Shown here piece after piece: positions 1 to 64,000 of a DNA stretch of 64,000 bases (position 1 is the stretch's first letter; every line of letters begins with the position of its first letter). The notes under the pieces were generated by a model, which had not been told where the DNA came from, ran no database searches, and saw only the letters and a program-made list of their open reading frames with translations. Source of the stretch: a virus; IMG/VR virus record IMGVR_UViG_3300006793_000017, positions 27,814-91,813 of that record. One strand, 5' to 3'. Position numbers and translations under genes: made by a program.

Positions 1-1
1 T

Positions 2-283
2 GAATGCTTAACACGACACGGACATGAATTTGATTGGCACGGATATATTAGCATTGATCCTAAAAGTACACAAACTATATTTGATAATTGGACTATTGAT
101 AACAAGCCAGGTCAAATATATTTAGGACCAGGACATGCTGAACACGAAGTTAAAGTACTAGAACCATATGAAGGTTATAGAACAACAATAGGGTTTGATG
201 TACATTCAATACCAAATAATTCTTTTATTAGAAATTATGAAGAAAGACCTTTTGGTAATATGGGGTTAATGCCATTACTATGA
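2..283 (+). CDS. 5'-truncated 2OG-Fe(II) oxygenase-like protein
   Basis: Frame 2 reads open from the window edge (ECLTRHGHEFDWHGYI...GHAEHEV...RTTIGFD) to TGA 281-283, which overlaps the next ATG (ATGA); HxH...H...RxT pattern. Confidence 0.55.
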   Translation, partial: ECLTRHGHEFDWHGYISIDPKSTQTIFDNWTIDNKPGQIYLGPGHAEHEVKVLEPYEGYRTTIGFDVHSIPNNSFIRNYEERPFGNMGLMPLL

Positions 284-906
284 TAGAAGATTACAAAATT
301 ATACGAGGCGCAGTATCAACAGAACTCTGCGAATTTCTTGCATTAGAGTACGAACTGATGGAAGAAGTTTGTAAAGTATTGTATGCTGGTGCCGACTTAT
401 CTGACCTTGAAGAAAACACTTTTGCGAGATACGCTCCCTTGATGTTTGAAACATTGATGGTAAAACTAAATCCTTTGGTTGCAAAAGAATGGGGTCATGA
501 GTTGGTACCAGTGTACTCTTATGCTAGGATATATTATAAAGGATCGCAACTTAAAAAACACTTTGACAGACCTAGCTCTGAAGTATCGGTATCAGTTGCA
601 ATATCAAAAGAACCAGAATACAATTGGCCAATATACATTAAAAATGAAGATGGTGTTGAACACGAGATTAATTTAGATGTTGGTGATATTGTTATATACA
701 GTGGACGTAGGCACGAACACTGGAGAAACCCGTATGAGGGTAACAAAGTAGTACAAGCGTTTCTACAGTACGTAGAAGCCGATGGACCATATTCACATTT
801 AAAATGGGATACGAAACCAGCATTAGGACTTCCTGCAGAATTTGTTCGTCAAGAGATAAAAGACGAAGTGCAGAATGTTAAAGATATGCTTGGATTTAAG
901 CGTTAA
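280..906 (+). CDS. 2OG-Fe(II) oxygenase (prolyl-hydroxylase-like)
   Basis: YARIY...LKKHFDRPS (HxD), GDIVIYSG...HEHWR distal His, QAFLQY; typical of marine phage oxygenases. Confidence 0.8.
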   Translation: MIEDYKIIRGAVSTELCEFLALEYELMEEVCKVLYAGADLSDLEENTFARYAPLMFETLMVKLNPLVAKEWGHELVPVYSYARIYYKGSQLKKHFDRPSSEVSVSVAISKEPEYNWPIYIKNEDGVEHEINLDVGDIVIYSGRRHEHWRNPYEGNKVVQAFLQYVEADGPYSHLKWDTKPALGLPAEFVRQEIKDEVQNVKDMLGFKR

Positions 907-1065
907 TTAGTCGCTGACTTTAGTAGGGCCTGCAACGATTTTTGCTGGACCGTGACGCTCTTCAAAGATTTTTGCTGCTGCTTCTTTGCTTGATGCTTCA
1001 CAAGTGTCCTGAGTAATAGGCGCTTTACCTACCTCTTTTCTAATAATCATTTTGTAAGTTGCCAT
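907..1065 (-). CDS. 52-aa small protein MATYKMIIRKEVGKAPITQDTCEASSKEAAAKIFEERHGPAKIVAGPTKVSD
   Basis: Hand-translated; AGGAG Shine-Dalgarno upstream and TAAATA at 1088-1093 (minus); below ORF-track cutoff. Confidence 0.7.
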   Translation of the reverse strand: MATYKMIIRKEVGKAPITQDTCEASSKEAAAKIFEERHGPAKIVAGPTKVSD

Positions 1066-1086
1066 ATTTGTATAACTCCTATATCT

Positions 1087-2631
1087 TTATTTATCAATAT
1101 TCTTAATCCATTCATCGATTGTCCAGAATGGAGCCACAAGCTCTTTGTAGCGTTTTACGTTAGTATTTAGCACGTTTCTGCCTGTTTCAAGTTTATCTTC
1201 AAACGCAGTGCTAAAGTATGTGTTAGAAAATATATGTAATCCCTGTATTACTTGCATCCATGCTGCTGGCGAATAACCGTTAAAAACAGGCTCTACACCA
1301 ACAAGTCCTTGCCAATAATGATCCCAGTCTTTTAGTTTCATTGCTAATGATTCTGGAATACGTTCTGGGTCATGTATATGACTTTTCCAGAAGTCTGTGT
1401 CATCTCTACGTCCTCTAAAATGTAATGCAATAAAGTCTTTAATATCTTCATAAACTGTATTAACTCTATGATTAAATCTATCTCTGTACAGCGTGTGATC
1501 TCTTCTAGTAGGATCCCACAAATCTTGCATAGCATAAAGTGACTCACAAATAACTGCAATACCGTTTGCTTCTAATGGTTCTAAGAAACCACTGCTTAAA
1601 CCAATTGCAAAAACATTATTTTTCCAACTTTCTTTTGCTACTTCGGGTGTGTATGTAAATGAAGCAATAGGTTCTATATGTTCACCACATACACTTCTTG
1701 CTTCCTCTAATGCTTGGTCTGCTGTAATATAATTGTTGTCATAAATGTAACCATTACCAGATCTGTGTTGCAAATTAATATTCCAACGCCAACCATATTT
1801 CATTGCTGTTGCATTTGTTGTTACTGAATACTTGGGTTCGTCCCACCATGCAATAACAGAGTTGTGTGTAAAATGATCTGAGTAATCAGAGTATTCTGCT
1901 CCTAATTTTTTTCTAATTAGTAACTGTGCAAATCCAGTACAATCAACAAACCATTCTCCTTCAATTTCTCTGTTATCATCTAAAATTAAAGTTGTTATAT
2001 CACCTTTATCATTTTGTTTGGCATCTACGTATGTGCCTTCGATCAATGTAATATCTCTTTTAAGAGCCACTTCTTTCAAGTATGCTGCCGTTGCTCTACT
2101 CTCATTGTGCCACATAGCAATAATTGGTAGTTCTGATTTAGAAGCACCAAACGGAACTTTATTTTCTTTAATAAAATAGTTTGCATAGAATGCATCTGCT
2201 AAAGGAACATCATTACCTAGCAGTGTAGCCTGATATAAATTCTTTTGCCTTTCAGCTGCTATTATACCGGTAAATTGTCCTAAGTTCATATTAAAGACAC
2301 TAGCGTCAGGATTGTCTGACCATCCATCTAACCAAGGTGCATAATCTGTTTGCAAACAATGAATAAATTCACTACCTACTCCTGACCAATCTTTAAAACG
2401 TCCACCTAGTTTTGGTGTAGCATTTGCTTTAGCAACAAAGTCATCAAAATCGATATCAAGATACTTTAACATATCAACAAATGTAGTTGTACCGCTTTCA
2501 CCAGCAATAATAGGTGGCTTATTAGGATCTTCAACAACAGTAATATTCATACTAGGTCTTGTCTTTTTTATTAGTAGTGCAGTTAACCAGCCTGCAACGC
2601 CACCGCCTAATATAACTGTATTAGAGTTCAT
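1087..2631 (-). CDS. Flavin-dependent halogenase, tryptophan halogenase (PrnA-like) family, copy 3
   Basis: GGGVAG FAD motif, ATPKLG (K79 equivalent), FVDCTGF, GWRWNI, FLEPLEANG. Confidence 0.88.
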   Translation of the reverse strand: MNSNTVILGGGVAGWLTALLIKKTRPSMNITVVEDPNKPPIIAGESGTTTFVDMLKYLDIDFDDFVAKANATPKLGGRFKDWSGVGSEFIHCLQTDYAPWLDGWSDNPDASVFNMNLGQFTGIIAAERQKNLYQATLLGNDVPLADAFYANYFIKENKVPFGASKSELPIIAMWHNESRATAAYLKEVALKRDITLIEGTYVDAKQNDKGDITTLILDDNREIEGEWFVDCTGFAQLLIRKKLGAEYSDYSDHFTHNSVIAWWDEPKYSVTTNATAMKYGWRWNINLQHRSGNGYIYDNNYITADQALEEARSVCGEHIEPIASFTYTPEVAKESWKNNVFAIGLSSGFLEPLEANGIAVICESLYAMQDLWDPTRRDHTLYRDRFNHRVNTVYEDIKDFIALHFRGRRDDTDFWKSHIHDPERIPESLAMKLKDWDHYWQGLVGVEPVFNGYSPAAWMQVIQGLHIFSNTYFSTAFEDKLETGRNVLNTNVKRYKELVAPFWTIDEWIKNIDK

Positions 2632-4126
2632 GGTTTACCTCCAAGTAACGATCTTTTAATATGTTTAATGCTTCTCGATGTGTGTAAATTTTTTCATCTG
2701 GCCAATCTGCTAATTGTTTTTTCATTAAATTTGTTAAACTTTCATTGTGTCTTTCTGCAAAATTTTCTTCCCAAAACTTTTTACAAGCATCATAATCAAA
2801 AAGATGTAAGCCGTGCATAACTTGTATCCAATTAAGATAACTGAACATAAGAGACGGATCAACAAAGTGTCCTGAATTAGGATAAGCAGTTTTAAATGAC
2901 TGTAGTGTTTCTTCGTTGAATGGTGTTAGAACAATACCTTCATCACACCAACGCCAAAACTCTGAGTCGTTACGTTTTGTAAGATAATGTATCTGAATAA
3001 AGTCAATAATGTTAGTAGCAATTAAATTCATTCTTTCATTAAATCTTTTTGCAACAGTATCATCATTTTTTCTATAGTACAATAAATTACCTACAAGTAT
3101 ATTAACTTGTTGTATTGTTGAACCTATTGATGTTGCTTCTAAAGGTTCTACAAACATAGCACTAAGCCCTAATGATACACAATTCTTTGTCCAAAATTCG
3201 TTAACATATCCAGCATTAAATTTTACACGTTTACCTATTTCTAAATCTTTAATACCTAAATGCTTTTCATAGTGCTGCGATACTTCATCATATGCTTGTG
3301 TTTCGTTAATAAATTGATCACTAAACACATAACCATTTCCATATCTATCTTGTGTAGGAATTCTCCAACACCAACCACTGCTTAGTGCAGTTGCTTCTGT
3401 ATAAGATGGGATGTCTTCAGTTCTAGCAGTAGGAAACGCAATAGCACTATTCATAGGAAGTTGATGTCCACAGTCTATCCATTTTTGTCCTAGTTTACTT
3501 GATATAACTCTATTAAATCCACTACAGTCAATAAAGAAATCACTAGCATGTTTTGTTCCAGCTTCGTCAACTAGCTCTTTAACATTACCTGTTTCATCTA
3601 AAATTACATCTTCAATATCAACATCTAATACTTCGATTCCTCTTTCTACACATAATCGTGTAAAGAATTCATTTAATTTATTTGTATCAAAATGGTATTG
3701 AGCAAAACTATCATGAAAAGGTTCAGCATGTAAACTACTAGCAGTTCTTTTCCAAACAGTATCAATAGGATCCCAATTTTCAGCAATCATTCTCATCCAT
3801 TGAACAGGTGCTTCACTAAGTGGATCTAGTGCTGCAAACTGTTCTGTTAAACTATGAAAATAATGTTTCCCATCTCCTTGCCAATTAGTAAACTTAATAC
3901 CGATTTTAAATGTTGCTCCTGTTTCTCTAACAATCGTTGGAACATCAACATCAATGTGGTGCATAAATCTTTGCCAGTGTTCTGTACTACCTTCACCAAC
4001 ACCAATAATACCAATCTTACTTGATCTTAAAAGTTTTAATTTTAATAGAGGGTGAGATTTTCTAAGTGTTAGTGCTGCAACTAATCCACTTGTTCCGCCA
4101 CCTAATATTGTTAGAGATTTTATCAT
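2621..4126 (-). CDS. Flavin-dependent halogenase, PrnA-like, copy 2
   Basis: GGGTSG, GVGEGST, ATFKIG, FIDCSGF, GWCWRIP, FVEPLEATS. Confidence 0.9.
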   Translation of the reverse strand: MIKSLTILGGGTSGLVAALTLRKSHPLLKLKLLRSSKIGIIGVGEGSTEHWQRFMHHIDVDVPTIVRETGATFKIGIKFTNWQGDGKHYFHSLTEQFAALDPLSEAPVQWMRMIAENWDPIDTVWKRTASSLHAEPFHDSFAQYHFDTNKLNEFFTRLCVERGIEVLDVDIEDVILDETGNVKELVDEAGTKHASDFFIDCSGFNRVISSKLGQKWIDCGHQLPMNSAIAFPTARTEDIPSYTEATALSSGWCWRIPTQDRYGNGYVFSDQFINETQAYDEVSQHYEKHLGIKDLEIGKRVKFNAGYVNEFWTKNCVSLGLSAMFVEPLEATSIGSTIQQVNILVGNLLYYRKNDDTVAKRFNERMNLIATNIIDFIQIHYLTKRNDSEFWRWCDEGIVLTPFNEETLQSFKTAYPNSGHFVDPSLMFSYLNWIQVMHGLHLFDYDACKKFWEENFAERHNESLTNLMKKQLADWPDEKIYTHREALNILKDRYLEVNHEL

Positions 4127-5610
4127 AACTTATAGGTAGTCCTTCCTTTTAATGTTTCTATTGCTTCTCTACATTTCATCCAGCCGTTACCTGGAGTTTG
4201 TGGTAGCATAGATAATTGTGCTGTATCTTCTGCACGATATTTACTATAACGCTCATTATATAATTTTTTAATGCTAGGAATATCAAACATACGCAATCCA
4301 TGCATAATCTGTATCCAATTTAAATTATCGTAAATTCTAAAACTTCCGTGCATACCATCTTCGGGTAATAATATTTGATTTACAAATTGTTTTTTAAAAT
4401 TTTCTAAGTTTTGTTTATTAAAAGGAGTAACTTCTATTTCATTTTTACACCAACGCCAAAACTTTGAATCTTCTCTTTGTGTAAAATAATGCAATTGAAT
4501 AAAGTCTAACACATTACTTAAACAGTCATCAAATATCCTATTGTATTCATTTATAGTTGCTTGATCGCCACGTTCCCAAGATGCTAGTGCGCCAACTAAT
4601 GCTCTTGATTGTTGTATAGTTGTTGAAATACTACTTGCTTCTAAAGGCTCTACAAAGTTACTGCTAAGTCCAATGCTAACACAGTTCTTAATCCAAAACT
4701 TATTAACCTTACCTGAAACAAAATTAATTTTTCTACCTATATTAATTGTATCTGAAAATAAAGATTGTATTTCTGCTATGGCTTCGTCTTCAGAAATAAA
4801 TTGATCACTAAACACATAACCGTTACCAAAACGTTCTTGTACAGGACTACGCCAATGCCAACCAGCACTTAATGCTTTAGAAAGTGTGTAAGGTGGTATC
4901 TCTTCTTGGCGTGGTGTTTGAAAAGCAATAGCACTATTCATAGGTAAAAATGATGACCAGTCTACCCATTCAGCACCTAGTTTACTTGCAATAACTCTTT
5001 TGAATCCACTACTATCAATAAAAAAGTCTGCGGTGTGTGTTCGTCTTTCTATGTCGACTACTGAGTCTACAAAGCCCCCGTCACCAATGTTAACATCTAC
5101 AACTTCTGTAGTTATAACGTTAATACCTGCTTCAATGCATCTCTTTTCTAAAAATGCATTTAATTTTTCACTATCAAAATGGAACTGATAGTAATCTTCA
5201 AATGGCGGACTTACATATCCTTGCATAGGTAAATCCCAATGCAACGATTCAGAATCAACACCTTCTGAAATCAATCTCATCAATGTATGTGCATCACCTG
5301 TGTATGCATCTACAAATATATATGGTTCTGCTAAACTGTGATAGTAGCTGGTTTTGTCACCGTGCCAATCTTCAAACTTAATACCAATCTTAATAGTTGC
5401 ACCACATTCTCTTGCAAGATCAGTCATTGTAATACCTACTGCATCAGCGAATCTTCTCCAATGTTCAGTACTACCTTCGCCAACACCAATAGTTCCAATT
5501 TTATCAGATTTAATAAGTGTAATGTCTAAGTTGTCAATAGACTTTTTATGATATAGTGCAGTCATTAGTCCAGCATTACCGCCACCTAGCACAAGTAATT
5601 TTTTAATCAT
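4123..5610 (-). CDS. Flavin-dependent halogenase, PrnA-like, copy 1
   Basis: GGGNAG, GVGEGST, ATIKIG, FIDSSGF, GWHWRSP, FVEPLEASS. Confidence 0.9.
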   Translation of the reverse strand: MIKKLLVLGGGNAGLMTALYHKKSIDNLDITLIKSDKIGTIGVGEGSTEHWRRFADAVGITMTDLARECGATIKIGIKFEDWHGDKTSYYHSLAEPYIFVDAYTGDAHTLMRLISEGVDSESLHWDLPMQGYVSPPFEDYYQFHFDSEKLNAFLEKRCIEAGINVITTEVVDVNIGDGGFVDSVVDIERRTHTADFFIDSSGFKRVIASKLGAEWVDWSSFLPMNSAIAFQTPRQEEIPPYTLSKALSAGWHWRSPVQERFGNGYVFSDQFISEDEAIAEIQSLFSDTINIGRKINFVSGKVNKFWIKNCVSIGLSSNFVEPLEASSISTTIQQSRALVGALASWERGDQATINEYNRIFDDCLSNVLDFIQLHYFTQREDSKFWRWCKNEIEVTPFNKQNLENFKKQFVNQILLPEDGMHGSFRIYDNLNWIQIMHGLRMFDIPSIKKLYNERYSKYRAEDTAQLSMLPQTPGNGWMKCREAIETLKGRTTYKL

Positions 5611-6224
5611 TTCTTTTCCTTGGTATGTACTTCTAAACTTGCAACAGAGTCTGTTGCTAGATTAAAATTTATATCCCCATATGGCATTGTATTAAAACTT
5701 ATAATGTATCTATCTTTTTCTCCGAAGTGTGGAGTTGAACTATGAAATAACCAACTAGGAAATAAAACAAGTTTTCCAGCTTCAGCATCACTAAACCAAT
5801 GCGGACTATAATCATGTCTAAGTACTTCTAGTTGTGCTTCTGTTCTATGCTTAACAGGATCTTCAAATACTGTTGCAGCACCTTCAGTAACATAATACAC
5901 CCCACTCAAAAAACTCATAGAGTGTCTGTGATATTGTAAACGCATACCTTCTCTAGGCAATGCTCTATTAAACCAACTGCTTGTAATTTTAAAACCATCG
6001 CAGTCAAATTTTTGTTGTACGTGAACTTGCTTTATGCAATCATTAATCCATGTAAACAATGGATTCAATTCTTTTTTGTCATGTAAGTTTCTCATAGAAC
6101 TAATTGTATCAGAATGTTTTACATGATCTGCATACTGCTCACACAAAGGAATCAAAGCATCGTTGTCAAGCTCTGTGTTCTTAAATTCAAATAGTTCTGT
6201 TGGAAACGTAGGTATTACTTTCAT
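5607..6224 (-). CDS. Putative 2OG-Fe(II) oxygenase (TIGR02466-like)
   Basis: SWFN...HRHSMSFLSGVYY, LVLFPSWLFHS, RYIISFN. Confidence 0.82.
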   Translation of the reverse strand: MKVIPTFPTELFEFKNTELDNDALIPLCEQYADHVKHSDTISSMRNLHDKKELNPLFTWINDCIKQVHVQQKFDCDGFKITSSWFNRALPREGMRLQYHRHSMSFLSGVYYVTEGAATVFEDPVKHRTEAQLEVLRHDYSPHWFSDAEAGKLVLFPSWLFHSSTPHFGEKDRYIISFNTMPYGDINFNLATDSVASLEVHTKEKK

Positions 6225-6802
6225 TAAAACTCAACCCAGCCTGTTAAAAGATATTTTTCACCACTTAATGGCGGATTGCCTCTGTGAGTATGCGTGTAAC
6301 TTGCGGGCCAAACAACTAAGGTTCCTTCAGTAGCAGCAATACGCTTCTTTTGGTACAACCATTCTGTTTCTCCGCCTTCGTCAACTGTATTAAGATACAT
6401 TCCCCACGCTGCAATTCTACCTGACCTTTCTTTTGTATCTGATTCAAAATGCCAAGTATGATATCCTTCTCCTGGAAGGGTTTTTTGAAGTTTCATAAAG
6501 TAAACTCTGTGATCGCCGCACTCGCCTAACACACTATAATGTGCAGTATATTGCTTCCAGCAATCAATAAATCTATTCATAAAAGTATGTATAGTAGGAT
6601 TGTCTGTTGACATATTCAATGCAGGTTGTTCAAGAAGAAACGCAGCATGATCTGCTTTATTATGTGCTGAATTATCTCCTAAAGTTTGACGACTAGCAGT
6701 TAAATGCAAGTCGTTCAATTTTTCATAATATTCAATAAGGGCTGCACATTCTTCGGGTCTCATAACGCCGGTCCATGTTGCAATATCGTTCTCTATAATC
6801 AT
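6224..6802 (-). CDS. 2OG-Fe(II) oxygenase (P4H-like); start reassigned to ATG 6802
   Basis: GEGYHTWHFE, MYLNTVDEGGETE, WPASYTHTHRG, KYLLTGW; TAAATA-N5-ATG before 6802. Confidence 0.85.
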   Translation of the reverse strand: MIIENDIATWTGVMRPEECAALIEYYEKLNDLHLTASRQTLGDNSAHNKADHAAFLLEQPALNMSTDNPTIHTFMNRFIDCWKQYTAHYSVLGECGDHRVYFMKLQKTLPGEGYHTWHFESDTKERSGRIAAWGMYLNTVDEGGETEWLYQKKRIAATEGTLVVWPASYTHTHRGNPPLSGEKYLLTGWVEF

Positions 6803-6807
6803 ATTAC

Positions 6808-6858
6808 TATTTATGGCCAGTTTATTAATGACATGAATAGTCTGAAAGCAGATAAATA
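6808..6858. promoter_or_regulatory. Divergent pair of T4-type late-promoter cores (TAAATA on minus 6808-6813; on plus 6853-6858)
   Basis: Matches core of T4 late consensus TATAAATA; same motif recurs before >15 genes. Confidence 0.7.
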
Positions 6859-6888
6859 CTTTACAACAACAGTGGATGAACTCATAAT

Positions 6889-8622
6889 ATGGCAAATTTA
6901 CCTATCATTAATAACCTTCGTGTAGTACCTAGAGATGCAGAATTTCTGGATAGAAAAACAGGTGCTCGTGGAGAAATATTCTATGATAAAGACAATAATA
7001 CAATTAGACTGTACGATAGTCAGATTGTAGGTGGTTTACCATTAGCAAGAGGCGATTTAACTAACGTTACTAACGCAATATTTGCAGCAAAAGCAACAGC
7101 AGCAGGCGTTGGTGGCGGTAGCGGAAGTGGTAGTATCGAAGTTAGCCAATCTGCACCAAGTACGCCGGAAGAAGGTACAATTTGGTTTAACAGTACTAAT
7201 GGTACACTGTATGTCTATATCAATGATGGAGATAGTAACCAATGGGTACAACCAGTATTAGGTTACCCGGCTATTCCGTCAAATTTACAAGATTTATCAA
7301 ACGTAACTATTACATCACCAAGTGCTGATCAAGTTTTAAAATGGAACGGCAGCGCATGGATTAACGCAGCAGCACCAGCAGCTGGATTAGATCAAGCAGC
7401 AGTTAGGTCAAGTGTTTCAGTTGGCACAGAAGGAACTGCGGCAGGTGACGGAGCAGTTAGTTACGACAACGGAACAGGTGTGTTTACATATACACCACCA
7501 TTACTAAACAGTTTAACAGTCAGTGGTAACTTAGATATGGGTAGTAATGATATTACTACAACAGGCAAAGTTTACTACGCAAACGTATTTGCAACCGAAG
7601 GTGATTTACCTAGCGCCACAACTTATCATGGCATGTTTGCTCATGTACATGGAACAGGTAAAGGTTATTATGCTCATGCAGGTGCATGGTCTAAACTAGC
7701 AAACGAAGCAACAACACTTGCTGGGTACGGAATTACAGATGCTGCAACTTCAGCACAAGGTACTAAAGCAGACAGTGCATTACAAGATTTAACAACAACT
7801 TCTATTACAACACTTGCAGATGTTTCAACAAGTTCACCAAGTACTAACCAAGTACTTAAATGGGACGGCGCACAATGGTCGCCAGCATCAGACGCAGTTG
7901 GTAGTGGTGCTATAACTGCAACTATTGGTGGAGCAACACAGGCAAATCCAGTTGTAATTAGTACAACTTCTGCACATGGATTCTACGAAGGACAACCTGT
8001 AACTATTACAGGTGTTGTTGGTATGACAGAACTTAATGGTAACGAATACTATGCAAACATTACTAGCACATTAGAGTTTGCTTTGTATTCTGATAGTGGA
8101 TTAACATCAAGTGTTAACGGTACAGGATTTACAGCATACACATCAAGTGGTACAGCAACAGGTGGTGCAACGGCTGCTGAAGTTGGTAACTTTGTATTCA
8201 CAGGTTCAAACATTGACACTAGTGACAGTTCAGGAATAAACTTTACTCCAGGTGTGTTAATGCAAAGTGATCTAACTGTTGAAAACGATTTAACTGTCAA
8301 TAACTTGCTCACAGCAGCACAATTTTCAGTAACAGATTTCACAACAACAAATCATACAACAACTAACTTAACTGTTAGTGATACGCTATCAGTAAAAACT
8401 ATCGCTCAAACCGATACTGGAACGCCACAAATTACAAGTAGTTCAACTCTAGTTTTAGATACACAAGACGGTGTAAGAGTTACTGGTGCTCCGTTTAGAT
8501 TACCTAGTTTTACAACAACAGAGAAAAATGCATTGTCGCCTGGGAACGGTGATATGATATATGATTCTACGTTGAATAAAGCACAGGTATATGAAAACGG
8601 TGCTTGGGCGAGTCTAGTATAG
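6889..8622 (+). CDS. Virion structural / tail fibre-like protein
   Basis: G/T/S/A-rich, QVLKWNG repeats, TTLAGYGITDA motif, FCCH-like module (ANPVVISTTSAHGF..G), GDMIYDST..YENGAW tip. Confidence 0.7.
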   Translation: MANLPIINNLRVVPRDAEFLDRKTGARGEIFYDKDNNTIRLYDSQIVGGLPLARGDLTNVTNAIFAAKATAAGVGGGSGSGSIEVSQSAPSTPEEGTIWFNSTNGTLYVYINDGDSNQWVQPVLGYPAIPSNLQDLSNVTITSPSADQVLKWNGSAWINAAAPAAGLDQAAVRSSVSVGTEGTAAGDGAVSYDNGTGVFTYTPPLLNSLTVSGNLDMGSNDITTTGKVYYANVFATEGDLPSATTYHGMFAHVHGTGKGYYAHAGAWSKLANEATTLAGYGITDAATSAQGTKADSALQDLTTTSITTLADVSTSSPSTNQVLKWDGAQWSPASDAVGSGAITATIGGATQANPVVISTTSAHGFYEGQPVTITGVVGMTELNGNEYYANITSTLEFALYSDSGLTSSVNGTGFTAYTSSGTATGGATAAEVGNFVFTGSNIDTSDSSGINFTPGVLMQSDLTVENDLTVNNLLTAAQFSVTDFTTTNHTTTNLTVSDTLSVKTIAQTDTGTPQITSSSTLVLDTQDGVRVTGAPFRLPSFTTTEKNALSPGNGDMIYDSTLNKAQVYENGAWASLV

Positions 8623-8631
8623 GTATAAAGC

Positions 8632-10236
8632 ATGGCTGAAAAAGAATATATTGTCACAGTAAAAGCCGGTATTGATCTTAATGCATTTGATGCAGAAATG
8701 GTTGCATCATTTGGCGATGAAACTATTCCAAGCAGAAGCGTTGAAATTGCAAATGCACGTCCGGCCTCACAAAGAAACACACATTATTACTTGTCAGATG
8801 ATGAAGCAACTACACTTGCTAACGACAGCAGAGTAATAGCAGTTGAGATTCCACCAGAACAAAGAGATGATATTGAGATTACACTTAGAGCAAGGCAGTC
8901 AGGAACATTCTATAGAGGTTCCGGCAGCGCAGGTAACATTGATAACTGGGGACTTAAACGTTGTCAGAGTTTAACAGAAAACTATGGTAATGGTAGCACA
9001 CCTTCCGGCGAACAGATAGTTACACAAATAACAGAAGATTACTTGTATCCACTAGATGGTACAGGTGTTGATGTTGTTATTCAAGATTCGGGTATTGAAC
9101 CCTTGCATCCAGAATGGCAAGATGCTAACGGTGTTTCTAGATTAGTTGAGCTAGACTGGTATGATGGATTCAGCGGCGGTGGCTCAATGCCTGCAGAACA
9201 TTACACAGACTATCATGGCCATGGAACACACTGCGCTGGCACAGTTGCAGGTAAAACATTTGGTTGGGCAAAGAATGCAAAAATATATGCAGTAAAGATG
9301 ATTCCAGGAACAGCAGATCCTAATGGTGGTATTCCTATTTCAGATTGTTTTGATGTTATTAGAGAATGGCACAATAACAAACCAGTTACAAGCACAGGAT
9401 ATAAAAGACCAACTATTGTTAATATGAGTTGGGGATACGGAACTAATATTCCACAAGCAACAACGCCAGTAGGCGGAAGTTACAGAGGAACTAATTGGTT
9501 TTGGGGAACAACATACAATAATGTTTCCGACTTATGGGCAAACACAGGTGTTGTACCTTATGTAGGTTCAAGATGGAAAATACCTGTACAGGTTGCATCA
9601 GTTGATGCTGATGTAGAAGAACTTATTAATGCAGGAGTACATGTCTGTATTGCAGCAGGAAATGATTATTACAAAGTTACAACTTCAGGAGAAATTGATT
9701 ATAATAACACAGTTTCGTGGACTAGTTACGGAACACAGTTTTACAATAGACCTCCTTCTCCATATGCAACAGGAGCATTTAACGTAGGAAACATTGACAG
9801 TAGAATTCTTAACGATCAAGATGTAACAAAGCCAGACAGTATGAAAGGCCCAGCGGTAACAATATGGGCACCTGGTACAAATATTATTAGTGCATGTTCA
9901 CAGATATCAGAAATAGGTGGCCCAACACCATATAAATTAGATCCTGCATTTGGACAGCAATCTATTAGTGGTACAAGTATGGCATGTCCGCAAGTATGTG
10001 GTGTAGGAGCATTACATTTACAAGCAAAGCCTGAACTAACACCAGCACAATTAAAGCAAGAAATAGAAGCAAATTCGCCACAAGCAATGTATTCAACAGG
10101 GCTTTCAAATGATTATAATGCATATACTACTAGTATTATGGGGTCTGAAGGTAGAATATTATACAACAAATATAAGACAGATGAGTCACATAAAATTCAA
10201 GGTAGTGTTACTATCACAAACTTAGGTATCGCATAA
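8632..10236 (+). CDS. Subtilisin-like S8 serine protease with N-terminal prodomain
   Basis: Catalytic triad motifs VVIQDSG, HGTHCAG, SGTSMACP; oxyanion AAGN. Confidence 0.92.
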   Translation: MAEKEYIVTVKAGIDLNAFDAEMVASFGDETIPSRSVEIANARPASQRNTHYYLSDDEATTLANDSRVIAVEIPPEQRDDIEITLRARQSGTFYRGSGSAGNIDNWGLKRCQSLTENYGNGSTPSGEQIVTQITEDYLYPLDGTGVDVVIQDSGIEPLHPEWQDANGVSRLVELDWYDGFSGGGSMPAEHYTDYHGHGTHCAGTVAGKTFGWAKNAKIYAVKMIPGTADPNGGIPISDCFDVIREWHNNKPVTSTGYKRPTIVNMSWGYGTNIPQATTPVGGSYRGTNWFWGTTYNNVSDLWANTGVVPYVGSRWKIPVQVASVDADVEELINAGVHVCIAAGNDYYKVTTSGEIDYNNTVSWTSYGTQFYNRPPSPYATGAFNVGNIDSRILNDQDVTKPDSMKGPAVTIWAPGTNIISACSQISEIGGPTPYKLDPAFGQQSISGTSMACPQVCGVGALHLQAKPELTPAQLKQEIEANSPQAMYSTGLSNDYNAYTTSIMGSEGRILYNKYKTDESHKIQGSVTITNLGIA

Positions 10237-10258
10237 ATACAGTAGAGGAACAAATATT

Positions 10259-11887
10259 ATGGCACTAGCATTTCCAAACAGTCCTTTAGTAGGAGACCAA
10301 TATACAAGCGGTGGCGTTACATGGCAATGGAACGGTACAACTTGGGATATCGTTATCTCTGGTGGAGGCGGTGGAGGCGGTGGTTCAAGCCTATCATTTG
10401 CTACTATTGCAGTATCAGGACAAGATAACGTTTCAGCAGATAGTGGAGCAGATACACTAACACTAGTTGCTGGTGCAGGAATGTCTATCACTACAAATGC
10501 TAGTACAGATACAGTTACACTAACATCAAGCGGCGGCGGAGCAGGCGGAAATATATTTTCAACTATTTCAACTGATACAGGTGCAGATGTTGTAGCAGAT
10601 GCTTCAACAGATACATTAACACTTACAGGTGGAACAAATATTCAATCAGTAGGTGATGCAGCATTAGATAAAGTAACGCTTGATATGATTCCTTTTTCAA
10701 TTGATTTTTTATCAGATGTAGATACTACAACAACAGTACCAACAACAGGACAAGTTCTAAAGTGGAACGGTACATCTTGGGTGCCAGGTGTTGATAGTAC
10801 AACAGGTGGCGCAGGTACTGATGCAGATACACTAGATGGTTTTGACAGTTCATACTTTTTAAATTATAATAACCTAAGTAACAAACCTAGTTTATTAGCA
10901 CTTACAGCCTTAAGCGTTGGTGCTAATGCAACAGCATCGGGTAACGGTGGACTTGCATATGATGATTCAACAGGTGTGTTTACTTACACACCACCTAATC
11001 TTACAAGTTTCTTAACAAGTGTAGCATTTACTGACATAACAAGTAAACCAACTACAATTGCAGGTTACGGAATTACAGATGCTTTCGATGGAGCATATAG
11101 CTCACTTACAGGTACACCAAGTATTCCATCAAATAACAATCAGTTAATTAACGGTGCAGGATACATTACAGGAATTGGTTCATTGTCTATTGATGCACTA
11201 AGTGATGTTGACACAACAACTGCTGCACCAACAAGCGGACAAGTACTTTCTTGGAACGGCAGTAACTGGGCACCTTCAGCATCCGGCGGTGGTGGAGATG
11301 TAAACCAAAATGCGTTCTCTACTATTATGGTAGCAGGACAAAGTGATGTTGTAGCAGACAATCCAACTGACACACTAACACTTACAGCCGGTACAAACAT
11401 TACACTTACAACAAACGCAAGTGGCGATAGTGTTACTATTACAGCATCAGGTGGCGGAGCAACAGACTTTGACGACTTAGGTGATGTAACATCAGCAGGA
11501 TTAAAAGTTTCAGATGTTTACTTGCCAGCAATTACACAATTGGTTGTTGGACACTCAGGTACTTCGTCATATAGTTTTGATCAATATTCTGGGGGCAATC
11601 CTACAATTTATGCAATTAGCGGAACAACTATTGCATTTAACTTACAGGGTGTTTCATCAAGTCATCCATTCCAAATTCAAAACGCAGCAGGTTCAGCATA
11701 CGATACAGGACTAGTACATGTAACAGATACTGGAACAGTAACTACAGGTTCTAGTGCAAATGCAAGAACTGGTGGAATATTATATTGGAAAGTTCCTGAA
11801 GGAATATCAGGTGGTTACAGATATCAGTGTACTAGCCACGCTGCTATGGTAGGTTCAATTAATATTAAGAGTTTTGGTTCAATCTAG
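10259..11887 (+). CDS. Tail fibre-like structural protein with C-terminal cupredoxin-like domain
   Basis: MALAFPNSP start, repeated DTLTLxAG modules, QVLKWNG, DADTLDG; C-term HPFQI...YQCTSHAAM. Confidence 0.7.
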   Translation: MALAFPNSPLVGDQYTSGGVTWQWNGTTWDIVISGGGGGGGGSSLSFATIAVSGQDNVSADSGADTLTLVAGAGMSITTNASTDTVTLTSSGGGAGGNIFSTISTDTGADVVADASTDTLTLTGGTNIQSVGDAALDKVTLDMIPFSIDFLSDVDTTTTVPTTGQVLKWNGTSWVPGVDSTTGGAGTDADTLDGFDSSYFLNYNNLSNKPSLLALTALSVGANATASGNGGLAYDDSTGVFTYTPPNLTSFLTSVAFTDITSKPTTIAGYGITDAFDGAYSSLTGTPSIPSNNNQLINGAGYITGIGSLSIDALSDVDTTTAAPTSGQVLSWNGSNWAPSASGGGGDVNQNAFSTIMVAGQSDVVADNPTDTLTLTAGTNITLTTNASGDSVTITASGGGATDFDDLGDVTSAGLKVSDVYLPAITQLVVGHSGTSSYSFDQYSGGNPTIYAISGTTIAFNLQGVSSSHPFQIQNAAGSAYDTGLVHVTDTGTVTTGSSANARTGGILYWKVPEGISGGYRYQCTSHAAMVGSINIKSFGSI

Positions 11888-12147
11888 CATTTAAGATCTT
11901 TCAATCTTTTATCAAGCATTTTTCTAACAACAGCAATGTCCTGACGTTGTTCTGTTGCTTGTGTCATAGCCTTTGCATCATATGCAAGGTTTGCATGAAC
12001 TTCATCTAATTTTTTTACTACATTAATAAGTTTTTCAAGCAGTCCGTTGCATTGCGCTTTCTCTGCTTCGTCGAGTACGTTTTGAATTCTTTCATGAAAA
12101 TCTCTAACGTCTTTTTGAAATCTAGGTTCTTCAGATAGTATTAGCAT
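11884..12147 (-). CDS. Hypothetical helical protein
   Basis: ORF overlapping neighbours, coiled-coil-like. Confidence 0.55.
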   Translation of the reverse strand: MLILSEEPRFQKDVRDFHERIQNVLDEAEKAQCNGLLEKLINVVKKLDEVHANLAYDAKAMTQATEQRQDIAVVRKMLDKRLKDLKC

Positions 12148-12520
12148 CTTTGTGTAACTCCAAAATAGTTTCTATTTTTGTTCTTATTAGATTATTATTT
12201 AATGTGTTTCTAAGTCCAGTATGTAAATTCTTGGGCAAGTAATTTAAATCACACCAACTCATTGTATTTGCTTTTGTAGTTAAAAATTCTTTCTTTACTA
12301 AACAAATATAAGTTCCGTATTCAAAACCTTTATCTTGGCTCAAATACAATTCAATAGGAACAATTTTACCTTTAGAAAAATCTTCTTGTAATTCTAAACT
12401 GTCATCAATTACAGAAGTTTTTCTTGCAAACGTAGGAACAGACCACTTTTCATTCTCTAAGATTAGTAGTATTCGTTGAGTGTCTGTTGACAGATATAGT
12501 ATTCCTGCTCTCTTTTGCAT
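12131..12520 (-). CDS. Degenerate Nudix-fold-like protein
   Basis: AGILYL..RILLIL..W.VP N-terminus and W....LPK.LH.GL C-terminus resemble Nudix fold but REUxEE box absent; TAAGTA-N5-ATG. Confidence 0.4.
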   Translation of the reverse strand: MQKRAGILYLSTDTQRILLILENEKWSVPTFARKTSVIDDSLELQEDFSKGKIVPIELYLSQDKGFEYGTYICLVKKEFLTTKANTMSWCDLNYLPKNLHTGLRNTLNNNLIRTKIETILELHKDANTI

Positions 12521-12528
12521 TAAAATAC

Positions 12529-14025
12529 TTATGCTGGGTTAGGGTCAATTCTCCAATAACCTGGCGAGTATTCACCTTCGAATGATTTAAGCCATTCAGT
12601 ACCCGTCCATTTATATTGGATGCCTGTTTTTAAATTTTGGAAATATGTTGGATTTGCTAGTGTGTTTGGATCAGCTAATGTAACCCAGTTTGTACCATTC
12701 CATTCAATAATAGCATTGGCTACAATAATAGGGTCTTCACCTGTTGTTCCTTTCCATGCATCAGGACCATCATACGCTTCATTGTATGGAGTTTCTCTAT
12801 AACTTTGTCCAACGTTATCACTATCGTTAATATTATCAAGAACTAGATATCGTGTACCTAGTGGTATTGCTGTATAACTTCCCCATTTCTCAATAGGATT
12901 AAACTTGTAAGGATCAATAATAGCATCAACAGTAGCACGGGCAGCAACGCCATTTACAGTTGAAGCAATAGTAGTATTAGTTGGAATAGTATCTTGATCA
13001 AATGTTATTAACAATACTTTAGGGTTAGAAGGATTAACAGCATACGATCCAACCATTTCAAATCCTGTAGGCTGTCTAAAGTATATTCTTGCTCCTGCTT
13101 TAAATCCGCCTAATCTATCTAACACAGCATTCCAATCAATTTCTGTAGTTTTACTTTTTTGTTCTTTAACATCAATTCCTAAAGCATTTACTGCTTCATC
13201 ATCGTCTACAATAGTTAAGTCATAATCGAATGGTTGATTGTTGTTTGATTTAAACAATAACACACCGTAACGTGCATTCATGTATTGAGTAGATTGTGCT
13301 GTTGTAGCATCATAAACTAAGTCATTTAAATTTGCTACATCACCAGTCTCTGTAAATATGTTTGCAATAACACTTCTAACAACTCCAAGTTTTTTAACTT
13401 TAGTTGGCGGAGAAATGTATATTGGCATTGTAAATTCTAGTGTGCATACATCAATGTCGTCGTCAACTCCTGTAGGCACGTTACGTGATGTAAAGTTAGT
13501 TGATTCTAAATTAATTACACTTAAACTGGTCCAGTCAATATAGTTGTCTGTTGTTTGAATAGCCATAGATGGATTAAACAACACTAATATTTGTTCTAGT
13601 ATTTGTAATTTTTGATCTGTATTAGAAGTCCAAATATCTGCTTTCATTGTTAAGATAAAAGGAGTAGGCATAAGTCTTTCAACAGTGTATGCGTTACCTT
13701 GTGCGCCTGTGTAGTTAGGCTCACCTGTGCTTTCGTCAAATGTAAAGTCTCTTTCTCTTACACTCATTTTACTAACAAATGAAGGATCAGTTAAACGATC
13801 TCTATCAATTTGCAATCCTGAAATGTAACAAGACATACGAGGAACAGTAGGTAACTTGTTCTCAGAATTTTCTCTGATAATTGAAGCAACCTGTCTTGTA
13901 AGATCACCATACATAACAGGAATTGTTTGCTGAGTTTTATCACCTGCTTCATATTTAAAGCCTATGAAAGCTCTCATAAACTGAGTTACGTATCTTCTTA
14001 TTTGTCCGTCGTAAAAGAAATCCAT
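12529..14025 (-). CDS. Tail terminator / sheath stabiliser (T4 gp15-like)
   Basis: FFYDGQIRRY..F, IPVMYG, PRMS, QILEQILVLFNP, LEFTMP. Confidence 0.75.
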   Translation of the reverse strand: MDFFYDGQIRRYVTQFMRAFIGFKYEAGDKTQQTIPVMYGDLTRQVASIIRENSENKLPTVPRMSCYISGLQIDRDRLTDPSFVSKMSVRERDFTFDESTGEPNYTGAQGNAYTVERLMPTPFILTMKADIWTSNTDQKLQILEQILVLFNPSMAIQTTDNYIDWTSLSVINLESTNFTSRNVPTGVDDDIDVCTLEFTMPIYISPPTKVKKLGVVRSVIANIFTETGDVANLNDLVYDATTAQSTQYMNARYGVLLFKSNNNQPFDYDLTIVDDDEAVNALGIDVKEQKSKTTEIDWNAVLDRLGGFKAGARIYFRQPTGFEMVGSYAVNPSNPKVLLITFDQDTIPTNTTIASTVNGVAARATVDAIIDPYKFNPIEKWGSYTAIPLGTRYLVLDNINDSDNVGQSYRETPYNEAYDGPDAWKGTTGEDPIIVANAIIEWNGTNWVTLADPNTLANPTYFQNLKTGIQYKWTGTEWLKSFEGEYSPGYWRIDPNPA

Positions 14026-15404
14026 TAATCGTCTGCCTTGGGTCTAAGAGCTTTACTCAAACTCTGTTTCTCTTCAATTTGTTTACCACCTATATTATTA
14101 ACTGTTGTGTTGTTAATAAATGAATCCTTACCTTTACTTATTGCAGGATCGTGTCCAGCAAAATCTTTACCTGCACCTACTTGACTTGGACCTAAGTTAC
14201 TTCTTGTCATTCTTACATCATCTTCAGTTTTTCTCCAACGTATTCCGTCAAATCTAAACAAGCGTGTAGGTTTGTAATCAGTACGTAAGTGAAATTGTCC
14301 TTCAATAGGATTGAGAGGAAATGCTATACCTTGTGTAAACGGTGCACCATTTTCTGGTAACCCGTCACCAATTAGATAACCTTTATATGCATTACCTTCT
14401 GGTGTTTGGTATGCAGTGTCAGCAGTAACAGACATATAAACTTCGTTACCTTTGTCATCAAGTAATGTATTACCATCTTTGTCTGTACTAGGAATTAGTA
14501 AGTCATCACTGTCAGCTGTAACAAGTTCTGTGTTACCTTGATTGTCAGTTTGCATAGTATAAAATCTACTAGTGTCATAACCTGACTCTGGTGAATCTGC
14601 TTCAGCTTGATCAAGTACCGCTTGTGTAACTTGCATTTCTTTTTCATACGTACTCATAATATCTTTGAGTGTATCTGCAAGTTTGTAATAAGTTGAGTTA
14701 GGTGGTTCAACACCTGTAACTTCTGATATAACTTGATACTTTTCACCATTAGGAGCAATAACTATATCTCCTGGGAAGTAAGTTGACTCAGCATTCCAAG
14801 TACCTTTTAGTGCTTCTTGGTCTGCTATACCATCTAAAATTTGTTTGAATTCTTGTGAATCTACTAATGGTTTACACTTTGCTCTGTACAAGTGTGGATA
14901 CCATGTATTTGAAAATCCTTCTGCTGCACGATTAACATCTTCAATTACATAAAAACGTTTTAGTGCATAATTTAAATCATTAAGAGCATGTTCGTCATCT
15001 AAGTGAGGCAATTCAATAACATCGCCTGACATAATTTTTCTACCTAGTTTTTCGACAGTATCATTAATATGAAATGTAATAAACACTGTATCATTTTGTA
15101 GAAATAAGCCAAACTGACTTAGATTAAAATCAATGTCTTGTACATTATATACACCACGTAATCTGTAAACATCTGGATCATACTTGCGATCTCTATTTTC
15201 TAAGAACAGCATATCCTGAATATTTGTAGGATCATCTGTACTATATGTTGGTGTTGATGGTGTGTTTTCCTGTGAATTTCCTGGGCCTATGTACTTGTGT
15301 ACTAATACATCGGTACCGCCCACTTGGAACATTTCCCAAACGGTTTTATCTTGAAATTTGTAATCGTTCCCTTTTTCGGGTCTATATAAACTGAGTCTTG
15401 GCAT
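14025..15404 (-). CDS. Neck / head-closure protein (T4 gp14-like)
   Basis: LSQFGL, GDVIELP motifs; adjacent to gp13/gp15-like genes. Confidence 0.6.
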   Translation of the reverse strand: MPRLSLYRPEKGNDYKFQDKTVWEMFQVGGTDVLVHKYIGPGNSQENTPSTPTYSTDDPTNIQDMLFLENRDRKYDPDVYRLRGVYNVQDIDFNLSQFGLFLQNDTVFITFHINDTVEKLGRKIMSGDVIELPHLDDEHALNDLNYALKRFYVIEDVNRAAEGFSNTWYPHLYRAKCKPLVDSQEFKQILDGIADQEALKGTWNAESTYFPGDIVIAPNGEKYQVISEVTGVEPPNSTYYKLADTLKDIMSTYEKEMQVTQAVLDQAEADSPESGYDTSRFYTMQTDNQGNTELVTADSDDLLIPSTDKDGNTLLDDKGNEVYMSVTADTAYQTPEGNAYKGYLIGDGLPENGAPFTQGIAFPLNPIEGQFHLRTDYKPTRLFRFDGIRWRKTEDDVRMTRSNLGPSQVGAGKDFAGHDPAISKGKDSFINNTTVNNIGGKQIEEKQSLSKALRPKADD

Positions 15405-15448
15405 CGTATAACTATTTACCTAAAGTTGCGAAAGGCATAAATACTTAT

Positions 15449-16207
15449 ATGAGCCAAATAGAAACAGCAAAACAAGAAGTATTCGACTATTGTAAAGCAA
15501 TGCTAGGCGATGGAATGATCGATGTCGAGCTAGATCCTATTCACTATGATACAGGACTAAAACGTGCTTTAGGTGTTTTTCGACAGCGAAGCGACAATGC
15601 CGTTGAAGAAAGTTACATAACACTTACGCTAGAAAAAGATAAAAACGAATATATTTTGCCACATGAAATACAGCAAGTAAGGCAGATATATAGAAGAAGT
15701 GTTGGTAGTAGAACAGGTAACGGTACAGGCGGTACAGTGTTTGAACCTTTCAACTTAGCATACACTAATACATATTTGTTAAGCTCAACTAACATGGGCG
15801 GACTTGCAACTTATGAATTATTTGCACAGTATCAAGAACTTGTTGGAAAGATGTTTGGATCGTTTATCAATTTTACTTGGAATCCTCAAAGTAAAAAGTT
15901 AATTATTATGCAGCGTCCAAGAGGAGAAGAACAAGTACTTCTTTGGGCATATAATGAAAAGCCTGACTATACAATTTTACAAGATGTATATGCAGGGCAA
16001 TGGATTAAAGATTATACACTAGCAAACTGTAAAGTAATGTTAGGACAAGCAAGAGAGAAATTTGCAAGTATTGCAGGTCCACAGGGCGGTACAGCTCTAA
16101 ACGGACCATCGTTAAAAGCAGAAGGTACAGCAGATTTAGAAAGACTAACAATGGAACTTACAACTCAAGTTCCGGGTGGTCACGGTTATAGTTGGGTTAT
16201 AGGATAA
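15449..16207 (+). CDS. Neck / head-tail adaptor (T4 gp13-like)
   Basis: LG.GMIDVEL, WIKDYTLA..K..LG..R.KF, PQGG..LNG; start set at TAAATA-N5-ATG. Confidence 0.78.
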   Translation: MSQIETAKQEVFDYCKAMLGDGMIDVELDPIHYDTGLKRALGVFRQRSDNAVEESYITLTLEKDKNEYILPHEIQQVRQIYRRSVGSRTGNGTGGTVFEPFNLAYTNTYLLSSTNMGGLATYELFAQYQELVGKMFGSFINFTWNPQSKKLIIMQRPRGEEQVLLWAYNEKPDYTILQDVYAGQWIKDYTLANCKVMLGQAREKFASIAGPQGGTALNGPSLKAEGTADLERLTMELTTQVPGGHGYSWVIG

Positions 16208-16509
16208 TGAAAGCAGAAGAATTTATGTGGGAAGGCGAAGAACTATACGACGGTATGGTTTGGGGCAGAGGTAAGTCTACTGCAAGAGGCGGAACAGTTA
16301 AAATGAAGTTCCGTTGTCCATCAGGCCCACGCAAAAGCAGACAGGTATCACACCCGTCCAAATGTTGGGATCATCCTAACATTGCACAAGCACAACGTAT
16401 GAAAACTACTCGTGCTAGAACTGGCCCTCAACAGGCTAGACGTCAGTCACGTACCAAAAATATCAATACAGCAACTCGTTTGGTAAGAAGACTTAATAAA
16501 TTCAAATAA
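16207..16509 (+). CDS. Small basic protein with acidic N-terminal leader (putative internal head protein)
   Basis: MKAEEFMWEGEE then strongly Arg/Lys-rich; TAATG coupling to gp13. Confidence 0.55.
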   Translation: MKAEEFMWEGEELYDGMVWGRGKSTARGGTVKMKFRCPSGPRKSRQVSHPSKCWDHPNIAQAQRMKTTRARTGPQQARRQSRTKNINTATRLVRRLNKFK

Positions 16510-16514
16510 AATAC

Positions 16515-16543
16515 TTGACATTCACTGTCTATCCTAGTATACT
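16515..16543 (+). promoter_or_regulatory. Sigma70-type early promoter
   Basis: TTGACA-17 nt-TATACT, followed by AGGAG. Confidence 0.8.
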
Positions 16544-16573
16544 GTAAAGTATATTAACTAGGAGAGTATATTT

Positions 16574-17194
16574 GTGATTATTGGTGTATGTGGTTTTATC
16601 GGTAGCGGCAAAGACACTGTCGCTGATTATCTAGTAAACTTTCACGAATTTAGAAGAGAAAGTTTTGCTGATACATTAAAAGATGCAGTTGCAGCAGTGT
16701 TTGGATGGGACCGAACTTTACTTGAAGGAAGAACAAAAGAAGCACGTGAATGGCGTGAAGAAGTAGATCCTTGGTGGGCAGAAAGACTTGGAATGCCAAC
16801 ATTAACACCAAGGTGGGTATTGCAATATTGGGGTACTGAAGTGTGCCGTAAGAGCTTTCATGATGATATTTGGATTGCTAGTTTAGAGAACAAAATACGT
16901 AATTCTAAAGATGATATTATTGTAAGTGATGTACGTTTTCCTAATGAAGTAAAAGCAATTAAGAATCAAAATGGTAAGATGATATGGGTACAACGTGGAC
17001 GTTTGCCTAAATGGTATGACACAGCACTTGAAGCAAATGCAGGTAGTAATATAGCAATTAATGATCTAAAAGTACAGAAAGTACATGCTTCAGAATGGGC
17101 TTGGGTAGGTACTAAATTTGACCATACTATTCACAATGATATGAAAATTGACGACTTATATAACGAAGTAAAAGCTCTAGTAGTCAGCAGTTAA
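16574..17194 (+). CDS. Deoxynucleoside monophosphate kinase (T4 gp1-like)
   Basis: GFIGSGKDT P-loop, SFADTLK, TPRWVLQYWGTE, SDVRFPNE, HASE. Confidence 0.9.
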   Translation: MIIGVCGFIGSGKDTVADYLVNFHEFRRESFADTLKDAVAAVFGWDRTLLEGRTKEAREWREEVDPWWAERLGMPTLTPRWVLQYWGTEVCRKSFHDDIWIASLENKIRNSKDDIIVSDVRFPNEVKAIKNQNGKMIWVQRGRLPKWYDTALEANAGSNIAINDLKVQKVHASEWAWVGTKFDHTIHNDMKIDDLYNEVKALVVSS

Positions 17195-17512
17195 GTCGCC
17201 CTGTTTCCATTTAATACCTTCTTTAGAAAGCACAGAAATACAGTTAGCACACACTGTCTTTAGATTGCTGTGCCTACAGTTATCTAAGTTTCCATCTAAA
17301 TGAAGTACTCTAAATACTTCAGGATGTGGTGACTTAAATCCACATTTATCACATGCTGACTTTTGTTTATATCCAGCACGAGCCCATCTAGGTACACCTG
17401 TGTATTGTCCGTGATTATTACAAACTTCACACAGACTCCTATAGTAGGTACGCTTACCTTTCTTATAGTTAACAGCACGTGGCCGTAATCCGCACTTACA
17501 AAGAGGTCTCAT
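17177..17512 (-). CDS. Zinc-finger HNH-like protein
   Basis: Multiple CxxC pairs, HLDGN...NL.TVCANC; TAAATA-N5-ATG. Confidence 0.65.
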   Translation of the reverse strand: MRPLCKCGLRPRAVNYKKGKRTYYRSLCEVCNNHGQYTGVPRWARAGYKQKSACDKCGFKSPHPEVFRVLHLDGNLDNCRHSNLKTVCANCISVLSKEGIKWKQGDLTADY

Positions 17513-17643
17513 GCTAGTATTTACACCTTTTCAACCCCTTTTTCTAATGGTTAAACCGGGTAAATTTTATAAGATGTGCTAAATACAATTGCAACAAGTT
17601 TACGTAATAGACTGATACGAAAATATTACCAGGAGATAAAAAG

Positions 17644-20600
17644 ATGGCATTAACATCACCAGGCGTAGAAGTAACAGTAATAGACGAGTCGTTTTATACC
17701 CCAGCAGAGCCTGGTACAACTCCTCTAATTGTTATTGCTTCATCGCAAGATAAATTAAACGCAGCGGGAACGGCTACAGCAGCTGGAACGCTAAAAGCTA
17801 ACGCAGGTAAAGCGTACAAAGTTACCTCACAGAAAGAATTAGTAGATCTTTTTGGTGTACCAACATTCAAAAAGACAGCGAGCAACACTCCGATACACGG
17901 AAGCGAATTAAACGAATATGGATTGCTTTCAGCATATTCATTATTAGGCGTTTCAAATTCAGCTTTTGTTGTACGTGCAGATGTTGACTTAGACGAATTA
18001 GAAGGTTCTACAACTGCTCCGGGAGCGAATCCAGCAGACGGAAAGTGGTGGATCAACAGCGGTTCAAGTGCTTTTGGAATTCAAGAGTGGAACGGAGCAG
18101 CAGTTACCACAACAGGTGGTCAGAAGTTTGCTTCTAAAACACCTATCGTTTTAACAGACGATGATGCATCAAAAATTGATAATGGTGCACCTAAAACATC
18201 CGTTGGTGCTATTGGCGACTACGCAGTAGTATTTGAAACAGTTGACGGAAGCGGTTCATTTAGTGCAAGTAAAGAAAATGCAACTATGTGGTATAAATCC
18301 GCAGGTAACGGTTCAACTGTAACACAAGGTTCTTGGGTTAAAGTAGGTAGCAATGATTGGACAGCTAGCCATCCAACAATTATTGGTACTGCAATGACAG
18401 CAAGTTCAGGAAACTTTACTATTAACGGAACAAATTTCCAAATAACTGGCACATTAGATGACTTGGTAACAGCTATTAACGGTGCTATTACAGAAACACA
18501 AGGAATTGTTGCAAGAAATGTAAGCGGTAGACTTTATCTTTATTCAGATGGTAGTTTAGATGACGGTGTAGGTGATTCATCCAAGTCAAATGCTATTATT
18601 ATTGATGACGGTTTAAGTAGCCCACAAGTTACTTTTGCAGACTTAGGTGTTGCAAAAGGAACATACTACGGACCAGAACTACACATTGCACCACATACAA
18701 GTGTTCCAGAATTTAAAACTGGTGACTCAACACCACGTCCAACAGGAAGTGTATGGGTTAAAACAACTGAGCCAAACAACGGCGCACGTTGGAGAGCAAG
18801 TAAGTGGTCAGCAGCTACTCTTTCATGGGTATCATATACTGCACCATTATATGCTAACAACTCATCTGCACTTTATACATTAGATAGAGCAGGCGGTGGT
18901 GTTAACATTCCAACAGATAGTTTATATGTACAAACTAACGCAGAAGAAAATAGCGGATATGACGAAAGTCCAATGACTGCTTCTTTCAGAGTGTTTAGAA
19001 GAGCTGCAACTGGAGTAACAAAAATTACTTCAGCAGTAGTAGACGCAAGTACATTTACTGTAGGTGGAAACACATTTACAATTGCAGAAAGTGTTAAAAC
19101 TTCTGGAGCATTAGCAGCTGGTATAGCAGTGAACTTTACAGCAGCAGGTAATGCAGCAGATGCAGAATTAATGGCAGGTGCTATTAACAGCGCAGGCTTT
19201 ACTAACATTGAAGCAGCAGTAACAAGTTCAAACACAGTAGAAATTATGCACAAATTAGGCGGTGATTTTAGAATTACTGACGGAACTAATACTCCAGTAG
19301 GTGCTGCATTTACTGTATTCAATATTAACACAGGTTTAGGAACAGCAAACTTTTACACTGCACCAGCAGGCGCAAGTGAAAACTATGTTGCTTCTAACTG
19401 GAAGCCTTTAGCAGCAGATGATTTTGCAGCATCAAGTAACGCTCCATTAGCTGAACCAGCAGATGGACAACTTTGGTACAATCCAGAGTTTAGTGATGTT
19501 GACATGATGATCCACAATGGTACTACTTGGGTAGGTTACCATAACTTTAGTTCAGGATACGCTAACTGTTCACCAGATGGACCAATTGTTTCAGCAACTG
19601 AGCCAAAAGCATCATCAGGTCAAAGCGATGGTACTGCACTAGTAGATGGAGACCTTTGGATTTCAACTGCAAGTTTAGAAGACTTCCCAACAATTTACAG
19701 ATGGGACGGTAATAACCTAGCATGGGTACTTGTTGATAAAACAGATCAAACAACAGAAGACGGCGTATTGTTTGCAGATGCACGTTACGGTCTAGCAGGT
19801 TCTACTGGTAACACAGCAGCAACTATTAAAGACTTACTAACTAACAACTACTTAGATCCAGATGCTCCAGATCCAGCACTATATCCAAAAGGAATGTTGC
19901 TATGGAACTTACGTAGAAGTGGCGGTAACGTTAAGAAGTACAACAACAACTATATTGACTTAACAGCTGATAACACACGCTTTGGCGACGAAGCAATGAC
20001 AAGTTATGCTACAGACAGATGGTCAACACAATCAGGCAACCAAGAAGATGGTAGCGGATCATTTGGTAGACATGCACAGCGTATGGTAGTTGTACAAGCA
20101 CTTAAATCAGCAATTGATACAAGCTCAGAAATTAGAGATGAAGAAACAAGAAACTTTAACTTAATTTCATGTCCTGGATACACAGAAACAATGAGCAATC
20201 TTGTTAACTTAAACATTGACAGAGGCTTAACAGCATTTGTTATTGGTGACACACCATTAAGATTAGCAGCAGATGCAACTTCATTGTTAGCATACGGATC
20301 AAACAGTGCATTAGTTGTTGACAATAACGACAACGGACTTGTAACATACGATGAATACTTAGGTGCGTTTTATCCAAATGGATTTACAACTGACTTAGGT
20401 GGCGCAAACGCAGTTGTTCCAGCATCACACATGATGATGAGAACTATTGCACTAAGTGACCAAGTATCGTTTCCATGGTTTGCTCCAGCAGGAACAAGAC
20501 GTGGTGGAATTAGCAACGCTACATCAGTAGGATATATTGATTCAGCAACAGGCGAATTCCAAACAGTTGCACTTAATGAAGGTCAAAGAGATACACTGTA

Positions 20601-21000
20601 CGGATTAAAAATTAATCCAATTACATTCTTTAACGGTGTAGGACTTGTAAACTACGGTCAAAAAACTAGAGCAAGAAATGCAAGTGCTTTAGATAGAATT
20701 AACGTAGCACGTTTAGTTGTGTACTTAAGATCACAACTTAATAAACTTGCAAGACCATATATCTTTGAACCAAATGATAAGATCACGAGGGACGAAGTTA
20801 AACAAGCAGTTGAGTCATTATTACTCGAGCTTGTAGGCTTAAGAGCTTTATACGACTTTGCAGTTGTGTGTGATGAAACTAACAACACGCCAGCAAGAGT
20901 TGACAGAAATGAACTTTATGTTGACATTGCTATCGAACCGATTAAGGCGATTGAGTTTATTTACATTCCATTGCGTGTCAAGAACACAGGAGAAATATAA
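17644..21000 (+). CDS. Tail sheath protein (gp18-like) with large insertion
   Basis: SPGVEV, PWFAPAG.RRG, INPI, SALDRINVARL, FEPND, VVCDETNN, IEFIYI. Confidence 0.95.
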   Translation: MALTSPGVEVTVIDESFYTPAEPGTTPLIVIASSQDKLNAAGTATAAGTLKANAGKAYKVTSQKELVDLFGVPTFKKTASNTPIHGSELNEYGLLSAYSLLGVSNSAFVVRADVDLDELEGSTTAPGANPADGKWWINSGSSAFGIQEWNGAAVTTTGGQKFASKTPIVLTDDDASKIDNGAPKTSVGAIGDYAVVFETVDGSGSFSASKENATMWYKSAGNGSTVTQGSWVKVGSNDWTASHPTIIGTAMTASSGNFTINGTNFQITGTLDDLVTAINGAITETQGIVARNVSGRLYLYSDGSLDDGVGDSSKSNAIIIDDGLSSPQVTFADLGVAKGTYYGPELHIAPHTSVPEFKTGDSTPRPTGSVWVKTTEPNNGARWRASKWSAATLSWVSYTAPLYANNSSALYTLDRAGGGVNIPTDSLYVQTNAEENSGYDESPMTASFRVFRRAATGVTKITSAVVDASTFTVGGNTFTIAESVKTSGALAAGIAVNFTAAGNAADAELMAGAINSAGFTNIEAAVTSSNTVEIMHKLGGDFRITDGTNTPVGAAFTVFNINTGLGTANFYTAPAGASENYVASNWKPLAADDFAASSNAPLAEPADGQLWYNPEFSDVDMMIHNGTTWVGYHNFSSGYANCSPDGPIVSATEPKASSGQSDGTALVDGDLWISTASLEDFPTIYRWDGNNLAWVLVDKTDQTTEDGVLFADARYGLAGSTGNTAATIKDLLTNNYLDPDAPDPALYPKGMLLWNLRRSGGNVKKYNNNYIDLTADNTRFGDEAMTSYATDRWSTQSGNQEDGSGSFGRHAQRMVVVQALKSAIDTSSEIRDEETRNFNLISCPGYTETMSNLVNLNIDRGLTAFVIGDTPLRLAADATSLLAYGSNSALVVDNNDNGLVTYDEYLGAFYPNGFTTDLGGANAVVPASHMMMRTIALSDQVSFPWFAPAGTRRGGISNATSVGYIDSATGEFQTVALNEGQRDTLYGLKINPITFFNGVGLVNYGQKTRARNASALDRINVARLVVYLRSQLNKLARPYIFEPNDKITRDEVKQAVESLLLELVGLRALYDFAVVCDETNNTPARVDRNELYVDIAIEPIKAIEFIYIPLRVKNTGEI

Positions 21001-21641
21001 TGCCTATTACATCACTTAACAACTTTGGAGTACCAACAGACGCAGGCAACCAAGTGCTCTTGATGCCTAAACTAAAATATCGCTTTAGGGTGACACTTTT
21101 AGGATTTGGAGTTAGTGCTGCAACAGAACTTACTAAACAGGTTGTAGATGTTTCAAGACCAAAAGTAGGTTTTGAAGAAATGCAGTTAGACGTGTACAAC
21201 TCAAAGGTATTCTTAGCAGGTAAGTATACTTTTGAAACACTAACATTAAACTTACGTGACGATGCTAGTGGCTTTGTACAGAAACTAGTCGGCCAACAGG
21301 TCCAGAAGCAGTTCGACTTTGTTGAACAAGCATCTGCTAGATCAGGTATTGACTACAAATTCTCAACTAAAATTGAAGTACTAGACGGTGGTAACGGTGC
21401 TAGTGAAAACGGAGTAAGCGTATTAGAAACAGCAAACATGTATGGTTGTTTCCTAACTAACGTAGACTACGGTGACGCTAACTACGCTACTAACGAAGCT
21501 ATGCAAGTTGCACTTACTATACGTTTTGATAACATGGTACAGTGGGGCGCAGGCGAGCAAGGCGTTGGCGTTGGTATTGGCGCAAACGTTGGCAGAACAA
21601 TTGGTGAATCTACTACAGGTTCTTCAGGCGCTCAAGGCTAA
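21000..21641 (+). CDS. Tail tube protein (gp19-like)
   Basis: Coupled to sheath; KYRFRV, RP, AGK, LRDD, YGCF, IRFD. Confidence 0.85.
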   Translation: MPITSLNNFGVPTDAGNQVLLMPKLKYRFRVTLLGFGVSAATELTKQVVDVSRPKVGFEEMQLDVYNSKVFLAGKYTFETLTLNLRDDASGFVQKLVGQQVQKQFDFVEQASARSGIDYKFSTKIEVLDGGNGASENGVSVLETANMYGCFLTNVDYGDANYATNEAMQVALTIRFDNMVQWGAGEQGVGVGIGANVGRTIGESTTGSSGAQG

Positions 21642-21663
21642 GAGATTTTACAATCAAGTAGAA

Positions 21664-21693
21664 GAAGCCCGGTTTATTTTCCGGGCTTTTTTT
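21664..21693 (+). terminator. Rho-independent terminator
   Basis: AAGCCCGG-loop-CCGGGCTT followed by T-run. Confidence 0.85.
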
Positions 21694-21709
21694 ATGGCTA
21701 AATAATAGT

Positions 21710-22813
21710 ATGGCAAATAAATTCACAAGATTCTTAGGCGATTTCGCAACAGGACTTACCCAACCTAAAGGTATTATGGGTAACTATACTCATGCCACAA
21801 GACTGTTCATTGATAACACAATGCGTCTTGCACCTAAGACTAAATTTAATTATTACGTTAGATTTGAAATGGATCCTATAGCAGTTAAGGCTGCTCACTT
21901 CAAAAGCAAACATGCTGAAGAAACAGGACTGTTAGTTAAAGGAGTAGACTTACCTAAGTTTACTTTCCAAATGGATACACTAAACCAGTATAATAAAAAG
22001 CATAACGTATATAAACGAATTCAATATGATCCTGTGCAGTTTACTATGCACGATGATAACCAAGGTGTTATAAGTGCTATGTGGGCTTTATACTATGGAT
22101 ACTACATTGCAGATAGATCTAATCCTACAGCAGCGTTTGATAGAGATCAATATAGAAATAAAGAAACAGGCAATTATGCATTTGGTTTTGATAACGGATC
22201 TACTGCGGACTTCTTTAAATCTGTTACTATCTTTACAATGGGACGTAGACGCTTTGTTGGCTACACACTAGTTAATCCAAAAATACAACAGTGGACAGCA
22301 GGTGGTATGGAAATGGCAGCAGGTTCTGAAACTGCTGAAAGCACAATGTCATTACAATACGAAGCAGTGCAATACACAGCAGGAACAGTCAGTCAAGGTT
22401 CGCCCAAAGGCTTTGCAAACTTACACTACGATACAGTTTCATCTCCACTAGGTATAGCAGGAGGAGGAACAGGATTACTACTAGGAGAAGGCGGCGTACT
22501 TGACGGACTCGAAGCAGTGTTTGGTGCTGTTGGTAACGGTAGTGCATTTGATAGTCCTAAGTCATTTTTAGGTACAGCAATTGCCGCAGTTAACACATAT
22601 AAAAATATTAGAGGATTAAGTAAAGAATCTATTATTAATGAAGGTGTTAATATTTTAACAAGCCCAGGTGGCATACAACAAATTTCAAATACAATATCAG
22701 GTGCAGCAGGAATATTCTTTCCGAAGAATGATGCAGCCAACGGAACTACTACTGCAAAGAAAAAAGTAACACGTGGCGGCACCGGCGTAGGAAGACAGGA
22801 TATAGGAACATAA
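21710..22813 (+). CDS. Tube-like baseplate/tail-tube initiator protein
   Basis: VDLPKF, NQYN, YDPVQFTMHDD, LQYE: tube-fold paralog. Confidence 0.6.
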   Translation: MANKFTRFLGDFATGLTQPKGIMGNYTHATRLFIDNTMRLAPKTKFNYYVRFEMDPIAVKAAHFKSKHAEETGLLVKGVDLPKFTFQMDTLNQYNKKHNVYKRIQYDPVQFTMHDDNQGVISAMWALYYGYYIADRSNPTAAFDRDQYRNKETGNYAFGFDNGSTADFFKSVTIFTMGRRRFVGYTLVNPKIQQWTAGGMEMAAGSETAESTMSLQYEAVQYTAGTVSQGSPKGFANLHYDTVSSPLGIAGGGTGLLLGEGGVLDGLEAVFGAVGNGSAFDSPKSFLGTAIAAVNTYKNIRGLSKESIINEGVNILTSPGGIQQISNTISGAAGIFFPKNDAANGTTTAKKKVTRGGTGVGRQDIGT

Positions 22814-22814
22814 C

Positions 22815-23180
22815 ATGCCTACTAATTTACCAGCAAAGGAAATACAAGATAGTGCAGCACGTACTAGACTTTACTTTGACCAATACGGTAAAGAACCTTT
22901 AGAATATAATGCTGTTGACTATGATGCAGCAATTGGATTTTTTAAATTAAAAGGTTTCGACGATAGTGCAGCATCAGTTGTTGCATCAGCATTATTAAAA
23001 CAGGCAAAGTTAGAAAACATGCCTATAACAAAAGTGTTAGATGATATTACAGGTTTAGAACAATTACAAATCAGTGCTTTGGTTGCTGAAATTCTAAATA
23101 ATAATAGACCATCAACTTCAACACTAGGCTATCGTACACCGGTAGAAGATGTCTCAAAACAACGTAATGTGAGTGCTTAA
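22815..23180 (+). CDS. Hypothetical structural-module protein
   Basis: ORF within tail operon. Confidence 0.55.
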   Translation: MPTNLPAKEIQDSAARTRLYFDQYGKEPLEYNAVDYDAAIGFFKLKGFDDSAASVVASALLKQAKLENMPITKVLDDITGLEQLQISALVAEILNNNRPSTSTLGYRTPVEDVSKQRNVSA

Positions 23181-23181
23181 C

Positions 23182-23622
23182 ATGCCCAAGTTTGCTCAAG
23201 GCAAGTTTGAAATGAAAAACCCCAGTAAGTATATTGGTAATAAAACACCAATGGCTCGTTCAAGTTGGGAAACTGTTTTTATGAGAATGTTAGATGAGCA
23301 CCAAGGTGTTGCAAAGTGGGCAAGTGAAAGTATTCAAATACCTTATAGAAGTCCATTAACAGGCAAACATACAATTTACGTACCTGACTTCTTTATTGTT
23401 TACGCAGATAAAAAAGGTAAGCAACATGCAGAAGTAATAGAAGTTAAACCTAAAAATCAAACCATGAGAGAAAATGTTGGCAAAAGTAGATACAATCAAG
23501 AACAGTATGTGCTTAATATGGCAAAATGGGAAGCAGCTACAGCATGGTGTAAGCAAAAAGGAGTACGTTTTAGAGTTGTAACTGAAGAAGATATTTTTCA
23601 CACCGGACCGAAACGAAGATAA
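23182..23622 (+). CDS. Head completion nuclease (T4 gp4-like, TnsA fold)
   Basis: RSSWE, WASE, IPY, YVPDF, EVKP, NMAKWEAA, FRVVTE. Confidence 0.88.
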   Translation: MPKFAQGKFEMKNPSKYIGNKTPMARSSWETVFMRMLDEHQGVAKWASESIQIPYRSPLTGKHTIYVPDFFIVYADKKGKQHAEVIEVKPKNQTMRENVGKSRYNQEQYVLNMAKWEAATAWCKQKGVRFRVVTEEDIFHTGPKRR

Positions 23623-23630
23623 GTAATAAT

Positions 23631-24137
23631 ATGACAAAGAAATTAGAGGAACTTTTTAATTTGGAAGAACAGGACAAAGAGCCTAAAATCGAAGAGCCAA
23701 CAGAGGTTGAAACTTCGGTAGTTAAGGCTGAAGAAATGGAAGCCGAAATAAAAAGTGTAGATCAAAGTTATCAAGCAATCCAAAACATTACTAAGGATTT
23801 ACCCGCAGTAAAAGAATTGGATACTCTAGGTGAATCAGACCTAGATCACTTAGCTGATAAAGCTGAGAAAGCATATGATGATCTTATGGATTTGGGTATG
23901 AATGTAGAGGTACGCTACAGTGGACGTATTTTTGAAGTTGCTGGAAGTATGCTTAAGAATGCAGTAGATGCTAAATCTGCTAAAATTGACAAAAAGTTAA
24001 AAGCAGTTGATTTGCAGATGAGAAAACTTAAACTTGACCAAGATTCACCCGAAGATCCCAATGAAATTGTTAATGGATCTGGGTATGTTATGCTAGATCG
24101 TAACGAACTTATGAAGAAATTAGGCGGAAAGGAATAA
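23631..24137 (+). CDS. Probable terminase small subunit (gp16-like)
   Basis: Helical, RIFEVAG resembling gp16 PRAYEV; upstream of TerL. Confidence 0.55.
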   Translation: MTKKLEELFNLEEQDKEPKIEEPTEVETSVVKAEEMEAEIKSVDQSYQAIQNITKDLPAVKELDTLGESDLDHLADKAEKAYDDLMDLGMNVEVRYSGRIFEVAGSMLKNAVDAKSAKIDKKLKAVDLQMRKLKLDQDSPEDPNEIVNGSGYVMLDRNELMKKLGGKE

Positions 24138-24145
24138 ATACTAGT

Positions 24146-24727
24146 ATGAAAACGTTCAATGAATATTTGACAGAAAGCAAGAAAGTATACAGCTTCAACG
24201 TAAAAGTAGCAGGCGAAGTTCCTGAAGGCTTTTGCGATAGACTAAAGGCCTGCATGGCTTCTAGAGAAGTAGTAACTTGCGAGGAAATGAATAAGACACC
24301 AGTTACGGAAGTTCCTTTGGATTTTCCAGAGTTGTCTAATATGGAAGTAACTACATTTAATCTTGTTACAAACTATCCTATTACTCCATTAGAAGTACAT
24401 AAGGCATGTTGTGAAGATTGTGGTTGCGCAGCAGAACATTGTAAAGTAAGAAACAGTGCCAACCCAACTGAAGAGTATCAAGTTAATGATGACAAAAGAG
24501 AAGGCGCACTATTACACGACAACGAATATAAAGAAGCAGGCAAAGTCAAATACAAAGACTACTTTGGTGATGAGTTTAACAAATCATTTTTGAAAGACTT
24601 ATCTAAAACTGCTAAAGAACGTAAAAAGGAATTAGGACACGACAAACTAAAAGCAGACGTTTTTGCAGATGTTCCTAAGATTAAAACTGACAAAGCGGGT
24701 GCTAAGAGCCCTGTAGGGAGTAAATAA
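24146..24727 (+). CDS. Putative internal head protein
   Basis: N-terminus MKTFNEYLTE resembles T4 capsid-targeting sequence. Confidence 0.55.
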   Translation: MKTFNEYLTESKKVYSFNVKVAGEVPEGFCDRLKACMASREVVTCEEMNKTPVTEVPLDFPELSNMEVTTFNLVTNYPITPLEVHKACCEDCGCAAEHCKVRNSANPTEEYQVNDDKREGALLHDNEYKEAGKVKYKDYFGDEFNKSFLKDLSKTAKERKKELGHDKLKADVFADVPKIKTDKAGAKSPVGSK

Positions 24728-25389
24728 TGAACTTTAATGAACTTATGCAAAGAATGCGTGAGCTTGATACAACTGATGCACCTGTCACAGAGATGCCAGT
24801 TCCAATGCCACAGGCTCCAATGACAGCACCAGAAGGTAAAGACAAAGCAAGAATGAATGTTAACATCAGTGCTGAAGGTGATGCTATCGAAGACGTATTA
24901 AAATTAATGACAAAGGTTAATCCAGATATGATTAACCAACCTGAAAAACCAGAAATGCCTGATATGCCAGACATGACTATTGCTATGCCAAAGCCAATCA
25001 ACAAATTGATTCCAGACTTTGATGGCGATAATGATGACAAGCCAGGCGGTGATATGGATATGGACATGGACAAAGATGACCATGATGCAGATCACGATAT
25101 GATCAAAGGTTTAGACAAAGACGACGATGGCGACCACGACATGGACGACCACGACGCAGAGAAAAAAGATAAAGAAGAAGCATATGCTAATGAGCCTGAT
25201 GAAGACCACAGAGACATTGACTATATGCAAAACAAATTAGCAGGTGGAATGAACCGTCCTAAAGGTACACATCCTAAAGTAGCTGACGGTGACAATCCTA
25301 TGAAAAAAGTAAAAGAAGGTGATGACCTAAGAGCTCAAATTAAAGCTGAACTTGCACAACGTTTAGCAGAAGCTAAGGGAGAGAAGTAA
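24727..25389 (+). CDS. Acidic D/H/M-rich low-complexity head-core-like protein
   Basis: DMDMDMDKDDHDADHD, DKDDDGDHD. Confidence 0.5.
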   Translation: MNFNELMQRMRELDTTDAPVTEMPVPMPQAPMTAPEGKDKARMNVNISAEGDAIEDVLKLMTKVNPDMINQPEKPEMPDMPDMTIAMPKPINKLIPDFDGDNDDKPGGDMDMDMDKDDHDADHDMIKGLDKDDDGDHDMDDHDAEKKDKEEAYANEPDEDHRDIDYMQNKLAGGMNRPKGTHPKVADGDNPMKKVKEGDDLRAQIKAELAQRLAEAKGEK

Positions 25390-25823
25390 TGGCAGATTTA
25401 ACACAATCAACAATCGGTGGCGGTAGCTCAGTAAAAGTTGCTGAAAACAGAAAACCATACGCTGACATGACAGCAATACATTACAACGGTAACAAAACTT
25501 TAACAGTTTTTGAAGTTGCATGTGGCGCAGCAGTAAATGCTCAAACAGGAAGCGGTTTAGCAATTGAAAGCATTATGCGTATTGTCGAAAAATATTGTAC
25601 TGTTGTTATTCGTGGCGCACTATATGGTACAAACCAAAAGTTTGCACTTGTAGTTGAGCAACCAAATGATTCATTAGATTATGATGGTGCAGGTGCTGAA
25701 ACACTTGTTGAGCAAATCGAAGATGAGATTATTGCACTAACTGATTTATCAGGTGCTACACCAGCACAAATTGACTTTACTGGTGTTACTTGTACAGTAA
25801 AAACTACACTAGAATTAGCATAA
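25389..25823 (+). CDS. Hypothetical virion protein
   Basis: TAATG-coupled ORF, GGAG SD, followed by terminator. Confidence 0.55.
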   Translation: MADLTQSTIGGGSSVKVAENRKPYADMTAIHYNGNKTLTVFEVACGAAVNAQTGSGLAIESIMRIVEKYCTVVIRGALYGTNQKFALVVEQPNDSLDYDGAGAETLVEQIEDEIIALTDLSGATPAQIDFTGVTCTVKTTLELA

Positions 25824-25842
25824 TACTGCTATTATAAGATTC

Positions 25843-25869
25843 AATAGCACCTTCGGGTGCTATTTTTTT
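25843..25869 (+). terminator. Rho-independent terminator (UUCG loop)
   Basis: AATAGCACC-TTCG-GGTGCTATT + T-run. Confidence 0.9.
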
Positions 25870-25883
25870 GAGTAAATACTAGT

Positions 25884-27473
25884 ATGGCAAAGAGTTTAGA
25901 TGGCGTTCAGATTAAGAAGGCCCACAGCAAACAAAAATATACGTTAGAAGAAGTCAAGCACTTAGAGGCTTGTATGGATCCTATTACAGGACCTTTGTAT
26001 TTCTGCGAAAACTTTTTATCTATTCAACACCCAACAAAAGGCTCGATGAAGTTTGTTCCTTACGGATTTCAACGAGAGCTAATACAAGCATACGCAGAAA
26101 ATAGATACTGTGTTGCTATGTTACCAAGACAGATGGGTAAAACAACATGTGCTGCTGGATACTTATTATGGTATACTATGTTTACACCTGAAGCACAAGT
26201 ACTAATTGCTGCACACAAATATACAGGTGCGCAGGATATTATGAATAGATATAGATACGGTTATGAAACTTTGCCAGATTTTATTCGTGCAGGTATCTAC
26301 ACATACAACAGAAACACAATTGAATTTGATAACGGTAGTAGAATACAAGCAACTACCACAACAGAAGATACTGGACGTGGTAAATCACTTTCATTAATAT
26401 ACTGTGATGAGTTTGCATTTGTGCAACCCCCAGAGAAAGCCAAAGAGTTTTGGACTGCACTTTCTCCTACACTGTCAACAGGTGGTAAAGCGATTGTTAC
26501 AAGTACACCAAACTCAGACGAAGATCAGTTTGCTATGATTTGGACAGAAGCAAATAAAAAGTTTGACGATCATGGTAATGATATGGGAGTAGGTACTAAC
26601 GGATTTTTTCCTTACTTTGCTCCTTGGACAGAACATCCAGATAGAGATGACGACTGGGCAGCACAAGAAAAAGCAAAGATTGGTGACGAACGTTTTAGAC
26701 GTGAATTTGATTGTGAATTCTTAATCTTTGATGAAACACTTATTAATAGTGTTAAGTTGGCTGAACTAGAAGGATCAGAACCTGTTATGAATACAGGTCA
26801 AACACGCTGGTATAAGAAAATTAATCCTAAAGCAACATACTTAGTAAGTATGGATCCAAGTTTAGGTACAGGTGGTGACTATGGTGCTATTCAAATATTT
26901 GAAATGCCTAGTATGGAACAGGTAGGAGAATGGCGACATAATTTAACACCAATACAACAGCAAGTAAGAACATTAAGAGAAATATTACAGTACATTCAAA
27001 GCGAATGTGCAAATGGCGGTAATCCAAATCCTACTATATATTATAGTGTAGAAAACAATACCATTGGCGAAGCAGCACTTGTTGTTATTGCAGATATAGG
27101 CGAAGAAAACTTTAACGGCTTGTTCTTAAGTGAACCTATTAGAAAAGGACATGTTAGACGCTATAGGAAAGGATTTAACACTACACACAAAACAAAGATT
27201 ACTGCATGTAGCGGATTAAAGAACTTATTAGAAAAGAATAAGATGAAAATACACAGTAAACCGCTTATATCAGAGCTAAAAACATTCGTAGCACACGGTG
27301 TTGGGTACGGTGCAAAAACAGGTGAACATGACGATTTAGTGGCCGCAACGTTATTAATTGTACGTATGGCTAACGTATTATCTGATTGGGATCCTAAGAT
27401 TTACGATAAAATGACAGAAAGAATGACGGAAGATCAGTTCCCAATGCCGATCTTCGTAAGTACAGGATTTTGA
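25884..27473 (+). CDS. Terminase large subunit (gp17-like)
   Basis: PRQMGKT Walker A, LIYCDEFAF Walker B, TSTPN, MDPSLGTGGD, VENN, HDDLV. Confidence 0.95.
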   Translation: MAKSLDGVQIKKAHSKQKYTLEEVKHLEACMDPITGPLYFCENFLSIQHPTKGSMKFVPYGFQRELIQAYAENRYCVAMLPRQMGKTTCAAGYLLWYTMFTPEAQVLIAAHKYTGAQDIMNRYRYGYETLPDFIRAGIYTYNRNTIEFDNGSRIQATTTTEDTGRGKSLSLIYCDEFAFVQPPEKAKEFWTALSPTLSTGGKAIVTSTPNSDEDQFAMIWTEANKKFDDHGNDMGVGTNGFFPYFAPWTEHPDRDDDWAAQEKAKIGDERFRREFDCEFLIFDETLINSVKLAELEGSEPVMNTGQTRWYKKINPKATYLVSMDPSLGTGGDYGAIQIFEMPSMEQVGEWRHNLTPIQQQVRTLREILQYIQSECANGGNPNPTIYYSVENNTIGEAALVVIADIGEENFNGLFLSEPIRKGHVRRYRKGFNTTHKTKITACSGLKNLLEKNKMKIHSKPLISELKTFVAHGVGYGAKTGEHDDLVAATLLIVRMANVLSDWDPKIYDKMTERMTEDQFPMPIFVSTGF

Positions 27474-27484
27474 TAAATAGTTAT

Positions 27485-29866
27485 ATGGACGCAACTAACA
27501 ACATAGCAACCGATCTGTTCTATAAAATTAGAAGCAGATTCAAAGGTTTAAAATTAGGAGATGCCGCTGGGTCAATTACTATAAACCCAGAGGAAGCCAG
27601 ATTCTTTGACTTCGATTATAATGAAGGAGATAAGAACATTGGACACGTGAGTATTAGTCTTGCTGAAGCAAATTCAATGAAAGTATACTTTTCAAATGGT
27701 ATTACTGAAGGCATGGATGATTCACAAAAAGACAATTGGTACGGATTTTTAAAAGAATTAAGAAAGTTTAGTAAGCGTCGACTACTAGCATTTGATACTA
27801 GAGACATTGCTAAAGACAATCTAGACCAAAGGGATTATGCATTCCTAAGTCAATATTCAAATCCTCAAGCAGATAATGACACTATAGTAAAACCAGTCGG
27901 AGAGAATAAAATGAACGAGAGCACCTTATACGGGACTAAGAAACAGAGCTTCCAAAAATTGGAAGATACAAGATTAATTATTAAGCACAGTAAAAAACTT
28001 GCTGATGATACAGAAATGAAGCCAGGTGATAGATCAAGAAATATTGCTGCTTTGTTTGTTGAAAACCAAGAAGGTGAAAGATTTAAATATCCTTTCATTC
28101 ACTTAGCAGGCGCAAGAGCTATGCAAAGACACGTTGCAAATGGTGGTGCTCCATATGATGCAATTGGTGAAAGCATTATTAAAATGAGTGAAGAGATTGC
28201 ACAATTAAAAAGTTTCACAGGCTATGTTGTACGTAACGACTTAATGAACTCCGACACAAATTCAGTTGTTGAACGTAGCAAAGGCCAACTTGATTCCCTT
28301 AGAGAAAGAATTGCAAAAATGTCTAAACAGGCTCACTACGAATCATATGTAGAAAGTTTCCAGGCACCAGAGGCAATGGAAGTTCCAGATGATGTAATGG
28401 AGCAATTTAAAGATCAATTTACAGTAAGAAATTTTAAAGAAGATTTAACATCAGTATTTCCTGTACTATACAGACTAATGAAAGAAGATGAAATTGTAGG
28501 CTATGACGACATAGTCGAAATGACAAAAACTGAATCAGACAAGTATCATTGTAAGGATTGTGGAGATGTAATGCACAAACCTACAACCGATTGTGATCAT
28601 GACTCACACGATGAGAATGGAGGACATTGGGTTGATGATAATGGTAACGGCATACATGACATGGATGAATCTAGTGATCCGTTTGCAGCATTTGAAAATT
28701 GGGCAATGGCATTAGGTGAAGATTCACCACTTACAGCAGGCAGCGACGAAGAAATTAAAGAGGCAGTTGCAAGTCTAAATGAATTAGTAAGCCAAGACTT
28801 TCCAGTAGGCGTAGATGGCACAAATGCTATTCAAAGTTTAAAAGGTATTATCGAAGACAACAGACTGTTTAACGATATTAAAATGAAGGCAAAGGAAGAT
28901 CCAAACGGCGATGCTCGTCCACTTGTTAAAGCATGGGTAGAAGAACATGCACCTGAGCAACTAGAAGCATTAGACTTTGGTGATATGGTTGATGAGCCAG
29001 CAGTAAGTGCTGATCAAGCAGAGCCACAACAAGAAGGTTTTATGCCAGACGAGTTCGAAGGCGAGTTTGAATGGGAAGGAACAGGCGATGACGGCGAAAT
29101 GACACCTTGCACTGTATCGTATAAAGCAAGTATTGAAGGCGATGACGGACCAGTAAGAATTGTAGTTGATCCTAAATCAATATCACTTGATTGCCAAATG
29201 GACGGTAACAGTAAATTAGGTTTTGATGCTGACATGGATCTTGAAATGCAAGACATGGACGAGTTAATGGCAGCATGTCAAGAGGACGCACAAGAAACAT
29301 ACGATAACGCAGATCATAAACAACACGAAGGAACACAAAAAGAAGGTAGAGTAAGTGATGCGTTAATTGGTGCTGAAGAAATTTTAGGTGACTTTACAGA
29401 CGAAGATCACAAATTAAAAATGCCAAAAGACAAAGTTAAAGATGCAATTAGAAATGGCAAGTATGACGCAGCTGATGCTATGTTTGCAATTGATATAGTT
29501 GACACAGACTTTGATGACGAAGGCAATCATATTGAAAAACAAGATGAGCCAGATTTTGGCGAAGGCAACAAGTTTTCAGGCGCAATGGATAAAGCCAAAA
29601 AAGCTGGTAAAAAGTCTTTCGAAGTTGATGGCAAGTCATATGATATTAACGAAGTAGCACAATTTATTGTAAGCATGTACGATAGACAAAGTGGTACTTT
29701 TCCAAAAGGTCCAGAAGGTGTTGCTACTATGGTAGACAAGAAGTTCGGCGAACATGCAGGACAAGTTGCTCGTAAAATGGTAGAGCGTATGGCACCGGCA
29801 CAAGAGCAAGGCGCAGAAGAAATCGAAGAACTCGAAAGAATCAAAACCTTAGCTGGTGCTTACTAA
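27485..29866 (+). CDS. Large acidic virion-associated protein
   Basis: TAAATA-N5-ATG at 27485; conserved-looking N-half, very acidic modular C-half. Confidence 0.55.
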   Translation: MDATNNIATDLFYKIRSRFKGLKLGDAAGSITINPEEARFFDFDYNEGDKNIGHVSISLAEANSMKVYFSNGITEGMDDSQKDNWYGFLKELRKFSKRRLLAFDTRDIAKDNLDQRDYAFLSQYSNPQADNDTIVKPVGENKMNESTLYGTKKQSFQKLEDTRLIIKHSKKLADDTEMKPGDRSRNIAALFVENQEGERFKYPFIHLAGARAMQRHVANGGAPYDAIGESIIKMSEEIAQLKSFTGYVVRNDLMNSDTNSVVERSKGQLDSLRERIAKMSKQAHYESYVESFQAPEAMEVPDDVMEQFKDQFTVRNFKEDLTSVFPVLYRLMKEDEIVGYDDIVEMTKTESDKYHCKDCGDVMHKPTTDCDHDSHDENGGHWVDDNGNGIHDMDESSDPFAAFENWAMALGEDSPLTAGSDEEIKEAVASLNELVSQDFPVGVDGTNAIQSLKGIIEDNRLFNDIKMKAKEDPNGDARPLVKAWVEEHAPEQLEALDFGDMVDEPAVSADQAEPQQEGFMPDEFEGEFEWEGTGDDGEMTPCTVSYKASIEGDDGPVRIVVDPKSISLDCQMDGNSKLGFDADMDLEMQDMDELMAACQEDAQETYDNADHKQHEGTQKEGRVSDALIGAEEILGDFTDEDHKLKMPKDKVKDAIRNGKYDAADAMFAIDIVDTDFDDEGNHIEKQDEPDFGEGNKFSGAMDKAKKAGKKSFEVDGKSYDINEVAQFIVSMYDRQSGTFPKGPEGVATMVDKKFGEHAGQVARKMVERMAPAQEQGAEEIEELERIKTLAGAY

Positions 29867-29900
29867 AAGACTTAAATAATACTCATTAACGGAGACTAAT

Positions 29901-30137
29901 ATGTTTAACTGGATTAAAAAGCTATTCACTTCATCAGAAGCTCCCAAAGCAGAACCTTTGGTACTAAAGAACGAAGTGAAAGAAAAGGCCCCAGCGAAAG
30001 CTAAGAAACTAACTAAAGCTGAGTTATCAAAAATGACAAAAGCTAAGTTAGAAGAAATAGGTAGAGACAACGGCATTGAATTAGATAGAAGGCTGACTAA
30101 AGCAAAGCTAGTTGCTCAATTACACAAGGCACTATAA
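29901..30137 (+). CDS. Small protein with Rho-N/HeH-like nucleic-acid-binding helix pair
   Basis: LSKMTKAKLEEIGRDNGI...LTKAKLV; GGAG SD. Confidence 0.6.
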   Translation: MFNWIKKLFTSSEAPKAEPLVLKNEVKEKAPAKAKKLTKAELSKMTKAKLEEIGRDNGIELDRRLTKAKLVAQLHKAL

Positions 30138-30160
30138 CAACAAAAAGTTATAATCTAAGT

Positions 30161-30187
30161 AAGGAGGCTACGGTCTCCTTTCTTTTT
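30161..30187 (+). terminator. Rho-independent terminator
   Basis: AAGGAGGC-TACG-GTCTCCTT + TCTTTTT. Confidence 0.8.
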
Positions 30188-30221
30188 GGCTGAATAAAAC
30201 CACATTTAGTTAAAATAACAG

Positions 30222-30250
30222 TTGACAAGATAAATAAAGTTGCATATAAT
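30222..30250 (+). promoter_or_regulatory. Sigma70 consensus promoter with embedded TAAATA
   Basis: TTGACA-17-TATAAT. Confidence 0.85.
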
Positions 30251-30307
30251 ATAACATATGCTTAGGCATGAAAGTGAAAACATATAACAAGGCTATAGGA
30301 GGCACAA

Positions 30308-31315
30308 ATGGCATCACTCGCAGAAATAAGGGCTAAACTACAAGAGTCCAACAATCGTAACACTGGAAATTCTTCCGGTGGAGACAACGCAATTTACCCA
30401 CATTGGAATATGCAAGAAGGCAAAGAAGCAGTAATTCGTTTCTTACCTGACGCAGATCAATCTAATACGTTCTTTTGGGCAGAACGTGCAATGATTAAAC
30501 TTCCGTTTGCTGGAGTAAAAGGCGACACTGACTCACGTCAGGTTATTGTACAAGTTCCATGTATGGAAATGTATAATGATGGAACACCATGTCCGATCTT
30601 ATCAGAAGTTCGACCATGGTTTAAAGATAAATCTTTAGAAGATATGGGACGTAAGTATTGGAAAAAACGTTCGTATGTATTCCAAGGGTTTGTTACTGAA
30701 GACCCGCTAAACGAAGAAAGTTCTCCGGAAAACCCAATCCGTAGATTTATTATTGGACCACAGATCTTCCAGATCATTAAAGGTGCATTAATGGATCCTG
30801 AACTAGAAGAACTGCCAACAGATTATATGCGTGGCGTTGACTTTAGAGTTAAGAAAACTTCTAAAGGTGGCTATGCAGACTATTCTACATCATCTTGGTC
30901 ACGTAAAGAACGTGCATTAGATGACGCTGAAAAGGCAGCAATCGAAACGCATGGTCTTTACAACATGTCAGATTTCCTTCCAAAGAAACCTGGTGAGGTT
31001 GAGTTAAAGGTTATGAAAGAGATGTTCGAAGCGTCAGTAGACGGTGAGGCATATGATATGGACCGTTGGGGTCAGTACTTTAAGCCAGCAGGTATGGCGT
31101 CACGTACTGGAGATCCTAACAAGGCATATACTCCAACAACACCAGCGGCTCCGGCAACACCGGCAGCAACTCCTGCAACTCCAGCACCTGAAGCGGCTCC
31201 GGCAGCACCAGCGGCTGAGCCAGTAGCAGAAGCGGCACCAGCAGGTGAAGGCGATGGTTCTAACAGAGCGCAAGACATTCTTGCAATGATTAGAAGTAGA
31301 AACGCTAGTAACTAA
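30308..31315 (+). CDS. Single-stranded DNA-binding protein (T4 gp32-like)
   Basis: IRFLP, CPI, YWKK, GYADYSTS, Pro/Ala linker, DILAMIR tail; AGGAGG SD. Confidence 0.88.
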   Translation: MASLAEIRAKLQESNNRNTGNSSGGDNAIYPHWNMQEGKEAVIRFLPDADQSNTFFWAERAMIKLPFAGVKGDTDSRQVIVQVPCMEMYNDGTPCPILSEVRPWFKDKSLEDMGRKYWKKRSYVFQGFVTEDPLNEESSPENPIRRFIIGPQIFQIIKGALMDPELEELPTDYMRGVDFRVKKTSKGGYADYSTSSWSRKERALDDAEKAAIETHGLYNMSDFLPKKPGEVELKVMKEMFEASVDGEAYDMDRWGQYFKPAGMASRTGDPNKAYTPTTPAAPATPAATPATPAPEAAPAAPAAEPVAEAAPAGEGDGSNRAQDILAMIRSRNASN

Positions 31316-31316
31316 T

Positions 31317-31379
31317 TGTGTATGTGGAAGTTCCGGCTAAAATCTCCGTTCGGTAACCAGCGAGATCTTCCACACCACA
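31317..31379 (+). other. Structured intergenic element upstream of uvsX
   Basis: TGTGGAAG/CTTCCACA outer stem, ATCTC/GAGAT inner stem, 11-nt asymmetric bulge. Confidence 0.5.
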
Positions 31380-31403
31380 CTTTAACACATAGGAAAGGTA
31401 ATT

Positions 31404-32477
31404 ATGGCGAAAGCATTTGATATAAGTAAATTCAGAAAGACAATCACTAAGAGCATTGACGGACTTGGTATTGGCTTTAATGATCCAACTGATTGGGTCA
31501 GCACAGGAAACTATGCACTAAACTATCTTGTAAGTGGTGACTTTAATAAAGGTGTTCCACTTGGTAAGGTAACAGTGTTTGCAGGTGAATCAGGTAGTGG
31601 TAAGAGTTACTTCTGTTCAGCAAACATTGTAAAGGCTGCACAAGAACAAGGCATCTTTGTAGTTCTTATTGACTCAGAGAACGCACTTGACGAAGCGTGG
31701 CTACAAGCACTTGACGTAGATACTTCAGAAGATAAACTACTTAAACTTAACATGTCAATGATTGATGACGTTGCTAAAACAGTATCAGAGTTCATGAAAG
31801 AATATCGTGATATGACTGAAGAAGAACGTCCTAAAGTATTATTTGTAATTGATTCGTTAGGTATGTTATTAACACCTACTGACGTTGACCAATTCCAAAA
31901 AGGTGATATGAAAGGTGACATGGGTCGTAAGCCTAAGGCATTGACTGCACTTGTTCGTAACACAGTTAACATGATTGGTAGTTACAATGTAGGTATGGTA
32001 TGTACTAACCACACGTATGCATCACAGGATATGTTTGATCCAGATGATAAGATTAGCGGTGGACAAGGGTTTGTATATGCTTCTAGTATTGTTGTAGCTA
32101 TTAAGAAACTTAAACTTAAAGTAGACGCAGACGGTAACAAAACTTCACAAGTACATGGTATTAGAGCAGCGTGTAAGGTAATGAAAACACGTTACAACAA
32201 ACCATTTGAAAGTGTACAAGTTGAAATACCATACGAAACAGGCATGGATCCACACAGTGGGTTGATTGAATTGTTCGAAGCAAAAGGATATCTTAAAAAG
32301 TCAGGTAATAGACTTGAGTATACAAGTCCAGCAACTGGCGAAGTTATGCTAGAATATCGAAAAGCATGGACTGGAGATAAATTACAGATAATTATGGACG
32401 ATATCATAAATACACCTGTAACAGAGACACCTGTCGAGGTCGACGAGGAAGTCTTCGAAGAACAACCAACTGAATAA
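31404..32477 (+). CDS. uvsX: RecA-like recombinase
   Basis: GESGSGKS Walker A, IDSENA, VIDSLG, NHTY, SGG, KTRY. Confidence 0.92.
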   Translation: MAKAFDISKFRKTITKSIDGLGIGFNDPTDWVSTGNYALNYLVSGDFNKGVPLGKVTVFAGESGSGKSYFCSANIVKAAQEQGIFVVLIDSENALDEAWLQALDVDTSEDKLLKLNMSMIDDVAKTVSEFMKEYRDMTEEERPKVLFVIDSLGMLLTPTDVDQFQKGDMKGDMGRKPKALTALVRNTVNMIGSYNVGMVCTNHTYASQDMFDPDDKISGGQGFVYASSIVVAIKKLKLKVDADGNKTSQVHGIRAACKVMKTRYNKPFESVQVEIPYETGMDPHSGLIELFEAKGYLKKSGNRLEYTSPATGEVMLEYRKAWTGDKLQIIMDDIINTPVTETPVEVDEEVFEEQPTE

Positions 32478-32491
32478 TGGAGTAGAAATCT

Positions 32492-32746
32492 ATGCAATCT
32501 GATCTTATTGCTGACATTTGGAACGTAGTGTCAGAACATGTTCCTGAGAAGGAAAAACAAGAAGTAGCAAAAAACTTTGTTACTGCTTTAGTGGACCACG
32601 GAGTATCTGAAATTGCAATCAACGAACTCTTTGGTATTGACACATACTTGGATACTGCAATTGAGTATGTAACTGAAGACGAAGATGACGGCGACACTAA
32701 TTACGATGAAGACGTCGAAGATGCAATTTGGGACGATGAGGATTAA
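32492..32746 (+). CDS. Acidic hypothetical protein
   Basis: ORF between uvsX and uvsY with GGAG SD. Confidence 0.6.
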   Translation: MQSDLIADIWNVVSEHVPEKEKQEVAKNFVTALVDHGVSEIAINELFGIDTYLDTAIEYVTEDEDDGDTNYDEDVEDAIWDDED

Positions 32747-33202
32747 ATGAACTGGTACGATCAAGTTTCTAAAGATATTTCGAAGATACCTGCCGCTGTG
32801 CAGTACTACGAAGCAGAATTATTACAGGCTAAAAAAGAAACAAATGTTGTTGGACGTCTTGAAAAAGCATCAGCACAAATGCCTGCAATTGTAGAAACTA
32901 GATTTGGTCAGTTACAAGAGATCGAAGCAATACTCGAATATTTAAACATTGAGCTTCGCCGTTTACGTAGCACACACTTTAGAAAATATGTTGAAAATTA
33001 TCAACGTCAATTAAGTTCTAGAGATGCTGAAAAATTTGTAGATGGCGAAGCTGATGTTGTAGACTTTGAAAAAATTATTAACGAGTTTGCATTATTACGT
33101 AATAAATGGCTAGGCATTATCAAAGGACTAGACATTAAACAATGGCAAGTATCTAATATCGTCAAACTAAGAACAGCTGGTTTGGACGACGCAACCATTT
33201 AA
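32747..33202 (+). CDS. uvsY: Recombination mediator
   Basis: Helical, DAEKFVDGE, KGLDIKQWQ..NIVKLR.AG; follows uvsX. Confidence 0.82.
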   Translation: MNWYDQVSKDISKIPAAVQYYEAELLQAKKETNVVGRLEKASAQMPAIVETRFGQLQEIEAILEYLNIELRRLRSTHFRKYVENYQRQLSSRDAEKFVDGEADVVDFEKIINEFALLRNKWLGIIKGLDIKQWQVSNIVKLRTAGLDDATI

Positions 33203-33224
33203 TTTTCTTTACATAAACTGCGCA

Positions 33225-33232
33225 TATAAATA
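33225..33232 (+). promoter_or_regulatory. Full T4 late promoter TATAAATA heading the glycan operon
   Basis: TATAAATA-ctagt-ATG (33238). Confidence 0.8.
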
Positions 33233-33237
33233 CTAGT

Positions 33238-34020
33238 ATGAAAAGAATCGTACTAGTAACAGGCGGGTTTGATCCCTTACACAGTGGGCATATAGCCTAT
33301 TTCAAAGCAGCCAAAGAACTTGGTAACGAGTTATGGGTTGGTGTTAACAGTGACGAATGGTTAACAAACAAAAAAGGCATGCCGTTTATGCCTGTACAAG
33401 AAAGAATTGCTATTATTAAAGAACTTGCTGTAGTAGACAATGTTATTACATTTGATGATGATAAGGAAGGATCTGCATGTGGTGCAATAGAAGTAGCACT
33501 TAAAACATCTGAAACAATGCATGACATGATAGTGTTTGCTAATGGCGGTGATAGAGGTGAAGGCAATTCACCAGAAGTAACAAAATTTGCTGACAACAAA
33601 AGAGTAGAATTTAAATTTGGTGTTGGCGGAACAGACAAAAAGAACAGTTCAAGTTGGATTTTAGGAGAATGGAAAACACCTAAAACAAAACGCAAATGGG
33701 GTTGGTATAGAGTATTAGATCATCAACCTGAAAACAATTTTAAAATTAAAGAATTAGTAATTGAGCCAGGTGCATGTCTTTCTGATCAAAGACACTTTCA
33801 AAGATCAGAACATTGGTATGTACTAAAAGGCAAAGTTAAAATGCAAACAGAGTGGAACAACATTAGTGATACTGTAGAGCTTTTACCCTTAACAAAAGGA
33901 TATGATATTTCAGTAGGTACTTGGCATAAAGCAAGTAACCCCACAGATGATTTAACACACATACTAGAAGTTCAATACGGGGAAGCCTGTGTTGAAGAGG
34001 ATATTGAAAGACGTGACTAA
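33238..34020 (+). CDS. Cytidylyltransferase (TagD/RfaE-like) fused to cupin (mannose-6-P isomerase type II-like)
   Basis: GGFDPLHSGH (HIGH), GVNSD, FANGGDR, NSSS; then WGWY, LS.QRHFQRSEHW, WH, ILEVQYG. Confidence 0.88.
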   Translation: MKRIVLVTGGFDPLHSGHIAYFKAAKELGNELWVGVNSDEWLTNKKGMPFMPVQERIAIIKELAVVDNVITFDDDKEGSACGAIEVALKTSETMHDMIVFANGGDRGEGNSPEVTKFADNKRVEFKFGVGGTDKKNSSSWILGEWKTPKTKRKWGWYRVLDHQPENNFKIKELVIEPGACLSDQRHFQRSEHWYVLKGKVKMQTEWNNISDTVELLPLTKGYDISVGTWHKASNPTDDLTHILEVQYGEACVEEDIERRD

Positions 34021-34822
34021 TTGGATTTTTGTAAGCAAGGGTAAAAAAGACCCTTATATAAATCGCTTTGCTAGAGGATGTAATCAACCTGTTCAAGATT
34101 CAAACACGTTTGATTATGATGCTTCTGAAGATCCAATTGTATTACGAGGTATTCTAAAAAAGAAGTGGATGCATAGATGTTGGGAAGATGGCAGAGATTT
34201 TTATTATATGGATACAGGATACTTTGGTAATGAAGTAAGTCCTAGTAATCCTAATGGTTGGAAATTTTGGCATCGTATTGTAAAGAACAATCTACAACAT
34301 AATAAACTAATTGACAGACCATCTCAGAGATTTGAAGGCTTCGGCAAAAAGTTTAGGCCATGGAATAAGAAAGGTAGAAAGATTCTTATTGCAGCACCAG
34401 ACGAAAAGCCTATGAAGTTTTATGATCTTGATTTAGAAGAGTGGTTAGCAGAAACTGTTAATACACTAAAACAACACACTGACAGACCTATCGAAATTAG
34501 ACAACGTAATAAACAAAGAGTAGATAGAATGCTACACAACACGCTAGAAGAAGCCTTAGACGACGATGTGTACGCTCTTGTTACATTTAATAGTAATGCA
34601 GCAGTTGAGAGTGTATTTCAGGGTATTCCGGTATTTACGTTAGCGCCTGTTAGTGCAGCAAACCCAGTCGGACTACAAGACTTATCATTAATAGAAAAAC
34701 CGTATTATCCAAGCAGTGATAAATTATTTGCTTGGGGCTGTCATTTAGCAGCAGGTCAATTTCACGACAGTGAACTACGCACAGGAAAAGCAAGAGCGTA
34801 TTTGGAGGAACAATGGACTTAA
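34013..34822 (+). CDS. KpsC/KpsS-like glycosyltransferase paralog 1
   Basis: DTGYF, PW.K.G, TDRPI, VTFNSNAAVESVFQGIPVF, LA.GQF. Confidence 0.55.
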   Translation: MTNWIFVSKGKKDPYINRFARGCNQPVQDSNTFDYDASEDPIVLRGILKKKWMHRCWEDGRDFYYMDTGYFGNEVSPSNPNGWKFWHRIVKNNLQHNKLIDRPSQRFEGFGKKFRPWNKKGRKILIAAPDEKPMKFYDLDLEEWLAETVNTLKQHTDRPIEIRQRNKQRVDRMLHNTLEEALDDDVYALVTFNSNAAVESVFQGIPVFTLAPVSAANPVGLQDLSLIEKPYYPSSDKLFAWGCHLAAGQFHDSELRTGKARAYLEEQWT

Positions 34823-35511
34823 AAGTATTCGTAGGATACGATACTAGAGAAGATATTGCATATCAAGTTTGCAGACACAGTATCTTAACAAGAAATGAAA
34901 ACGTATCAGTAACACCGTTAAAACAAAATGAATTAAGAGAACAAGGTTGGTATCATCGACCTGTAGATAAATTAGCGTCAACAGAATTTACATTTACACG
35001 CTTTTTAGTACCAGAGCTTACAAACTTTGATGGCTGGGCATTGTTTTGTGATAGCGACATTATCTTTTTAACAGATATAAAAGAACTATTTGATCAAGCA
35101 GATGACAAGTATGCAGTTATGTGTGTGCAACATGATTATACACCTAAGGAAGGTGTAAAAATGGACGGACAAAAACAAACTATATACCCACGTAAAAATT
35201 GGTCAAGTGTAATTTTATACAACTGTGGACATCCTAGTAACAAAAAGATTACTATGGATCTTGTAAATGACCCTGCTATTACAGGTGCATACTTACATAG
35301 ATTTAGTTGGTTAGATGACAGTGAAATTGGTGAGCTAGGTAAAGAATGGAATTGGTTAGTTGACTGGTATGAAGAAACAGAAGATAGTAAACCAAAAGCA
35401 ATTCATTATACAGAAGGCGGACCTTGGTTTGACAATTATCGTAGATGCACTTACCATAAACAATGGAAAAGAGAATTATTTGAGATGATGAAATTTAAGG
35501 TTAATCTTTAA
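34813..35511 (+). CDS. GT-A (GT8-like) glycosyltransferase
   Basis: VFVGYD.RE, STEFTFTRF, FCDSD (DxD), RKNWSS, HYTEGGPW. Confidence 0.8.
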   Translation: MDLKVFVGYDTREDIAYQVCRHSILTRNENVSVTPLKQNELREQGWYHRPVDKLASTEFTFTRFLVPELTNFDGWALFCDSDIIFLTDIKELFDQADDKYAVMCVQHDYTPKEGVKMDGQKQTIYPRKNWSSVILYNCGHPSNKKITMDLVNDPAITGAYLHRFSWLDDSEIGELGKEWNWLVDWYEETEDSKPKAIHYTEGGPWFDNYRRCTYHKQWKRELFEMMKFKVNL

Positions 35512-36290
35512 TGGACAAAATATCTCCTGAAGAAATATTGGTAGAAGGATCAGGCAACAAACTAACTGTTGAATCGTCTGAAACTGAAAAGCCAATGGTC
35601 ATCAGAGGGGTAATCAAAAAACAACATGCTGATAACTGTGTAAAAGAGAACAGAGATTATTGGTATATTGATACTGGATACTTTGGAAACTTTCCTAGTC
35701 CAGGTAATAAAAAAGGTGGAAAGAAATGGCATCGTATTGTTAAAAACGAAAACCAACTTTCTACTTTTAGACCCAACATACCAAACGATAGATGGAACAT
35801 GTTAGTTGAAGATGATCCAAGACTAGTGTGGAAAGGATGGAAAAATTACGATAAGAAAATTCTTTTAGTAATGCCTAATCCTAAAGCATGTGTTTGGTAT
35901 GACATTGATTACGATAAATGGGTCAAACAAACTACAAAGACTATTAAAAAATACTGCGACTTACCTATTGAAGTAAGAGTAAAAGGTTCACGTACAGAAC
36001 GTAACTTTGAATATTCAATATATGACGCATTTGAAACTGGTGTGTATGCTACTGTCGCAATGAATAGCATGGCAGCACTAGAATCAGTACTATACGGTGT
36101 ACCAGCATTTGTAAGTGTTCCTTGTGCAGCATCACCGTTAGCCTCAACCGATCTGAGTCAGCTTAGTAATCCTTACAAACCTGAAGCAGATAAAATATTA
36201 CAGCACTGTCATAGTTTAGCCTATGGACAATTTACATTTGATGAAGTAGAACAGGGCCGTGCATATAAACTAGTGGAGAAATACTCTTAA
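35511..36290 (+). CDS. KpsC/KpsS-like glycosyltransferase paralog 2
   Basis: DTGYF, WHRIVKN, NSMAALESVLYGVPAF, LAYGQF. Confidence 0.55.
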   Translation: MDKISPEEILVEGSGNKLTVESSETEKPMVIRGVIKKQHADNCVKENRDYWYIDTGYFGNFPSPGNKKGGKKWHRIVKNENQLSTFRPNIPNDRWNMLVEDDPRLVWKGWKNYDKKILLVMPNPKACVWYDIDYDKWVKQTTKTIKKYCDLPIEVRVKGSRTERNFEYSIYDAFETGVYATVAMNSMAALESVLYGVPAFVSVPCAASPLASTDLSQLSNPYKPEADKILQHCHSLAYGQFTFDEVEQGRAYKLVEKYS

Positions 36291-37396
36291 TGAAACTATT
36301 AATGAATGACAAAGAGATTGCAAACTATTTGTTATCGCTAGTGCCTGTTCCACAAGAACTTTACAAGTTTAATATTCAAGACAGGTATACAGCAACATAC
36401 ATTCAAGACCATATTAGTAAAAGAGCTAAATGGAAAGATCCTAGACGTGAACTTGATAAAGAAGAAAAGAAAAAGTTCAAAGATAAATTGTTTAAGGCTG
36501 TGCGTAGAGATTTAGATGAGTGGGTAGACGTAGTTAATACCAACAAAGGTCACATACGTAATGCTTACTTTGATGCTATTCATAATAACATAGAATATTT
36601 TATTGATGCGTTTGGTATTGAAAATATATTTGAATCGTATAAAAAGGCTCGTTATAAAAACTTTGTAAAAGGTACAGGGCAATGGGTAGGCGATGGTAAA
36701 GATAATACTTACGTTCGTAGAAGAGATTTTAACAGTTTAGAAGAAGATTGTTTAATTAGAAACACTGTAGGTAACGAAGATTTACTTGTTGGAAAAATTG
36801 ATAACAATTATCCTTTTTGGTTTATTGATAGTGGGTACACTAACTTTTTAGAAACAAGCAAAGTATGGCATAGAGTTGTACGTAGTCATTTGCACTACGG
36901 TAAGTCATTTGATGCGCCAGCAGATAGATTAGGTAATTTTAAGACGTTTCCTAATCCTTGGAGAAAGGACGGAGAAATTATTTACGTAATCGAACCTGGT
37001 CCTTTTGCAGCAAGTATTATGCACGTAGATCTAAAGACATGGAAGTATGATGTAGCAAAAGAGTTACGCAAGTATACAGACAAACGTATTAGATTTAGAA
37101 AGAAAGCACCTAAAAAGAAGAGAAGTAATTTACATAAAGAGCTCTTAAATGACGATTATTACTGTGTAGTGAACATCAATAGTAACGCAGCAACTGAAGC
37201 AATATGGGCTGGCGTACCTGCAATTACACTAGATAGACACATTACTAATCCAGTTACAAGAAACAAACTTTCAGATATTAATGATTTATATCGAGGTAAC
37301 TTAGGTTCTTGGTTATGTATGCTTTCATACTCTCAATACACAAAAGAAGAGCTTATGAATGGTGTAGCAATTAAGAATGTAAAGAGATTACCATGA
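36290..37396 (+). CDS. KpsC/KpsS-like glycosyltransferase paralog 3
   Basis: DSGY, WHR, PWRKDG, NSNAATEAIWAGVP, LSYSQY. Confidence 0.55.
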   Translation: MKLLMNDKEIANYLLSLVPVPQELYKFNIQDRYTATYIQDHISKRAKWKDPRRELDKEEKKKFKDKLFKAVRRDLDEWVDVVNTNKGHIRNAYFDAIHNNIEYFIDAFGIENIFESYKKARYKNFVKGTGQWVGDGKDNTYVRRRDFNSLEEDCLIRNTVGNEDLLVGKIDNNYPFWFIDSGYTNFLETSKVWHRVVRSHLHYGKSFDAPADRLGNFKTFPNPWRKDGEIIYVIEPGPFAASIMHVDLKTWKYDVAKELRKYTDKRIRFRKKAPKKKRSNLHKELLNDDYYCVVNINSNAATEAIWAGVPAITLDRHITNPVTRNKLSDINDLYRGNLGSWLCMLSYSQYTKEELMNGVAIKNVKRLP

Positions 37397-38307
37397 CAGT
37401 AGCAGTAGCATATTACGGAGGTATTCCACCGCATAATAATAATCTAGAGAAACCTATGATCCTAGATAATTTTTTAACTGGAGTACGAAATTCTGGCGAT
37501 ACTGCTATTGCACAAACAGCAATGCAAGTTGTACCAAATGCTGATGTTGCACTTATACAAGGCTTTGTACACGAGCATGGAAAAACTGCACCTCATTTAG
37601 TTTTAAGAAGAAATGCAGTTGAACAACAAATTAATAACGGTAAAAAAGCATTAATTGTAGACAGTAACTTATTCTTAGCATATGATAGCGGAAATGTAAA
37701 TCGTTATTTAAGATATAGTTTCAATGGTGTGTTTCCTACAACAGGATTTTACTTTGATACAGATGTTGATCCTAACAGATGGACAAAAATTAGTAGCAAA
37801 CTAGGTATACAAATGAAGCCATGGAGAACAAGTGGTAATCATATTCTAGTTTGTTTGCAACGTAACGGTGGTTGGAGTATGCGTGGGTATAACAGCGTAC
37901 AATGGGCAAACGATACTATTGCAACACTAAGAGAGATTACGGATAGACCAATAATTGTTAGAGGTCATCCAGGAGATAAAAAGACTAGATACTTCCCACA
38001 ACACAAAGACGTATTTTTAAGCAGTAACCCCAGTATATTACAAGATTTACAAGGTGCTTGGGCAACTGTGCTATATAATAGTAGTCCGAGTGTAGTTAGT
38101 GCTATCGAAGGCGTGCCTGTGTTCTTAACAGACCCACAACCTGAACACAGTCAAAGTCACGAAGTATCTAATACAAAAATAAAAAGAATAAACGATCCTA
38201 AACTTTTTGATAGAGAAGATTGGGTGCAAAAGTTAGCAATGTGTCATTGGAACTTTGAAGAATTAGCCTCAGGTGAGGCATGGCGACACTTTAGGAGATA
38301 CTTATGA
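37393..38307 (+). CDS. KpsC/KpsS-like glycosyltransferase paralog 4
   Basis: KPWR..G.HIL..LQ, TDRPIIVRGHP, YNSSPSVVSAIEGVPVF. Confidence 0.58.
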   Translation: MTVAVAYYGGIPPHNNNLEKPMILDNFLTGVRNSGDTAIAQTAMQVVPNADVALIQGFVHEHGKTAPHLVLRRNAVEQQINNGKKALIVDSNLFLAYDSGNVNRYLRYSFNGVFPTTGFYFDTDVDPNRWTKISSKLGIQMKPWRTSGNHILVCLQRNGGWSMRGYNSVQWANDTIATLREITDRPIIVRGHPGDKKTRYFPQHKDVFLSSNPSILQDLQGAWATVLYNSSPSVVSAIEGVPVFLTDPQPEHSQSHEVSNTKIKRINDPKLFDREDWVQKLAMCHWNFEELASGEAWRHFRRYL

Positions 38308-39050
38308 TACAGTTAGACAACGGCTGGTACATGCCAGACAACGAAGTTAAAATGACAAGACATATTCAAGAAGATACCGACATGTCTAACCCTAATTATG
38401 AAAGAAAAATTAGACAAAGGATCATTGATACTATACCTTTGAAGCAAACATTTGTAGATGTAGGAGCAAATGTAGGTGTTTGGTCAATGGATATGAAAAA
38501 ACATTTTAAGAAAGTTGTATCTTATGAGCCTAGTACAAGAGTTCATGAATGTTTAATAAAAAATATAGGTGATGCTGCAAATGTTGAAGTTAGAGATTCA
38601 GCACTTGGTGATAAAGAAGTCGTTGTACAGTTTCATGACGGTATTAAGAACTGCGGAGACAGTAAAATTGCAATGTGGGAGTCACCTGACTTTTATACAG
38701 TGCAAGTAAAGAGATTAGATGACGAAAATCTTAAAAATATTTCATTAATTAAAATTGATGTACAAGGTTATGAACTTCCTGCAATTTTAGGCATGGAAAA
38801 GGTTATAGAAGAACAAAATCCTTGGGTATGTTTTGAAATTAATAACGATGTAGACACAGCAGTTGACTTTTTTATGAAAAGAAATTATGATCAAGTATAC
38901 ATGAAGTCAAAAAGGGTTATGATTATGGCTCCTAAGTCAGGATTTATGGCTCCTGCTAAAAATCACATGGGTAGATACCTAGGCGATGGACCGTATGAAA
39001 AATTTAGTGGTAAAAGTGGCAAGGTAATACCTTTACAGCAAGGAAGATGA
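38304..39050 (+). CDS. FkbM-family methyltransferase
   Basis: VDVGANVG, YEP, IKIDVQGYE. Confidence 0.88.
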   Translation: MIQLDNGWYMPDNEVKMTRHIQEDTDMSNPNYERKIRQRIIDTIPLKQTFVDVGANVGVWSMDMKKHFKKVVSYEPSTRVHECLIKNIGDAANVEVRDSALGDKEVVVQFHDGIKNCGDSKIAMWESPDFYTVQVKRLDDENLKNISLIKIDVQGYELPAILGMEKVIEEQNPWVCFEINNDVDTAVDFFMKRNYDQVYMKSKRVMIMAPKSGFMAPAKNHMGRYLGDGPYEKFSGKSGKVIPLQQGR

Positions 39051-39051
39051 C

Positions 39052-39471
39052 GTGTCTAAAGCAACAAAAAGAATTTTAAAGAGTGCAGTTAAGACACCTT
39101 TTGTTGATTGCTTAGTTATAGGGCAAGGACTTGGTGTATTTGACGAATTATTTGATTTATTTGGCACTGTTTTTGTATATGACAAAGGTGCACCAAGAGT
39201 AAGACGTGCAAATGTTGTATATAAGTCAAAATTAAAGGATTGTTTTGTTCCAACTATAACAACAATCTTTATAGATAGAGATTTATTAAAAGTGTTGGAC
39301 CATATGGGTTCAATTTTAAGTAATCCAAGTCCAGATGTTTTCATTGAAGACGAGAAAGTGATAGATAGAGTACAAAGTGCTAATCTTTATAGACATAAGT
39401 ACAATGCAGTTGCACAGGCTGGCACTTTTCACGTTTGGACTTGCAAGAAAAACGGAGATTTTTTCCAATGA
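39052..39471 (+). CDS. Hypothetical protein (possible degenerate Rossmann)
   Basis: GTG start, LVIGQGLG. Confidence 0.45.
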   Translation: MSKATKRILKSAVKTPFVDCLVIGQGLGVFDELFDLFGTVFVYDKGAPRVRRANVVYKSKLKDCFVPTITTIFIDRDLLKVLDHMGSILSNPSPDVFIEDEKVIDRVQSANLYRHKYNAVAQAGTFHVWTCKKNGDFFQ

Positions 39472-40280
39472 CAATTAGTGTAGTAACAACATTCCACGCA
39501 AAAGGCTTACAACAGTACGGACAACGCATGATCGACAGTTTTATCGATAATTGGCCAGAAGAAGTGAAGCTACATGTATACGCAGAAGACTGTAATCCGC
39601 GAATTAAGGACCATAATAGAGTTGTATTGTACGATTTACACTCGTCAGTACCAGAACTTGTAGCATTTAAGAATACATGGAAAGATGTACCTAAAGCAAA
39701 CGGAGATGTTAGCGGAGATCCTATAAGAAGTAAAAGAAGAGACTCAGGTAAAGGATTTAAATGGGACGCAATTCGCTTTGCACACAAAGTTTACAGTATT
39801 TTTCACTGTGCAAAAGTGTGTGACACACAAAGATTAATGTGGATGGATGCTGATACGTTTTGTCATAGCCCAATTACGTATCAAAGACTAAATGAACTAA
39901 CACCTCCTAACTTTGATGTGTGTTTTCTTGGTAGAAAAGGCAAATTTAGTGAGTGCGGACTTTATTCTCTTACACTAGGTAACAAACAAACCAAAAGATT
40001 TATGAAAGAGTTTCAACGTGTTTACGATGAAGCAGAAAATGAAGGTATTTTTCAAATGGCAGAATGGCACGACAGTTTTGTATTTGATGTTGTTCGTCAA
40101 AGAGTTAAAATGCACGAATGGGATTGGGCAGCAGGACTTGTTACTGGTGAAGGACACCCACTAATTAACTCAATGTGGGGAGCATACCTTGATCATCTTA
40201 AAGGAGGTCGTAAGGCTCTTGGAAAAAGCAAACGTACAGACTTACTTGTACCAAGAACGGAACCATACTGGAACCAATAA
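39468..40280 (+). CDS. GT-A glycosyltransferase (nucleotide-diphospho-sugar transferase-like)
   Basis: VVTTF, RFAHKV, WMDAD (DxD), ECG, WHDSFVFD, HLKG. Confidence 0.72.
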   Translation: MTISVVTTFHAKGLQQYGQRMIDSFIDNWPEEVKLHVYAEDCNPRIKDHNRVVLYDLHSSVPELVAFKNTWKDVPKANGDVSGDPIRSKRRDSGKGFKWDAIRFAHKVYSIFHCAKVCDTQRLMWMDADTFCHSPITYQRLNELTPPNFDVCFLGRKGKFSECGLYSLTLGNKQTKRFMKEFQRVYDEAENEGIFQMAEWHDSFVFDVVRQRVKMHEWDWAAGLVTGEGHPLINSMWGAYLDHLKGGRKALGKSKRTDLLVPRTEPYWNQ

Positions 40281-41131
40281 TGAAATTCAAACTGTGGAAG
40301 CAACATGGCGCACTTAACTCTAAACCTATTTTTGCTGCTTTTGAACGTAGCATTGTATCTTGTGGGCATAGTGTTACTGACTCCGATACTGATAGTGACG
40401 TTAATGTTATTTGGAGCGTATTGTTTAATGGAAGAATGGCGCCTAACAAAGCAGTCTGGGAGCAAAAGAAGCCAACAATAGTATTAGAAGTAGGTGGAAT
40501 TAAAAGAGGAACCACCTGGAAGGTAGGAATTAATGGAATCAATAGGGACGGTTATTTTGGTCCTGGTAATAATGATAATAGTCGTAGCAGGAATCTTGGG
40601 CTATTTTTAAAACCTTGGCGTAAAGAAGGCAAATACATTTTATTATGTGGACAGCATGATAAAAGTTTGCAATGGAAAGACATGCCTCGCATGAGTCAGT
40701 GGGTAATAGACATTGTAACTGAAATTAGAAAGTATTCAGATAGAATGATTAAGTTTAGACCGCATCCAAGGTGCCGTTTAGACTCAATTGAAGCATACCT
40801 CCCCAACGTACTTAGGCAAGAGCCCGTTCAATTGATCGGTACGTATGATGATTTCGACATGTCATTCGAAGATGTTTGGGCCACTATAAGCTGGTCAAGC
40901 AATCCAGGTATTCATAGCGTCATAAATGGTGTTCCTGCATATACAGGCCCATCAAGTTTAGCATACGATGTTAGTATGCAAGACTTATCTACAATCGAAG
41001 ATCCTATTTTGCCAGACAGAGAGCAATGGCTAAATGATTATGCATGGACTGAGTTTACTGTCGAAGAAATAGAACAAGGTCTACCACTAAAAAGATTAGA
41101 AAATTACCTAAAAACGCAAATTAACTCTTGA
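40280..41131 (+). CDS. KpsC/KpsS-like glycosyltransferase paralog 5
   Basis: KPWRKEG.YILLCGQ...D, FRPHP, WSSNPGIHSVINGVP, EFTVEEI. Confidence 0.58.
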   Translation: MKFKLWKQHGALNSKPIFAAFERSIVSCGHSVTDSDTDSDVNVIWSVLFNGRMAPNKAVWEQKKPTIVLEVGGIKRGTTWKVGINGINRDGYFGPGNNDNSRSRNLGLFLKPWRKEGKYILLCGQHDKSLQWKDMPRMSQWVIDIVTEIRKYSDRMIKFRPHPRCRLDSIEAYLPNVLRQEPVQLIGTYDDFDMSFEDVWATISWSSNPGIHSVINGVPAYTGPSSLAYDVSMQDLSTIEDPILPDREQWLNDYAWTEFTVEEIEQGLPLKRLENYLKTQINS

Positions 41132-41156
41132 TCTCTGCGGCATTCTATTATATAAT
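41128..41156 (+). promoter_or_regulatory. Sigma70-type promoter, leaderless geometry
   Basis: TTGATC-17-TATAAT-6 nt-ATG(41163). Confidence 0.7.
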
Positions 41157-41162
41157 AGTAGT

Positions 41163-42353
41163 ATGAGATATCACACTTTTACAGAAGATCTATTCATAGA
41201 TTTCTTGGACACGCTTGAGAGAAAATATTACTCAATGCAATACCAAGACCGTTCTGCTGCTCATAGTTTTTATGATTCTATACATCAAGGAAAACAATTG
41301 ACTGAGAAACAGGCCCAATATGTACTAAAGTTACTGTTCAAGTACCGTAAAGCAGTTGCAGATGAAATTGATTATAGAGATCATATGGAGATGCCTCAGT
41401 GGAAACAACCTTTCCGTGTTGTTGATATGTCTAAGAAAGTATGGATTGAAGAAATTAATAAAAAGCATATGATTGTGCTAAAATTTCCGTTTCATTTTAA
41501 AACAGAATTTGATGAGTTTATCAAAGAAGTTCGGTATGACATGGATAATGAGAATCGATGGGACGGAGAAAGAAAAGTTAGAACACTTTCTTTGTATGGT
41601 TACAATCTTGTATTACTCAAAGAATTTTTAAAAGTTAATGATTTTGAAATTGACCATGAATTTAATGATGTTGTTGAACGTGTAGAAGAAATTTATTGGG
41701 ATGTAAAGGAGTACAGCAAACTTAGTAAAATTATTGAAGGTTCAGTTGAATTAAAAAACGCTAGTGACAGTGCCAAAGTATATTTTAGAAAACATAAGAC
41801 TGGTAAAATAAACTCTGACTTAGTGTTAGCAAAATCTATGGGTCATATCTTTGGTGGTAAAAATAAAAACATTAACTCATGGAATAAAAAGATTGCAAGT
41901 GAAACAGGAAATCACTTTTGGATTAAAGATTTGAGTGATTTTATCAAATTGGGTTATTCTGTTGATGGCAGAATTGCAATTATCCTTGATCGAACAGGTG
42001 ATGTAAATAGTTGGTTATATACATTATGCGATACTATTGATAATTGCGGGTTTGATAGGAGTGATTTTAGAGTATGCTTCAGAGCCAATAAACATGCAGA
42101 TGGTGATCATTTGAATACATGGGTTAGAGAACAAGGATTTGGAGGAAAAATTGAAGGTGCTAAGTTTTTAATTTTTAATCAAAAACCTGCAAAGTGGTTG
42201 TTCAAAGACGAAAAAGATGTTACAATACTAGCAAGTAATAATTTATTTGCAACAGGTACTAGTATGATGAGAAACTTATTTAAAAATCACCCGTGTATTG
42301 TATACATCGGCGATATCGAACCAACAATTCAGGAGCCTTTAATTGAACTGTAA
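41163..42353 (+). CDS. Hypothetical protein upstream of UvsW
   Basis: Long ORF; LTEKQ motif; no recognisable catalytic motif. Confidence 0.6.
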   Translation: MRYHTFTEDLFIDFLDTLERKYYSMQYQDRSAAHSFYDSIHQGKQLTEKQAQYVLKLLFKYRKAVADEIDYRDHMEMPQWKQPFRVVDMSKKVWIEEINKKHMIVLKFPFHFKTEFDEFIKEVRYDMDNENRWDGERKVRTLSLYGYNLVLLKEFLKVNDFEIDHEFNDVVERVEEIYWDVKEYSKLSKIIEGSVELKNASDSAKVYFRKHKTGKINSDLVLAKSMGHIFGGKNKNINSWNKKIASETGNHFWIKDLSDFIKLGYSVDGRIAIILDRTGDVNSWLYTLCDTIDNCGFDRSDFRVCFRANKHADGDHLNTWVREQGFGGKIEGAKFLIFNQKPAKWLFKDEKDVTILASNNLFATGTSMMRNLFKNHPCIVYIGDIEPTIQEPLIEL

Positions 42354-43794
42354 ACTTGTTATTAAAGATGAAGTAAACATTAAACTGGAAGGTCTTGATG
42401 TTGCAACACGTCGAAAGATTGCAAACAAGCTCAAGTATGATTTACCGTATGCAAGGCACATGCCAGCATATAAATTAGGTAGATGGGATGGAACTGTTAG
42501 TTTCTTTGGTATTGGTGGTACAGGGTATGTTGCACACTTAGATGTTATTTTACCTGTTATTGACGAGTCTGGTTATGAGATAGAAGTTATTGATCAGCGT
42601 CAAACTACAGACTTAAAATTTGACAAAATTACAGAAAACTACTGGGCTGACAAAGGTAAAGTTTGGCCTAAAGGACATCAGCTCGAAGGACAACCAATTG
42701 TTCTAAGAGATTATCAATATGATGTTGTTAATAAATTTTTAGATAACCCACAAAGTTTACAAGAAGTAGCAACAGGTGCAGGTAAAACAATTACTACTGC
42801 AACACTTAGTCATTTGTGTGAGCCATATGGACGTACAATTGTAATTGTACCTAATAAAAGTCTTGTTGTACAAACAGAAGAAGATTATATTAACTTAGGA
42901 CTTGATGTAGGTGTATACTTCGGAGACAGAAAAGAACTAGGAAAAACACATACAGTATGTACATGGCAAAGTCTTAATGTTTTAGATAAAAAAGGCAAAT
43001 ATGACGAAGCTCTTACACTTGCAGAATTTTTAGAAGGCGTTAATGCAGTTATTATTGACGAAGTGCATCAAGCAAAAGCAGATGTACTTAAAAAACTGTT
43101 AACAATCAATTTAAAAAATGCTCCTATACGTTGGGGACTAACAGGAACTGTACCTAAACAAGCATGGGAATTTCAAGGTATACTTGCAGGCATTGGTCCT
43201 GTTATTAATCAAGTTACTGCCCACGATTTACAAGAAAAGGATGTACTTGCAAAACTAGATATACAAATTTTACAGACAAAAAACATTGAAGAATTTAGAA
43301 ACTATCAAGAAGAATATACTTGGTTAGTTACAGACCCAGATAGAATATCGTGGATGTCTTCTAAGATAAAAGAATTTTCGTTAACAGGTAATACACTGGT
43401 GCTAGTAAACAGAATTGATACAGGTAAAAAAATTATGGAACAAATACCTGAAGCAGTTTTTGTTGCTGGTGAAATGAAACTTGCTGATAGAAAGGAAGAG
43501 TATGACGAAATTAAAACATCTGATGGAAAGGTTATCATTGCTACATATGGTGTGGCTGCTGTCGGGATTAATATCCCTAGGATATTTAATTTGGTGCTTA
43601 TTGAACCTGGTAAAAGTTTTGTTAGGGTAATTCAAAGTATCGGTAGAGGCATACGTAAGGCAGAAGATAAAGATTTTGTACAAATATGGGATATTACGTC
43701 AACATGTAAATATGCAAAACGTCACTTAACAGAACGTAAGAAGTTTTACAGAGAAGCGAAATATCCTTTCCAAATAACTAAAATAGACACATGA
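42343..43794 (+). CDS. uvsW: SF2 DNA helicase
   Basis: LRDYQ, ATGAGKT, DEVH, GLTGT, GINIP, QSIGRGIR. Confidence 0.9.
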   Translation: MNCKLVIKDEVNIKLEGLDVATRRKIANKLKYDLPYARHMPAYKLGRWDGTVSFFGIGGTGYVAHLDVILPVIDESGYEIEVIDQRQTTDLKFDKITENYWADKGKVWPKGHQLEGQPIVLRDYQYDVVNKFLDNPQSLQEVATGAGKTITTATLSHLCEPYGRTIVIVPNKSLVVQTEEDYINLGLDVGVYFGDRKELGKTHTVCTWQSLNVLDKKGKYDEALTLAEFLEGVNAVIIDEVHQAKADVLKKLLTINLKNAPIRWGLTGTVPKQAWEFQGILAGIGPVINQVTAHDLQEKDVLAKLDIQILQTKNIEEFRNYQEEYTWLVTDPDRISWMSSKIKEFSLTGNTLVLVNRIDTGKKIMEQIPEAVFVAGEMKLADRKEEYDEIKTSDGKVIIATYGVAAVGINIPRIFNLVLIEPGKSFVRVIQSIGRGIRKAEDKDFVQIWDITSTCKYAKRHLTERKKFYREAKYPFQITKIDT

Positions 43795-43970
43795 ATGAAG
43801 TAAAAAATTATAAGGAAGCAACGCCAGAGCAAATACAAAAATGGCACGAAACAGAAGGTAAATGGTGGGCTGACAGAAGCCTATCAATAGTGACAATAGC
43901 ATCTATAATGCAGTTTGGTAGTATAGGTTTTATGCTGTTGTCTTTTTATATCATAGGCAAAATATTTTAA
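43791..43970 (+). CDS. 59-aa membrane protein
   Basis: Hand-translated MNEVKNYKEATPEQ...SIVTIASIMQFGSIGFMLLSFYIIGKIF; ATGA overlap. Confidence 0.6.
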   Translation: MNEVKNYKEATPEQIQKWHETEGKWWADRSLSIVTIASIMQFGSIGFMLLSFYIIGKIF

Positions 43971-43973
43971 GGC

Positions 43974-44252
43974 ATGACATCAAATTGTATTACACATCAA
44001 GAACTAGCACGGTTGGATAACGGAGAAGATGTATATGGCACTTACGAAGAAGTAGAGGCATATGCAGAAAAGTCGGACACATGGGTTATTAGATATTATG
44101 ACCATGTTAATCCTAGCACAGTTTACAATACTTTTAAATGGGTAGGTAAAGGATTGTCAGACCCATTTAGCGTAAGTGTTCCTTTTGATTATCGAGAAAG
44201 TAGAGCAAAAGGCACATTCAATACTAGAGGGGTAAATTTAGACAAATGGTAG
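43974..44252 (+). CDS. Hypothetical protein
   Basis: ORF track; in operon. Confidence 0.55.
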   Translation: MTSNCITHQELARLDNGEDVYGTYEEVEAYAEKSDTWVIRYYDHVNPSTVYNTFKWVGKGLSDPFSVSVPFDYRESRAKGTFNTRGVNLDKW

Positions 44253-44380
44253 GTAGTATTGAAAATAAAATATTAAAGTTAAAAGAAAGCATAGAAGTAT
44301 GCAAAGCAGAGAAAGTTAATTATAAGATTATCGAAAGATTACAACAACGCCTAAAGGAATTAGAAGATAAGATTTCTTGA
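44246..44380 (+). CDS. 44-aa coiled-coil peptide
   Basis: MVGSIENKILKLKES...LKELEDKIS, overlaps previous stop. Confidence 0.4.
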   Translation: MVGSIENKILKLKESIEVCKAEKVNYKIIERLQQRLKELEDKIS

Positions 44381-44405
44381 CAAATCGCATGTAATCGTAT
44401 ATAAT
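44377..44405 (+). promoter_or_regulatory. Sigma70 consensus promoter
   Basis: TTGACA-17-TATAAT. Confidence 0.82.
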
Positions 44406-44430
44406 CGTATATACAAATAAGGAAAAATAA

Positions 44431-44940
44431 ATGAGTAGAATTTTGACATTAGATAACAAGGCGTTCAATTTAAATGAACTACCCGAAGAAGTGGAAGAGG
44501 ACGCAAGATTTAGTGTGCTTGATAATAGTGAACCAGGCAATCCAGATTTCTTCTTCATGCCACTTATATTTTTAGAAAGTTTTAATAGTCCAGCAATCTT
44601 AATGAATATTGGAGGATATGAAATACAAATGCCGCTAGATTGGTGTATGTTAATTGGAGATAGCGATTGTGCTACAGATCCAGAAGTATTACCGTTAACT
44701 AGTATTAACGAAAGAGGATTTGAAGCATTCTGTATGAATCCAATTAAAGGTTATAGGGCTGATTTTCAACCAGTAGAAATAGTAAACATCTACCAAGACG
44801 TAAGATGGTTTTTTCCAAAGATGAAAAACGGACAACTATTATCAGTTCCATTGCATGACGGTGATAATCCGCCATGTGTTTACTTTGTTAAAGAAATTAG
44901 TAGACAGTCAGAACAAGTCGAATTGGCTAACTTACTCTGA
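44431..44940 (+). CDS. Conserved hypothetical, possible inactive Hint-fold protein
   Basis: AAGGA SD; beta-strand pattern resembling Hint without catalytic residues. Confidence 0.55.
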   Translation: MSRILTLDNKAFNLNELPEEVEEDARFSVLDNSEPGNPDFFFMPLIFLESFNSPAILMNIGGYEIQMPLDWCMLIGDSDCATDPEVLPLTSINERGFEAFCMNPIKGYRADFQPVEIVNIYQDVRWFFPKMKNGQLLSVPLHDGDNPPCVYFVKEISRQSEQVELANLL

Positions 44941-44978
44941 TAATTAAGTATGTATATTAAAATATCTAGGAGTATAAA

Positions 44979-45335
44979 ATGGGTATCAAAGCAGGAAAGA
45001 TTTGGGGTAACACAGAACTAGTACATGCAAATGGTGTACTAGAGTTTCACCGCATTGAGTATAATAAAGGTTTCAAATGTTCTGAACACGAACATCAATT
45101 TAAATGGAATGGCTTCTTTGTTGAGTCGGGCAAAATGTTAATTCGTGTTTGGCAGGACGGAGAACAAAAAGGACTAGTTGATGAAACTATCCTTGAAGCA
45201 GGCGACTTTACACAAGTTAAGCCTGGTAAGATCCATCAGTTCGAAGGACTCGAAGATGGTGTAGCGTTTGAGCTATATTGGGCAGAGTTCAATCATGACG
45301 ACATTGTGCGTAGAACTGTTGGAACTAAAACATAA
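44979..45335 (+). CDS. Cupin protein
   Basis: KIWG, CSEHEHQFKWNGF, PGKIHQF. Confidence 0.78.
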   Translation: MGIKAGKIWGNTELVHANGVLEFHRIEYNKGFKCSEHEHQFKWNGFFVESGKMLIRVWQDGEQKGLVDETILEAGDFTQVKPGKIHQFEGLEDGVAFELYWAEFNHDDIVRRTVGTKT

Positions 45336-46087
45336 TGCAGAAACTTGGTATTGTATCAACGTTTAGTGACAAAGGGTATCACGAATATGGAAAACACTTT
45401 GTAGAAAGTGTAAGAAAATTTGTTTCACCTAATATCACTGTTTACATCTATGTAGACAACATTGAAATTGAAAATCCACCACCTAACTTTGTTATTAGAA
45501 AGTTAGAGCCGTCAGTACCAGAACTTACAGAATTTAAAAAACGTAATGCACACAGAGTGCCTGGTAAGTTTATATATGACGGTGTAAGGTTTAGTCACAA
45601 GAGTTATTGTATTTGGCATTGTGCAAATAATGCTGATGTAGATACACTATACTGGATTGACAGCGATGCCGAGATTTACAATAGTATTACCGAAGAATAT
45701 CTTAAAGGATTTTTACCTGAGGGATTATTCACAAGTTACTTAGGAAGACCTCATTATACAGAAACAGGTTTTCTTGCGTTTGACTTGAACCACAAACATG
45801 CTAAAGAATTTTTTGATGTGTGGAAGGAATACTATACGCACGATACAATTTATGATCTAGCAGGGCAATTAGATTGCCATGCATTTGATGCTGCAAGAGA
45901 AAGACTTGAGAAAGAAGGCAAGATACACAACTATGATATTGCACGTATACGCTTTCCTGGTCTTGGCAAAAATCATTTTAATGCAGCTCTTGAACATCAC
46001 ATTATACACTACAAAGGAGATCGTAAGTTGAAAAGGGACGAGCAATTAGCTCGAGCAATAAAACGTATGAAGAAAGGAAAAAGGTGA
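45335..46087 (+). CDS. GT-A glycosyltransferase, paralog of 39468
   Basis: RFSHKS, WIDSD, ETGF, DCHAFD, HYKG. Confidence 0.72.
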   Translation: MQKLGIVSTFSDKGYHEYGKHFVESVRKFVSPNITVYIYVDNIEIENPPPNFVIRKLEPSVPELTEFKKRNAHRVPGKFIYDGVRFSHKSYCIWHCANNADVDTLYWIDSDAEIYNSITEEYLKGFLPEGLFTSYLGRPHYTETGFLAFDLNHKHAKEFFDVWKEYYTHDTIYDLAGQLDCHAFDAARERLEKEGKIHNYDIARIRFPGLGKNHFNAALEHHIIHYKGDRKLKRDEQLARAIKRMKKGKR

Positions 46088-46314
46088 TTAAATTGGCAAC
46101 AAAAGGACTCAATGGACTTAAGAATAAAAAAGAAAAAGAGTTCATTCAAGACATGGTTAGTAACAGAAGTGCTAACGTAAGAGAAGAATCTCATTACGTA
46201 GTAGATATGTACGAAAATGGTGAACTAGTTGAAAGCAGACCCATTGTTGGACATAGCAAAGCATATGCTAACGACTGTGCAAGAAATTGGAATAGTGGCG
46301 TAATTAAAAGATGA
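46084..46314 (+). CDS. Hypothetical protein
   Basis: GTGA/ATGA-coupled ORF. Confidence 0.55.
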   Translation: MIKLATKGLNGLKNKKEKEFIQDMVSNRSANVREESHYVVDMYENGELVESRPIVGHSKAYANDCARNWNSGVIKR

Positions 46315-47168
46315 AAATTTTACTAACTGGACACAAAGGTTTTATAGGTAGTCATTACTACGACTATGTTAAAGATTCACATGACGTAACTGCTTATGAT
46401 CTAGTGAACGAACAAGACCTTTGTAAGACAGAAATAGTAGATCAAATGCCACAGGGTGATGTAGTAGTGCATATGGCAGCAACTAATGGAACACGTTTAT
46501 TTTACGAAACTCCTACACAAGTTGCATTTAATAATACACTACCAACATTTAATTTAATTAAAAAATATCAAAACACAGACACAAAATTTGTATTCACAAG
46601 TACTTGTGAAATATTTAACGGTGCAATAGATAAAGGTATATATGGCGTGCCAACAGATGAAAATGTTCCTATACATTTTGAGGACATTATAAATCCACGT
46701 TGGAGTTACAGTATACCTAAAGCACTGGGTGAAAACTTAGTAGCAAATGCAGGACTTGAATATCTTATTATTAGATACTTCAATGTTTACGGACCAAGAC
46801 AGAAAGATCATTTTATCAGTGAGTTCGTAGAGCGAGTAGCAAAAGGTGAATACTTTATTAAGGGCGATGACACACGCAGTTTCTGTTATATAGACGATGC
46901 AGTAAAACTAACACACGAACTTGTAAAAAATACAAGCAACGAAATTGTAAACGTAGGCAGAGAAGAAGAAAGTCAAATATCAGATGTAGCAAAATGCATC
47001 ATGGATATTATGGGTGTAGACCCAACTAAACTAGAGATATTACCTGGACTAAAAGGCAGTGCAAAACGCCGTTGTCCTGATACAAAGAAACTTTTATCAA
47101 TTACCGAACCTTTTGAGTATACACCACTCAGGGAAGGATTAAAACTAACAGTGGAGTCACTATTATGA
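46311..47168 (+). CDS. NAD-dependent epimerase/dehydratase (extended SDR)
   Basis: TGHKGFIG, HMAA, YSIPK (YxxxK), RYFNVYGP, RSFCYIDD. Confidence 0.9.
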   Translation: MKILLTGHKGFIGSHYYDYVKDSHDVTAYDLVNEQDLCKTEIVDQMPQGDVVVHMAATNGTRLFYETPTQVAFNNTLPTFNLIKKYQNTDTKFVFTSTCEIFNGAIDKGIYGVPTDENVPIHFEDIINPRWSYSIPKALGENLVANAGLEYLIIRYFNVYGPRQKDHFISEFVERVAKGEYFIKGDDTRSFCYIDDAVKLTHELVKNTSNEIVNVGREEESQISDVAKCIMDIMGVDPTKLEILPGLKGSAKRRCPDTKKLLSITEPFEYTPLREGLKLTVESLL

Positions 47169-47962
47169 AACTAGGAATCATTGGACTTGGTACAGTAGGT
47201 TCAGCAAACAAAGCAGGATTTGAACATATCGGTCATGAAATTATCGGACACGATATTACACTTGATACACAAATTACAGATATCTTTAATACAGAAATTA
47301 CTTTTGTTTGTGTACCAACACCAAGCAAAGAAAACGGTGATTGTGACACAACTATTATTGAAAGTGTAATAGACGAACTTGCAGATATTAATTATAAAGG
47401 TATTATTGCTATTAGAAGTACAGCAGTACCTGGCTTTACACAAAGCATGATTGATAAACACAAGAACTTAACTATTGCATTTGTACCAGAATTTTTACGT
47501 GAACGCTGTGCATTAGATGACTTCTTAAACAATCATAAACTACTTGCAGTAGGTACACATGATATTTGGGTGCATAGAAAAGTTGTTGCAGCACACGGTG
47601 ATTTACCACAAAATATCGAGCATCTAACACCTAACGAAGCAGAAGTACTTAAATACTATAATAACGTATATGCTGCTGTAAGAGTAACATTTGCTAACGT
47701 AATGTACGAAATCTGTGAGAAGTTAGACTGTGATTACAATACAATTAAGAACGCATATATTAAAACAGGAAAAGCAATTGATATGTACTTAGACGTTTAT
47801 CCTGAGCTACGAGGTTACGGCGGTATGTGTTTACCTAAAGATACAAAAGCTCTTGCATCATTAATTAAAAAACTTGACTTACCATTTGACTTGTTAGACG
47901 TTGTTACGGAGGACAACTCCAAAGTAAAAAAGACCGTGTTTAATGGGATGAGAGAGAATTAA
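47165..47962 (+). CDS. UDP-glucose/GDP-mannose dehydrogenase family, lacking C-terminal domain
   Basis: GLGTVG, CVPTP, RST, PEFLRE, K.YNN, GYGGMCLPKD; only 265 aa. Confidence 0.88.
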   Translation: MKLGIIGLGTVGSANKAGFEHIGHEIIGHDITLDTQITDIFNTEITFVCVPTPSKENGDCDTTIIESVIDELADINYKGIIAIRSTAVPGFTQSMIDKHKNLTIAFVPEFLRERCALDDFLNNHKLLAVGTHDIWVHRKVVAAHGDLPQNIEHLTPNEAEVLKYYNNVYAAVRVTFANVMYEICEKLDCDYNTIKNAYIKTGKAIDMYLDVYPELRGYGGMCLPKDTKALASLIKKLDLPFDLLDVVTEDNSKVKKTVFNGMREN

Positions 47963-48123
47963 TGCTTAGTAAAGTAAAGCATTGGGCTGATGTATGTAAA
48001 ATACATTGGAAAGAGATTATATCTCTTGCTATTGCTTTACATTGGATTATGGACTTATTAATTATTATACCATTGTCATTAGCATTAGGCTTTTTCTTTG
48101 GTATTCAATTCGGAGAACATTAA
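47962..48123 (+). CDS. 53-aa membrane protein
   Basis: Hand-translated MLSKVKHWADVCKIHWKEIISLAIALHWIMDLLIIIPLSLALGFFFGIQFGEH; TAATG coupling both sides. Confidence 0.65.
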   Translation: MLSKVKHWADVCKIHWKEIISLAIALHWIMDLLIIIPLSLALGFFFGIQFGEH

Positions 48124-48791
48124 TGGATCATCCTATTGTCGACAAACTTGTTAGTTTAGTAGTCTGGCCTAAAGGCACCAAGCCGCATATTTTAGATATA
48201 GGTGCAAATCAAGGTCAGTTTGCAAGAGAGATGAGAGAGTGGTTCGGCAATGCATACATATATTCTATCGAAGCAAATCCTTATTGCGAAAAGAAACTAG
48301 GTAAACAAAAAGGTAGCGGTCAACTTAACGAGTATGAAATTGTTGCACTTGGAAAACAAGAAGGCGTATTAGATTTTTTTTATTCTGAAAGAAAGCCTGC
48401 AGGCAAAGGTGCTAGTTTTTATCCAGAGATAGAGCAAGGTGATTTATTATCTATGCAAGTGCCTGTAAGAAGATTAGATGATGTAATGTTAGGTAAACAC
48501 TTTCATTTAATTAAAATTGATGTACAAGGTGCAGAAAAAGATGTTATCGAAGGCGGAAGAACAATAATTGATAAAGCAAAATATGTTATACTTGAACTTG
48601 CAATTAAACCTTATAACGAAGGTGCTCCAACAGGAGTAGAGATGATAGAATTAATGAATAGTTTAGGATTTGGTTTGACCAATTGTATTACTGAACATAG
48701 AAGTTCAAACAAACAAGTATTACAGATAGACGGATTGTTTGAAAAAGGAATTGAGAACGCTACACAACCAATGGAGTATTTTAGTGTATAA
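48123..48791 (+). CDS. FkbM-family methyltransferase
   Basis: LDIGANQG, IEAN, IKIDVQGAE, QID.LF. Confidence 0.88.
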   Translation: MDHPIVDKLVSLVVWPKGTKPHILDIGANQGQFAREMREWFGNAYIYSIEANPYCEKKLGKQKGSGQLNEYEIVALGKQEGVLDFFYSERKPAGKGASFYPEIEQGDLLSMQVPVRRLDDVMLGKHFHLIKIDVQGAEKDVIEGGRTIIDKAKYVILELAIKPYNEGAPTGVEMIELMNSLGFGLTNCITEHRSSNKQVLQIDGLFEKGIENATQPMEYFSV

Positions 48792-49530
48792 ATTGCATTA
48801 CGAAAAGCAAGTTCATTCACAGAACGGTGAAGACGGTATTATTGAAATGATGACTAATTCTATCATTAATCCAGACAAAACATTTTTAGAAATTGGTTGG
48901 GGTGATGGCGGAACAAATATGACCAACTACTTACAATATGAAAAAGATTGGAGCGGTGTAGGTGTTGATGCCAAAGAAGATCCTAAAGGTAAAGAGCGAT
49001 TTACAGATAAATTTAAGCACATAGCGTCTAAAGTTTATCCACACAACGCACAAGAATTTATGAAAGAAGTCCCTTATAACTGCGACTTTTTTAGTTTAGA
49101 TATAGATAGTTTCGACTATGCTATTGCACACGAATTATTTTTAAACGGCGGTTTTAGACCCAAAACAGTATGTGTAGAGTTTACAGATCAGTTTGGTCCT
49201 GACGTTGTTGCAAGTTTTCCATACGTATCTAGTATGCCTTGGAAGATACTTAGGAAAGGAAAGTTAACCACATCAGGCTGTAGTTTACAGAAGTGGAAAC
49301 TATTCTTTGAACATTTTAACTACTCGTACTTTGGGTTTGACTCGAGCAGCACTAACTGTTTCTTTTATAATCCACAAGAACTTGTTCCGGCACACTTAGA
49401 GAATTTGCCTATATTGGCAAATGCAGAAATGCAATATACCGATGACAGCAAAATGGTTGAAAATATTAATCAATCAGCTGCATGGAAACCGTTAGTGAAA
49501 CAGATTTACACTGACGACTTAGGACTATGA
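48784..49530 (+). CDS. FkbM-like methyltransferase
   Basis: SQNGEDG, FLEIG.GDG, SLDIDS.DY, RPK...VE. Confidence 0.72.
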   Translation: MYKLHYEKQVHSQNGEDGIIEMMTNSIINPDKTFLEIGWGDGGTNMTNYLQYEKDWSGVGVDAKEDPKGKERFTDKFKHIASKVYPHNAQEFMKEVPYNCDFFSLDIDSFDYAIAHELFLNGGFRPKTVCVEFTDQFGPDVVASFPYVSSMPWKILRKGKLTTSGCSLQKWKLFFEHFNYSYFGFDSSSTNCFFYNPQELVPAHLENLPILANAEMQYTDDSKMVENINQSAAWKPLVKQIYTDDLGL

Positions 49531-49555
49531 AAACACAACAACAAAGGAAAACTAT

Positions 49556-49744
49556 ATGTTACACAAAATTAGTGATATGTGCAACAAAGTTGACGTCATA
49601 CACAGAAAATCTGAAGAGCTAAGAAAACTAAAGTATGACACACCAAAAGATGCACGAGACAACACACAGATTGACTTCCTCATTCAAGACATTCAAACAC
49701 TGTGTCGAGAAATTGCATACGATCGCGGCGAGTACAACAAATGA
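49556..49744 (+). CDS. Hypothetical protein
   Basis: AAGGA SD, ATGA overlap downstream. Confidence 0.55.
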   Translation: MLHKISDMCNKVDVIHRKSEELRKLKYDTPKDARDNTQIDFLIQDIQTLCREIAYDRGEYNK

Positions 49745-50292
49745 TATCAACTGATTATCAAGAAATGCTTTCGCTTATTCATAGCGGAACAAAGTTTGGA
49801 AAGCGTTCTAAAATACCAGAACATTTAAAAAAGTTTATATCCAAACAAGCAATTAGATCTATGATTGATTTTGGTTGTGGTAAAGGACAATTAATTGACG
49901 TGTTAAAACACAACTACCCTAGTATAGATATTATGGGGTATGATCCTGCCAATCCAAAATTTGATGTACCTTTAAAGAAAGTTGATTTAATATTTTCAAC
50001 TGATGTACTAGAACATATTGAGCCCGAACATCTTGATGCAACACTAGAAGAAATAAAAGAACACAGCACATACATATACCATTTGATCAGCTGTGCGCCT
50101 GCCAAACTTATACTGCCAGATGGGCGCAATGCTCATCTAATACAACAACCTCCAGAATGGTGGAAACAGAAGCATTTGGCTATGGGCTACGAAGTAATTA
50201 AAGAAGAATATAGAGAATTTAACAAATATTCAAAACAACTTGGCAAAAATATACCAGTTAAAAATTACTTCATTATGGCTAGGTTATCATAA
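49741..50292 (+). CDS. Class I SAM-dependent methyltransferase
   Basis: IDFGCGKG, GYDP, DVLEHIEP, NAHLI. Confidence 0.85.
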   Translation: MISTDYQEMLSLIHSGTKFGKRSKIPEHLKKFISKQAIRSMIDFGCGKGQLIDVLKHNYPSIDIMGYDPANPKFDVPLKKVDLIFSTDVLEHIEPEHLDATLEEIKEHSTYIYHLISCAPAKLILPDGRNAHLIQQPPEWWKQKHLAMGYEVIKEEYREFNKYSKQLGKNIPVKNYFIMARLS

Positions 50293-50299
50293 AAAACAC

Positions 50300-50328
50300 T
50301 TGCATTTATTTGCTAAAGATAGTACAAT
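50300..50328 (+). promoter_or_regulatory. Sigma70-type promoter, leaderless geometry
   Basis: TTGCAT-17-TACAAT-6 nt-ATG(50335). Confidence 0.65.
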
Positions 50329-50334
50329 ATAACT

Positions 50335-50493
50335 ATGATTAGACTTTTATTTGTAGCCATTATTCTATTACTTCCGGCTTGTAGCACAACTGTAGCAGTT
50401 TTGGATGTTACAGCAAGTACTGCCATTTATGCAGGAAAGACAGTAGTAAATACAATAGATATAGTTACGCCAGATATTGTTAACAAGGACTAG
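50335..50493 (+). CDS. 52-aa lipoprotein
   Basis: MIRLLFVAIILLLPAC lipobox-like signal. Confidence 0.65.
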   Translation: MIRLLFVAIILLLPACSTTVAVLDVTASTAIYAGKTVVNTIDIVTPDIVNKD

Positions 50494-50494
50494 A

Positions 50495-50956
50495 ATGTCA
50501 AAATTAAAACTAAATGAAATACTAGCATCTGTGGATATGAATGCAAAACATATCTGGGATGAGCTTACAGAAGAACAACGTAAGAGTGTTGTTTTCTTCA
50601 CGCTTAATCGCTATATAAGCAACGTACAAGGGTCTAGAGAACTAAAGGAGCATTATGTACTGCTAGGCAATGAACGCTTTAATAAGAACCTTTTCCTGCT
50701 GTTAAACAAGCATAATAAATTACTATGGCAACTAGCATGTAGTTGTGGTCATGAAGAAAAGAATATTCATAGACACGAATGGTTAGGACTTAAAAGAGAA
50801 AAGAATAAGAAAGAAGAATTTTTAAAGAAGATATTTCCTGACATGAAAAGTGCAGACATTTCTGCATTAGCAGTAATGACAGATAACAAAGAAATTAAAG
50901 ATCACTGTAGAGGTCTTGGTTGGGATAAGAAACAGATCGATGCAATTAAATTATAA
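50495..50956 (+). CDS. Possible clamp-loader small subunit (gp62-like)
   Basis: Helical, FTLNRYIS, W..K pattern reminiscent of gp62; weak. Confidence 0.4.
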   Translation: MSKLKLNEILASVDMNAKHIWDELTEEQRKSVVFFTLNRYISNVQGSRELKEHYVLLGNERFNKNLFLLLNKHNKLLWQLACSCGHEEKNIHRHEWLGLKREKNKKEEFLKKIFPDMKSADISALAVMTDNKEIKDHCRGLGWDKKQIDAIKL

Positions 50957-51623
50957 ATGTGATTACTGCGGCAAAGCATTTGCAAAGGAGAAAACTTTGT
51001 TTGTGCATGTGTGCGAGCCTAAAAGGAGGCACTTAGCAAAGAATGAAAAGCATGTGCAGTATGGCTTACTGACATTTAAAAAGTTTTACGAATTTAATCA
51101 ACCAAGTGCAAAACCTAAAACGTTTGATGACTTTGTTGGTAGTCCTTATTACAATGCATTTGTTAAGTTTGGTAGTTTTATGGTTAATACAAATCCTATA
51201 TACCCAGAAAGGTTTTTAGAGTTTGTAGTTAAGAGTGGCATCAAATTAGATCATTGGTGTAGAGATGAATTGTATGACACATACATAAAGGAATTATTAA
51301 AAATAGAACCAGCTGATGGTGCTATACAACGTAGTGTAAAAACTATGATGGACTGGGCAGATAACAACGAAGCGGAATGGAATCATTACTTTAGTTACTG
51401 TAATTTAAATAGAGCAACACATGATATTAAAGAAGGAAAGATTAGTCCTTGGATATTATTAAATTCAAAGGCAGCTAAGGACATGATGCAAAACATGTCA
51501 GATGAACAATTAAATATTATTGGGCCTGTTCTAGATCCTAAGTACTGGATGATTAGATTTAAGAAACTTCCAGCAGATGTAGAACTAGTAAAAGAAGTAA
51601 TCAAAGAAGGTAACATATCGTGA
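50940..51623 (+). CDS. Hypothetical protein with N-terminal C2H-type zinc finger
   Basis: YKCDYCGKAF...HVC. Confidence 0.6.
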   Translation: MQLNYKCDYCGKAFAKEKTLFVHVCEPKRRHLAKNEKHVQYGLLTFKKFYEFNQPSAKPKTFDDFVGSPYYNAFVKFGSFMVNTNPIYPERFLEFVVKSGIKLDHWCRDELYDTYIKELLKIEPADGAIQRSVKTMMDWADNNEAEWNHYFSYCNLNRATHDIKEGKISPWILLNSKAAKDMMQNMSDEQLNIIGPVLDPKYWMIRFKKLPADVELVKEVIKEGNIS

Positions 51624-51799
51624 CAAAGACTAGAAAATTATTAAGCGGAAAAGAAGTACCACAACTTGAAAGAGTTGCTAACCTTAGTATAATAACAAAG
51701 TGTCCTGAGAAGTGGAAAATTGTTGATATGGAAACAGGACAAGAATACGTTGCTAGTGGAACACTTGAACTCTACAAGCAATGGAAAAGGATAAAATGA
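51620..51799 (+). CDS. 59-aa hypothetical protein
   Basis: GTGA overlap; TKCPEKWKIVDMETG. Confidence 0.55.
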   Translation: MTKTRKLLSGKEVPQLERVANLSIITKCPEKWKIVDMETGQEYVASGTLELYKQWKRIK

Positions 51800-51881
51800 T
51801 AATAGCAATCTTATTTTTACTATCATGCTACGCATTGCCGATATATATGTTAGTAAAAATGAATAACGAAGAACCAAAGTA

Positions 51882-52448
51882 ATGCCAGATATAGATATAG
51901 ATTTTGTAGACAGACAGAAAGCTCTAAAACATTTTAAGCATATTAGAGCAAGTCGTGTTGAAAACGGTAAACTAGTAAAACACAATACTGGTGTGTATAT
52001 GCATGAGGTTCCTGTTAGTGCTGAATTAAATTTGTGTAGTGTTCCGCATAAAGAAGCAGAAGATAAAGGTTATTTTAAATTAGACTTTCTTAATGTAAGT
52101 ATGTACAAAGATGTACGTAATGAAGAACACTTGCAACAACTAATAGATAAAGAACCTATATGGGATCTATTACAGCATGACGATTTCACAGATTTATTGT
52201 TCCATGTTAACGGTCATGGCGATATATTACGTAAGTTAAAGCCAACAAGTGTAGAGCAACTAGCAGCCGTACTTGCCATTATAAGACCTGCTAAACGCCA
52301 TTTAGTAGATGAGAGTTGGAATACTATTATGCAAGAAGTGTGGGAAAAGCCAACAGATGGTGCATACTTCTTTAAGAAATCACATGCTACTGCATACGCA
52401 GTTGCAGTTAAAGTGCAAATGAATTTGCTGTCAGAAGTAAAAGAATGA
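51882..52448 (+). CDS. Minimal DnaE-like (C-family polymerase palm) protein, 188 aa
   Basis: PDIDIDF, HNTGV, KLDFL, LAAVLAIIRP, FKKSHATAYA in correct order. Confidence 0.85.
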   Translation: MPDIDIDFVDRQKALKHFKHIRASRVENGKLVKHNTGVYMHEVPVSAELNLCSVPHKEAEDKGYFKLDFLNVSMYKDVRNEEHLQQLIDKEPIWDLLQHDDFTDLLFHVNGHGDILRKLKPTSVEQLAAVLAIIRPAKRHLVDESWNTIMQEVWEKPTDGAYFFKKSHATAYAVAVKVQMNLLSEVKE

Positions 52449-52561
52449 AATATTTGATTATATTAATACTGTTATCAGGTTGTGCTGCAAAGGATATTAA
52501 TTTCAATCCATGGACAACTGTATTAAATCAAATCATAAAGGCAGAGGGAGACAAAAAATGA
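52445..52561 (+). CDS. 38-aa lipoprotein
   Basis: MKYLIILILLSGC lipobox; ATGA overlaps both sides. Confidence 0.65.
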   Translation: MKYLIILILLSGCAAKDINFNPWTTVLNQIIKAEGDKK

Positions 52562-53004
52562 AACACGTAATAGCATGGTTTGGATTAGCGTTACCTTGGT
52601 TGCTTATGTGGCAATTTGGTTTTGCATACGAAACTTGCTTTGGCGATAGTTGTTATTATATTGTAGATATAATTATGATGACTTCGTTGGTTGTTGGTGT
52701 AATCTATTTCCTTTGGGTATACAGAGAACAGTATAGAATTTTTCACAAGTATGCAAGTATGGTAAAAGATTGGTTAACGCCAAATTGGTGGGCCGCAGAA
52801 GCCGCACAAAAGATTTCAGACAAAACAGGTATGCAAGATAAAGCTGAAAACTCTAGATTTAGAAAATGGCTAGACAAGAAAGAAGCGTCACTAACAGGTT
52901 GGAAATGGTTACTGTTTCAAGTTGTTCGTGCTGTAGTTGCAATAGGATTAATAGAATTAGTTTTCAATTTAATGGGAATGACTATTTTACCTTGGAGGAT
53001 GTAA
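52558..53004 (+). CDS. Multi-pass membrane protein
   Basis: Three hydrophobic segments; GGGAG SD before 52558. Confidence 0.6.
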   Translation: MKHVIAWFGLALPWLLMWQFGFAYETCFGDSCYYIVDIIMMTSLVVGVIYFLWVYREQYRIFHKYASMVKDWLTPNWWAAEAAQKISDKTGMQDKAENSRFRKWLDKKEASLTGWKWLLFQVVRAVVAIGLIELVFNLMGMTILPWRM

Positions 53005-53333
53005 TGAGAGTAAGTATAGATGATATAGGTGGTGTAATTGCAAAACAGGACGATCGTTATATTGTAAAGGACAATACGACACTAAAGAACTTAATTTTAA
53101 GTAGTACGTTCTTAGAAGCAAACAAAAGCACAAGCGGACACTTGCATAAAGGACAAGAAGAAGTTTACTTTTTTATTAAAGGTAAAGGTAAAATGGAATT
53201 AGATGACGACACTATTACTGTACAAGAAGGTGATGTTGTATTAATTGAAGATGGTGTATTTCATAGAGTACACAACACAGGCGATTACGGTTTGTATTTT
53301 GTTTGTGTGTTTGACGGGAAAAGGAATCATTAA
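53004..53333 (+). CDS. Cupin-2 protein
   Basis: GHLHKGQEEVY, GDVVLI..G.FHRVHN. Confidence 0.82.
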   Translation: MRVSIDDIGGVIAKQDDRYIVKDNTTLKNLILSSTFLEANKSTSGHLHKGQEEVYFFIKGKGKMELDDDTITVQEGDVVLIEDGVFHRVHNTGDYGLYFVCVFDGKRNH

Positions 53334-53869
53334 TGGAAAACTTTATTCATACATTTCAGATAGGCGAAAAGGTTTGTGATGATCTAATTGCATATCATGC
53401 TGAAAAAGATGAATACAAGTCTGCAGGAGTTGCAGGTGGTATTGTAGATCATAATATTAAAGAATCTACAGATGTAATTTTTTACAATAGTAGTACTGAT
53501 CCAAGAATACAACGATACTTTCAACAATTGCAAATGGGTTATGATCAATATATTGAAAAGTATAATTTACAACAGTTGTATCTTAAGACAGAGGATCATA
53601 ATTTAATTCAACACTATCCAGTCGGAGGCGGATTTAAAGTTTGGCACTTCGAAAGAGATAGAGGTGACGAAGCACGTCAGTTAGTTTATATGACATATCT
53701 TAATGATGTACCAGACGGCGGTACAGTATGGAAGTATCAAAACTTTGAGTGTGAAGCAAAGAAAGGCTTGTCAGTTATTTGGCCAAGCGACTTTACACAT
53801 ACACACAAAGGAATTGTATCTGAAACATCTGAGAAGTGGATTGCAACCGGATGGTTCAATTATTCATAA
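53333..53869 (+). CDS. 2OG-Fe(II) oxygenase
   Basis: WHFE, MTYLNDV.DGGT, WPSDFTHTHKG, KWIATGW; paralog of 6224..6802. Confidence 0.85.
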   Translation: MENFIHTFQIGEKVCDDLIAYHAEKDEYKSAGVAGGIVDHNIKESTDVIFYNSSTDPRIQRYFQQLQMGYDQYIEKYNLQQLYLKTEDHNLIQHYPVGGGFKVWHFERDRGDEARQLVYMTYLNDVPDGGTVWKYQNFECEAKKGLSVIWPSDFTHTHKGIVSETSEKWIATGWFNYS

Positions 53870-53963
53870 AATAAACATTTTTTATAATCTTTTATAAATA
53901 GCACGTATAGAACACAAAATGCATAAAAAAATAATTTTTTATGCCCTAATTTTTCAGGAGATA

Positions 53964-54092
53964 ATGGTGGTAAGATTTATCAATGAGTTGAGAGCTCGTT
54001 GTACAGGCGAAACGTGCGATCGCATCGCAGAAGTAGTACTCATGTTGGGGACATTGATCACAATGTATGTGGCAATGCTTCCGATTATTTAA
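53964..54092 (+). CDS. 42-aa membrane peptide
   Basis: AGGAG SD; MVVRFINELRARCTGETCDRIAEVVLMLGTLITMYVAMLPII; upstream TATAAATA and A/T hairpin. Confidence 0.55.
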   Translation: MVVRFINELRARCTGETCDRIAEVVLMLGTLITMYVAMLPII

Positions 54093-54463
54093 CTAGAAGG
54101 TTTTCTAACTAGCGTAATTGATTTACGCTTAATCCTCTTTGTAATGATAGCATTAAGACTAGTAACAGGGCCTAGTATGACCTGGACGTCCTTGCTGGTA
54201 AAGTTTCTAATAGCGTACTTAAAAGGTTGGATTTCATTTGATAAAAAGATATTAATAGGAATTTGTCTGTTGCTTTCCCACCACCATGCTTCGCCCAGTT
54301 CAATAAATTTTTCCTGATCTTTCTTGGATTTTAAATTTTCGTAGTCGTAGAATGATGTAACGTTATTATCTTGATTTATAATGATTCCGACGTACTCTTT
54401 TTCGGCGTGTTTTAGAACGCTTATAAACGGAAAGTTCTCTTGTAAATTGTCAGTTATTCTCAT
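54089..54463 (-). CDS. Conserved hypothetical protein
   Basis: FPFIS...YVGII.N, WWWESNRQIPINIFL; start reassigned to 54463. Confidence 0.6.
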   Translation of the reverse strand: MRITDNLQENFPFISVLKHAEKEYVGIIINQDNNVTSFYDYENLKSKKDQEKFIELGEAWWWESNRQIPINIFLSNEIQPFKYAIRNFTSKDVQVILGPVTSLNAIITKRIKRKSITLVRKPSS

Positions 54464-54489
54464 TTGTTCTCGTTTCGATAAATATACAT

Positions 54490-55395
54490 ATGCAAAGTCA
54501 TTCAATATATTTATATCCAAATCTACTCGACGTCTATGATAATGGCGTTGCAGGTGCTTGGAAAGTGGAGAGAAAACGTATGGTATACAATAGAGGGCTG
54601 ATGGCTTATCGTAGTGTCGATAATAGAATTGATCTACAGGTAAGAAACAGCGATGAAAAGAAATATAATATAACAGGATCAACAATCGTGTTTAATATTA
54701 TAAACAAAGAAAATAGCGATTTAGTGCTTAGTAAAGATTGTTCAGTAGACGACTTAACACTTGGTAGAGTGTATGTTGTACTAACAGCAGCTGAACTACA
54801 AGAACTAGAGCCAGGATTTTATAACTATAGCATCACTAAAGAAGTAAGACAAACAGTTGACTCCACCGACTATAAAGTTACTTCGAGAACTCCGCTATAC
54901 TTTGATCCACACTACGGTGCAATGGGTAACTTAGAAATTATGGGTGACGTGCTAGGTACTCCTTATAACACTATAGAAGTTTATAAGTTTAAGAAAGATA
55001 TTGATTGGGATTCTGTAGCAACACTACCAAGCGACACACCACAGTTTAACAATCCAAGACCAAACTATAATCAAACTAATACTTCTAATCAAATATATGA
55101 TGAGTATCATTACAGCAGTATTGTAGATCTTAAGCCAAATATGCAAAGTCCAAATAGTTTACACACTCTACAGTTTTATTTCAAAAACTATGAAGGGCAA
55201 GTAATTATTCAAGGCAGTTTGGCTGATGGCGGCTCGCCAAGTGCAGACAGTTGGTATGATTTACAAACATTTGACGTCACAACAACAGATGGCAATTTGT
55301 TTAAAAACCAAACTGGAAAGCATAATTGGTTTAGAGTTAAACACGAACCAACCCAAGATAATACAGGTTCTTTGGATAAAATCTTAGTAAGATAG
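54490..55395 (+). CDS. Virion structural protein (BppU-like Ig domains)
   Basis: Beta-rich; TAAATA-N5-ATG. Confidence 0.5.
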   Translation: MQSHSIYLYPNLLDVYDNGVAGAWKVERKRMVYNRGLMAYRSVDNRIDLQVRNSDEKKYNITGSTIVFNIINKENSDLVLSKDCSVDDLTLGRVYVVLTAAELQELEPGFYNYSITKEVRQTVDSTDYKVTSRTPLYFDPHYGAMGNLEIMGDVLGTPYNTIEVYKFKKDIDWDSVATLPSDTPQFNNPRPNYNQTNTSNQIYDEYHYSSIVDLKPNMQSPNSLHTLQFYFKNYEGQVIIQGSLADGGSPSADSWYDLQTFDVTTTDGNLFKNQTGKHNWFRVKHEPTQDNTGSLDKILVR

Positions 55396-55396
55396 G

Positions 55397-55424
55397 TTGA
55401 CATTACCCACAAAGATGTTATACT
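55397..55424 (+). promoter_or_regulatory. Sigma70-type promoter (extended -10), leaderless geometry
   Basis: TTGACA-16-TGnTATACT-6 nt-ATG(55431). Confidence 0.72.
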
Positions 55425-55430
55425 AATACT

Positions 55431-56441
55431 ATGACTCTGGTATTAGATAAATTTCGAACACTCGTGCCTTCACGTGCTAAAGCTAGTCCTTCAGGTTGGA
55501 CAAGTTTTAACGCACCGTGTTGTTCTCATCGAGGTCATTCTCCAGACAAACGTAAGCGTGGCGGTTTGAAATTTGATATGGGTGTAGTGTATAACTGCTT
55601 TAACTGTAAGTACAGTGCAAGTTGGGAACCAGGTAGACCTTTATCAAATAAGTTCAAAAATTTATGTAGATGGTTAGGTGCTAACGAAGATGATATCAAT
55701 CAAATGATATTTGAAGCACTTAAAACTGAATCACCAGAGTACACTCCGCGAGAAGTTTCTAGCACAGTTACGTTTACGCCTAAAACATTACCAGAGGGTG
55801 CTTTAGCAATACGTGATTGGTTAGAAGCTGATCTCAACGAGGATGAAGAAGCTAGTCTAGCAGAAGTAGTTAAGTATCTACTAGAAAGAGATTGTGATCC
55901 TGTTAGCAAACACTTTTATTGGACACCACTTGAAGGATACAAAGATAGAGTCATTATCCCATTTTGGTACAAAGGAAGTATTGTAGGATCAACTGCTAGG
56001 AAAGTTAAAGATGGCAGACCTAAATACATTTCCGATCATCATCCACACTTTGTCTATAACGTTGACGAACAAAAGGAAGATCAGAAATATATATTTGTAA
56101 CAGAAGGACCGTTTGATGCACAAGCCATTGGCGGTGTAGCGTTGCTTACTAATAATATTCACGAGCAACAAGCAAGGATTATTAATAGTTTAGGTCAAGA
56201 AGTTGTCGTTATCCCAGATCAGGATAGTGCAGGTGTCGAGCTCATTAACAAGGCTGATGAGTGTGGTTGGCATGTTGCTTTTCCTAACTGGGGTAGTGAT
56301 GTAAAAGATGTTGCTGATGCAGTTAAACGTTACGGTAAGTTGTTTGTACTAGTAGACGCAATGAAAACAGCAGTGCAAGGCTCTATTAAGTTGAGTGTTG
56401 CTAAAAATAACTTTGAACATAAGTTGGAGAATATGCAATGA
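55431..56441 (+). CDS. DNA primase (gp61/DnaG-like)
   Basis: Zn ribbon (CC...YNCFNC), RVIIPF, TAR, PKY, TOPRIM VTEGPFDA and PDQD.AG, KDVAD. Confidence 0.88.
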   Translation: MTLVLDKFRTLVPSRAKASPSGWTSFNAPCCSHRGHSPDKRKRGGLKFDMGVVYNCFNCKYSASWEPGRPLSNKFKNLCRWLGANEDDINQMIFEALKTESPEYTPREVSSTVTFTPKTLPEGALAIRDWLEADLNEDEEASLAEVVKYLLERDCDPVSKHFYWTPLEGYKDRVIIPFWYKGSIVGSTARKVKDGRPKYISDHHPHFVYNVDEQKEDQKYIFVTEGPFDAQAIGGVALLTNNIHEQQARIINSLGQEVVVIPDQDSAGVELINKADECGWHVAFPNWGSDVKDVADAVKRYGKLFVLVDAMKTAVQGSIKLSVAKNNFEHKLENMQ

Positions 56442-56560
56442 AGCGTGTTAAACAATGGTTCATACAGAAATGGGATTGGCTTGTTGACAAGTACTATGCT
56501 TGGAAACTTAAACGTATGAATAAAAAGAACAAGAACAAAGACCCGTTTATCTACAAGTAG
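56438..56560 (+). CDS. 40-aa basic peptide ending DPFIYK
   Basis: ATGA overlap, GGAG SD; hand-translated. Confidence 0.55.
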   Translation: MKRVKQWFIQKWDWLVDKYYAWKLKRMNKKNKNKDPFIYK

Positions 56561-56561
56561 T

Positions 56562-56819
56562 ATGGTAGAAAGGATAATAACAATGAAGAATGAATTTCAA
56601 ATAGGGATGTTTGAACTACTCAAGAATCTACTAAAAGGAAACAGTGCTGTATTAGCGTTAATTTATACACTAGGACACATTGTAATAGCCATGACGGTAG
56701 TCAGTTTACTAACTGGCGCAAGTATTTGGGAAGCAGGATTAGTTGCTCTGGTTGAGCCAACTATTAATGGTTTCTGGTTTTATATTTTACATTCACTATG
56801 GAAAAAATATAACACATGA
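56562..56819 (+). CDS. DUF2061-like membrane protein
   Basis: IYT.GH..IAM...L.TGA....AG..AL.EP..N..WFY.LH..W. Confidence 0.6.
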   Translation: MVERIITMKNEFQIGMFELLKNLLKGNSAVLALIYTLGHIVIAMTVVSLLTGASIWEAGLVALVEPTINGFWFYILHSLWKKYNT

Positions 56820-58282
56820 TAAGTTGGGGTATTTCTGCTAATAGTCACGATGCGGCACTTGCTGTATTCAAGAACAAAGAACTTTTGTTTGCGAGTCACA
56901 GTGAGCGTTTTAGTGGCATTAAGAATGATCCTCATCTTGATAAAAATTTATTAAACTACGCTCTTCACTATGGAGAGCCTAATGAGGTACATTGGTATGA
57001 AAACCCAACTAAAAAATCTTTACGACAACTTTATGCAGGTCAAGGATGGAACTTTCGAGAGAATAACGTTCGACAATATCTTGACCGGTATGGAGTGGAT
57101 TGTGATGTCCGTTATAATAGCCATCATCGCAGTCACGCTGCTGCTGGTTATTTTACCAGTGGCTTTAATAACGCTACTGTTTTATGTATCGATGCGATTG
57201 GAGAATTTGAGACGTTAACTGTCTGGGAAGCACAAGGCAACGATATGAAACAAGTGTGGAGTCAAAAGTATCCACACAGCATTGGACTTTGGTATAGTGC
57301 AATGACTCAACGTATTGGTCTTAAGCCTAACGAAGATGAATATATTTTAATGGGTATGGCTGCATACGGTGATAAAGGAAGATTGTATCACGCTATACTA
57401 GATGAATTTATTGATGTTAAATTTAAGAACAATAAACTAACTGTAAGACTAAAACAAAACTTGCATAGAGGTTGTAAAAATTGGAGACCTGATCTTAAAA
57501 CAGAACAAGACATGTACGACATTGCAGCCGCTACGCAATTAATATATGAACAATCATTACTTGAAATATTGTTGTATTGTAAATACAAGTGCAAAAGCAA
57601 AAACTTAGTTCTAATGGGAGGCTGTGCATTAAACTGTAGTGCAAACGGACAAGCACAAAGATTGTTTGATAACGTTTGGATTATGCCTAATCCTAGCGAT
57701 GCAGGTAGTGCAGTAGGTGCTGTTCTTTCAACTTATAACGAACATATAGAATTTAAATCGCCTTACTTAGGCTATAATATAGAAGGGAAGTATCCAGTTG
57801 AAAAAACACTCAACGCATTATTATCCTCCGGTATATGTGGAGTTGCTAACGGTCGTGCTGAATACGGTCCTCGTGCTCTTGGCAATCGTAGCCTTTTTGC
57901 TGACCCCAGAGGAGAGCATACTAAAGACAGAGTTAATGACATTAAAAAACGACAAAAATTTAGGCCATTTGCACCAGTCGTCCTCGAAGAACATGCCAGC
58001 GAATTGTTTGATGGACCAATGGGGCCTTATATGCAGTATACCGCCCGTTGTAAAGATACAGACAAGTATCCTGCAATAGCACATGTTGATGGTACATCAA
58101 GAGTTCAAGTAGTTAATAAGAAGCTGCACACGGGCTTGTATGAGCTTCTAAGACGGTGGAAAAGCGCCACAGGATGCCCTATGTTATTAAACACAAGTTT
58201 AAACATTAAAGGAAAACCTATGGTAAATGACAAAGTGGACGCAAAAGAGTTTGCTCTAAAGTATGGAGTGAGTGTATACTAA
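56816..58282 (+). CDS. Carbamoyltransferase (NodU/CmcH family)
   Basis: HDAA, ERF...K, HH.SHAA, DAIGE, MGMAAYG, GGCALN, EYGPRALGNRS, RPFAP, HVDGTSR, LNTSLN. Confidence 0.93.
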   Translation: MISWGISANSHDAALAVFKNKELLFASHSERFSGIKNDPHLDKNLLNYALHYGEPNEVHWYENPTKKSLRQLYAGQGWNFRENNVRQYLDRYGVDCDVRYNSHHRSHAAAGYFTSGFNNATVLCIDAIGEFETLTVWEAQGNDMKQVWSQKYPHSIGLWYSAMTQRIGLKPNEDEYILMGMAAYGDKGRLYHAILDEFIDVKFKNNKLTVRLKQNLHRGCKNWRPDLKTEQDMYDIAAATQLIYEQSLLEILLYCKYKCKSKNLVLMGGCALNCSANGQAQRLFDNVWIMPNPSDAGSAVGAVLSTYNEHIEFKSPYLGYNIEGKYPVEKTLNALLSSGICGVANGRAEYGPRALGNRSLFADPRGEHTKDRVNDIKKRQKFRPFAPVVLEEHASELFDGPMGPYMQYTARCKDTDKYPAIAHVDGTSRVQVVNKKLHTGLYELLRRWKSATGCPMLLNTSLNIKGKPMVNDKVDAKEFALKYGVSVY

Positions 58283-58312
58283 TAACATAATTACGTATGA
58301 GAGAAGATAATA

Positions 58313-58444
58313 ATGAGTAAGAAAAGAAACAAATTTGAAAGAAAGCTAGACGAATATAATCATACAATGGAATTGATTAGAACTATCGTTCCAATTATTG
58401 TACTAGGCTTACAAATTTATATTATAATAGAGTTAATAAAGTAA
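58313..58444 (+). CDS. 43-aa membrane peptide
   Basis: MSKKRNKFERKLDEYNHTMELIRTIVPIIVLGLQIYIIIELIK; TAATG coupling to helicase. Confidence 0.55.
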   Translation: MSKKRNKFERKLDEYNHTMELIRTIVPIIVLGLQIYIIIELIK

Positions 58445-59877
58445 TGGCAAAAAATTACGATTACGAAGTACAAAAAGTTTATCTAGAAATGATGTTAGCA
58501 GATGCTGAGACATTTGTTAGATGTCAAGGTATATTTGATAGTACTTTGTTTGATAGAAAATTGCAAGAAGCGGCTGAGTTTGTAAACATGTATACTAAAG
58601 AGTATAACGTGTTGCCTGACTATGACATGGTTAATGCAAGTTGCAAAACAGATTTAAAACATCCAGGTGAAGTTAAAGAAGGACACACAAATTGGTTAAT
58701 GGATGAGTTTGAAAGTTTTACAAGACATAAAAGTTTAGAACGTGCAATTTTAAAAAGTGCTGACTTACTAGAACAAAACGAATATGGTGAAGTCGAAGGA
58801 CTTGTAAAAGAAGCAGTACAAATTGGACTAGCACGTGACATGGGTACAGATTACTTTTTAGATCCTAAAGCAAGACTTATGGGACTTAAAGATAAGAACG
58901 GACAAGTTACAACTGGTTGGGATAGTTTAGATAGAAAACTGTTCGGCGGATTTAACAGAGGCGAACTGAATATATTTGCAGGTGGTTCAGGTGCAGGTAA
59001 AAGTTTGTTCTTAGCAAACTTAGGTGTTAACTTTGCATTAGAAGGTCTTAACGTTGTTTACTTAACACTAGAACTTAGTGAAGCACTTGTTAGTATGCGT
59101 GTTGATAGTATGGTAACAGGTATTAGCACAAGAAACATTTTTAAAGATCTTGATGATGTAGAAATGAAAGTTAAGATGATTGGCAAGAAAGCAGGCATGA
59201 TGCAGATCAAATATATGCCTAGTGGAAAGACTGCTAATGATATTAGAGCGTATCTAAAAGAATATGAAATTAAAGCAGGCAAAAAAGTAGATGTATTATT
59301 AGTAGACTACTTAGACTTGCTTATGCCAATAGGTAAAAAGATTAGTGCAGAGAACTTGTTTGTAAAAGACAAGTATGTATCTGAAGAGCTACGTAACTTA
59401 GCAATGGAACTGCAAACTGTATTTGTTACAGCGGCACAGTTGAATAGAGGTGCAGTAGAAGAAGTAGAGTTTGATCATTCACACATCAGTGGTGGACTTA
59501 GTAAGATTCAAACAGCAGATAACGTATTTGGTATTTTTACAAGTAGAGCAATGCGTGAAAGAGGCAGATATCAAATACAATTAATGAAAACACGTTCAAG
59601 TAGTGGTGTAGGACAAAAAGTCGATTTAGGCTTTGACATTGACACGCTACGTATTGTAGACATAGATGAAGATGAACAAGAGTCTACAAACGGAGAACGT
59701 TCAGGCAATTCAAGTATTATAGATTCAATTAAAAGAAAAACAGCAACCACAGGCGAAAGCAACACACCCACTGATGATCCAACAGATGGCGCATCGGTCG
59801 GTAAGATTAGAGGCAAGGTAGAATCAACCAAGCTGAGAGAAATTTTATCGAACATGGGTAGTGATGAAGAATACTAA
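58444..59877 (+). CDS. Replicative helicase (gp41/DnaB-like)
   Basis: GGSGAGKS, LELSE, VDYLDL, AQLNR, MKTR. Confidence 0.92.
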   Translation: MAKNYDYEVQKVYLEMMLADAETFVRCQGIFDSTLFDRKLQEAAEFVNMYTKEYNVLPDYDMVNASCKTDLKHPGEVKEGHTNWLMDEFESFTRHKSLERAILKSADLLEQNEYGEVEGLVKEAVQIGLARDMGTDYFLDPKARLMGLKDKNGQVTTGWDSLDRKLFGGFNRGELNIFAGGSGAGKSLFLANLGVNFALEGLNVVYLTLELSEALVSMRVDSMVTGISTRNIFKDLDDVEMKVKMIGKKAGMMQIKYMPSGKTANDIRAYLKEYEIKAGKKVDVLLVDYLDLLMPIGKKISAENLFVKDKYVSEELRNLAMELQTVFVTAAQLNRGAVEEVEFDHSHISGGLSKIQTADNVFGIFTSRAMRERGRYQIQLMKTRSSSGVGQKVDLGFDIDTLRIVDIDEDEQESTNGERSGNSSIIDSIKRKTATTGESNTPTDDPTDGASVGKIRGKVESTKLREILSNMGSDEEY

Positions 59878-60115
59878 AGTAAAAATACACGAGTGGCGCA
59901 CCTATGCTGACCAAACCGCCGATGCACAATACGACATTGATTGGCCTGATGTACAAAAAGCAATTGGCAAAGATCATTGTGCTTGGTTATTAGCACAAGA
60001 CCCCGAAGACGTTCAACTCATGTTAGAAGTAAAAGGCAGTGGTCAGAAACGTCTTGTCGCAGATTTCTATAACAATAAGACACTTGTTACATATCACCTA
60101 ATGTGGGCTAAATAG
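59861..60115 (+). CDS. Hypothetical protein
   Basis: ORF overlapping helicase end. Confidence 0.5.
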   Translation: MMKNTKVKIHEWRTYADQTADAQYDIDWPDVQKAIGKDHCAWLLAQDPEDVQLMLEVKGSGQKRLVADFYNNKTLVTYHLMWAK

Positions 60116-60119
60116 TAGT

Positions 60120-60827
60120 ATGCGCATTGTAGAACTACTCAACGAAGAAGTCATGACCGTTAACAAGAAGTTAAACCCAGTCTTATGGGAAGGCGGTTCT
60201 CTTAAACCTGAAATAAGAGAAAAACTTATTGAGATTGCAAAAGTGTTCCAAGAGTTTATAGGTGTAGAACTAGATGTAGCAGACTATACACTAACAGGTT
60301 CAAACGCAAACTTTACATGGACAGAGTACAGTGATTTAGATTTACATATCATTGTTCGCGGCATGCCTAGTGATGAACAAAGAGAACTGTATAATGCAAA
60401 GAAAGCATTGTGGGCAGAAGAACATAACATACGCATTAAGAACTTACCCGTAGAGTGTTATGTGCAAGGTGCTAAAGAACCACATCATTCAACGGGTGTT
60501 TACAGTTTAAGTGGTAACAAATGGCTTGTTGAGCCTAAGAAAGTTAAGCCAAACATTAATGACGCTGCTGTAAGTGCAAAGAAAGACAGCATACAGCACG
60601 ACATAGAAGCAGCATTAATATCTAAAGACTTACCTAAGATGCGTATAGCAAAACAAAAGCTGACCAAGATGCGCAAAGCAGGACTTGAAAGAGCAGGCGA
60701 ATTCAGTGTAGAAAATATTGTATTCAAACAACTGCGTAACCTAGGAATGATTGATCAACTCAGTGATGAAATACGTGACCTAGAAGATGCACAGTTAAGC
60801 CTAGAACAAGCACCAGAATTAGTATAA
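60120..60827 (+). CDS. Pol-beta-superfamily nucleotidyltransferase
   Basis: LTGSNA...SDLDLHI (hG[GS]...DxD), PVECY; TAAATA-N5-ATG. Confidence 0.78.
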   Translation: MRIVELLNEEVMTVNKKLNPVLWEGGSLKPEIREKLIEIAKVFQEFIGVELDVADYTLTGSNANFTWTEYSDLDLHIIVRGMPSDEQRELYNAKKALWAEEHNIRIKNLPVECYVQGAKEPHHSTGVYSLSGNKWLVEPKKVKPNINDAAVSAKKDSIQHDIEAALISKDLPKMRIAKQKLTKMRKAGLERAGEFSVENIVFKQLRNLGMIDQLSDEIRDLEDAQLSLEQAPELV

Positions 60828-60878
60828 CTCTATACTAAAAAAATTAAATAGTAGTAACAGAATAAAGGACAGAGCGCA

Positions 60879-61325
60879 ATGCTTAAGGTTATTAATACCT
60901 GTGACGAATGGGTATCACAAATCATAAAAGACGATCCAGTAAGACCACATTTAACGGCTGATTATCGAATCAACGAAGTAGCAGAAATGTTTGGTCTTTA
61001 CGATGATAAAGAATATTTAGGTAGTGTTTGTTGTGTACGTTATACCGATGGTATTCCTAACAGTGTAAACGATATGACAGAGCGCAGTAGCATGTTCAGT
61101 GACACTGCTGTATTCTATACTATTTGGAGTTACAGTAAAGGAAGTGGTAGACAGTTAATCATTGACGCTTCTAACTGGATCATTGAAAATAGACCACAGA
61201 TTAAAAACCTAGTTACACTAAGTCCTACAACTGAAATGGCTGAACGCTTTCATTTACGCAATGGTGCTGTTAAATGGCGTATCAATGAAGATTCAGTTAA
61301 TTACGCCTATCAATTAAAAGCCTAG
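60879..61325 (+). CDS. GNAT-like protein
   Basis: IKDDPVRPH; FYTIWSYSKGSGRQLI (motif A-like), AERFHLRNGA (motif B-like). Confidence 0.5.
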   Translation: MLKVINTCDEWVSQIIKDDPVRPHLTADYRINEVAEMFGLYDDKEYLGSVCCVRYTDGIPNSVNDMTERSSMFSDTAVFYTIWSYSKGSGRQLIIDASNWIIENRPQIKNLVTLSPTTEMAERFHLRNGAVKWRINEDSVNYAYQLKA

Positions 61326-61349
61326 GGATAACTACAGTCAAAGGAATTT

Positions 61350-61538
61350 ATGGCTGGAATAAAAAAGCGTGGGCTTGTTACTAGACATCATATCAGAACA
61401 CATGACGACCGTGAAGTTGTACCTTGCAGACTTGTAGGATCTAATGGCGGTAAAGGTGTTATGGTAGCACAGTACAAAGACACAAGAGACCTTGTACTAG
61501 ATGCAGAACAAAAACCCGTTATGTATAATCGCTGTTAG
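61350..61538 (+). CDS. Hypothetical protein
   Basis: AAGGA SD. Confidence 0.55.
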   Translation: MAGIKKRGLVTRHHIRTHDDREVVPCRLVGSNGGKGVMVAQYKDTRDLVLDAEQKPVMYNRC

Positions 61539-61557
61539 TTACATTAGGCTTATAGAA

Positions 61558-61695
61558 TTACTTGTTCTTGCGTAGCTTACGCAATCGCCCCCATCGACGT
61601 GTAGTAACTCCTTCTACAATATTTTTTGTGAGTTTTCTTCTTTTACGAGCTTGTGTGCTGCGATGCAGTCTAAGAGACTTACCAACTTTTTTCAT
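61558..61695 (-). CDS. 45-aa highly basic peptide
   Basis: MKKVGKSLRLHRSTQARKRRKLTKNIVEGVTTRRWGRLRKLRKNK; GAGGGA SD; directly downstream of tRNA. Confidence 0.55.
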   Translation of the reverse strand: MKKVGKSLRLHRSTQARKRRKLTKNIVEGVTTRRWGRLRKLRKNK

Positions 61696-61721
61696 AACTA
61701 GTTCCCTCTATAATACAATTC

Positions 61722-61798
61722 TGGCGCGGCTAAAGAGATTCGAACTCCTGACCTTAGGTTCCGCAAACCTACGCTCTATCCAGCTGAGCTATAGCCGC
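61722..61798 (-). tRNA. tRNA-Arg, anticodon GCG, encoded CCA
   Basis: GCGGCTA/TAGCCGC acceptor, GCTC/GAGC D-stem with A20, TAGGT-TTGCGGA-ACCTA anticodon arm, GTTCGAATC T-loop. Confidence 0.93.
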
Positions 61799-61809
61799 CT
61801 ATATTAATA

Positions 61810-61838
61810 ATTATACCACATTTACGCAAAGAAGTCAA
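61810..61838 (-). promoter_or_regulatory. Sigma70 promoter for tRNA
   Basis: TTGACT-17-TATAAT on minus strand. Confidence 0.78.
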
Positions 61839-61858
61839 CTGTTATTTTAAATACTAGC

Positions 61859-62212
61859 ATGACACAAGAACAGGTCTTATTTGCCATTATATCTTGGATA
61901 GTGCTTACAACTGTAGTGTATACGGTGGTAGGTTGGAAGAACATACGCAACTGTTATGCTATGTGGTTCACTCGAGAGTATTGGACAAACTATAATATAA
62001 TCGAAGCAGCAAGTTGGATAGCCAAGGCCATCATAATCATACCGGGTCTGATATTTGGCATTCAAATTTGGCAGTTCTATTTTGTAGCACTTTTTACAAG
62101 CCTAACGTTAATTTGGGCCAGTAACAAGAAGCTGCTGCCCACGCTGGTTGGATTCAACACACTATGGATATGGCTGAGCATGATGGTTATAGCACAGCAG
62201 GTAATACAATGA
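61859..62212 (+). CDS. Membrane protein
   Basis: Several hydrophobic helices; TAAATA-N5-ATG. Confidence 0.65.
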   Translation: MTQEQVLFAIISWIVLTTVVYTVVGWKNIRNCYAMWFTREYWTNYNIIEAASWIAKAIIIIPGLIFGIQIWQFYFVALFTSLTLIWASNKKLLPTLVGFNTLWIWLSMMVIAQQVIQ

Positions 62213-62511
62213 ATATAGTATTTTGGACGGGCTTCGCAGTAATGGTATTAAACGAAGGGTTTGTGATCATGCGACACGTACACCCTTGGTTTGCATGGCA
62301 AAGAGAACGATTAATCAGAACATACGGTGCAAAATGGAAACGTTTTCATGCCACACTGGACTATGTATGGATAGGTGGTGTAACTGTAGGCGTAGCACTT
62401 GACTACACCAATTGGAAGTTCTATGCTACTGTACTAGGTGTGTTCTGGGGATTTGTTGCTGTAAGTGTGTATCTCCCTCTGCTCATCAAAAAGATAGCCG
62501 CGAAGCGGTAA
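62209..62511 (+). CDS. Membrane protein
   Basis: Hydrophobic helices; ATGA overlap. Confidence 0.6.
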   Translation: MNIVFWTGFAVMVLNEGFVIMRHVHPWFAWQRERLIRTYGAKWKRFHATLDYVWIGGVTVGVALDYTNWKFYATVLGVFWGFVAVSVYLPLLIKKIAAKR

Positions 62512-62580
62512 GCTCAAAAAGCTGCGAAGCAGTTCGCGATTTTTAAAGAAGCTGCGAAGCAGCGTAGCGATAGCGCAGCA
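62498..62580 (+). repeat. Cluster of GC-GNA-GC mini-hairpins
   Basis: CCGCGAAGCGG (62498), CTGCGAAGCAG (62522), GCTGCGAAGCAGC (62551), then GCGTAGC/GCGATAGC/GCGCAGC. Confidence 0.75.
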
Positions 62581-62650
62581 AAACGGTAGCGACATCACTG
62601 ACCCCGTGACTGTTCACTAGAGTTTCACCTAGTGTAATCCCTGTCTGAAA

Positions 62651-62905
62651 TTATTTTGTTTTGAATCTACGTGTGTTGTTTAACACGTTCTTGCCTGGTG
62701 TGTAAGGTACTATACGTGCTTCCCAACCACCTGGTACACGATTGTCCATACGTGCTGCTAGTTTGTCCGCTGCCTGTTGACACCAATCTCTTTGCTTTAG
62801 ATTGTTAAGGTACCTGTGACCAGTAAGATCCTGCTCTTTGACAGTTTGCCCTGTAGTTAAGTTACGAGCCATTGCTAATACATGAGTATGTGTAATTGTA
62901 GCCAT
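62651..62905 (-). CDS. Hypothetical protein
   Basis: AGGAG SD; long structured upstream spacer. Confidence 0.65.
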   Translation of the reverse strand: MATITHTHVLAMARNLTTGQTVKEQDLTGHRYLNNLKQRDWCQQAADKLAARMDNRVPGGWEARIVPYTPGKNVLNNTRRFKTK

Positions 62906-63068
62906 TTGTTATGTTCTCCTAGTCTTATAAAGTGTAACAAGCTGAATGTTCTATCATGCACAGTTTATAATATAGCTTACTCTTCGAAGCACAATGCACC
63001 TACGTGATTACATGTGATCCATATTCATTTGTTACAGTATTATTTAGCATGTAAACGATTATAGCGTA

Positions 63069-63296
63069 CTATTTAGGTGTCTTAGAAGCGCATACAGCGT
63101 CATACAACGGTGAGTTACTCAGTAGCAGCAGTGTTTGTACCAGTTGTGTACTGTCGTGTAATATAAGCGTGTTATGCGTGTTTTGCGATGTGTGTATGCC
63201 CTTTAACAGTAGATCTATGCTGGCACTATGCGTTATAGCATCTTGGAACTGTGGTGTTTTGGATGGATCCTTGAACTGTAGCGTTACTGTGTGCAT
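63069..63296 (-). CDS. Hypothetical protein
   Basis: TAAATA-N5-ATG. Confidence 0.55.
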   Translation of the reverse strand: MHTVTLQFKDPSKTPQFQDAITHSASIDLLLKGIHTSQNTHNTLILHDSTQLVQTLLLLSNSPLYDAVCASKTPK

Positions 63297-63449
63297 AACT
63301 GTATTTACAGAGTGAATTGCAGTGTACAGCCCAAAATGGGTCTACAGGTCAAAAAATTTGCTGCGCAAAAAATTGTGGTGAAGTACTTATCATTTCTGGG
63401 TGGTGATTTTAGACCACTAGCCTCTAAAAAACAGCTACGCTACGTATAG

Positions 63450-63650
63450 CTATATACCGGTCGCCTCTTGCATGACCACCGCCTCATCATCGATGACAAA
63501 AATAATATTATCAAAACGATCTCGAACCTCAACACGTTCAGGCTCATAGTCATCGCTTACACACACTGCCACCTCCTCGGCTTCTTCTTGTGTTTCGTAG
63601 AAGCCTTCGAGCTGCTCTACTGTGTCCTGTGTATAGTAGACCCTGTACAC
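63450..63650 (-). CDS. Small acidic hypothetical protein (likely GTG start 63650)
   Basis: VYRVYY...YETQEEAEE; follows lipoprotein stop. Confidence 0.5.
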   Translation of the reverse strand: MYRVYYTQDTVEQLEGFYETQEEAEEVAVCVSDDYEPERVEVRDRFDNIIFVIDDEAVVMQEATGI

Positions 63651-63651
63651 T

Positions 63652-63846
63652 CTAGCACCTACCTGTCTGCCAGCTCTTACGCTCAGCTTCTGGCAAGTGT
63701 CCTGCACAGTGATCATTGGAAGTGTTGTTTGGGATCTGTTCAAACAGTGTTTGGCCCTTGCTTATGTCGGGATCATAAGGTGCGTCCAATGTAGTACACG
63801 CACCTAGGGCTAGTGTTAATAGAAGTACGGGTAATACCTTACGCAT
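63652..63846 (-). CDS. Small lipoprotein
   Basis: MRKVLPVLLLTLALGAC lipobox. Confidence 0.7.
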   Translation of the reverse strand: MRKVLPVLLLTLALGACTTLDAPYDPDISKGQTLFEQIPNNTSNDHCAGHLPEAERKSWQTGRC

Positions 63847-64000
63847 TCTCTTCGCCGTTTACTAATAGGATCATGCCACCAAATAGTGTCATTGCTAGGC
63901 CTACGCCTGCTACTACTAGCATCTCACCCAGTGTGTTAGCTGTCTCCATACATGCACCATCACAGTCATTAGCACTACCGGCCATAGCCATAATGCCTAC
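63839..64000 (-). CDS. 5'-truncated membrane protein
   Basis: Open from window edge: ...AGSANDCDGAC...MLVVAGVGLAMTLFGGMILLV. Confidence 0.5.
   Translation of the reverse strand, partial: VGIMAMAGSANDCDGACMETANTLGEMLVVAGVGLAMTLFGGMILLVNGEENA

Follow-up and report, generated by a model that had tools for sequence, protein, structure and literature searches.

The leftward operon at positions 907-6802 (minus strand) of the window, the whole 64,000-nucleotide stretch of viral DNA analysed here, is a single tightly coupled unit of two Fe/2OG oxygenases, three intact flavin-dependent halogenases and a 52-aa gene, and it forms the right arm of an island of about 15 kb. The island contains 19 genes in two convergent operons amid tail-fibre genes, including four halogenases and about twelve iron oxygenases, among them members of PF13759, PF13640, PF08007 (JmjC_2) and DUF6445, and its identity as a halogenase-oxygenase array with a right and a left arm is nearly certain. 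For the role of these enzymes, halogenation and hydroxylation of a phage-made protein is our leading hypothesis only, with a probability of about 40%.

The phage is an uncultured marine jumbo myovirus with a genome of about 370 kb, whose backbone is nearest those of PA5oct, Atu_ph07 and Phosso. More than 60 IMG/VR contigs from this jumbo-phage clade (~370 kb) show synteny across the entire island, and the 19-gene order is kept in 26 plus 39 IMG/VR loci, down to about 50% amino-acid identity. In addition, five large relatives each carry exactly four halogenases, with three tip genes beside the VirX1 ortholog.

Gene content of the window operon

A leftward, translationally coupled operon opened by TAAATA-N5-ATG at 6802 had been described by the sequence-only reading, and both features are present as claimed. 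The junctions are TAATG, ATGA, ATGA and an 11-nt overlap, and TAAATA (6808-6813, minus strand) lies 5 nt before the ATG as a late-promoter-like motif that leaves no room for a leader. TTG 6895, given by the ORF tool, was rejected as the operon start in favour of ATG 6802. The first gene (6224-6802, minus strand) codes for a 192-aa prolyl-4-hydroxylase-like 2OG-FeII_Oxy_3 oxygenase (PF13640, E 8e-10) with HxE at residues 118-120, a distal His at 171/173 and the TAATG junction. It is followed by a gene coding for a 205-aa 2OG-FeII_Oxy_5 oxygenase (5607-6224, minus strand; PF13759, E 6e-16), which shares an ATGA overlap with HAL3.

All three halogenases of the window match PF04820 (Trp_halogenase) over their full length (E 1e-104 to 2e-86). 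HAL3 (4123-5610, minus strand; 495 aa; E 3e-104) is a flavin-dependent paralog of HAL2 (2621-4126, minus strand; 501 aa; E 2e-97), a flavin-dependent halogenase of the P-SSM2 PrnA type, and the two are 45% identical. HAL1 (1087-2631, minus strand; 514 aa; E 2e-86) is divergent, with at most 30% identity to every other phage halogenase compared. The fourth halogenase of the island, HAL4, matches VirX1 (6qgm) over its full length (E 4e-195). The GxGxxG motif reads GGGVAG, GGGTSG, GGGNAG and GGGSSG in HAL1 to HAL4, and both the catalytic Lys (PrnA K79, PyrH K75) and EPLE with its Glu (PrnA E346) are invariant in the halogenase alignment. All four motifs are intact in HAL2 (WxWxIP as WCWRIP), and WxWxIP is also intact in HAL4 (WVWNIP). 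HAL3, whose Lys and Glu align with the catalytic residues of PyrH, has WHWRSP at this place, and HAL1, with GGGVAG, the catalytic Lys and EPLE kept, has WRWNIN; other phage homologs also vary there. The alignments of HAL3 and HAL1 to PrnA stop at PrnA residues ~424-430, short of the C-terminal part, which we take to carry the Trp-binding residues. This end point hints at a substrate other than free L-tryptophan for HAL1 and HAL3.

By alignment, HAL1-3 are two lineages distinct from the VirX1 type. HAL4 is a full-length VirX1 ortholog, and HAL1-3 have the fold, GxGxxG, catalytic Lys and Glu in common with VirX1; however, HAL1 and HAL3 give much poorer matches to VirX1 (E about 1e-43), and HAL1-3 are 26-29% identical to HAL4. 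The nearest cultured-phage relative type of HAL2 and HAL3 is gp217 of P-SSM2, one of the P-SSM2-type 'PrnA' halogenases (Sullivan et al., 2005, 2010), to which they are 36-37% identical (HAL2, 37%); this cluster has been discussed by Iyer et al. (2021; PMC7824862). Small oxygenase genes flank gp217 as in the island, but gp217 lies near nrd, petE and nifU, outside the tail region and without adjacent tip genes, whereas the HAL2/HAL3 pair is fixed within a fibre-flanked island with late-type motifs. The cellular homologs closest to HAL3 (33-35% identity) occur as tandem halogenases in a polysaccharide-utilisation locus, away from structural protein genes. That locus resembles the proteobacterial TonB-receptor/SapC/halogenase/2OG-oxygenase loci, which combine 1-3 Trp-type halogenases with PF13759-type and JmjC proteins and contain no scaffold synthase (PMC2938197). 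In contrast to the island, the proteobacterial loci are associated with uptake at the outer membrane and with glycoside hydrolases, and they carry neither fibre or tip genes nor late-phage promoter motifs.

The last gene of the right arm (907-1065, minus strand) codes for pep52, a 52-aa beta-beta-alpha-beta mini-protein, and abuts the left arm with zero spacer. It is kept in all relatives, down to 35% identity, along its whole length, and its family comprises 16 cluster representatives only. TAAATA (1093-1088) followed by an AGGAG ribosome-binding site is located 22 nt upstream of the pep52 ATG (1071-1093, minus strand), where it overlaps the HAL1 stop codon. Both TAAATA and the Shine-Dalgarno sequence are kept in 13 of 13 relatives examined, though the HAL1 stop position shifts relative to the motif. 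The 52-aa product had been proposed to be a RiPP-like peptide, and we rejected it as a RiPP precursor: it is conserved throughout, has no Trp and no variable core, and is predicted to be folded (AF2 pLDDT 86.5).

The left arm and known phage arrays

Most of the left arm (contig 19800-28719) is located before the start of the window. Immediately ahead of the arm come three genes for Gly/His-rich fibre tips and the gene for h171, a small conserved protein. The arm codes for the VirX1 ortholog, a Syn9 gp43-type protein, a MINA/NO66-like JmjC protein and about nine other oxygenase-fold proteins. Its last two genes reach into the window. The second-to-last, a 185-aa oxygenase-fold gene (contig 27539-28096), is represented by its 3' end (2-283, plus strand); it has a weak PF13759 match (E 0.0099), matches phrog_2696 and phrog_81 ('2OG-Fe(II) oxygenase'), and is syntenic in all relatives. 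The last (280-906, plus strand; phrog_2954, E 8e-50) codes for a 208-aa ortholog of Syn9 gp54 with HxD at residues 94-96 and 39-40% identity to Syn9 gp54 and S-CREM1 ORF80. The gp54 family is labelled 'ferrochelatase-domain' in PHROGs and by Sullivan et al. (2010), and was assigned to the 2OG dioxygenases by Iyer et al. (2010; PMC2938197). Two oxygenases converging from the left had been reported for this part of the window. We retain both as oxygenases because of their Syn9 gp47-like and gp54 orthology; however, 2-283 is only a 3' end, and neither passes Pfam in the window.

Gene order in the left arm follows that of Syn9 gp38-gp54 and S-CREM1 ORF67-80, at 39-70% identity. The order in common comprises Gly-rich tips, a small protein (gp40), a VirX1-type halogenase, gp43-type and gp44 proteins, oxygenases including gp49, and gp54, and TAAATA with AGGAG likewise precedes the gp40 homolog. 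The JmjC protein of the island is 47% identical to Syn9 gp49 (MINA/NO66-like), HAL4 is 54% identical to gp42, and its 269-aa neighbour, with an invariant Cys65, is 49% identical to gp43. According to Iyer et al. (2010; PMC2938197), the gp43-type protein adopts a dUTPase fold and has a conserved Cys; the AF2 model of the 269-aa protein has a pLDDT of 40, too low for confirmation of the fold. With distant dioxygenases including a JmjC protein, and a halogenase and gp43-type protein at its head, the left arm is an array of the Syn9/Syn10 type described in 2010 by Iyer, Abhiman, de Souza and Aravind (gp38-gp54; NAR; PMC2938197). The sequence-only reading had cited single phage halogenases such as VirX1. 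This picture does not hold, as VirX1, which is the flavin-dependent iodinase from cyanophage Syn10 (Gkotsi et al., 2019, as given in PMC8407142; PDB 6QGM), sits in an array of two halogenases and ten dioxygenases, and in the present phage a VirX1 ortholog (HAL4) also lies 7 kb upstream of the window.

The two arrays differ in several respects. Syn9 has two adjacent VirX1-type halogenases and the island one; the island phage, a ~370-kb jumbo myovirus with a PA5oct/Atu_ph07-like backbone, lies outside the Kyanoviridae. Syn9 also lacks the right arm, whose two oxygenases, three halogenases from other lineages and pep52 are additional in the island. No counterpart of the right-arm operon was found in Syn9, S-CREM1, P-TIM40 or S-WAM1, nor was one of this second convergent operon found among cultured phages. 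By gene content, therefore, the operon at 907-6802 is not part of the Syn9-type array of Iyer et al. (2010), and the right arm, the other half of the island, is a clade-specific add-on confined to the jumbo clade. A tie of the right arm itself to a particular protein would be hypothetical.

Late-type signals and the neighbouring fibre genes

T4-type late promoters have the consensus TATAAATA at -10 of late genes, which is recognised by a gp55-type sigma factor. In this phage, the starts of morphogenesis genes are enriched in the TAAATA core (CATAAATA, GATAAATA), a late-promoter-like motif. TAAATA-N5-ATG occurs 12 times in the 91.8-kb contig, in every case at a called gene start (12/12), compared with 3.3 +/- 1.7 occurrences in shuffled sequences. 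TAAATA precedes both arms, h171 and pep52. Late-type co-regulation of the operon with morphogenesis, as previously proposed, is probable because its start signal is that of the adaptor, tail-tube, terminase and virion-protein genes. The second TAAATA, said to lie about 40 nt away, was confirmed at 6853-6858 (plus strand), 30 nt before the fibre ATG at 6889, and the divergent motifs are 39 nt apart. Fibre-adjacent relatives retain the operon-start motif; L033, L035, L039 and L047 have a GATATATATAGTAC-like motif in its place. On the fibre side, the motif persists in relatives ahead of the homologous fibre genes.

Two fibre genes and an intact S8 protease gene diverge from the operon. The first (6889-8622, plus strand) codes for a tail-fibre or baseplate-fibre protein of 577 aa that has W-x4-W twice (phrog_9729 'tail fiber protein', E 5e-44); its partial homologs in cyanomyoviruses and Microcystis phages carry the label of gp9-like connector or tail fibre. 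The 534-aa subtilase (8632-10236, plus strand; Peptidase_S8, PF00082, E 3e-29) agrees with the earlier assignment; its Asp/His/Ser triad is intact (DSGI, HGTHCAGT and GTSMACP align to keratinase and aqualysin), with an insert of ~200 residues between His and Ser. The second fibre or baseplate-connector-like protein (10259-11887, plus strand; 542 aa; tail-fibre PHROG phrog_677, E 6e-53) has three W-x4-W motifs, and upstream of its gene lie TAAATA (10234-10239, 19 nt from the ATG) and GAGGA. Both fibres had been called Trp-repeat proteins, and W-x4-W is indeed present 2-3 times in each, but with Trp at 1.4-1.5% against a proteome mean of 1.83% they are not Trp-rich. The W-x4-W-bearing segment of the 6889-type fibre also occurs in the Microcystis Ma-LMM01 group, which is absent from the halogenase matches, and in many cyanomyoviruses, and S8 homologs adjoin fibre genes in ACG-2014e/h and S-H38. 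On these comparisons, the fibre-S8 pair is a separate module, conserved in cyanomyoviruses away from any halogenase.

Possible substrates and the predicted fold of pep52

If the enzymes tailor a phage protein, they would be made late, in the cytoplasm, and would draw on host-supplied FADH2, Fe(II) and 2-oxoglutarate; halogenation and hydroxylation of its aromatic, His, Pro or Asn side chains would precede virion assembly. The Gly/His-rich proteins of the tail-fibre tips, or h171 as their partner, would be the most likely substrate, ahead of the fibres encoded at 6889 and 10259 and of pep52. The tip proteins contain Trp, Tyr and His residues that are invariant, and JmjC_2 and PF13640 are protein hydroxylase families. 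Linkage to fibre genes in relatives had been predicted, and it was found for the left-hand tip genes but not generally for the right-hand fibres: Gly-rich tip genes lie at most 5 kb upstream in 54 of 66 VirX1-type halogenase loci, with h171 too in 53, these 66 loci being kin rather than independent. Only 44 of 69 such loci have any oxygenase downstream. The order of tip gene and halogenase is likewise found in P-TIM40 and S-WAM1. Virion tailoring stays plausible because the tip gene set with the small protein is the tightest conserved partner of the VirX1-type halogenase, and the large, open active site of VirX1 is consistent with it (PMC8407142). The tip linkage may only reflect vertical inheritance and the plastic region after the tail-fibre genes in T4-like genomes. 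Several observations count against tailoring: to our knowledge, no modified virion protein has been reported, the halogenases of P-SSM2 and S-RIM44 lie among metabolic genes, far from fibres, the closest cellular HAL3 homologs belong to a polysaccharide-utilisation locus, and the operon-start TAAATA is replaced in four relatives. In addition, VirX1 accepts many small molecules in vitro (PMC8407142).

The main rival is the small-molecule reading of Iyer et al. (2010; PMC2938197), who put it forward for the Syn9 array on the model of cephamycin and bleomycin biosynthesis; in this reading, a free amino acid or host metabolite would be halogenated and oxygenated stepwise to yield an antibiotic, siderophore-like molecule or signal, halogenated and hydroxylated, during infection. 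The many distant enzyme families are as expected of a stepwise pathway, the diverse small aromatics halogenated by VirX1 (PMC8407142) agree with it, and so do the uptake and utilisation loci of the cellular homologs and the metabolic surroundings of the P-SSM2 and S-RIM44 genes. However, no NRPS, PKS, ATP-grasp, transporter or carrier protein was found in the island or the 91.8-kb contig. The earlier claim that flavin reductase and small-molecule synthases are missing also stands, since profile searches of this contig for Flavin_Reduct, AMP-binding, Condensation, ketoacyl-synt and ATP-grasp_4 gave no match, a 75%-complete relative gave none for the first three, and a 278-kb relative lacks AMP-binding and Condensation domains. 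With halogenases linked more tightly to tip genes than to oxygenases, and with late-type motifs pointing to a stage at which secretion of a metabolite would bring a lytic phage little benefit, we regard this pathway as possible but rather unlikely. Action on the host is less probable still. The oxygenases could hydroxylate a host protein (e.g., a ribosomal one, by a ROX-type JmjC) or drain 2OG from nitrogen signalling, and the halogenases could act on the host envelope or another component. Ribosomal oxygenases are known within the JmjC_2 family, loci for outer-membrane receptors and glycans adjoin cellular homologs of the halogenases, and modulation of 2OG and thereby of host nitrogen signalling has been proposed for cyanophage oxygenases (Sullivan et al., 2010). 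Takeover functions are usually early, whereas the motifs here are late-type; twelve distant oxygenase families exceed the need of 2OG drainage, and the conserved linkage to tip genes would be left unexplained.

The version favoured by the sequence-only reading, in which the right-arm enzymes tailor the 6889 and 10259 fibres on their Trp motifs or process pep52 as a RiPP-like peptide, with S8 as the maturation protease, is very unlikely. The closely spaced divergent TAAATA motifs and the strong promoter-like motif and Shine-Dalgarno sequence of pep52 itself speak for it, and the fibre genes adjoin the operon in every relative of at least 72% identity and in several at 37-59%. They are absent beside it in five related lineages (L033, L035, L044, L045 and L047), however, and the motif-bearing segment in halogenase-free phage groups, the modest Trp content, the separate fibre-S8 module and the compact predicted fold of pep52, with neither Trp nor a variable core, argue against it. 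Protein tailoring directed at other phage proteins is the preferred reading. Its narrower form, in which the four halogenases and the protein-hydroxylase-type oxygenases make up a phage PTM system acting on the Gly/His-rich receptor-binding tips or h171, is a tentative proposal that we consider somewhat improbable as it stands. If it is true, halogens in virion proteins would be seen for the first time, VirX1 would have the native substrate that has long been sought, and the clade-specific second operon would widen the positions or halides used.

A fold search with the pep52 model gave T7 Gp2 as the best hit (Z 6.6, rmsd 2.3 Å over 49 of 51 residues), and Gp2 accounted for 3 of the top 4. The nearest named Atlas cluster was PF16857 RNA_pol_inhib (score 0.76), and a Pfam search gave no match for pep52 even at E 5. 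The predicted small beta-beta-alpha-beta fold would be common to pep52, Gp2 and RNA-polymerase epsilon (YkzG); however, the 8-9% identity to Gp2 amounts to no sequence similarity, the scores are typical of common small folds, and Gp2 is a middle gene whereas pep52 has late-type signals. The modelled likeness of pep52 to Gp2 is a lead only.

A two-armed island of halogenases and oxygenases

Among the commonest 'auxiliary' genes of marine phages are those for flavin-dependent halogenases and for Fe/2OG oxygenases in arrays. We know of no native substrate for these phage enzymes, sixteen years after their description and with VirX1, the halogenase of cyanophage Syn10, now a biocatalysis tool. The window covers the final 64 kb of a viral contig of 91.8 kb from IMG/VR (CheckV completeness of 25%), and ORF calling with Pfam and PHROGs profiles recovered the gene list of the sequence-only reading. 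On the minus strand lie a P4H-like oxygenase (6224-6802), a PF13759 oxygenase (5607-6224), three full-length PF04820 halogenases (HAL3, 4123-5610; HAL2, 2621-4126; HAL1, 1087-2631) and a 52-aa ORF (pep52, 907-1065). On the plus strand, two tail-fibre-type genes (6889-8622 and 10259-11887) flank a Peptidase_S8 gene (8632-10236), and they are followed by a T4 gp15-like sheath stabiliser and further morphogenesis genes. The leftward operon is real, and the translational coupling proposed for it is seen in its junctions, which are TAATG, ATGA, ATGA and then an 11-nt overlap. The subtilase has an intact catalytic triad. An insert of ~200 residues separates the His of the triad from its Ser, and the N-terminal region is ~130 residues long; its cyanophage homologs carry virion or baseplate protein annotations.

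The leftward operon is the right half of a larger island. Upstream of the window there are, in order, two giant tail-fibre genes, two small fibre-type genes, three Gly/His-rich tip paralogs annotated as 'tail fiber assembly' (Gly_rich_2), a gene for a 171-aa protein (h171) and a 13-gene rightward operon, which terminates at window 906. In the rightward operon are the genes for a fourth halogenase (HAL4, whose gene lies 7 kb before the window), for ten oxygenase-fold proteins (one JmjC_2 and two DUF6445 members among them) and for two further proteins of 269 and 90 aa. The island thus holds four halogenases and ~12 oxygenase-fold proteins in two convergent operons. These meet base to base at window 906/907, where the stops of a 208-aa gene (+) and pep52 (-) are adjacent and no terminator-like hairpin was predicted. 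Within window 1-12600, neither sigma-70-like promoters nor intrinsic terminators exceeded shuffle expectation.

The full 19-gene order and orientation were kept in 26 IMG/VR loci found with HAL3 and in 39 found with pep52, down to ~50% amino-acid identity. These loci include contigs of 147, 162 and 278 kb, and the 75% completeness of the 278-kb contig puts the genome size near 370 kb. Each of five relatives searched whole had exactly four halogenases, and in each the VirX1 ortholog had three tip genes as direct neighbours. The gp15-like backbone protein was closest to those of the jumbo phages PA5oct, Phosso, Atu_ph07 and SCTP-2 (27-33% identity), and the fibre, protease and enzyme genes were closest to cyanomyovirus genes. 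The rightward operon, tip genes and h171 are collinear with Syn9 gp38-gp54 and S-CREM1 ORF67-80 at 39-70% identity, and P-TIM40 and S-WAM1 have an identical gene order. In contrast, the leftward operon at 907-6802 has no counterpart in any cultured phage, and a megablast of the region against cultured phages gave zero matches. The whole is a Syn9-type array fixed in a jumbo-phage clade, plus a second, three-halogenase operon with a small protein of predicted Gp2-like fold. In this widespread clade the array has a fixed, syntenic place in the tail region, and it can be doubled by a second halogenase operon.

The left arm also carries a gp43-type gene (contig 21391-22200), which has a second, ~38%-identical paralog in L033, L035, L039, L044 and L047. 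In relatives lacking fibre genes at this site, the paralog heads the three-halogenase operon, so a gp43-type protein accompanies the halogenases on both arms; in L039 a short fibre-like ORF remains next to it. For the gp43-type protein, to which Iyer et al. (2010) assigned a dUTPase fold, AF2 gave a low-confidence model (pLDDT 40 from 8 sequences).

Promoter-like signals and RNA evidence

The motif TAAATA-N5-ATG has 12 copies in the contig, all 12 at called gene starts, against 3.3 ± 1.7 in shuffles. These starts are at window 6802, 15449, 17512, 21710, 24146, 25884, 27485, 33238, 54490, 60120, 61859 and 63296, mostly of morphogenesis genes; besides the operon start at 6802, those of the head-tail adaptor, the tail tube, the large terminase and virion structural proteins are among them. 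Since it is common to the right-arm operon start and morphogenesis genes, their late co-regulation can reasonably be inferred by analogy with the T4 late promoter TATAAATA. Of the co-timing with morphogenesis proposed earlier, the common signal stands, and the late timing would follow from that analogy. TAAATA also precedes the fibre genes at 6889 (by 30 nt) and 10259 (by 19 nt) and, followed by AGGAG, pep52 (by 22 nt). Upstream of the window it precedes h171 and HAL4, and the HAL4 copy comes after a terminator-like hairpin. The spacing of TAAATA-N5-ATG leaves no room for a Shine-Dalgarno sequence, suggesting that the late mRNAs may be leaderless or near-leaderless.

Four relatives (L033, L035, L039 and L047) lack TAAATA at the operon start and have in its place a conserved GATATATATAGTAC-like motif, located 20-45 nt before their homologs of the 6224-6802 gene. 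No gene of our own contig was seen to carry this motif upstream. The motif may represent a different promoter class, and thus a different timing of the operon in these four relatives.

In four RNA libraries, from three studies, contigs cover operon and structural genes alike and carry no strand, start or timing information. Metatranscriptome contigs of RNA runs X1 and X2 (window 6606-8249) bridge the divergent promoter gap at 6803-6888, which points to read-through or to DNA carry-over in these libraries. No expression class for a phage halogenase was found in the literature searched, which did not extend to the Syn9 time-course transcriptome.

Fibre-tip genes and candidate targets

The best 80 of ~590 IMG/VR matches around VirX1-type halogenases (41-99% identity to HAL4) were fetched, and their ORFs were labelled with profiles. 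Among the 66 loci from these best 80 with at least 2.5 kb upstream, 54 had co-oriented Gly-rich tip genes at most 5 kb upstream of the halogenase, and in 53 of the 54 an h171 homolog lay between the two. By comparison, any oxygenase was present in only 44, and a gp43-type gene in 32, of the 69 loci from the same best 80 with at least 2.5 kb downstream. Several loci of this set had tip genes, h171 and the halogenase with no detectable oxygenase. The loci counted are kin, so these counts overstate their independence; the same pattern is seen across Kyanoviridae genera and in the jumbo clade. The profile searches replaced a tblastn with the Gly-rich tip protein, which found only Syn9, Syn10 and S-CREM1, probably owing to the low-complexity filter. 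The most constant neighbour of the array is a specific fibre-tip gene set. The tip proteins, with a His content of 4-5%, have Trp, Tyr and His residues that are invariant; in h171, Trp makes up 4.7%, and two of its Trp do not vary across five phages.

The tip gene set and h171 are better-supported partners than the targets first suggested, namely the fibres at 6889 and 10259 or pep52 as a RiPP-like precursor. The two fibres lie beside the operon in our contig and are not Trp-rich. Their W-x4-W segment recurs in many cyanomyoviruses and in the Microcystis Ma-LMM01 group, which was absent among the halogenase matches, and the fibre-S8 pairing occurs far from any halogenase in ACG-2014e/h and S-H38. 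In L033, L035, L044, L045 and L047 the fibre genes are missing beside the operon, which there comes after a second gp43-type gene and neck genes. Pep52, encoded in the operon itself, is conserved over its whole length and has zero Trp. AF2 models it confidently (pLDDT 86.5) as a beta-beta-alpha-beta fold, and it is not a RiPP-like precursor. These substrates are accordingly very improbable.

The reading we favour, at a probability of about 0.4, is that the enzymes would act late in infection and tailor structural proteins of the phage; the best candidate targets are the Gly/His-rich tips or h171. The Syn9-type neighbourhood to which the rightward operon corresponds was described by Iyer et al. 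(2010; PMC2938197) as ten tandem dioxygenases, including a MINA/NO66 homolog, with two tryptophan halogenases and a dUTPase-fold protein, and they attributed it to secondary-metabolite synthesis. The absence of a flavin reductase noted earlier for the window extends to the 91.8-kb contig, which also lacks AMP-binding, condensation, ketoacyl-synthase and ATP-grasp_4 domains; Flavin_Reduct, AMP-binding and Condensation were likewise not found in the 278-kb relative. A small-molecule pathway is the main rival, which we hold to be somewhat less likely. Sullivan et al. (2010) listed these gene families as sporadic among cyanophages and suggested that they act in 2OG and nitrogen signalling, and later genome papers assign them no function; host-directed action seems unlikely to us. 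If the tips or h171 are indeed tailored, this kind of virion chemistry would be new and would bear on adsorption, on host range and on how stable the particles are in seawater.

Enzyme lineages and the pep52 family

The pep52 family comprises 16 cluster representatives, with no Pfam or PHROG match even at E 5 and no significant Foldseek match. The best structural match of the model was T7 Gp2 (Z 6.6, rmsd 2.3 Å, 49 residues), a predicted resemblance that serves as a lead only. TAAATA and AGGAG before pep52 were kept in 13 of the 13 relatives examined while the stop codon of the upstream gene shifted relative to the motif, which argues for a regulatory signal and not a coding constraint. The pep52 domain also occurs as 4-6 tandem repeats in bacterial-type proteins of 300-977 aa (P0008, P0012 and P0014-P0016), whose amino-acid composition suggests high-GC bacteria. 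The N-terminus of P0008 is signal-peptide-like, and two of the repeat proteins gave weak PepSY signals (E 5e-4, below cut-off).

By alignment, GxGxxG and the catalytic Lys and Glu are retained in all halogenases, and WxWxIP is altered in HAL3 (WHWRSP) and HAL1 (WRWNIN). HAL4 matches VirX1 (6qgm) over its full length (E 4e-195), which identifies it by sequence as the VirX1 ortholog. HAL2 and HAL3 share 45% identity with each other and 36-37% with the P-SSM2 'PrnA', and HAL1 has at most 30% identity to anything compared. A recent duplication of the three halogenases is ruled out, as they share 25-45% identity and belong to three lineages. In the PF13759-type oxygenases (window 5607-6224; contig 22441-23040 and 23840-24466), the first metal-ligand motif is HRHS, HCHN and HIHD, the usual form being HxD/E, and this family may have a ligand set unlike that of the classical 2OG oxygenases. 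The 162-kb relative has, at 44780-45553, a lone ORF (446 aa) with an AMP-binding domain, ~7 kb from its three-halogenase operon; searches of our contig and of the other two large relatives gave none.

As a host hint, the GTDB search gave only HAL3 homologs of 33-35% identity, in Proteobacteria MAGs. One Sphingomonas MAG has two tandem Trp-type halogenases (6451-9341) within a GH67/GH43/GH9/LacI polysaccharide-utilisation locus, adjoined by an opposite-strand 1124-aa ORF, and this locus agrees with the receptor-linked neighbourhoods of Iyer et al. (2010).

Follow-up and report, generated by a model that had tools for sequence, protein, structure and literature searches.

Within an uncultured phage genome, an open reading frame encodes a protein of only 188 residues that carries the catalytic motifs of the C-family DNA polymerases, whose bacterial members exceed 1000 residues. 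The question raised by this locus is whether so short a polypeptide can be a complete catalytic core or is one part of a larger enzyme. The gene lies in a 64,000-nucleotide stretch of viral DNA, here called the window, which is part of an IMG/VR record of 91.8 kb estimated to represent about 25% of its genome. The analysis described below indicates that the protein is very probably one subunit, the C-terminal one, of a minimal C-family nucleotidyltransferase that is encoded by two genes and is typical of group 2.2 jumbo phages; it would be completed in trans by a second protein. The two proteins are referred to as the C-unit and the N-unit.

The open reading frame and its motifs

The C-unit of this split minimal polymerase III alpha (DnaE-like) is encoded at 51882..52448 on the plus strand and comprises the second half of the palm together with trimmed fingers. 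An in-frame TAA at 51864-51866 lies upstream of the start codon. The gene overlaps short open reading frames at both ends. Specifically, its start is shared within a TAATG sequence (51880-51884) with the stop of a 33-codon frame (51781..51882), and its stop is shared within an ATGA sequence (52445-52448) with the start of a 38-codon frame (52445..52561). The upstream frame would give a hydrophobic peptide of 33 residues coupled to the C-unit, and the downstream frame a putative peptide of 38 residues, the N terminus of which reads like a lipoprotein signal (...LLSGC...).

Five motifs are found along the protein. All are on the plus strand and in the order given by a previous sequence-only reading of the window, which had also described the 188-residue frame, the upstream stop codon, and the coupling at both ends correctly. 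The PDIDIDF strand (51885..51905, residues 2-8) contains two metal-binding aspartates, Asp-3 and Asp-5. It is followed by HNTGV at residues 34-38 and by KLDFL (52077..52091, residues 66-70), in which Asp-68 is the third catalytic aspartate. Two fingers motifs complete the set, LAAVLAIIRP (52260..52289, residues 127-136) and FKKSHATAY (52371..52397, residues 164-172), the latter corresponding to FNKSHSAAY at about residues 756-764 of Escherichia coli DnaE.

HMMER alignment with solved DnaE chains matched MPDIDIDF to residues 399-406 of the E. coli enzyme (PDB 2hnh), and Asp-3 and Asp-5 are therefore equivalent to Asp-401 and Asp-403. In the family profile alignment the Lys-x-Asp of KLDFL falls on Lys-553-Phe-Asp-555 of 2hnh, which makes Asp-68 the counterpart of Asp-555. 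The RP motif was placed by HMMER on about residues 639-640 (within ...ALFRPG, 633-641) and the KSH motif on about residues 758-760. The earlier proposal that these motifs carry the equivalents of the three DnaE aspartates is thus upheld.

Family membership and conservation

The C-unit belongs to PHROG 11778, annotated as "DNA polymerase" (197 positions), with an E-value of 8.5e-67 over 184 of its 188 residues. The alignment runs end to end, C-unit residues 3-186 matching profile positions 8-194. Pfam gave only a sub-threshold match to the finger domain. Homologues number at least 7956 when clustered at 90% identity, with lengths of 185-200 residues among the 120 listed. One homologue, 93% identical to the C-unit, is encoded on a contig of 346,813 bp. 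When 1.84 billion representatives were scanned exhaustively with HMMER, 420 clusters (50% identity) scored E ≤ 0.001; among the best 150 of these 420, complete homologues have 183-219 residues and shorter ones align partially. All 80 relatives on viral contigs are 186-195 residues long and start M-[PS]-D-x-D-x-D. The protein cluster of the C-unit spans Tara and other metagenome sources.

A tblastn search detected full-length counterparts (at least 80% query coverage) in 96 phage records, with identities of 32-53% among the matches listed. Almost all of these records are jumbo myoviruses of the RaK2/GAP32/121Q, PA5oct, XacN1, SCTP-2, and Atu_ph07 types. At the nucleotide level, megablast with 10 kb of the window found no match in the phage records. 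A full-length C-unit is also present in Alishewanella phage vB_AspM_Slickus01 (OQ508957.1; 32% identity, E = 2e-27). At 141,644 bp this genome is well below the 200-kb jumbo threshold, which means that the family extends somewhat beyond jumbo phages.

Across 89 diverse homologues (30-93% identity to the C-unit), Asp-3, Asp-5, Lys-66, Asp-68, and Pro-136 are invariant, and Asp-7, His-34, Gly-37, Arg-135, Lys-165, and His-168 are nearly so. By the Nei-Gojobori method, the median dN/dS ratio of 181 pairs is 0.12, and comparison with the nearest relatives gives 0.077. The low ratio, the constant length (about 185-220 residues in hundreds of clusters at 50% identity), and the invariant aspartates show that the C-unit is neither a remnant nor a pseudogene, in agreement with the earlier suggestion of a minimized protein retained under selection. 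That the gene is what is left of a decaying full-length DnaE, of phage or host origin, might be suspected from the small fraction of DnaE that is covered and from the sub-threshold Pfam match. This explanation is effectively refuted by the dN/dS of about 0.12 and by the thousands of homologues of the same length that begin M-P-D-I-D. The two findings that the sequence-only reading had named as refuting it were not obtained, in that relatives lack a full-length DnaE and the catalytic aspartates are conserved. The complete relative G001 contains a single PF07733 match, which is the N-unit described below, and no PHP domain was found in it. A search for homologues of 330-2000 residues likewise found no longer forms, which is weak evidence; the exhaustive scan did return a fusion protein of 375 residues (P0195, below).

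Predicted structure of the C-unit

The AlphaFold2 model of the C-unit alone has a pLDDT of 96.5. The first 16 PDB matches found by Foldseek are all C-family polymerases. In the VIA-align comparison the top 15 structural matches are again all of the C family, after which the Z-score drops from 6.1 to 3.1 and the matches are unrelated proteins. DnaE and PolC were matched with Z-scores of 9.0-9.5 and with 183-187 of the 188 residues aligned, the corresponding regions being Taq DnaE 461-837, E. coli DnaE 400-780, and PolC 971-1295. The C-unit thus has the hallmarks of the family, namely part of a Pol-beta-type palm, three catalytic aspartates, and the fingers motifs.

The 186 aligned residues extend over 381 residues of E. 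coli DnaE and 377 of the Taq enzyme, so that the 188 residues of the C-unit stand for about 380 of DnaE and some 195 of the 381 E. coli residues have no counterpart. This bears out the internal shortening proposed in the sequence-only reading. The deficit falls mainly in two places: about 89 residues are missing between the equivalents of Asp-403 and Asp-555, and about 88 between those of Arg-639 (RP) and Lys-758 (KSH). The first of these gaps would fit a lost thumb, a domain whose limits in DnaE are said to have been set out by Lamers and colleagues in 2006. The first residue of the C-unit is the equivalent of E. coli Met-399 and Taq residue 461, and nothing in the protein corresponds to DnaE beyond about residue 780. 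With the whole protein aligned inside E. coli residues 400-780 at half the length, PHP, thumb, clamp-binding, and OB domains are all lacking.

Taken by itself, this model could describe a functional catalytic core, that is, a stand-alone mini-polymerase or nucleotidyltransferase of 188 residues. All three aspartates and the fingers motifs are kept and invariant, the polypeptide is predicted to fold confidently on its own, and its gene is translationally coupled to local genes and not to that of the N-unit. However, the C-unit starts at the DxD strand and does not contain the G[GS] element. Pol-beta-type nucleotidyltransferases are defined by this NTP-binding element, and the polypeptide that carries the aspartate triad is without it.

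A separate gene encodes the NTP-binding half of the palm

The C-unit starts exactly where the GS/NTP-binding helix of the palm ends. The segment of DnaE just upstream of the DxD strand consists of the GRGS loop and a helix ending FERFL(N) (Taq 409-454). A separate open reading frame matching PF07733 was found in the cultured phages PA5oct (169 residues) and Atu_ph07 (177 residues) and in metagenomic relatives (156-188 residues). In PA5oct (NC_071039.1) this N-unit frame lies at about 187516-188025 and the C-unit at 143938-144540. These N-unit proteins cover only about positions 12-98 of the Pfam model, with E-values of 1e-10 to 1e-12. Their C-terminal part reads ...WGVGRGSSVxSY...(K/N)L(D/N)WxEFLR, with a uniform EFLR terminus, and an alignment of 44 sequences has 35 invariant columns. 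The family comprises at least 7985 clusters of 155-172 residues and is about as large as that of the C-unit.

When the N-unit profile was compared with Taq DnaE, profile positions 120-165 aligned with residues 409-454 (GRGS...FERFL), a weak match at E = 0.02. Against PDB sequences the profile gave no match at E = 0.01, and the GRGS segment was recovered only at a cut-off of E = 10; the assignment of the N-unit consequently relies mainly on PF07733. With the N-unit profile aligned to Taq 409-454 and the C-unit model beginning at 461, the two proteins are adjacent, non-overlapping pieces of one palm. The earlier view of the 188-residue protein as a whole catalytic core therefore has to be given up, because the G[GS] element resides in another protein, of about 160 residues, whose gene is far away.

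The sequence-only reading had also recommended looking for other pieces of DnaE, and such a piece was found, namely the N-unit of the relatives and of the cultured phages. Within the 91.8-kb record from which the window was taken, neither an N-unit nor a family B polymerase was found. Absence of the N-unit from this record is expected, because the record is a fragment of about 25% and, in relatives, over 100 kb separates the two genes. For the window itself the partnership is accordingly inferred from relatives (62-65% identity) and from cultured phages.

The sequences at the split point also bear on a different kind of two-gene arrangement, a DnaE in two parts that a split intein joins again through protein trans-splicing, in the manner of cyanobacterial dnaE-n and dnaE-c. 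DnaE is the classic natural host of split inteins, and the two phage genes are indeed far apart. However, the N-unit stops at ...EFLR right after the DnaE-homologous helix and the C-unit starts with MPDIDIDF. Intein sequence is absent from both ends, and they could not accommodate the roughly 100 residues of an intein N-fragment or the roughly 35 of a C-fragment. The linker of the natural fusion described below has only nine residues. Trans-splicing is hardly credible for this enzyme.

A conserved open reading frame of 108-119 residues was noticed within about 0.5 kb after the N-unit in PA5oct, Atu_ph07, and two metagenomic relatives (L003:2081-2407; L004:744-1079, minus strand; L086:893-1237, minus strand; L085:1986-2345). 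In PA5oct and Atu_ph07 one short frame lies between it and the N-unit. By eye, the predicted product resembles a GroES/gp31-type co-chaperonin (...GI(K/R)xRW(G/A/C)xV...).

A natural fusion of the two halves

The exhaustive scan returned one metagenomic protein, P0195 (375 residues), in which an N-unit, a nine-residue linker, and a C-unit follow one another in the order found in DnaE. Its N-terminal part is 37% identical to the N-unit of G001 (E = 6e-28), and its C-terminal part is 36% identical to the C-unit of the window. P0195 is a singleton cluster on a 2.4-kb (2415 bp) ENA contig, and no relatives of it were found in the viral contig collection.

The predicted model of P0195 has an overall pLDDT of 75.8, with values of 44-58 over junction residues 151-190; its alignment contained only nine C-unit rows, a shortage that is probably one reason for these modest values. 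Compared with DnaE, the fused model scores a Z of 12.1, above that of the C-unit alone. Weak matches (Z of 2-3) were obtained to SpoT, MenT, CCA-adding enzyme, Cid1, and Pol beta. These Pol-beta-type nucleotidyltransferase matches span residues 102-262, that is, both halves, and none was obtained for the C-unit alone.

These observations count against a self-sufficient C-unit. The G[GS] element missing from it is encoded by a co-occurring separate gene that is joined to the C-unit in P0195, and the nucleotidyltransferase matches appear for the fused model only, across both halves. We regard a 188-residue protein active by itself as very improbable.

Co-occurrence of the two genes and the replicase context

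In relatives and in cultured jumbo phages (PA5oct, Atu_ph07, and RaK2-like phages) the N-unit and C-unit genes are 34-186 kb apart. Both genes are present in four long relatives, G001 (100% complete) and G003, G006, and G007 (60-76% complete), at distances of 120-186 kb. An N-unit was not found in three partial relatives (45-79% complete). Among cultured phages, the separate searches for the two units gave coinciding tallies by host genus: Escherichia 34/34, Pseudomonas 11/11, Erwinia 8/8, Salmonella 8/8, Xanthomonas 4/4, and Klebsiella 11/10, where the Klebsiella list takes in two partial records. Surplus N-unit matches come from phages that have a full-length DnaE.

A family B polymerase of 887-901 residues is encoded in G001, G002, and G003. 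The check for a gp43-type replicase suggested in the sequence-only reading thus had a positive outcome in the relatives, whereas the window's own record, as noted above, has no such gene. In G007, a relative of L082, the N-unit (183133-183681) is followed, at a distance of about 2 kb, by an RNase_T/DnaQ-like exonuclease frame (C1:185787-186266, 190 residues, E = 4.9e-6). An exonuclease of this type was considered as a further partner and rejected; RNase_T was detected in only one of the four long relatives searched, and it is therefore not a conserved partner.

Genes adjacent to the C-unit

Two uncharacterized genes precede the C-unit on the plus strand. The first (50495..50956) encodes 153 residues from the ATG at 50495 and is 32% identical to the PA5oct gene in the same position. 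An Atlas lead to Phage_clamp_A, the family of the T4 clamp-loader small subunit, concerns 13% of one cluster only. The second (50940..51623, 227 residues) belongs to PHROG 11058 (E = 1.9e-60) and is 32% identical over 221 residues to the gene that immediately precedes the C-unit in PA5oct; its N terminus has a C2H2-like zinc-finger motif, with a zf-C2H2 match below the Pfam cut-off. Because both have counterparts in the same order in PA5oct, the two genes and the C-unit make up a conserved block of three. It had been proposed that one or both might complete the enzyme. As candidates for the missing half they were rejected, since comparison with the N-unit profile by hhalign gave probabilities of 0.2% for 50495..50956 and 1.2% for 50940..51623.

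About 3 kb downstream of the C-unit is a DNA primase of the Toprim type (55431..56441, plus strand; PHROG 47, E = 4.5e-32). PA5oct likewise shows the order of C-unit, structural gene, and primase, and at the matching place in Atu_ph07 a primase/helicase is annotated. Overall, the order of two uncharacterized genes, C-unit, structural gene, and primase plus helicase is common to PA5oct and, in part, to Atu_ph07.

This setting could point to a two-piece enzyme that serves neither DNA replication nor repair as a polymerase but is a non-replicative nucleotidyltransferase, engaged, for example, in primer extension or hand-off within the primase-helicase module, in template-independent tailing, or in synthesis of a nucleotide signal. 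The lack of thumb, clamp-binding, OB, and PHP domains would fit such a function, as would the full family B replicase already present in relatives and the conserved block a few kilobases from primase and helicase. However, the fingers motifs that contact template and dNTP (RP and KKSH) are kept and nearly invariant, which argues for the geometry of a templated polymerase, and no direct evidence of any other product was obtained. We consider a non-replicative role unlikely. About equally doubtful is a more elaborate proposal in which the distance between the two loci (34-186 kb) itself serves a function. An active site would then form only when both transcription units are on, a temporal switch, and the enzyme would be a specialized nucleotidyltransferase of the primase-helicase module and no second replicase. 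It would serve primer extension, hand-off, or non-templated tailing, in which the products of 50495..50956 and 50940..51623 might also take part.

Proposed mechanism

The data above establish the identity, fold, and conservation of the C-unit, the split point, the co-occurrence of the two halves, and one fused form. For the split C-family enzyme that we favor, physical association of the halves, polymerase activity, and biological role are inferred as follows. The C-unit would supply the β-strands with the three aspartates that bind two Mg2+ ions, and its finger residues (RP and KKSH) would close over the nascent base pair. The N-unit (about 160 residues, ...WGVGRGSSVxSY...EFLR) would provide, in trans, the GS loop and the helix that hold the triphosphate of the incoming dNTP. 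Non-covalent association of the two proteins would rebuild one active site capable of two-metal nucleotidyl transfer, most likely in short-patch templated DNA synthesis. Such a polymerase would have neither thumb nor clamp and would probably be distributive. It may act beside the family B replicase in an accessory role such as gap filling, repair, or primer extension.

If this model is right, the two proteins make up the smallest known module of a C-family polymerase, one that is naturally cut through its active site. Both halves are common, with about 8000 clusters each at 90% identity. The arrangement is relevant to two questions, how little a C-family polymerase needs for catalysis and what use a second polymerase is to phages that have a T4-type replicase. 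For the locus in the window, the outcome is that the supposed stand-alone catalytic core should instead be read as half of a split enzyme.

Comparison with known systems

The C-unit family has already been published. Iyer et al. (2021, Viruses 13:63, PMC7824862) described a "minimal, split DNA polymerase III alpha" in group 2.2 jumbo phages, composed of an N-terminal NTP-binding unit and a C-terminal unit that binds Mg2+ and template. In their account the split enzyme accompanies a family B polymerase, may serve in the synthesis of one strand or in repair, and is a proposed model of ancestral polymerase III. Weinheimer and Aylward (2022, PMC9123017) found that PF07733 marks a large cluster of marine jumbo phages. 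One or other of the two pieces is labeled "DNA polymerase III alpha" in several phage genome papers and records, whereas the PA5oct omics paper makes no statement on the two genes. No biochemical study of any member of the split minimal family was found in the literature. Since the split family is already known, the novelty of the present finding is low.

The C-unit of the window agrees with the enzyme of Iyer et al. in its length of about 190 residues, in starting at the DxD strand, and in being the Mg2+/template-binding part. In relatives the agreement extends to the distant N-unit locus and the accompanying family B polymerase. No structural difference was seen. Unlike the cultured members, the window copy comes from an uncultured phage and is at most 53% identical to them among the matches listed, and its partner lies off the available fragment.

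Bacterial DnaE and PolC (PDB 2hnh, 3e0d, and 3f2b) share with the C-unit the Pol-beta-type palm, the same three aspartates, the fold, and the RP(G) and (N/K)KSH fingers motifs. They differ in size, with more than 1000 residues against 188, and in having the GS half on the same polypeptide. The C-unit is also devoid of their PHP, distal fingers, clamp-binding, OB, and tau-binding parts.

Cyanobacterial split DnaE is likewise a C-family polymerase made from two distant genes. However, it is divided at another site, is a full-sized polymerase, and has its halves joined covalently by intein trans-splicing.

Pol X of African swine fever virus has a Pol-beta-type palm, consists only of the nucleotidyltransferase fold and fingers, and exists beside a family B replicase. 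As a viral repair polymerase of fewer than 200 residues (PMC11646218), it offers an analogy only in the way that the phage enzyme may work. Pol X differs from the C-unit in its family (X, not C), in being complete on one chain that includes a GS motif, and in that its activity has been demonstrated.
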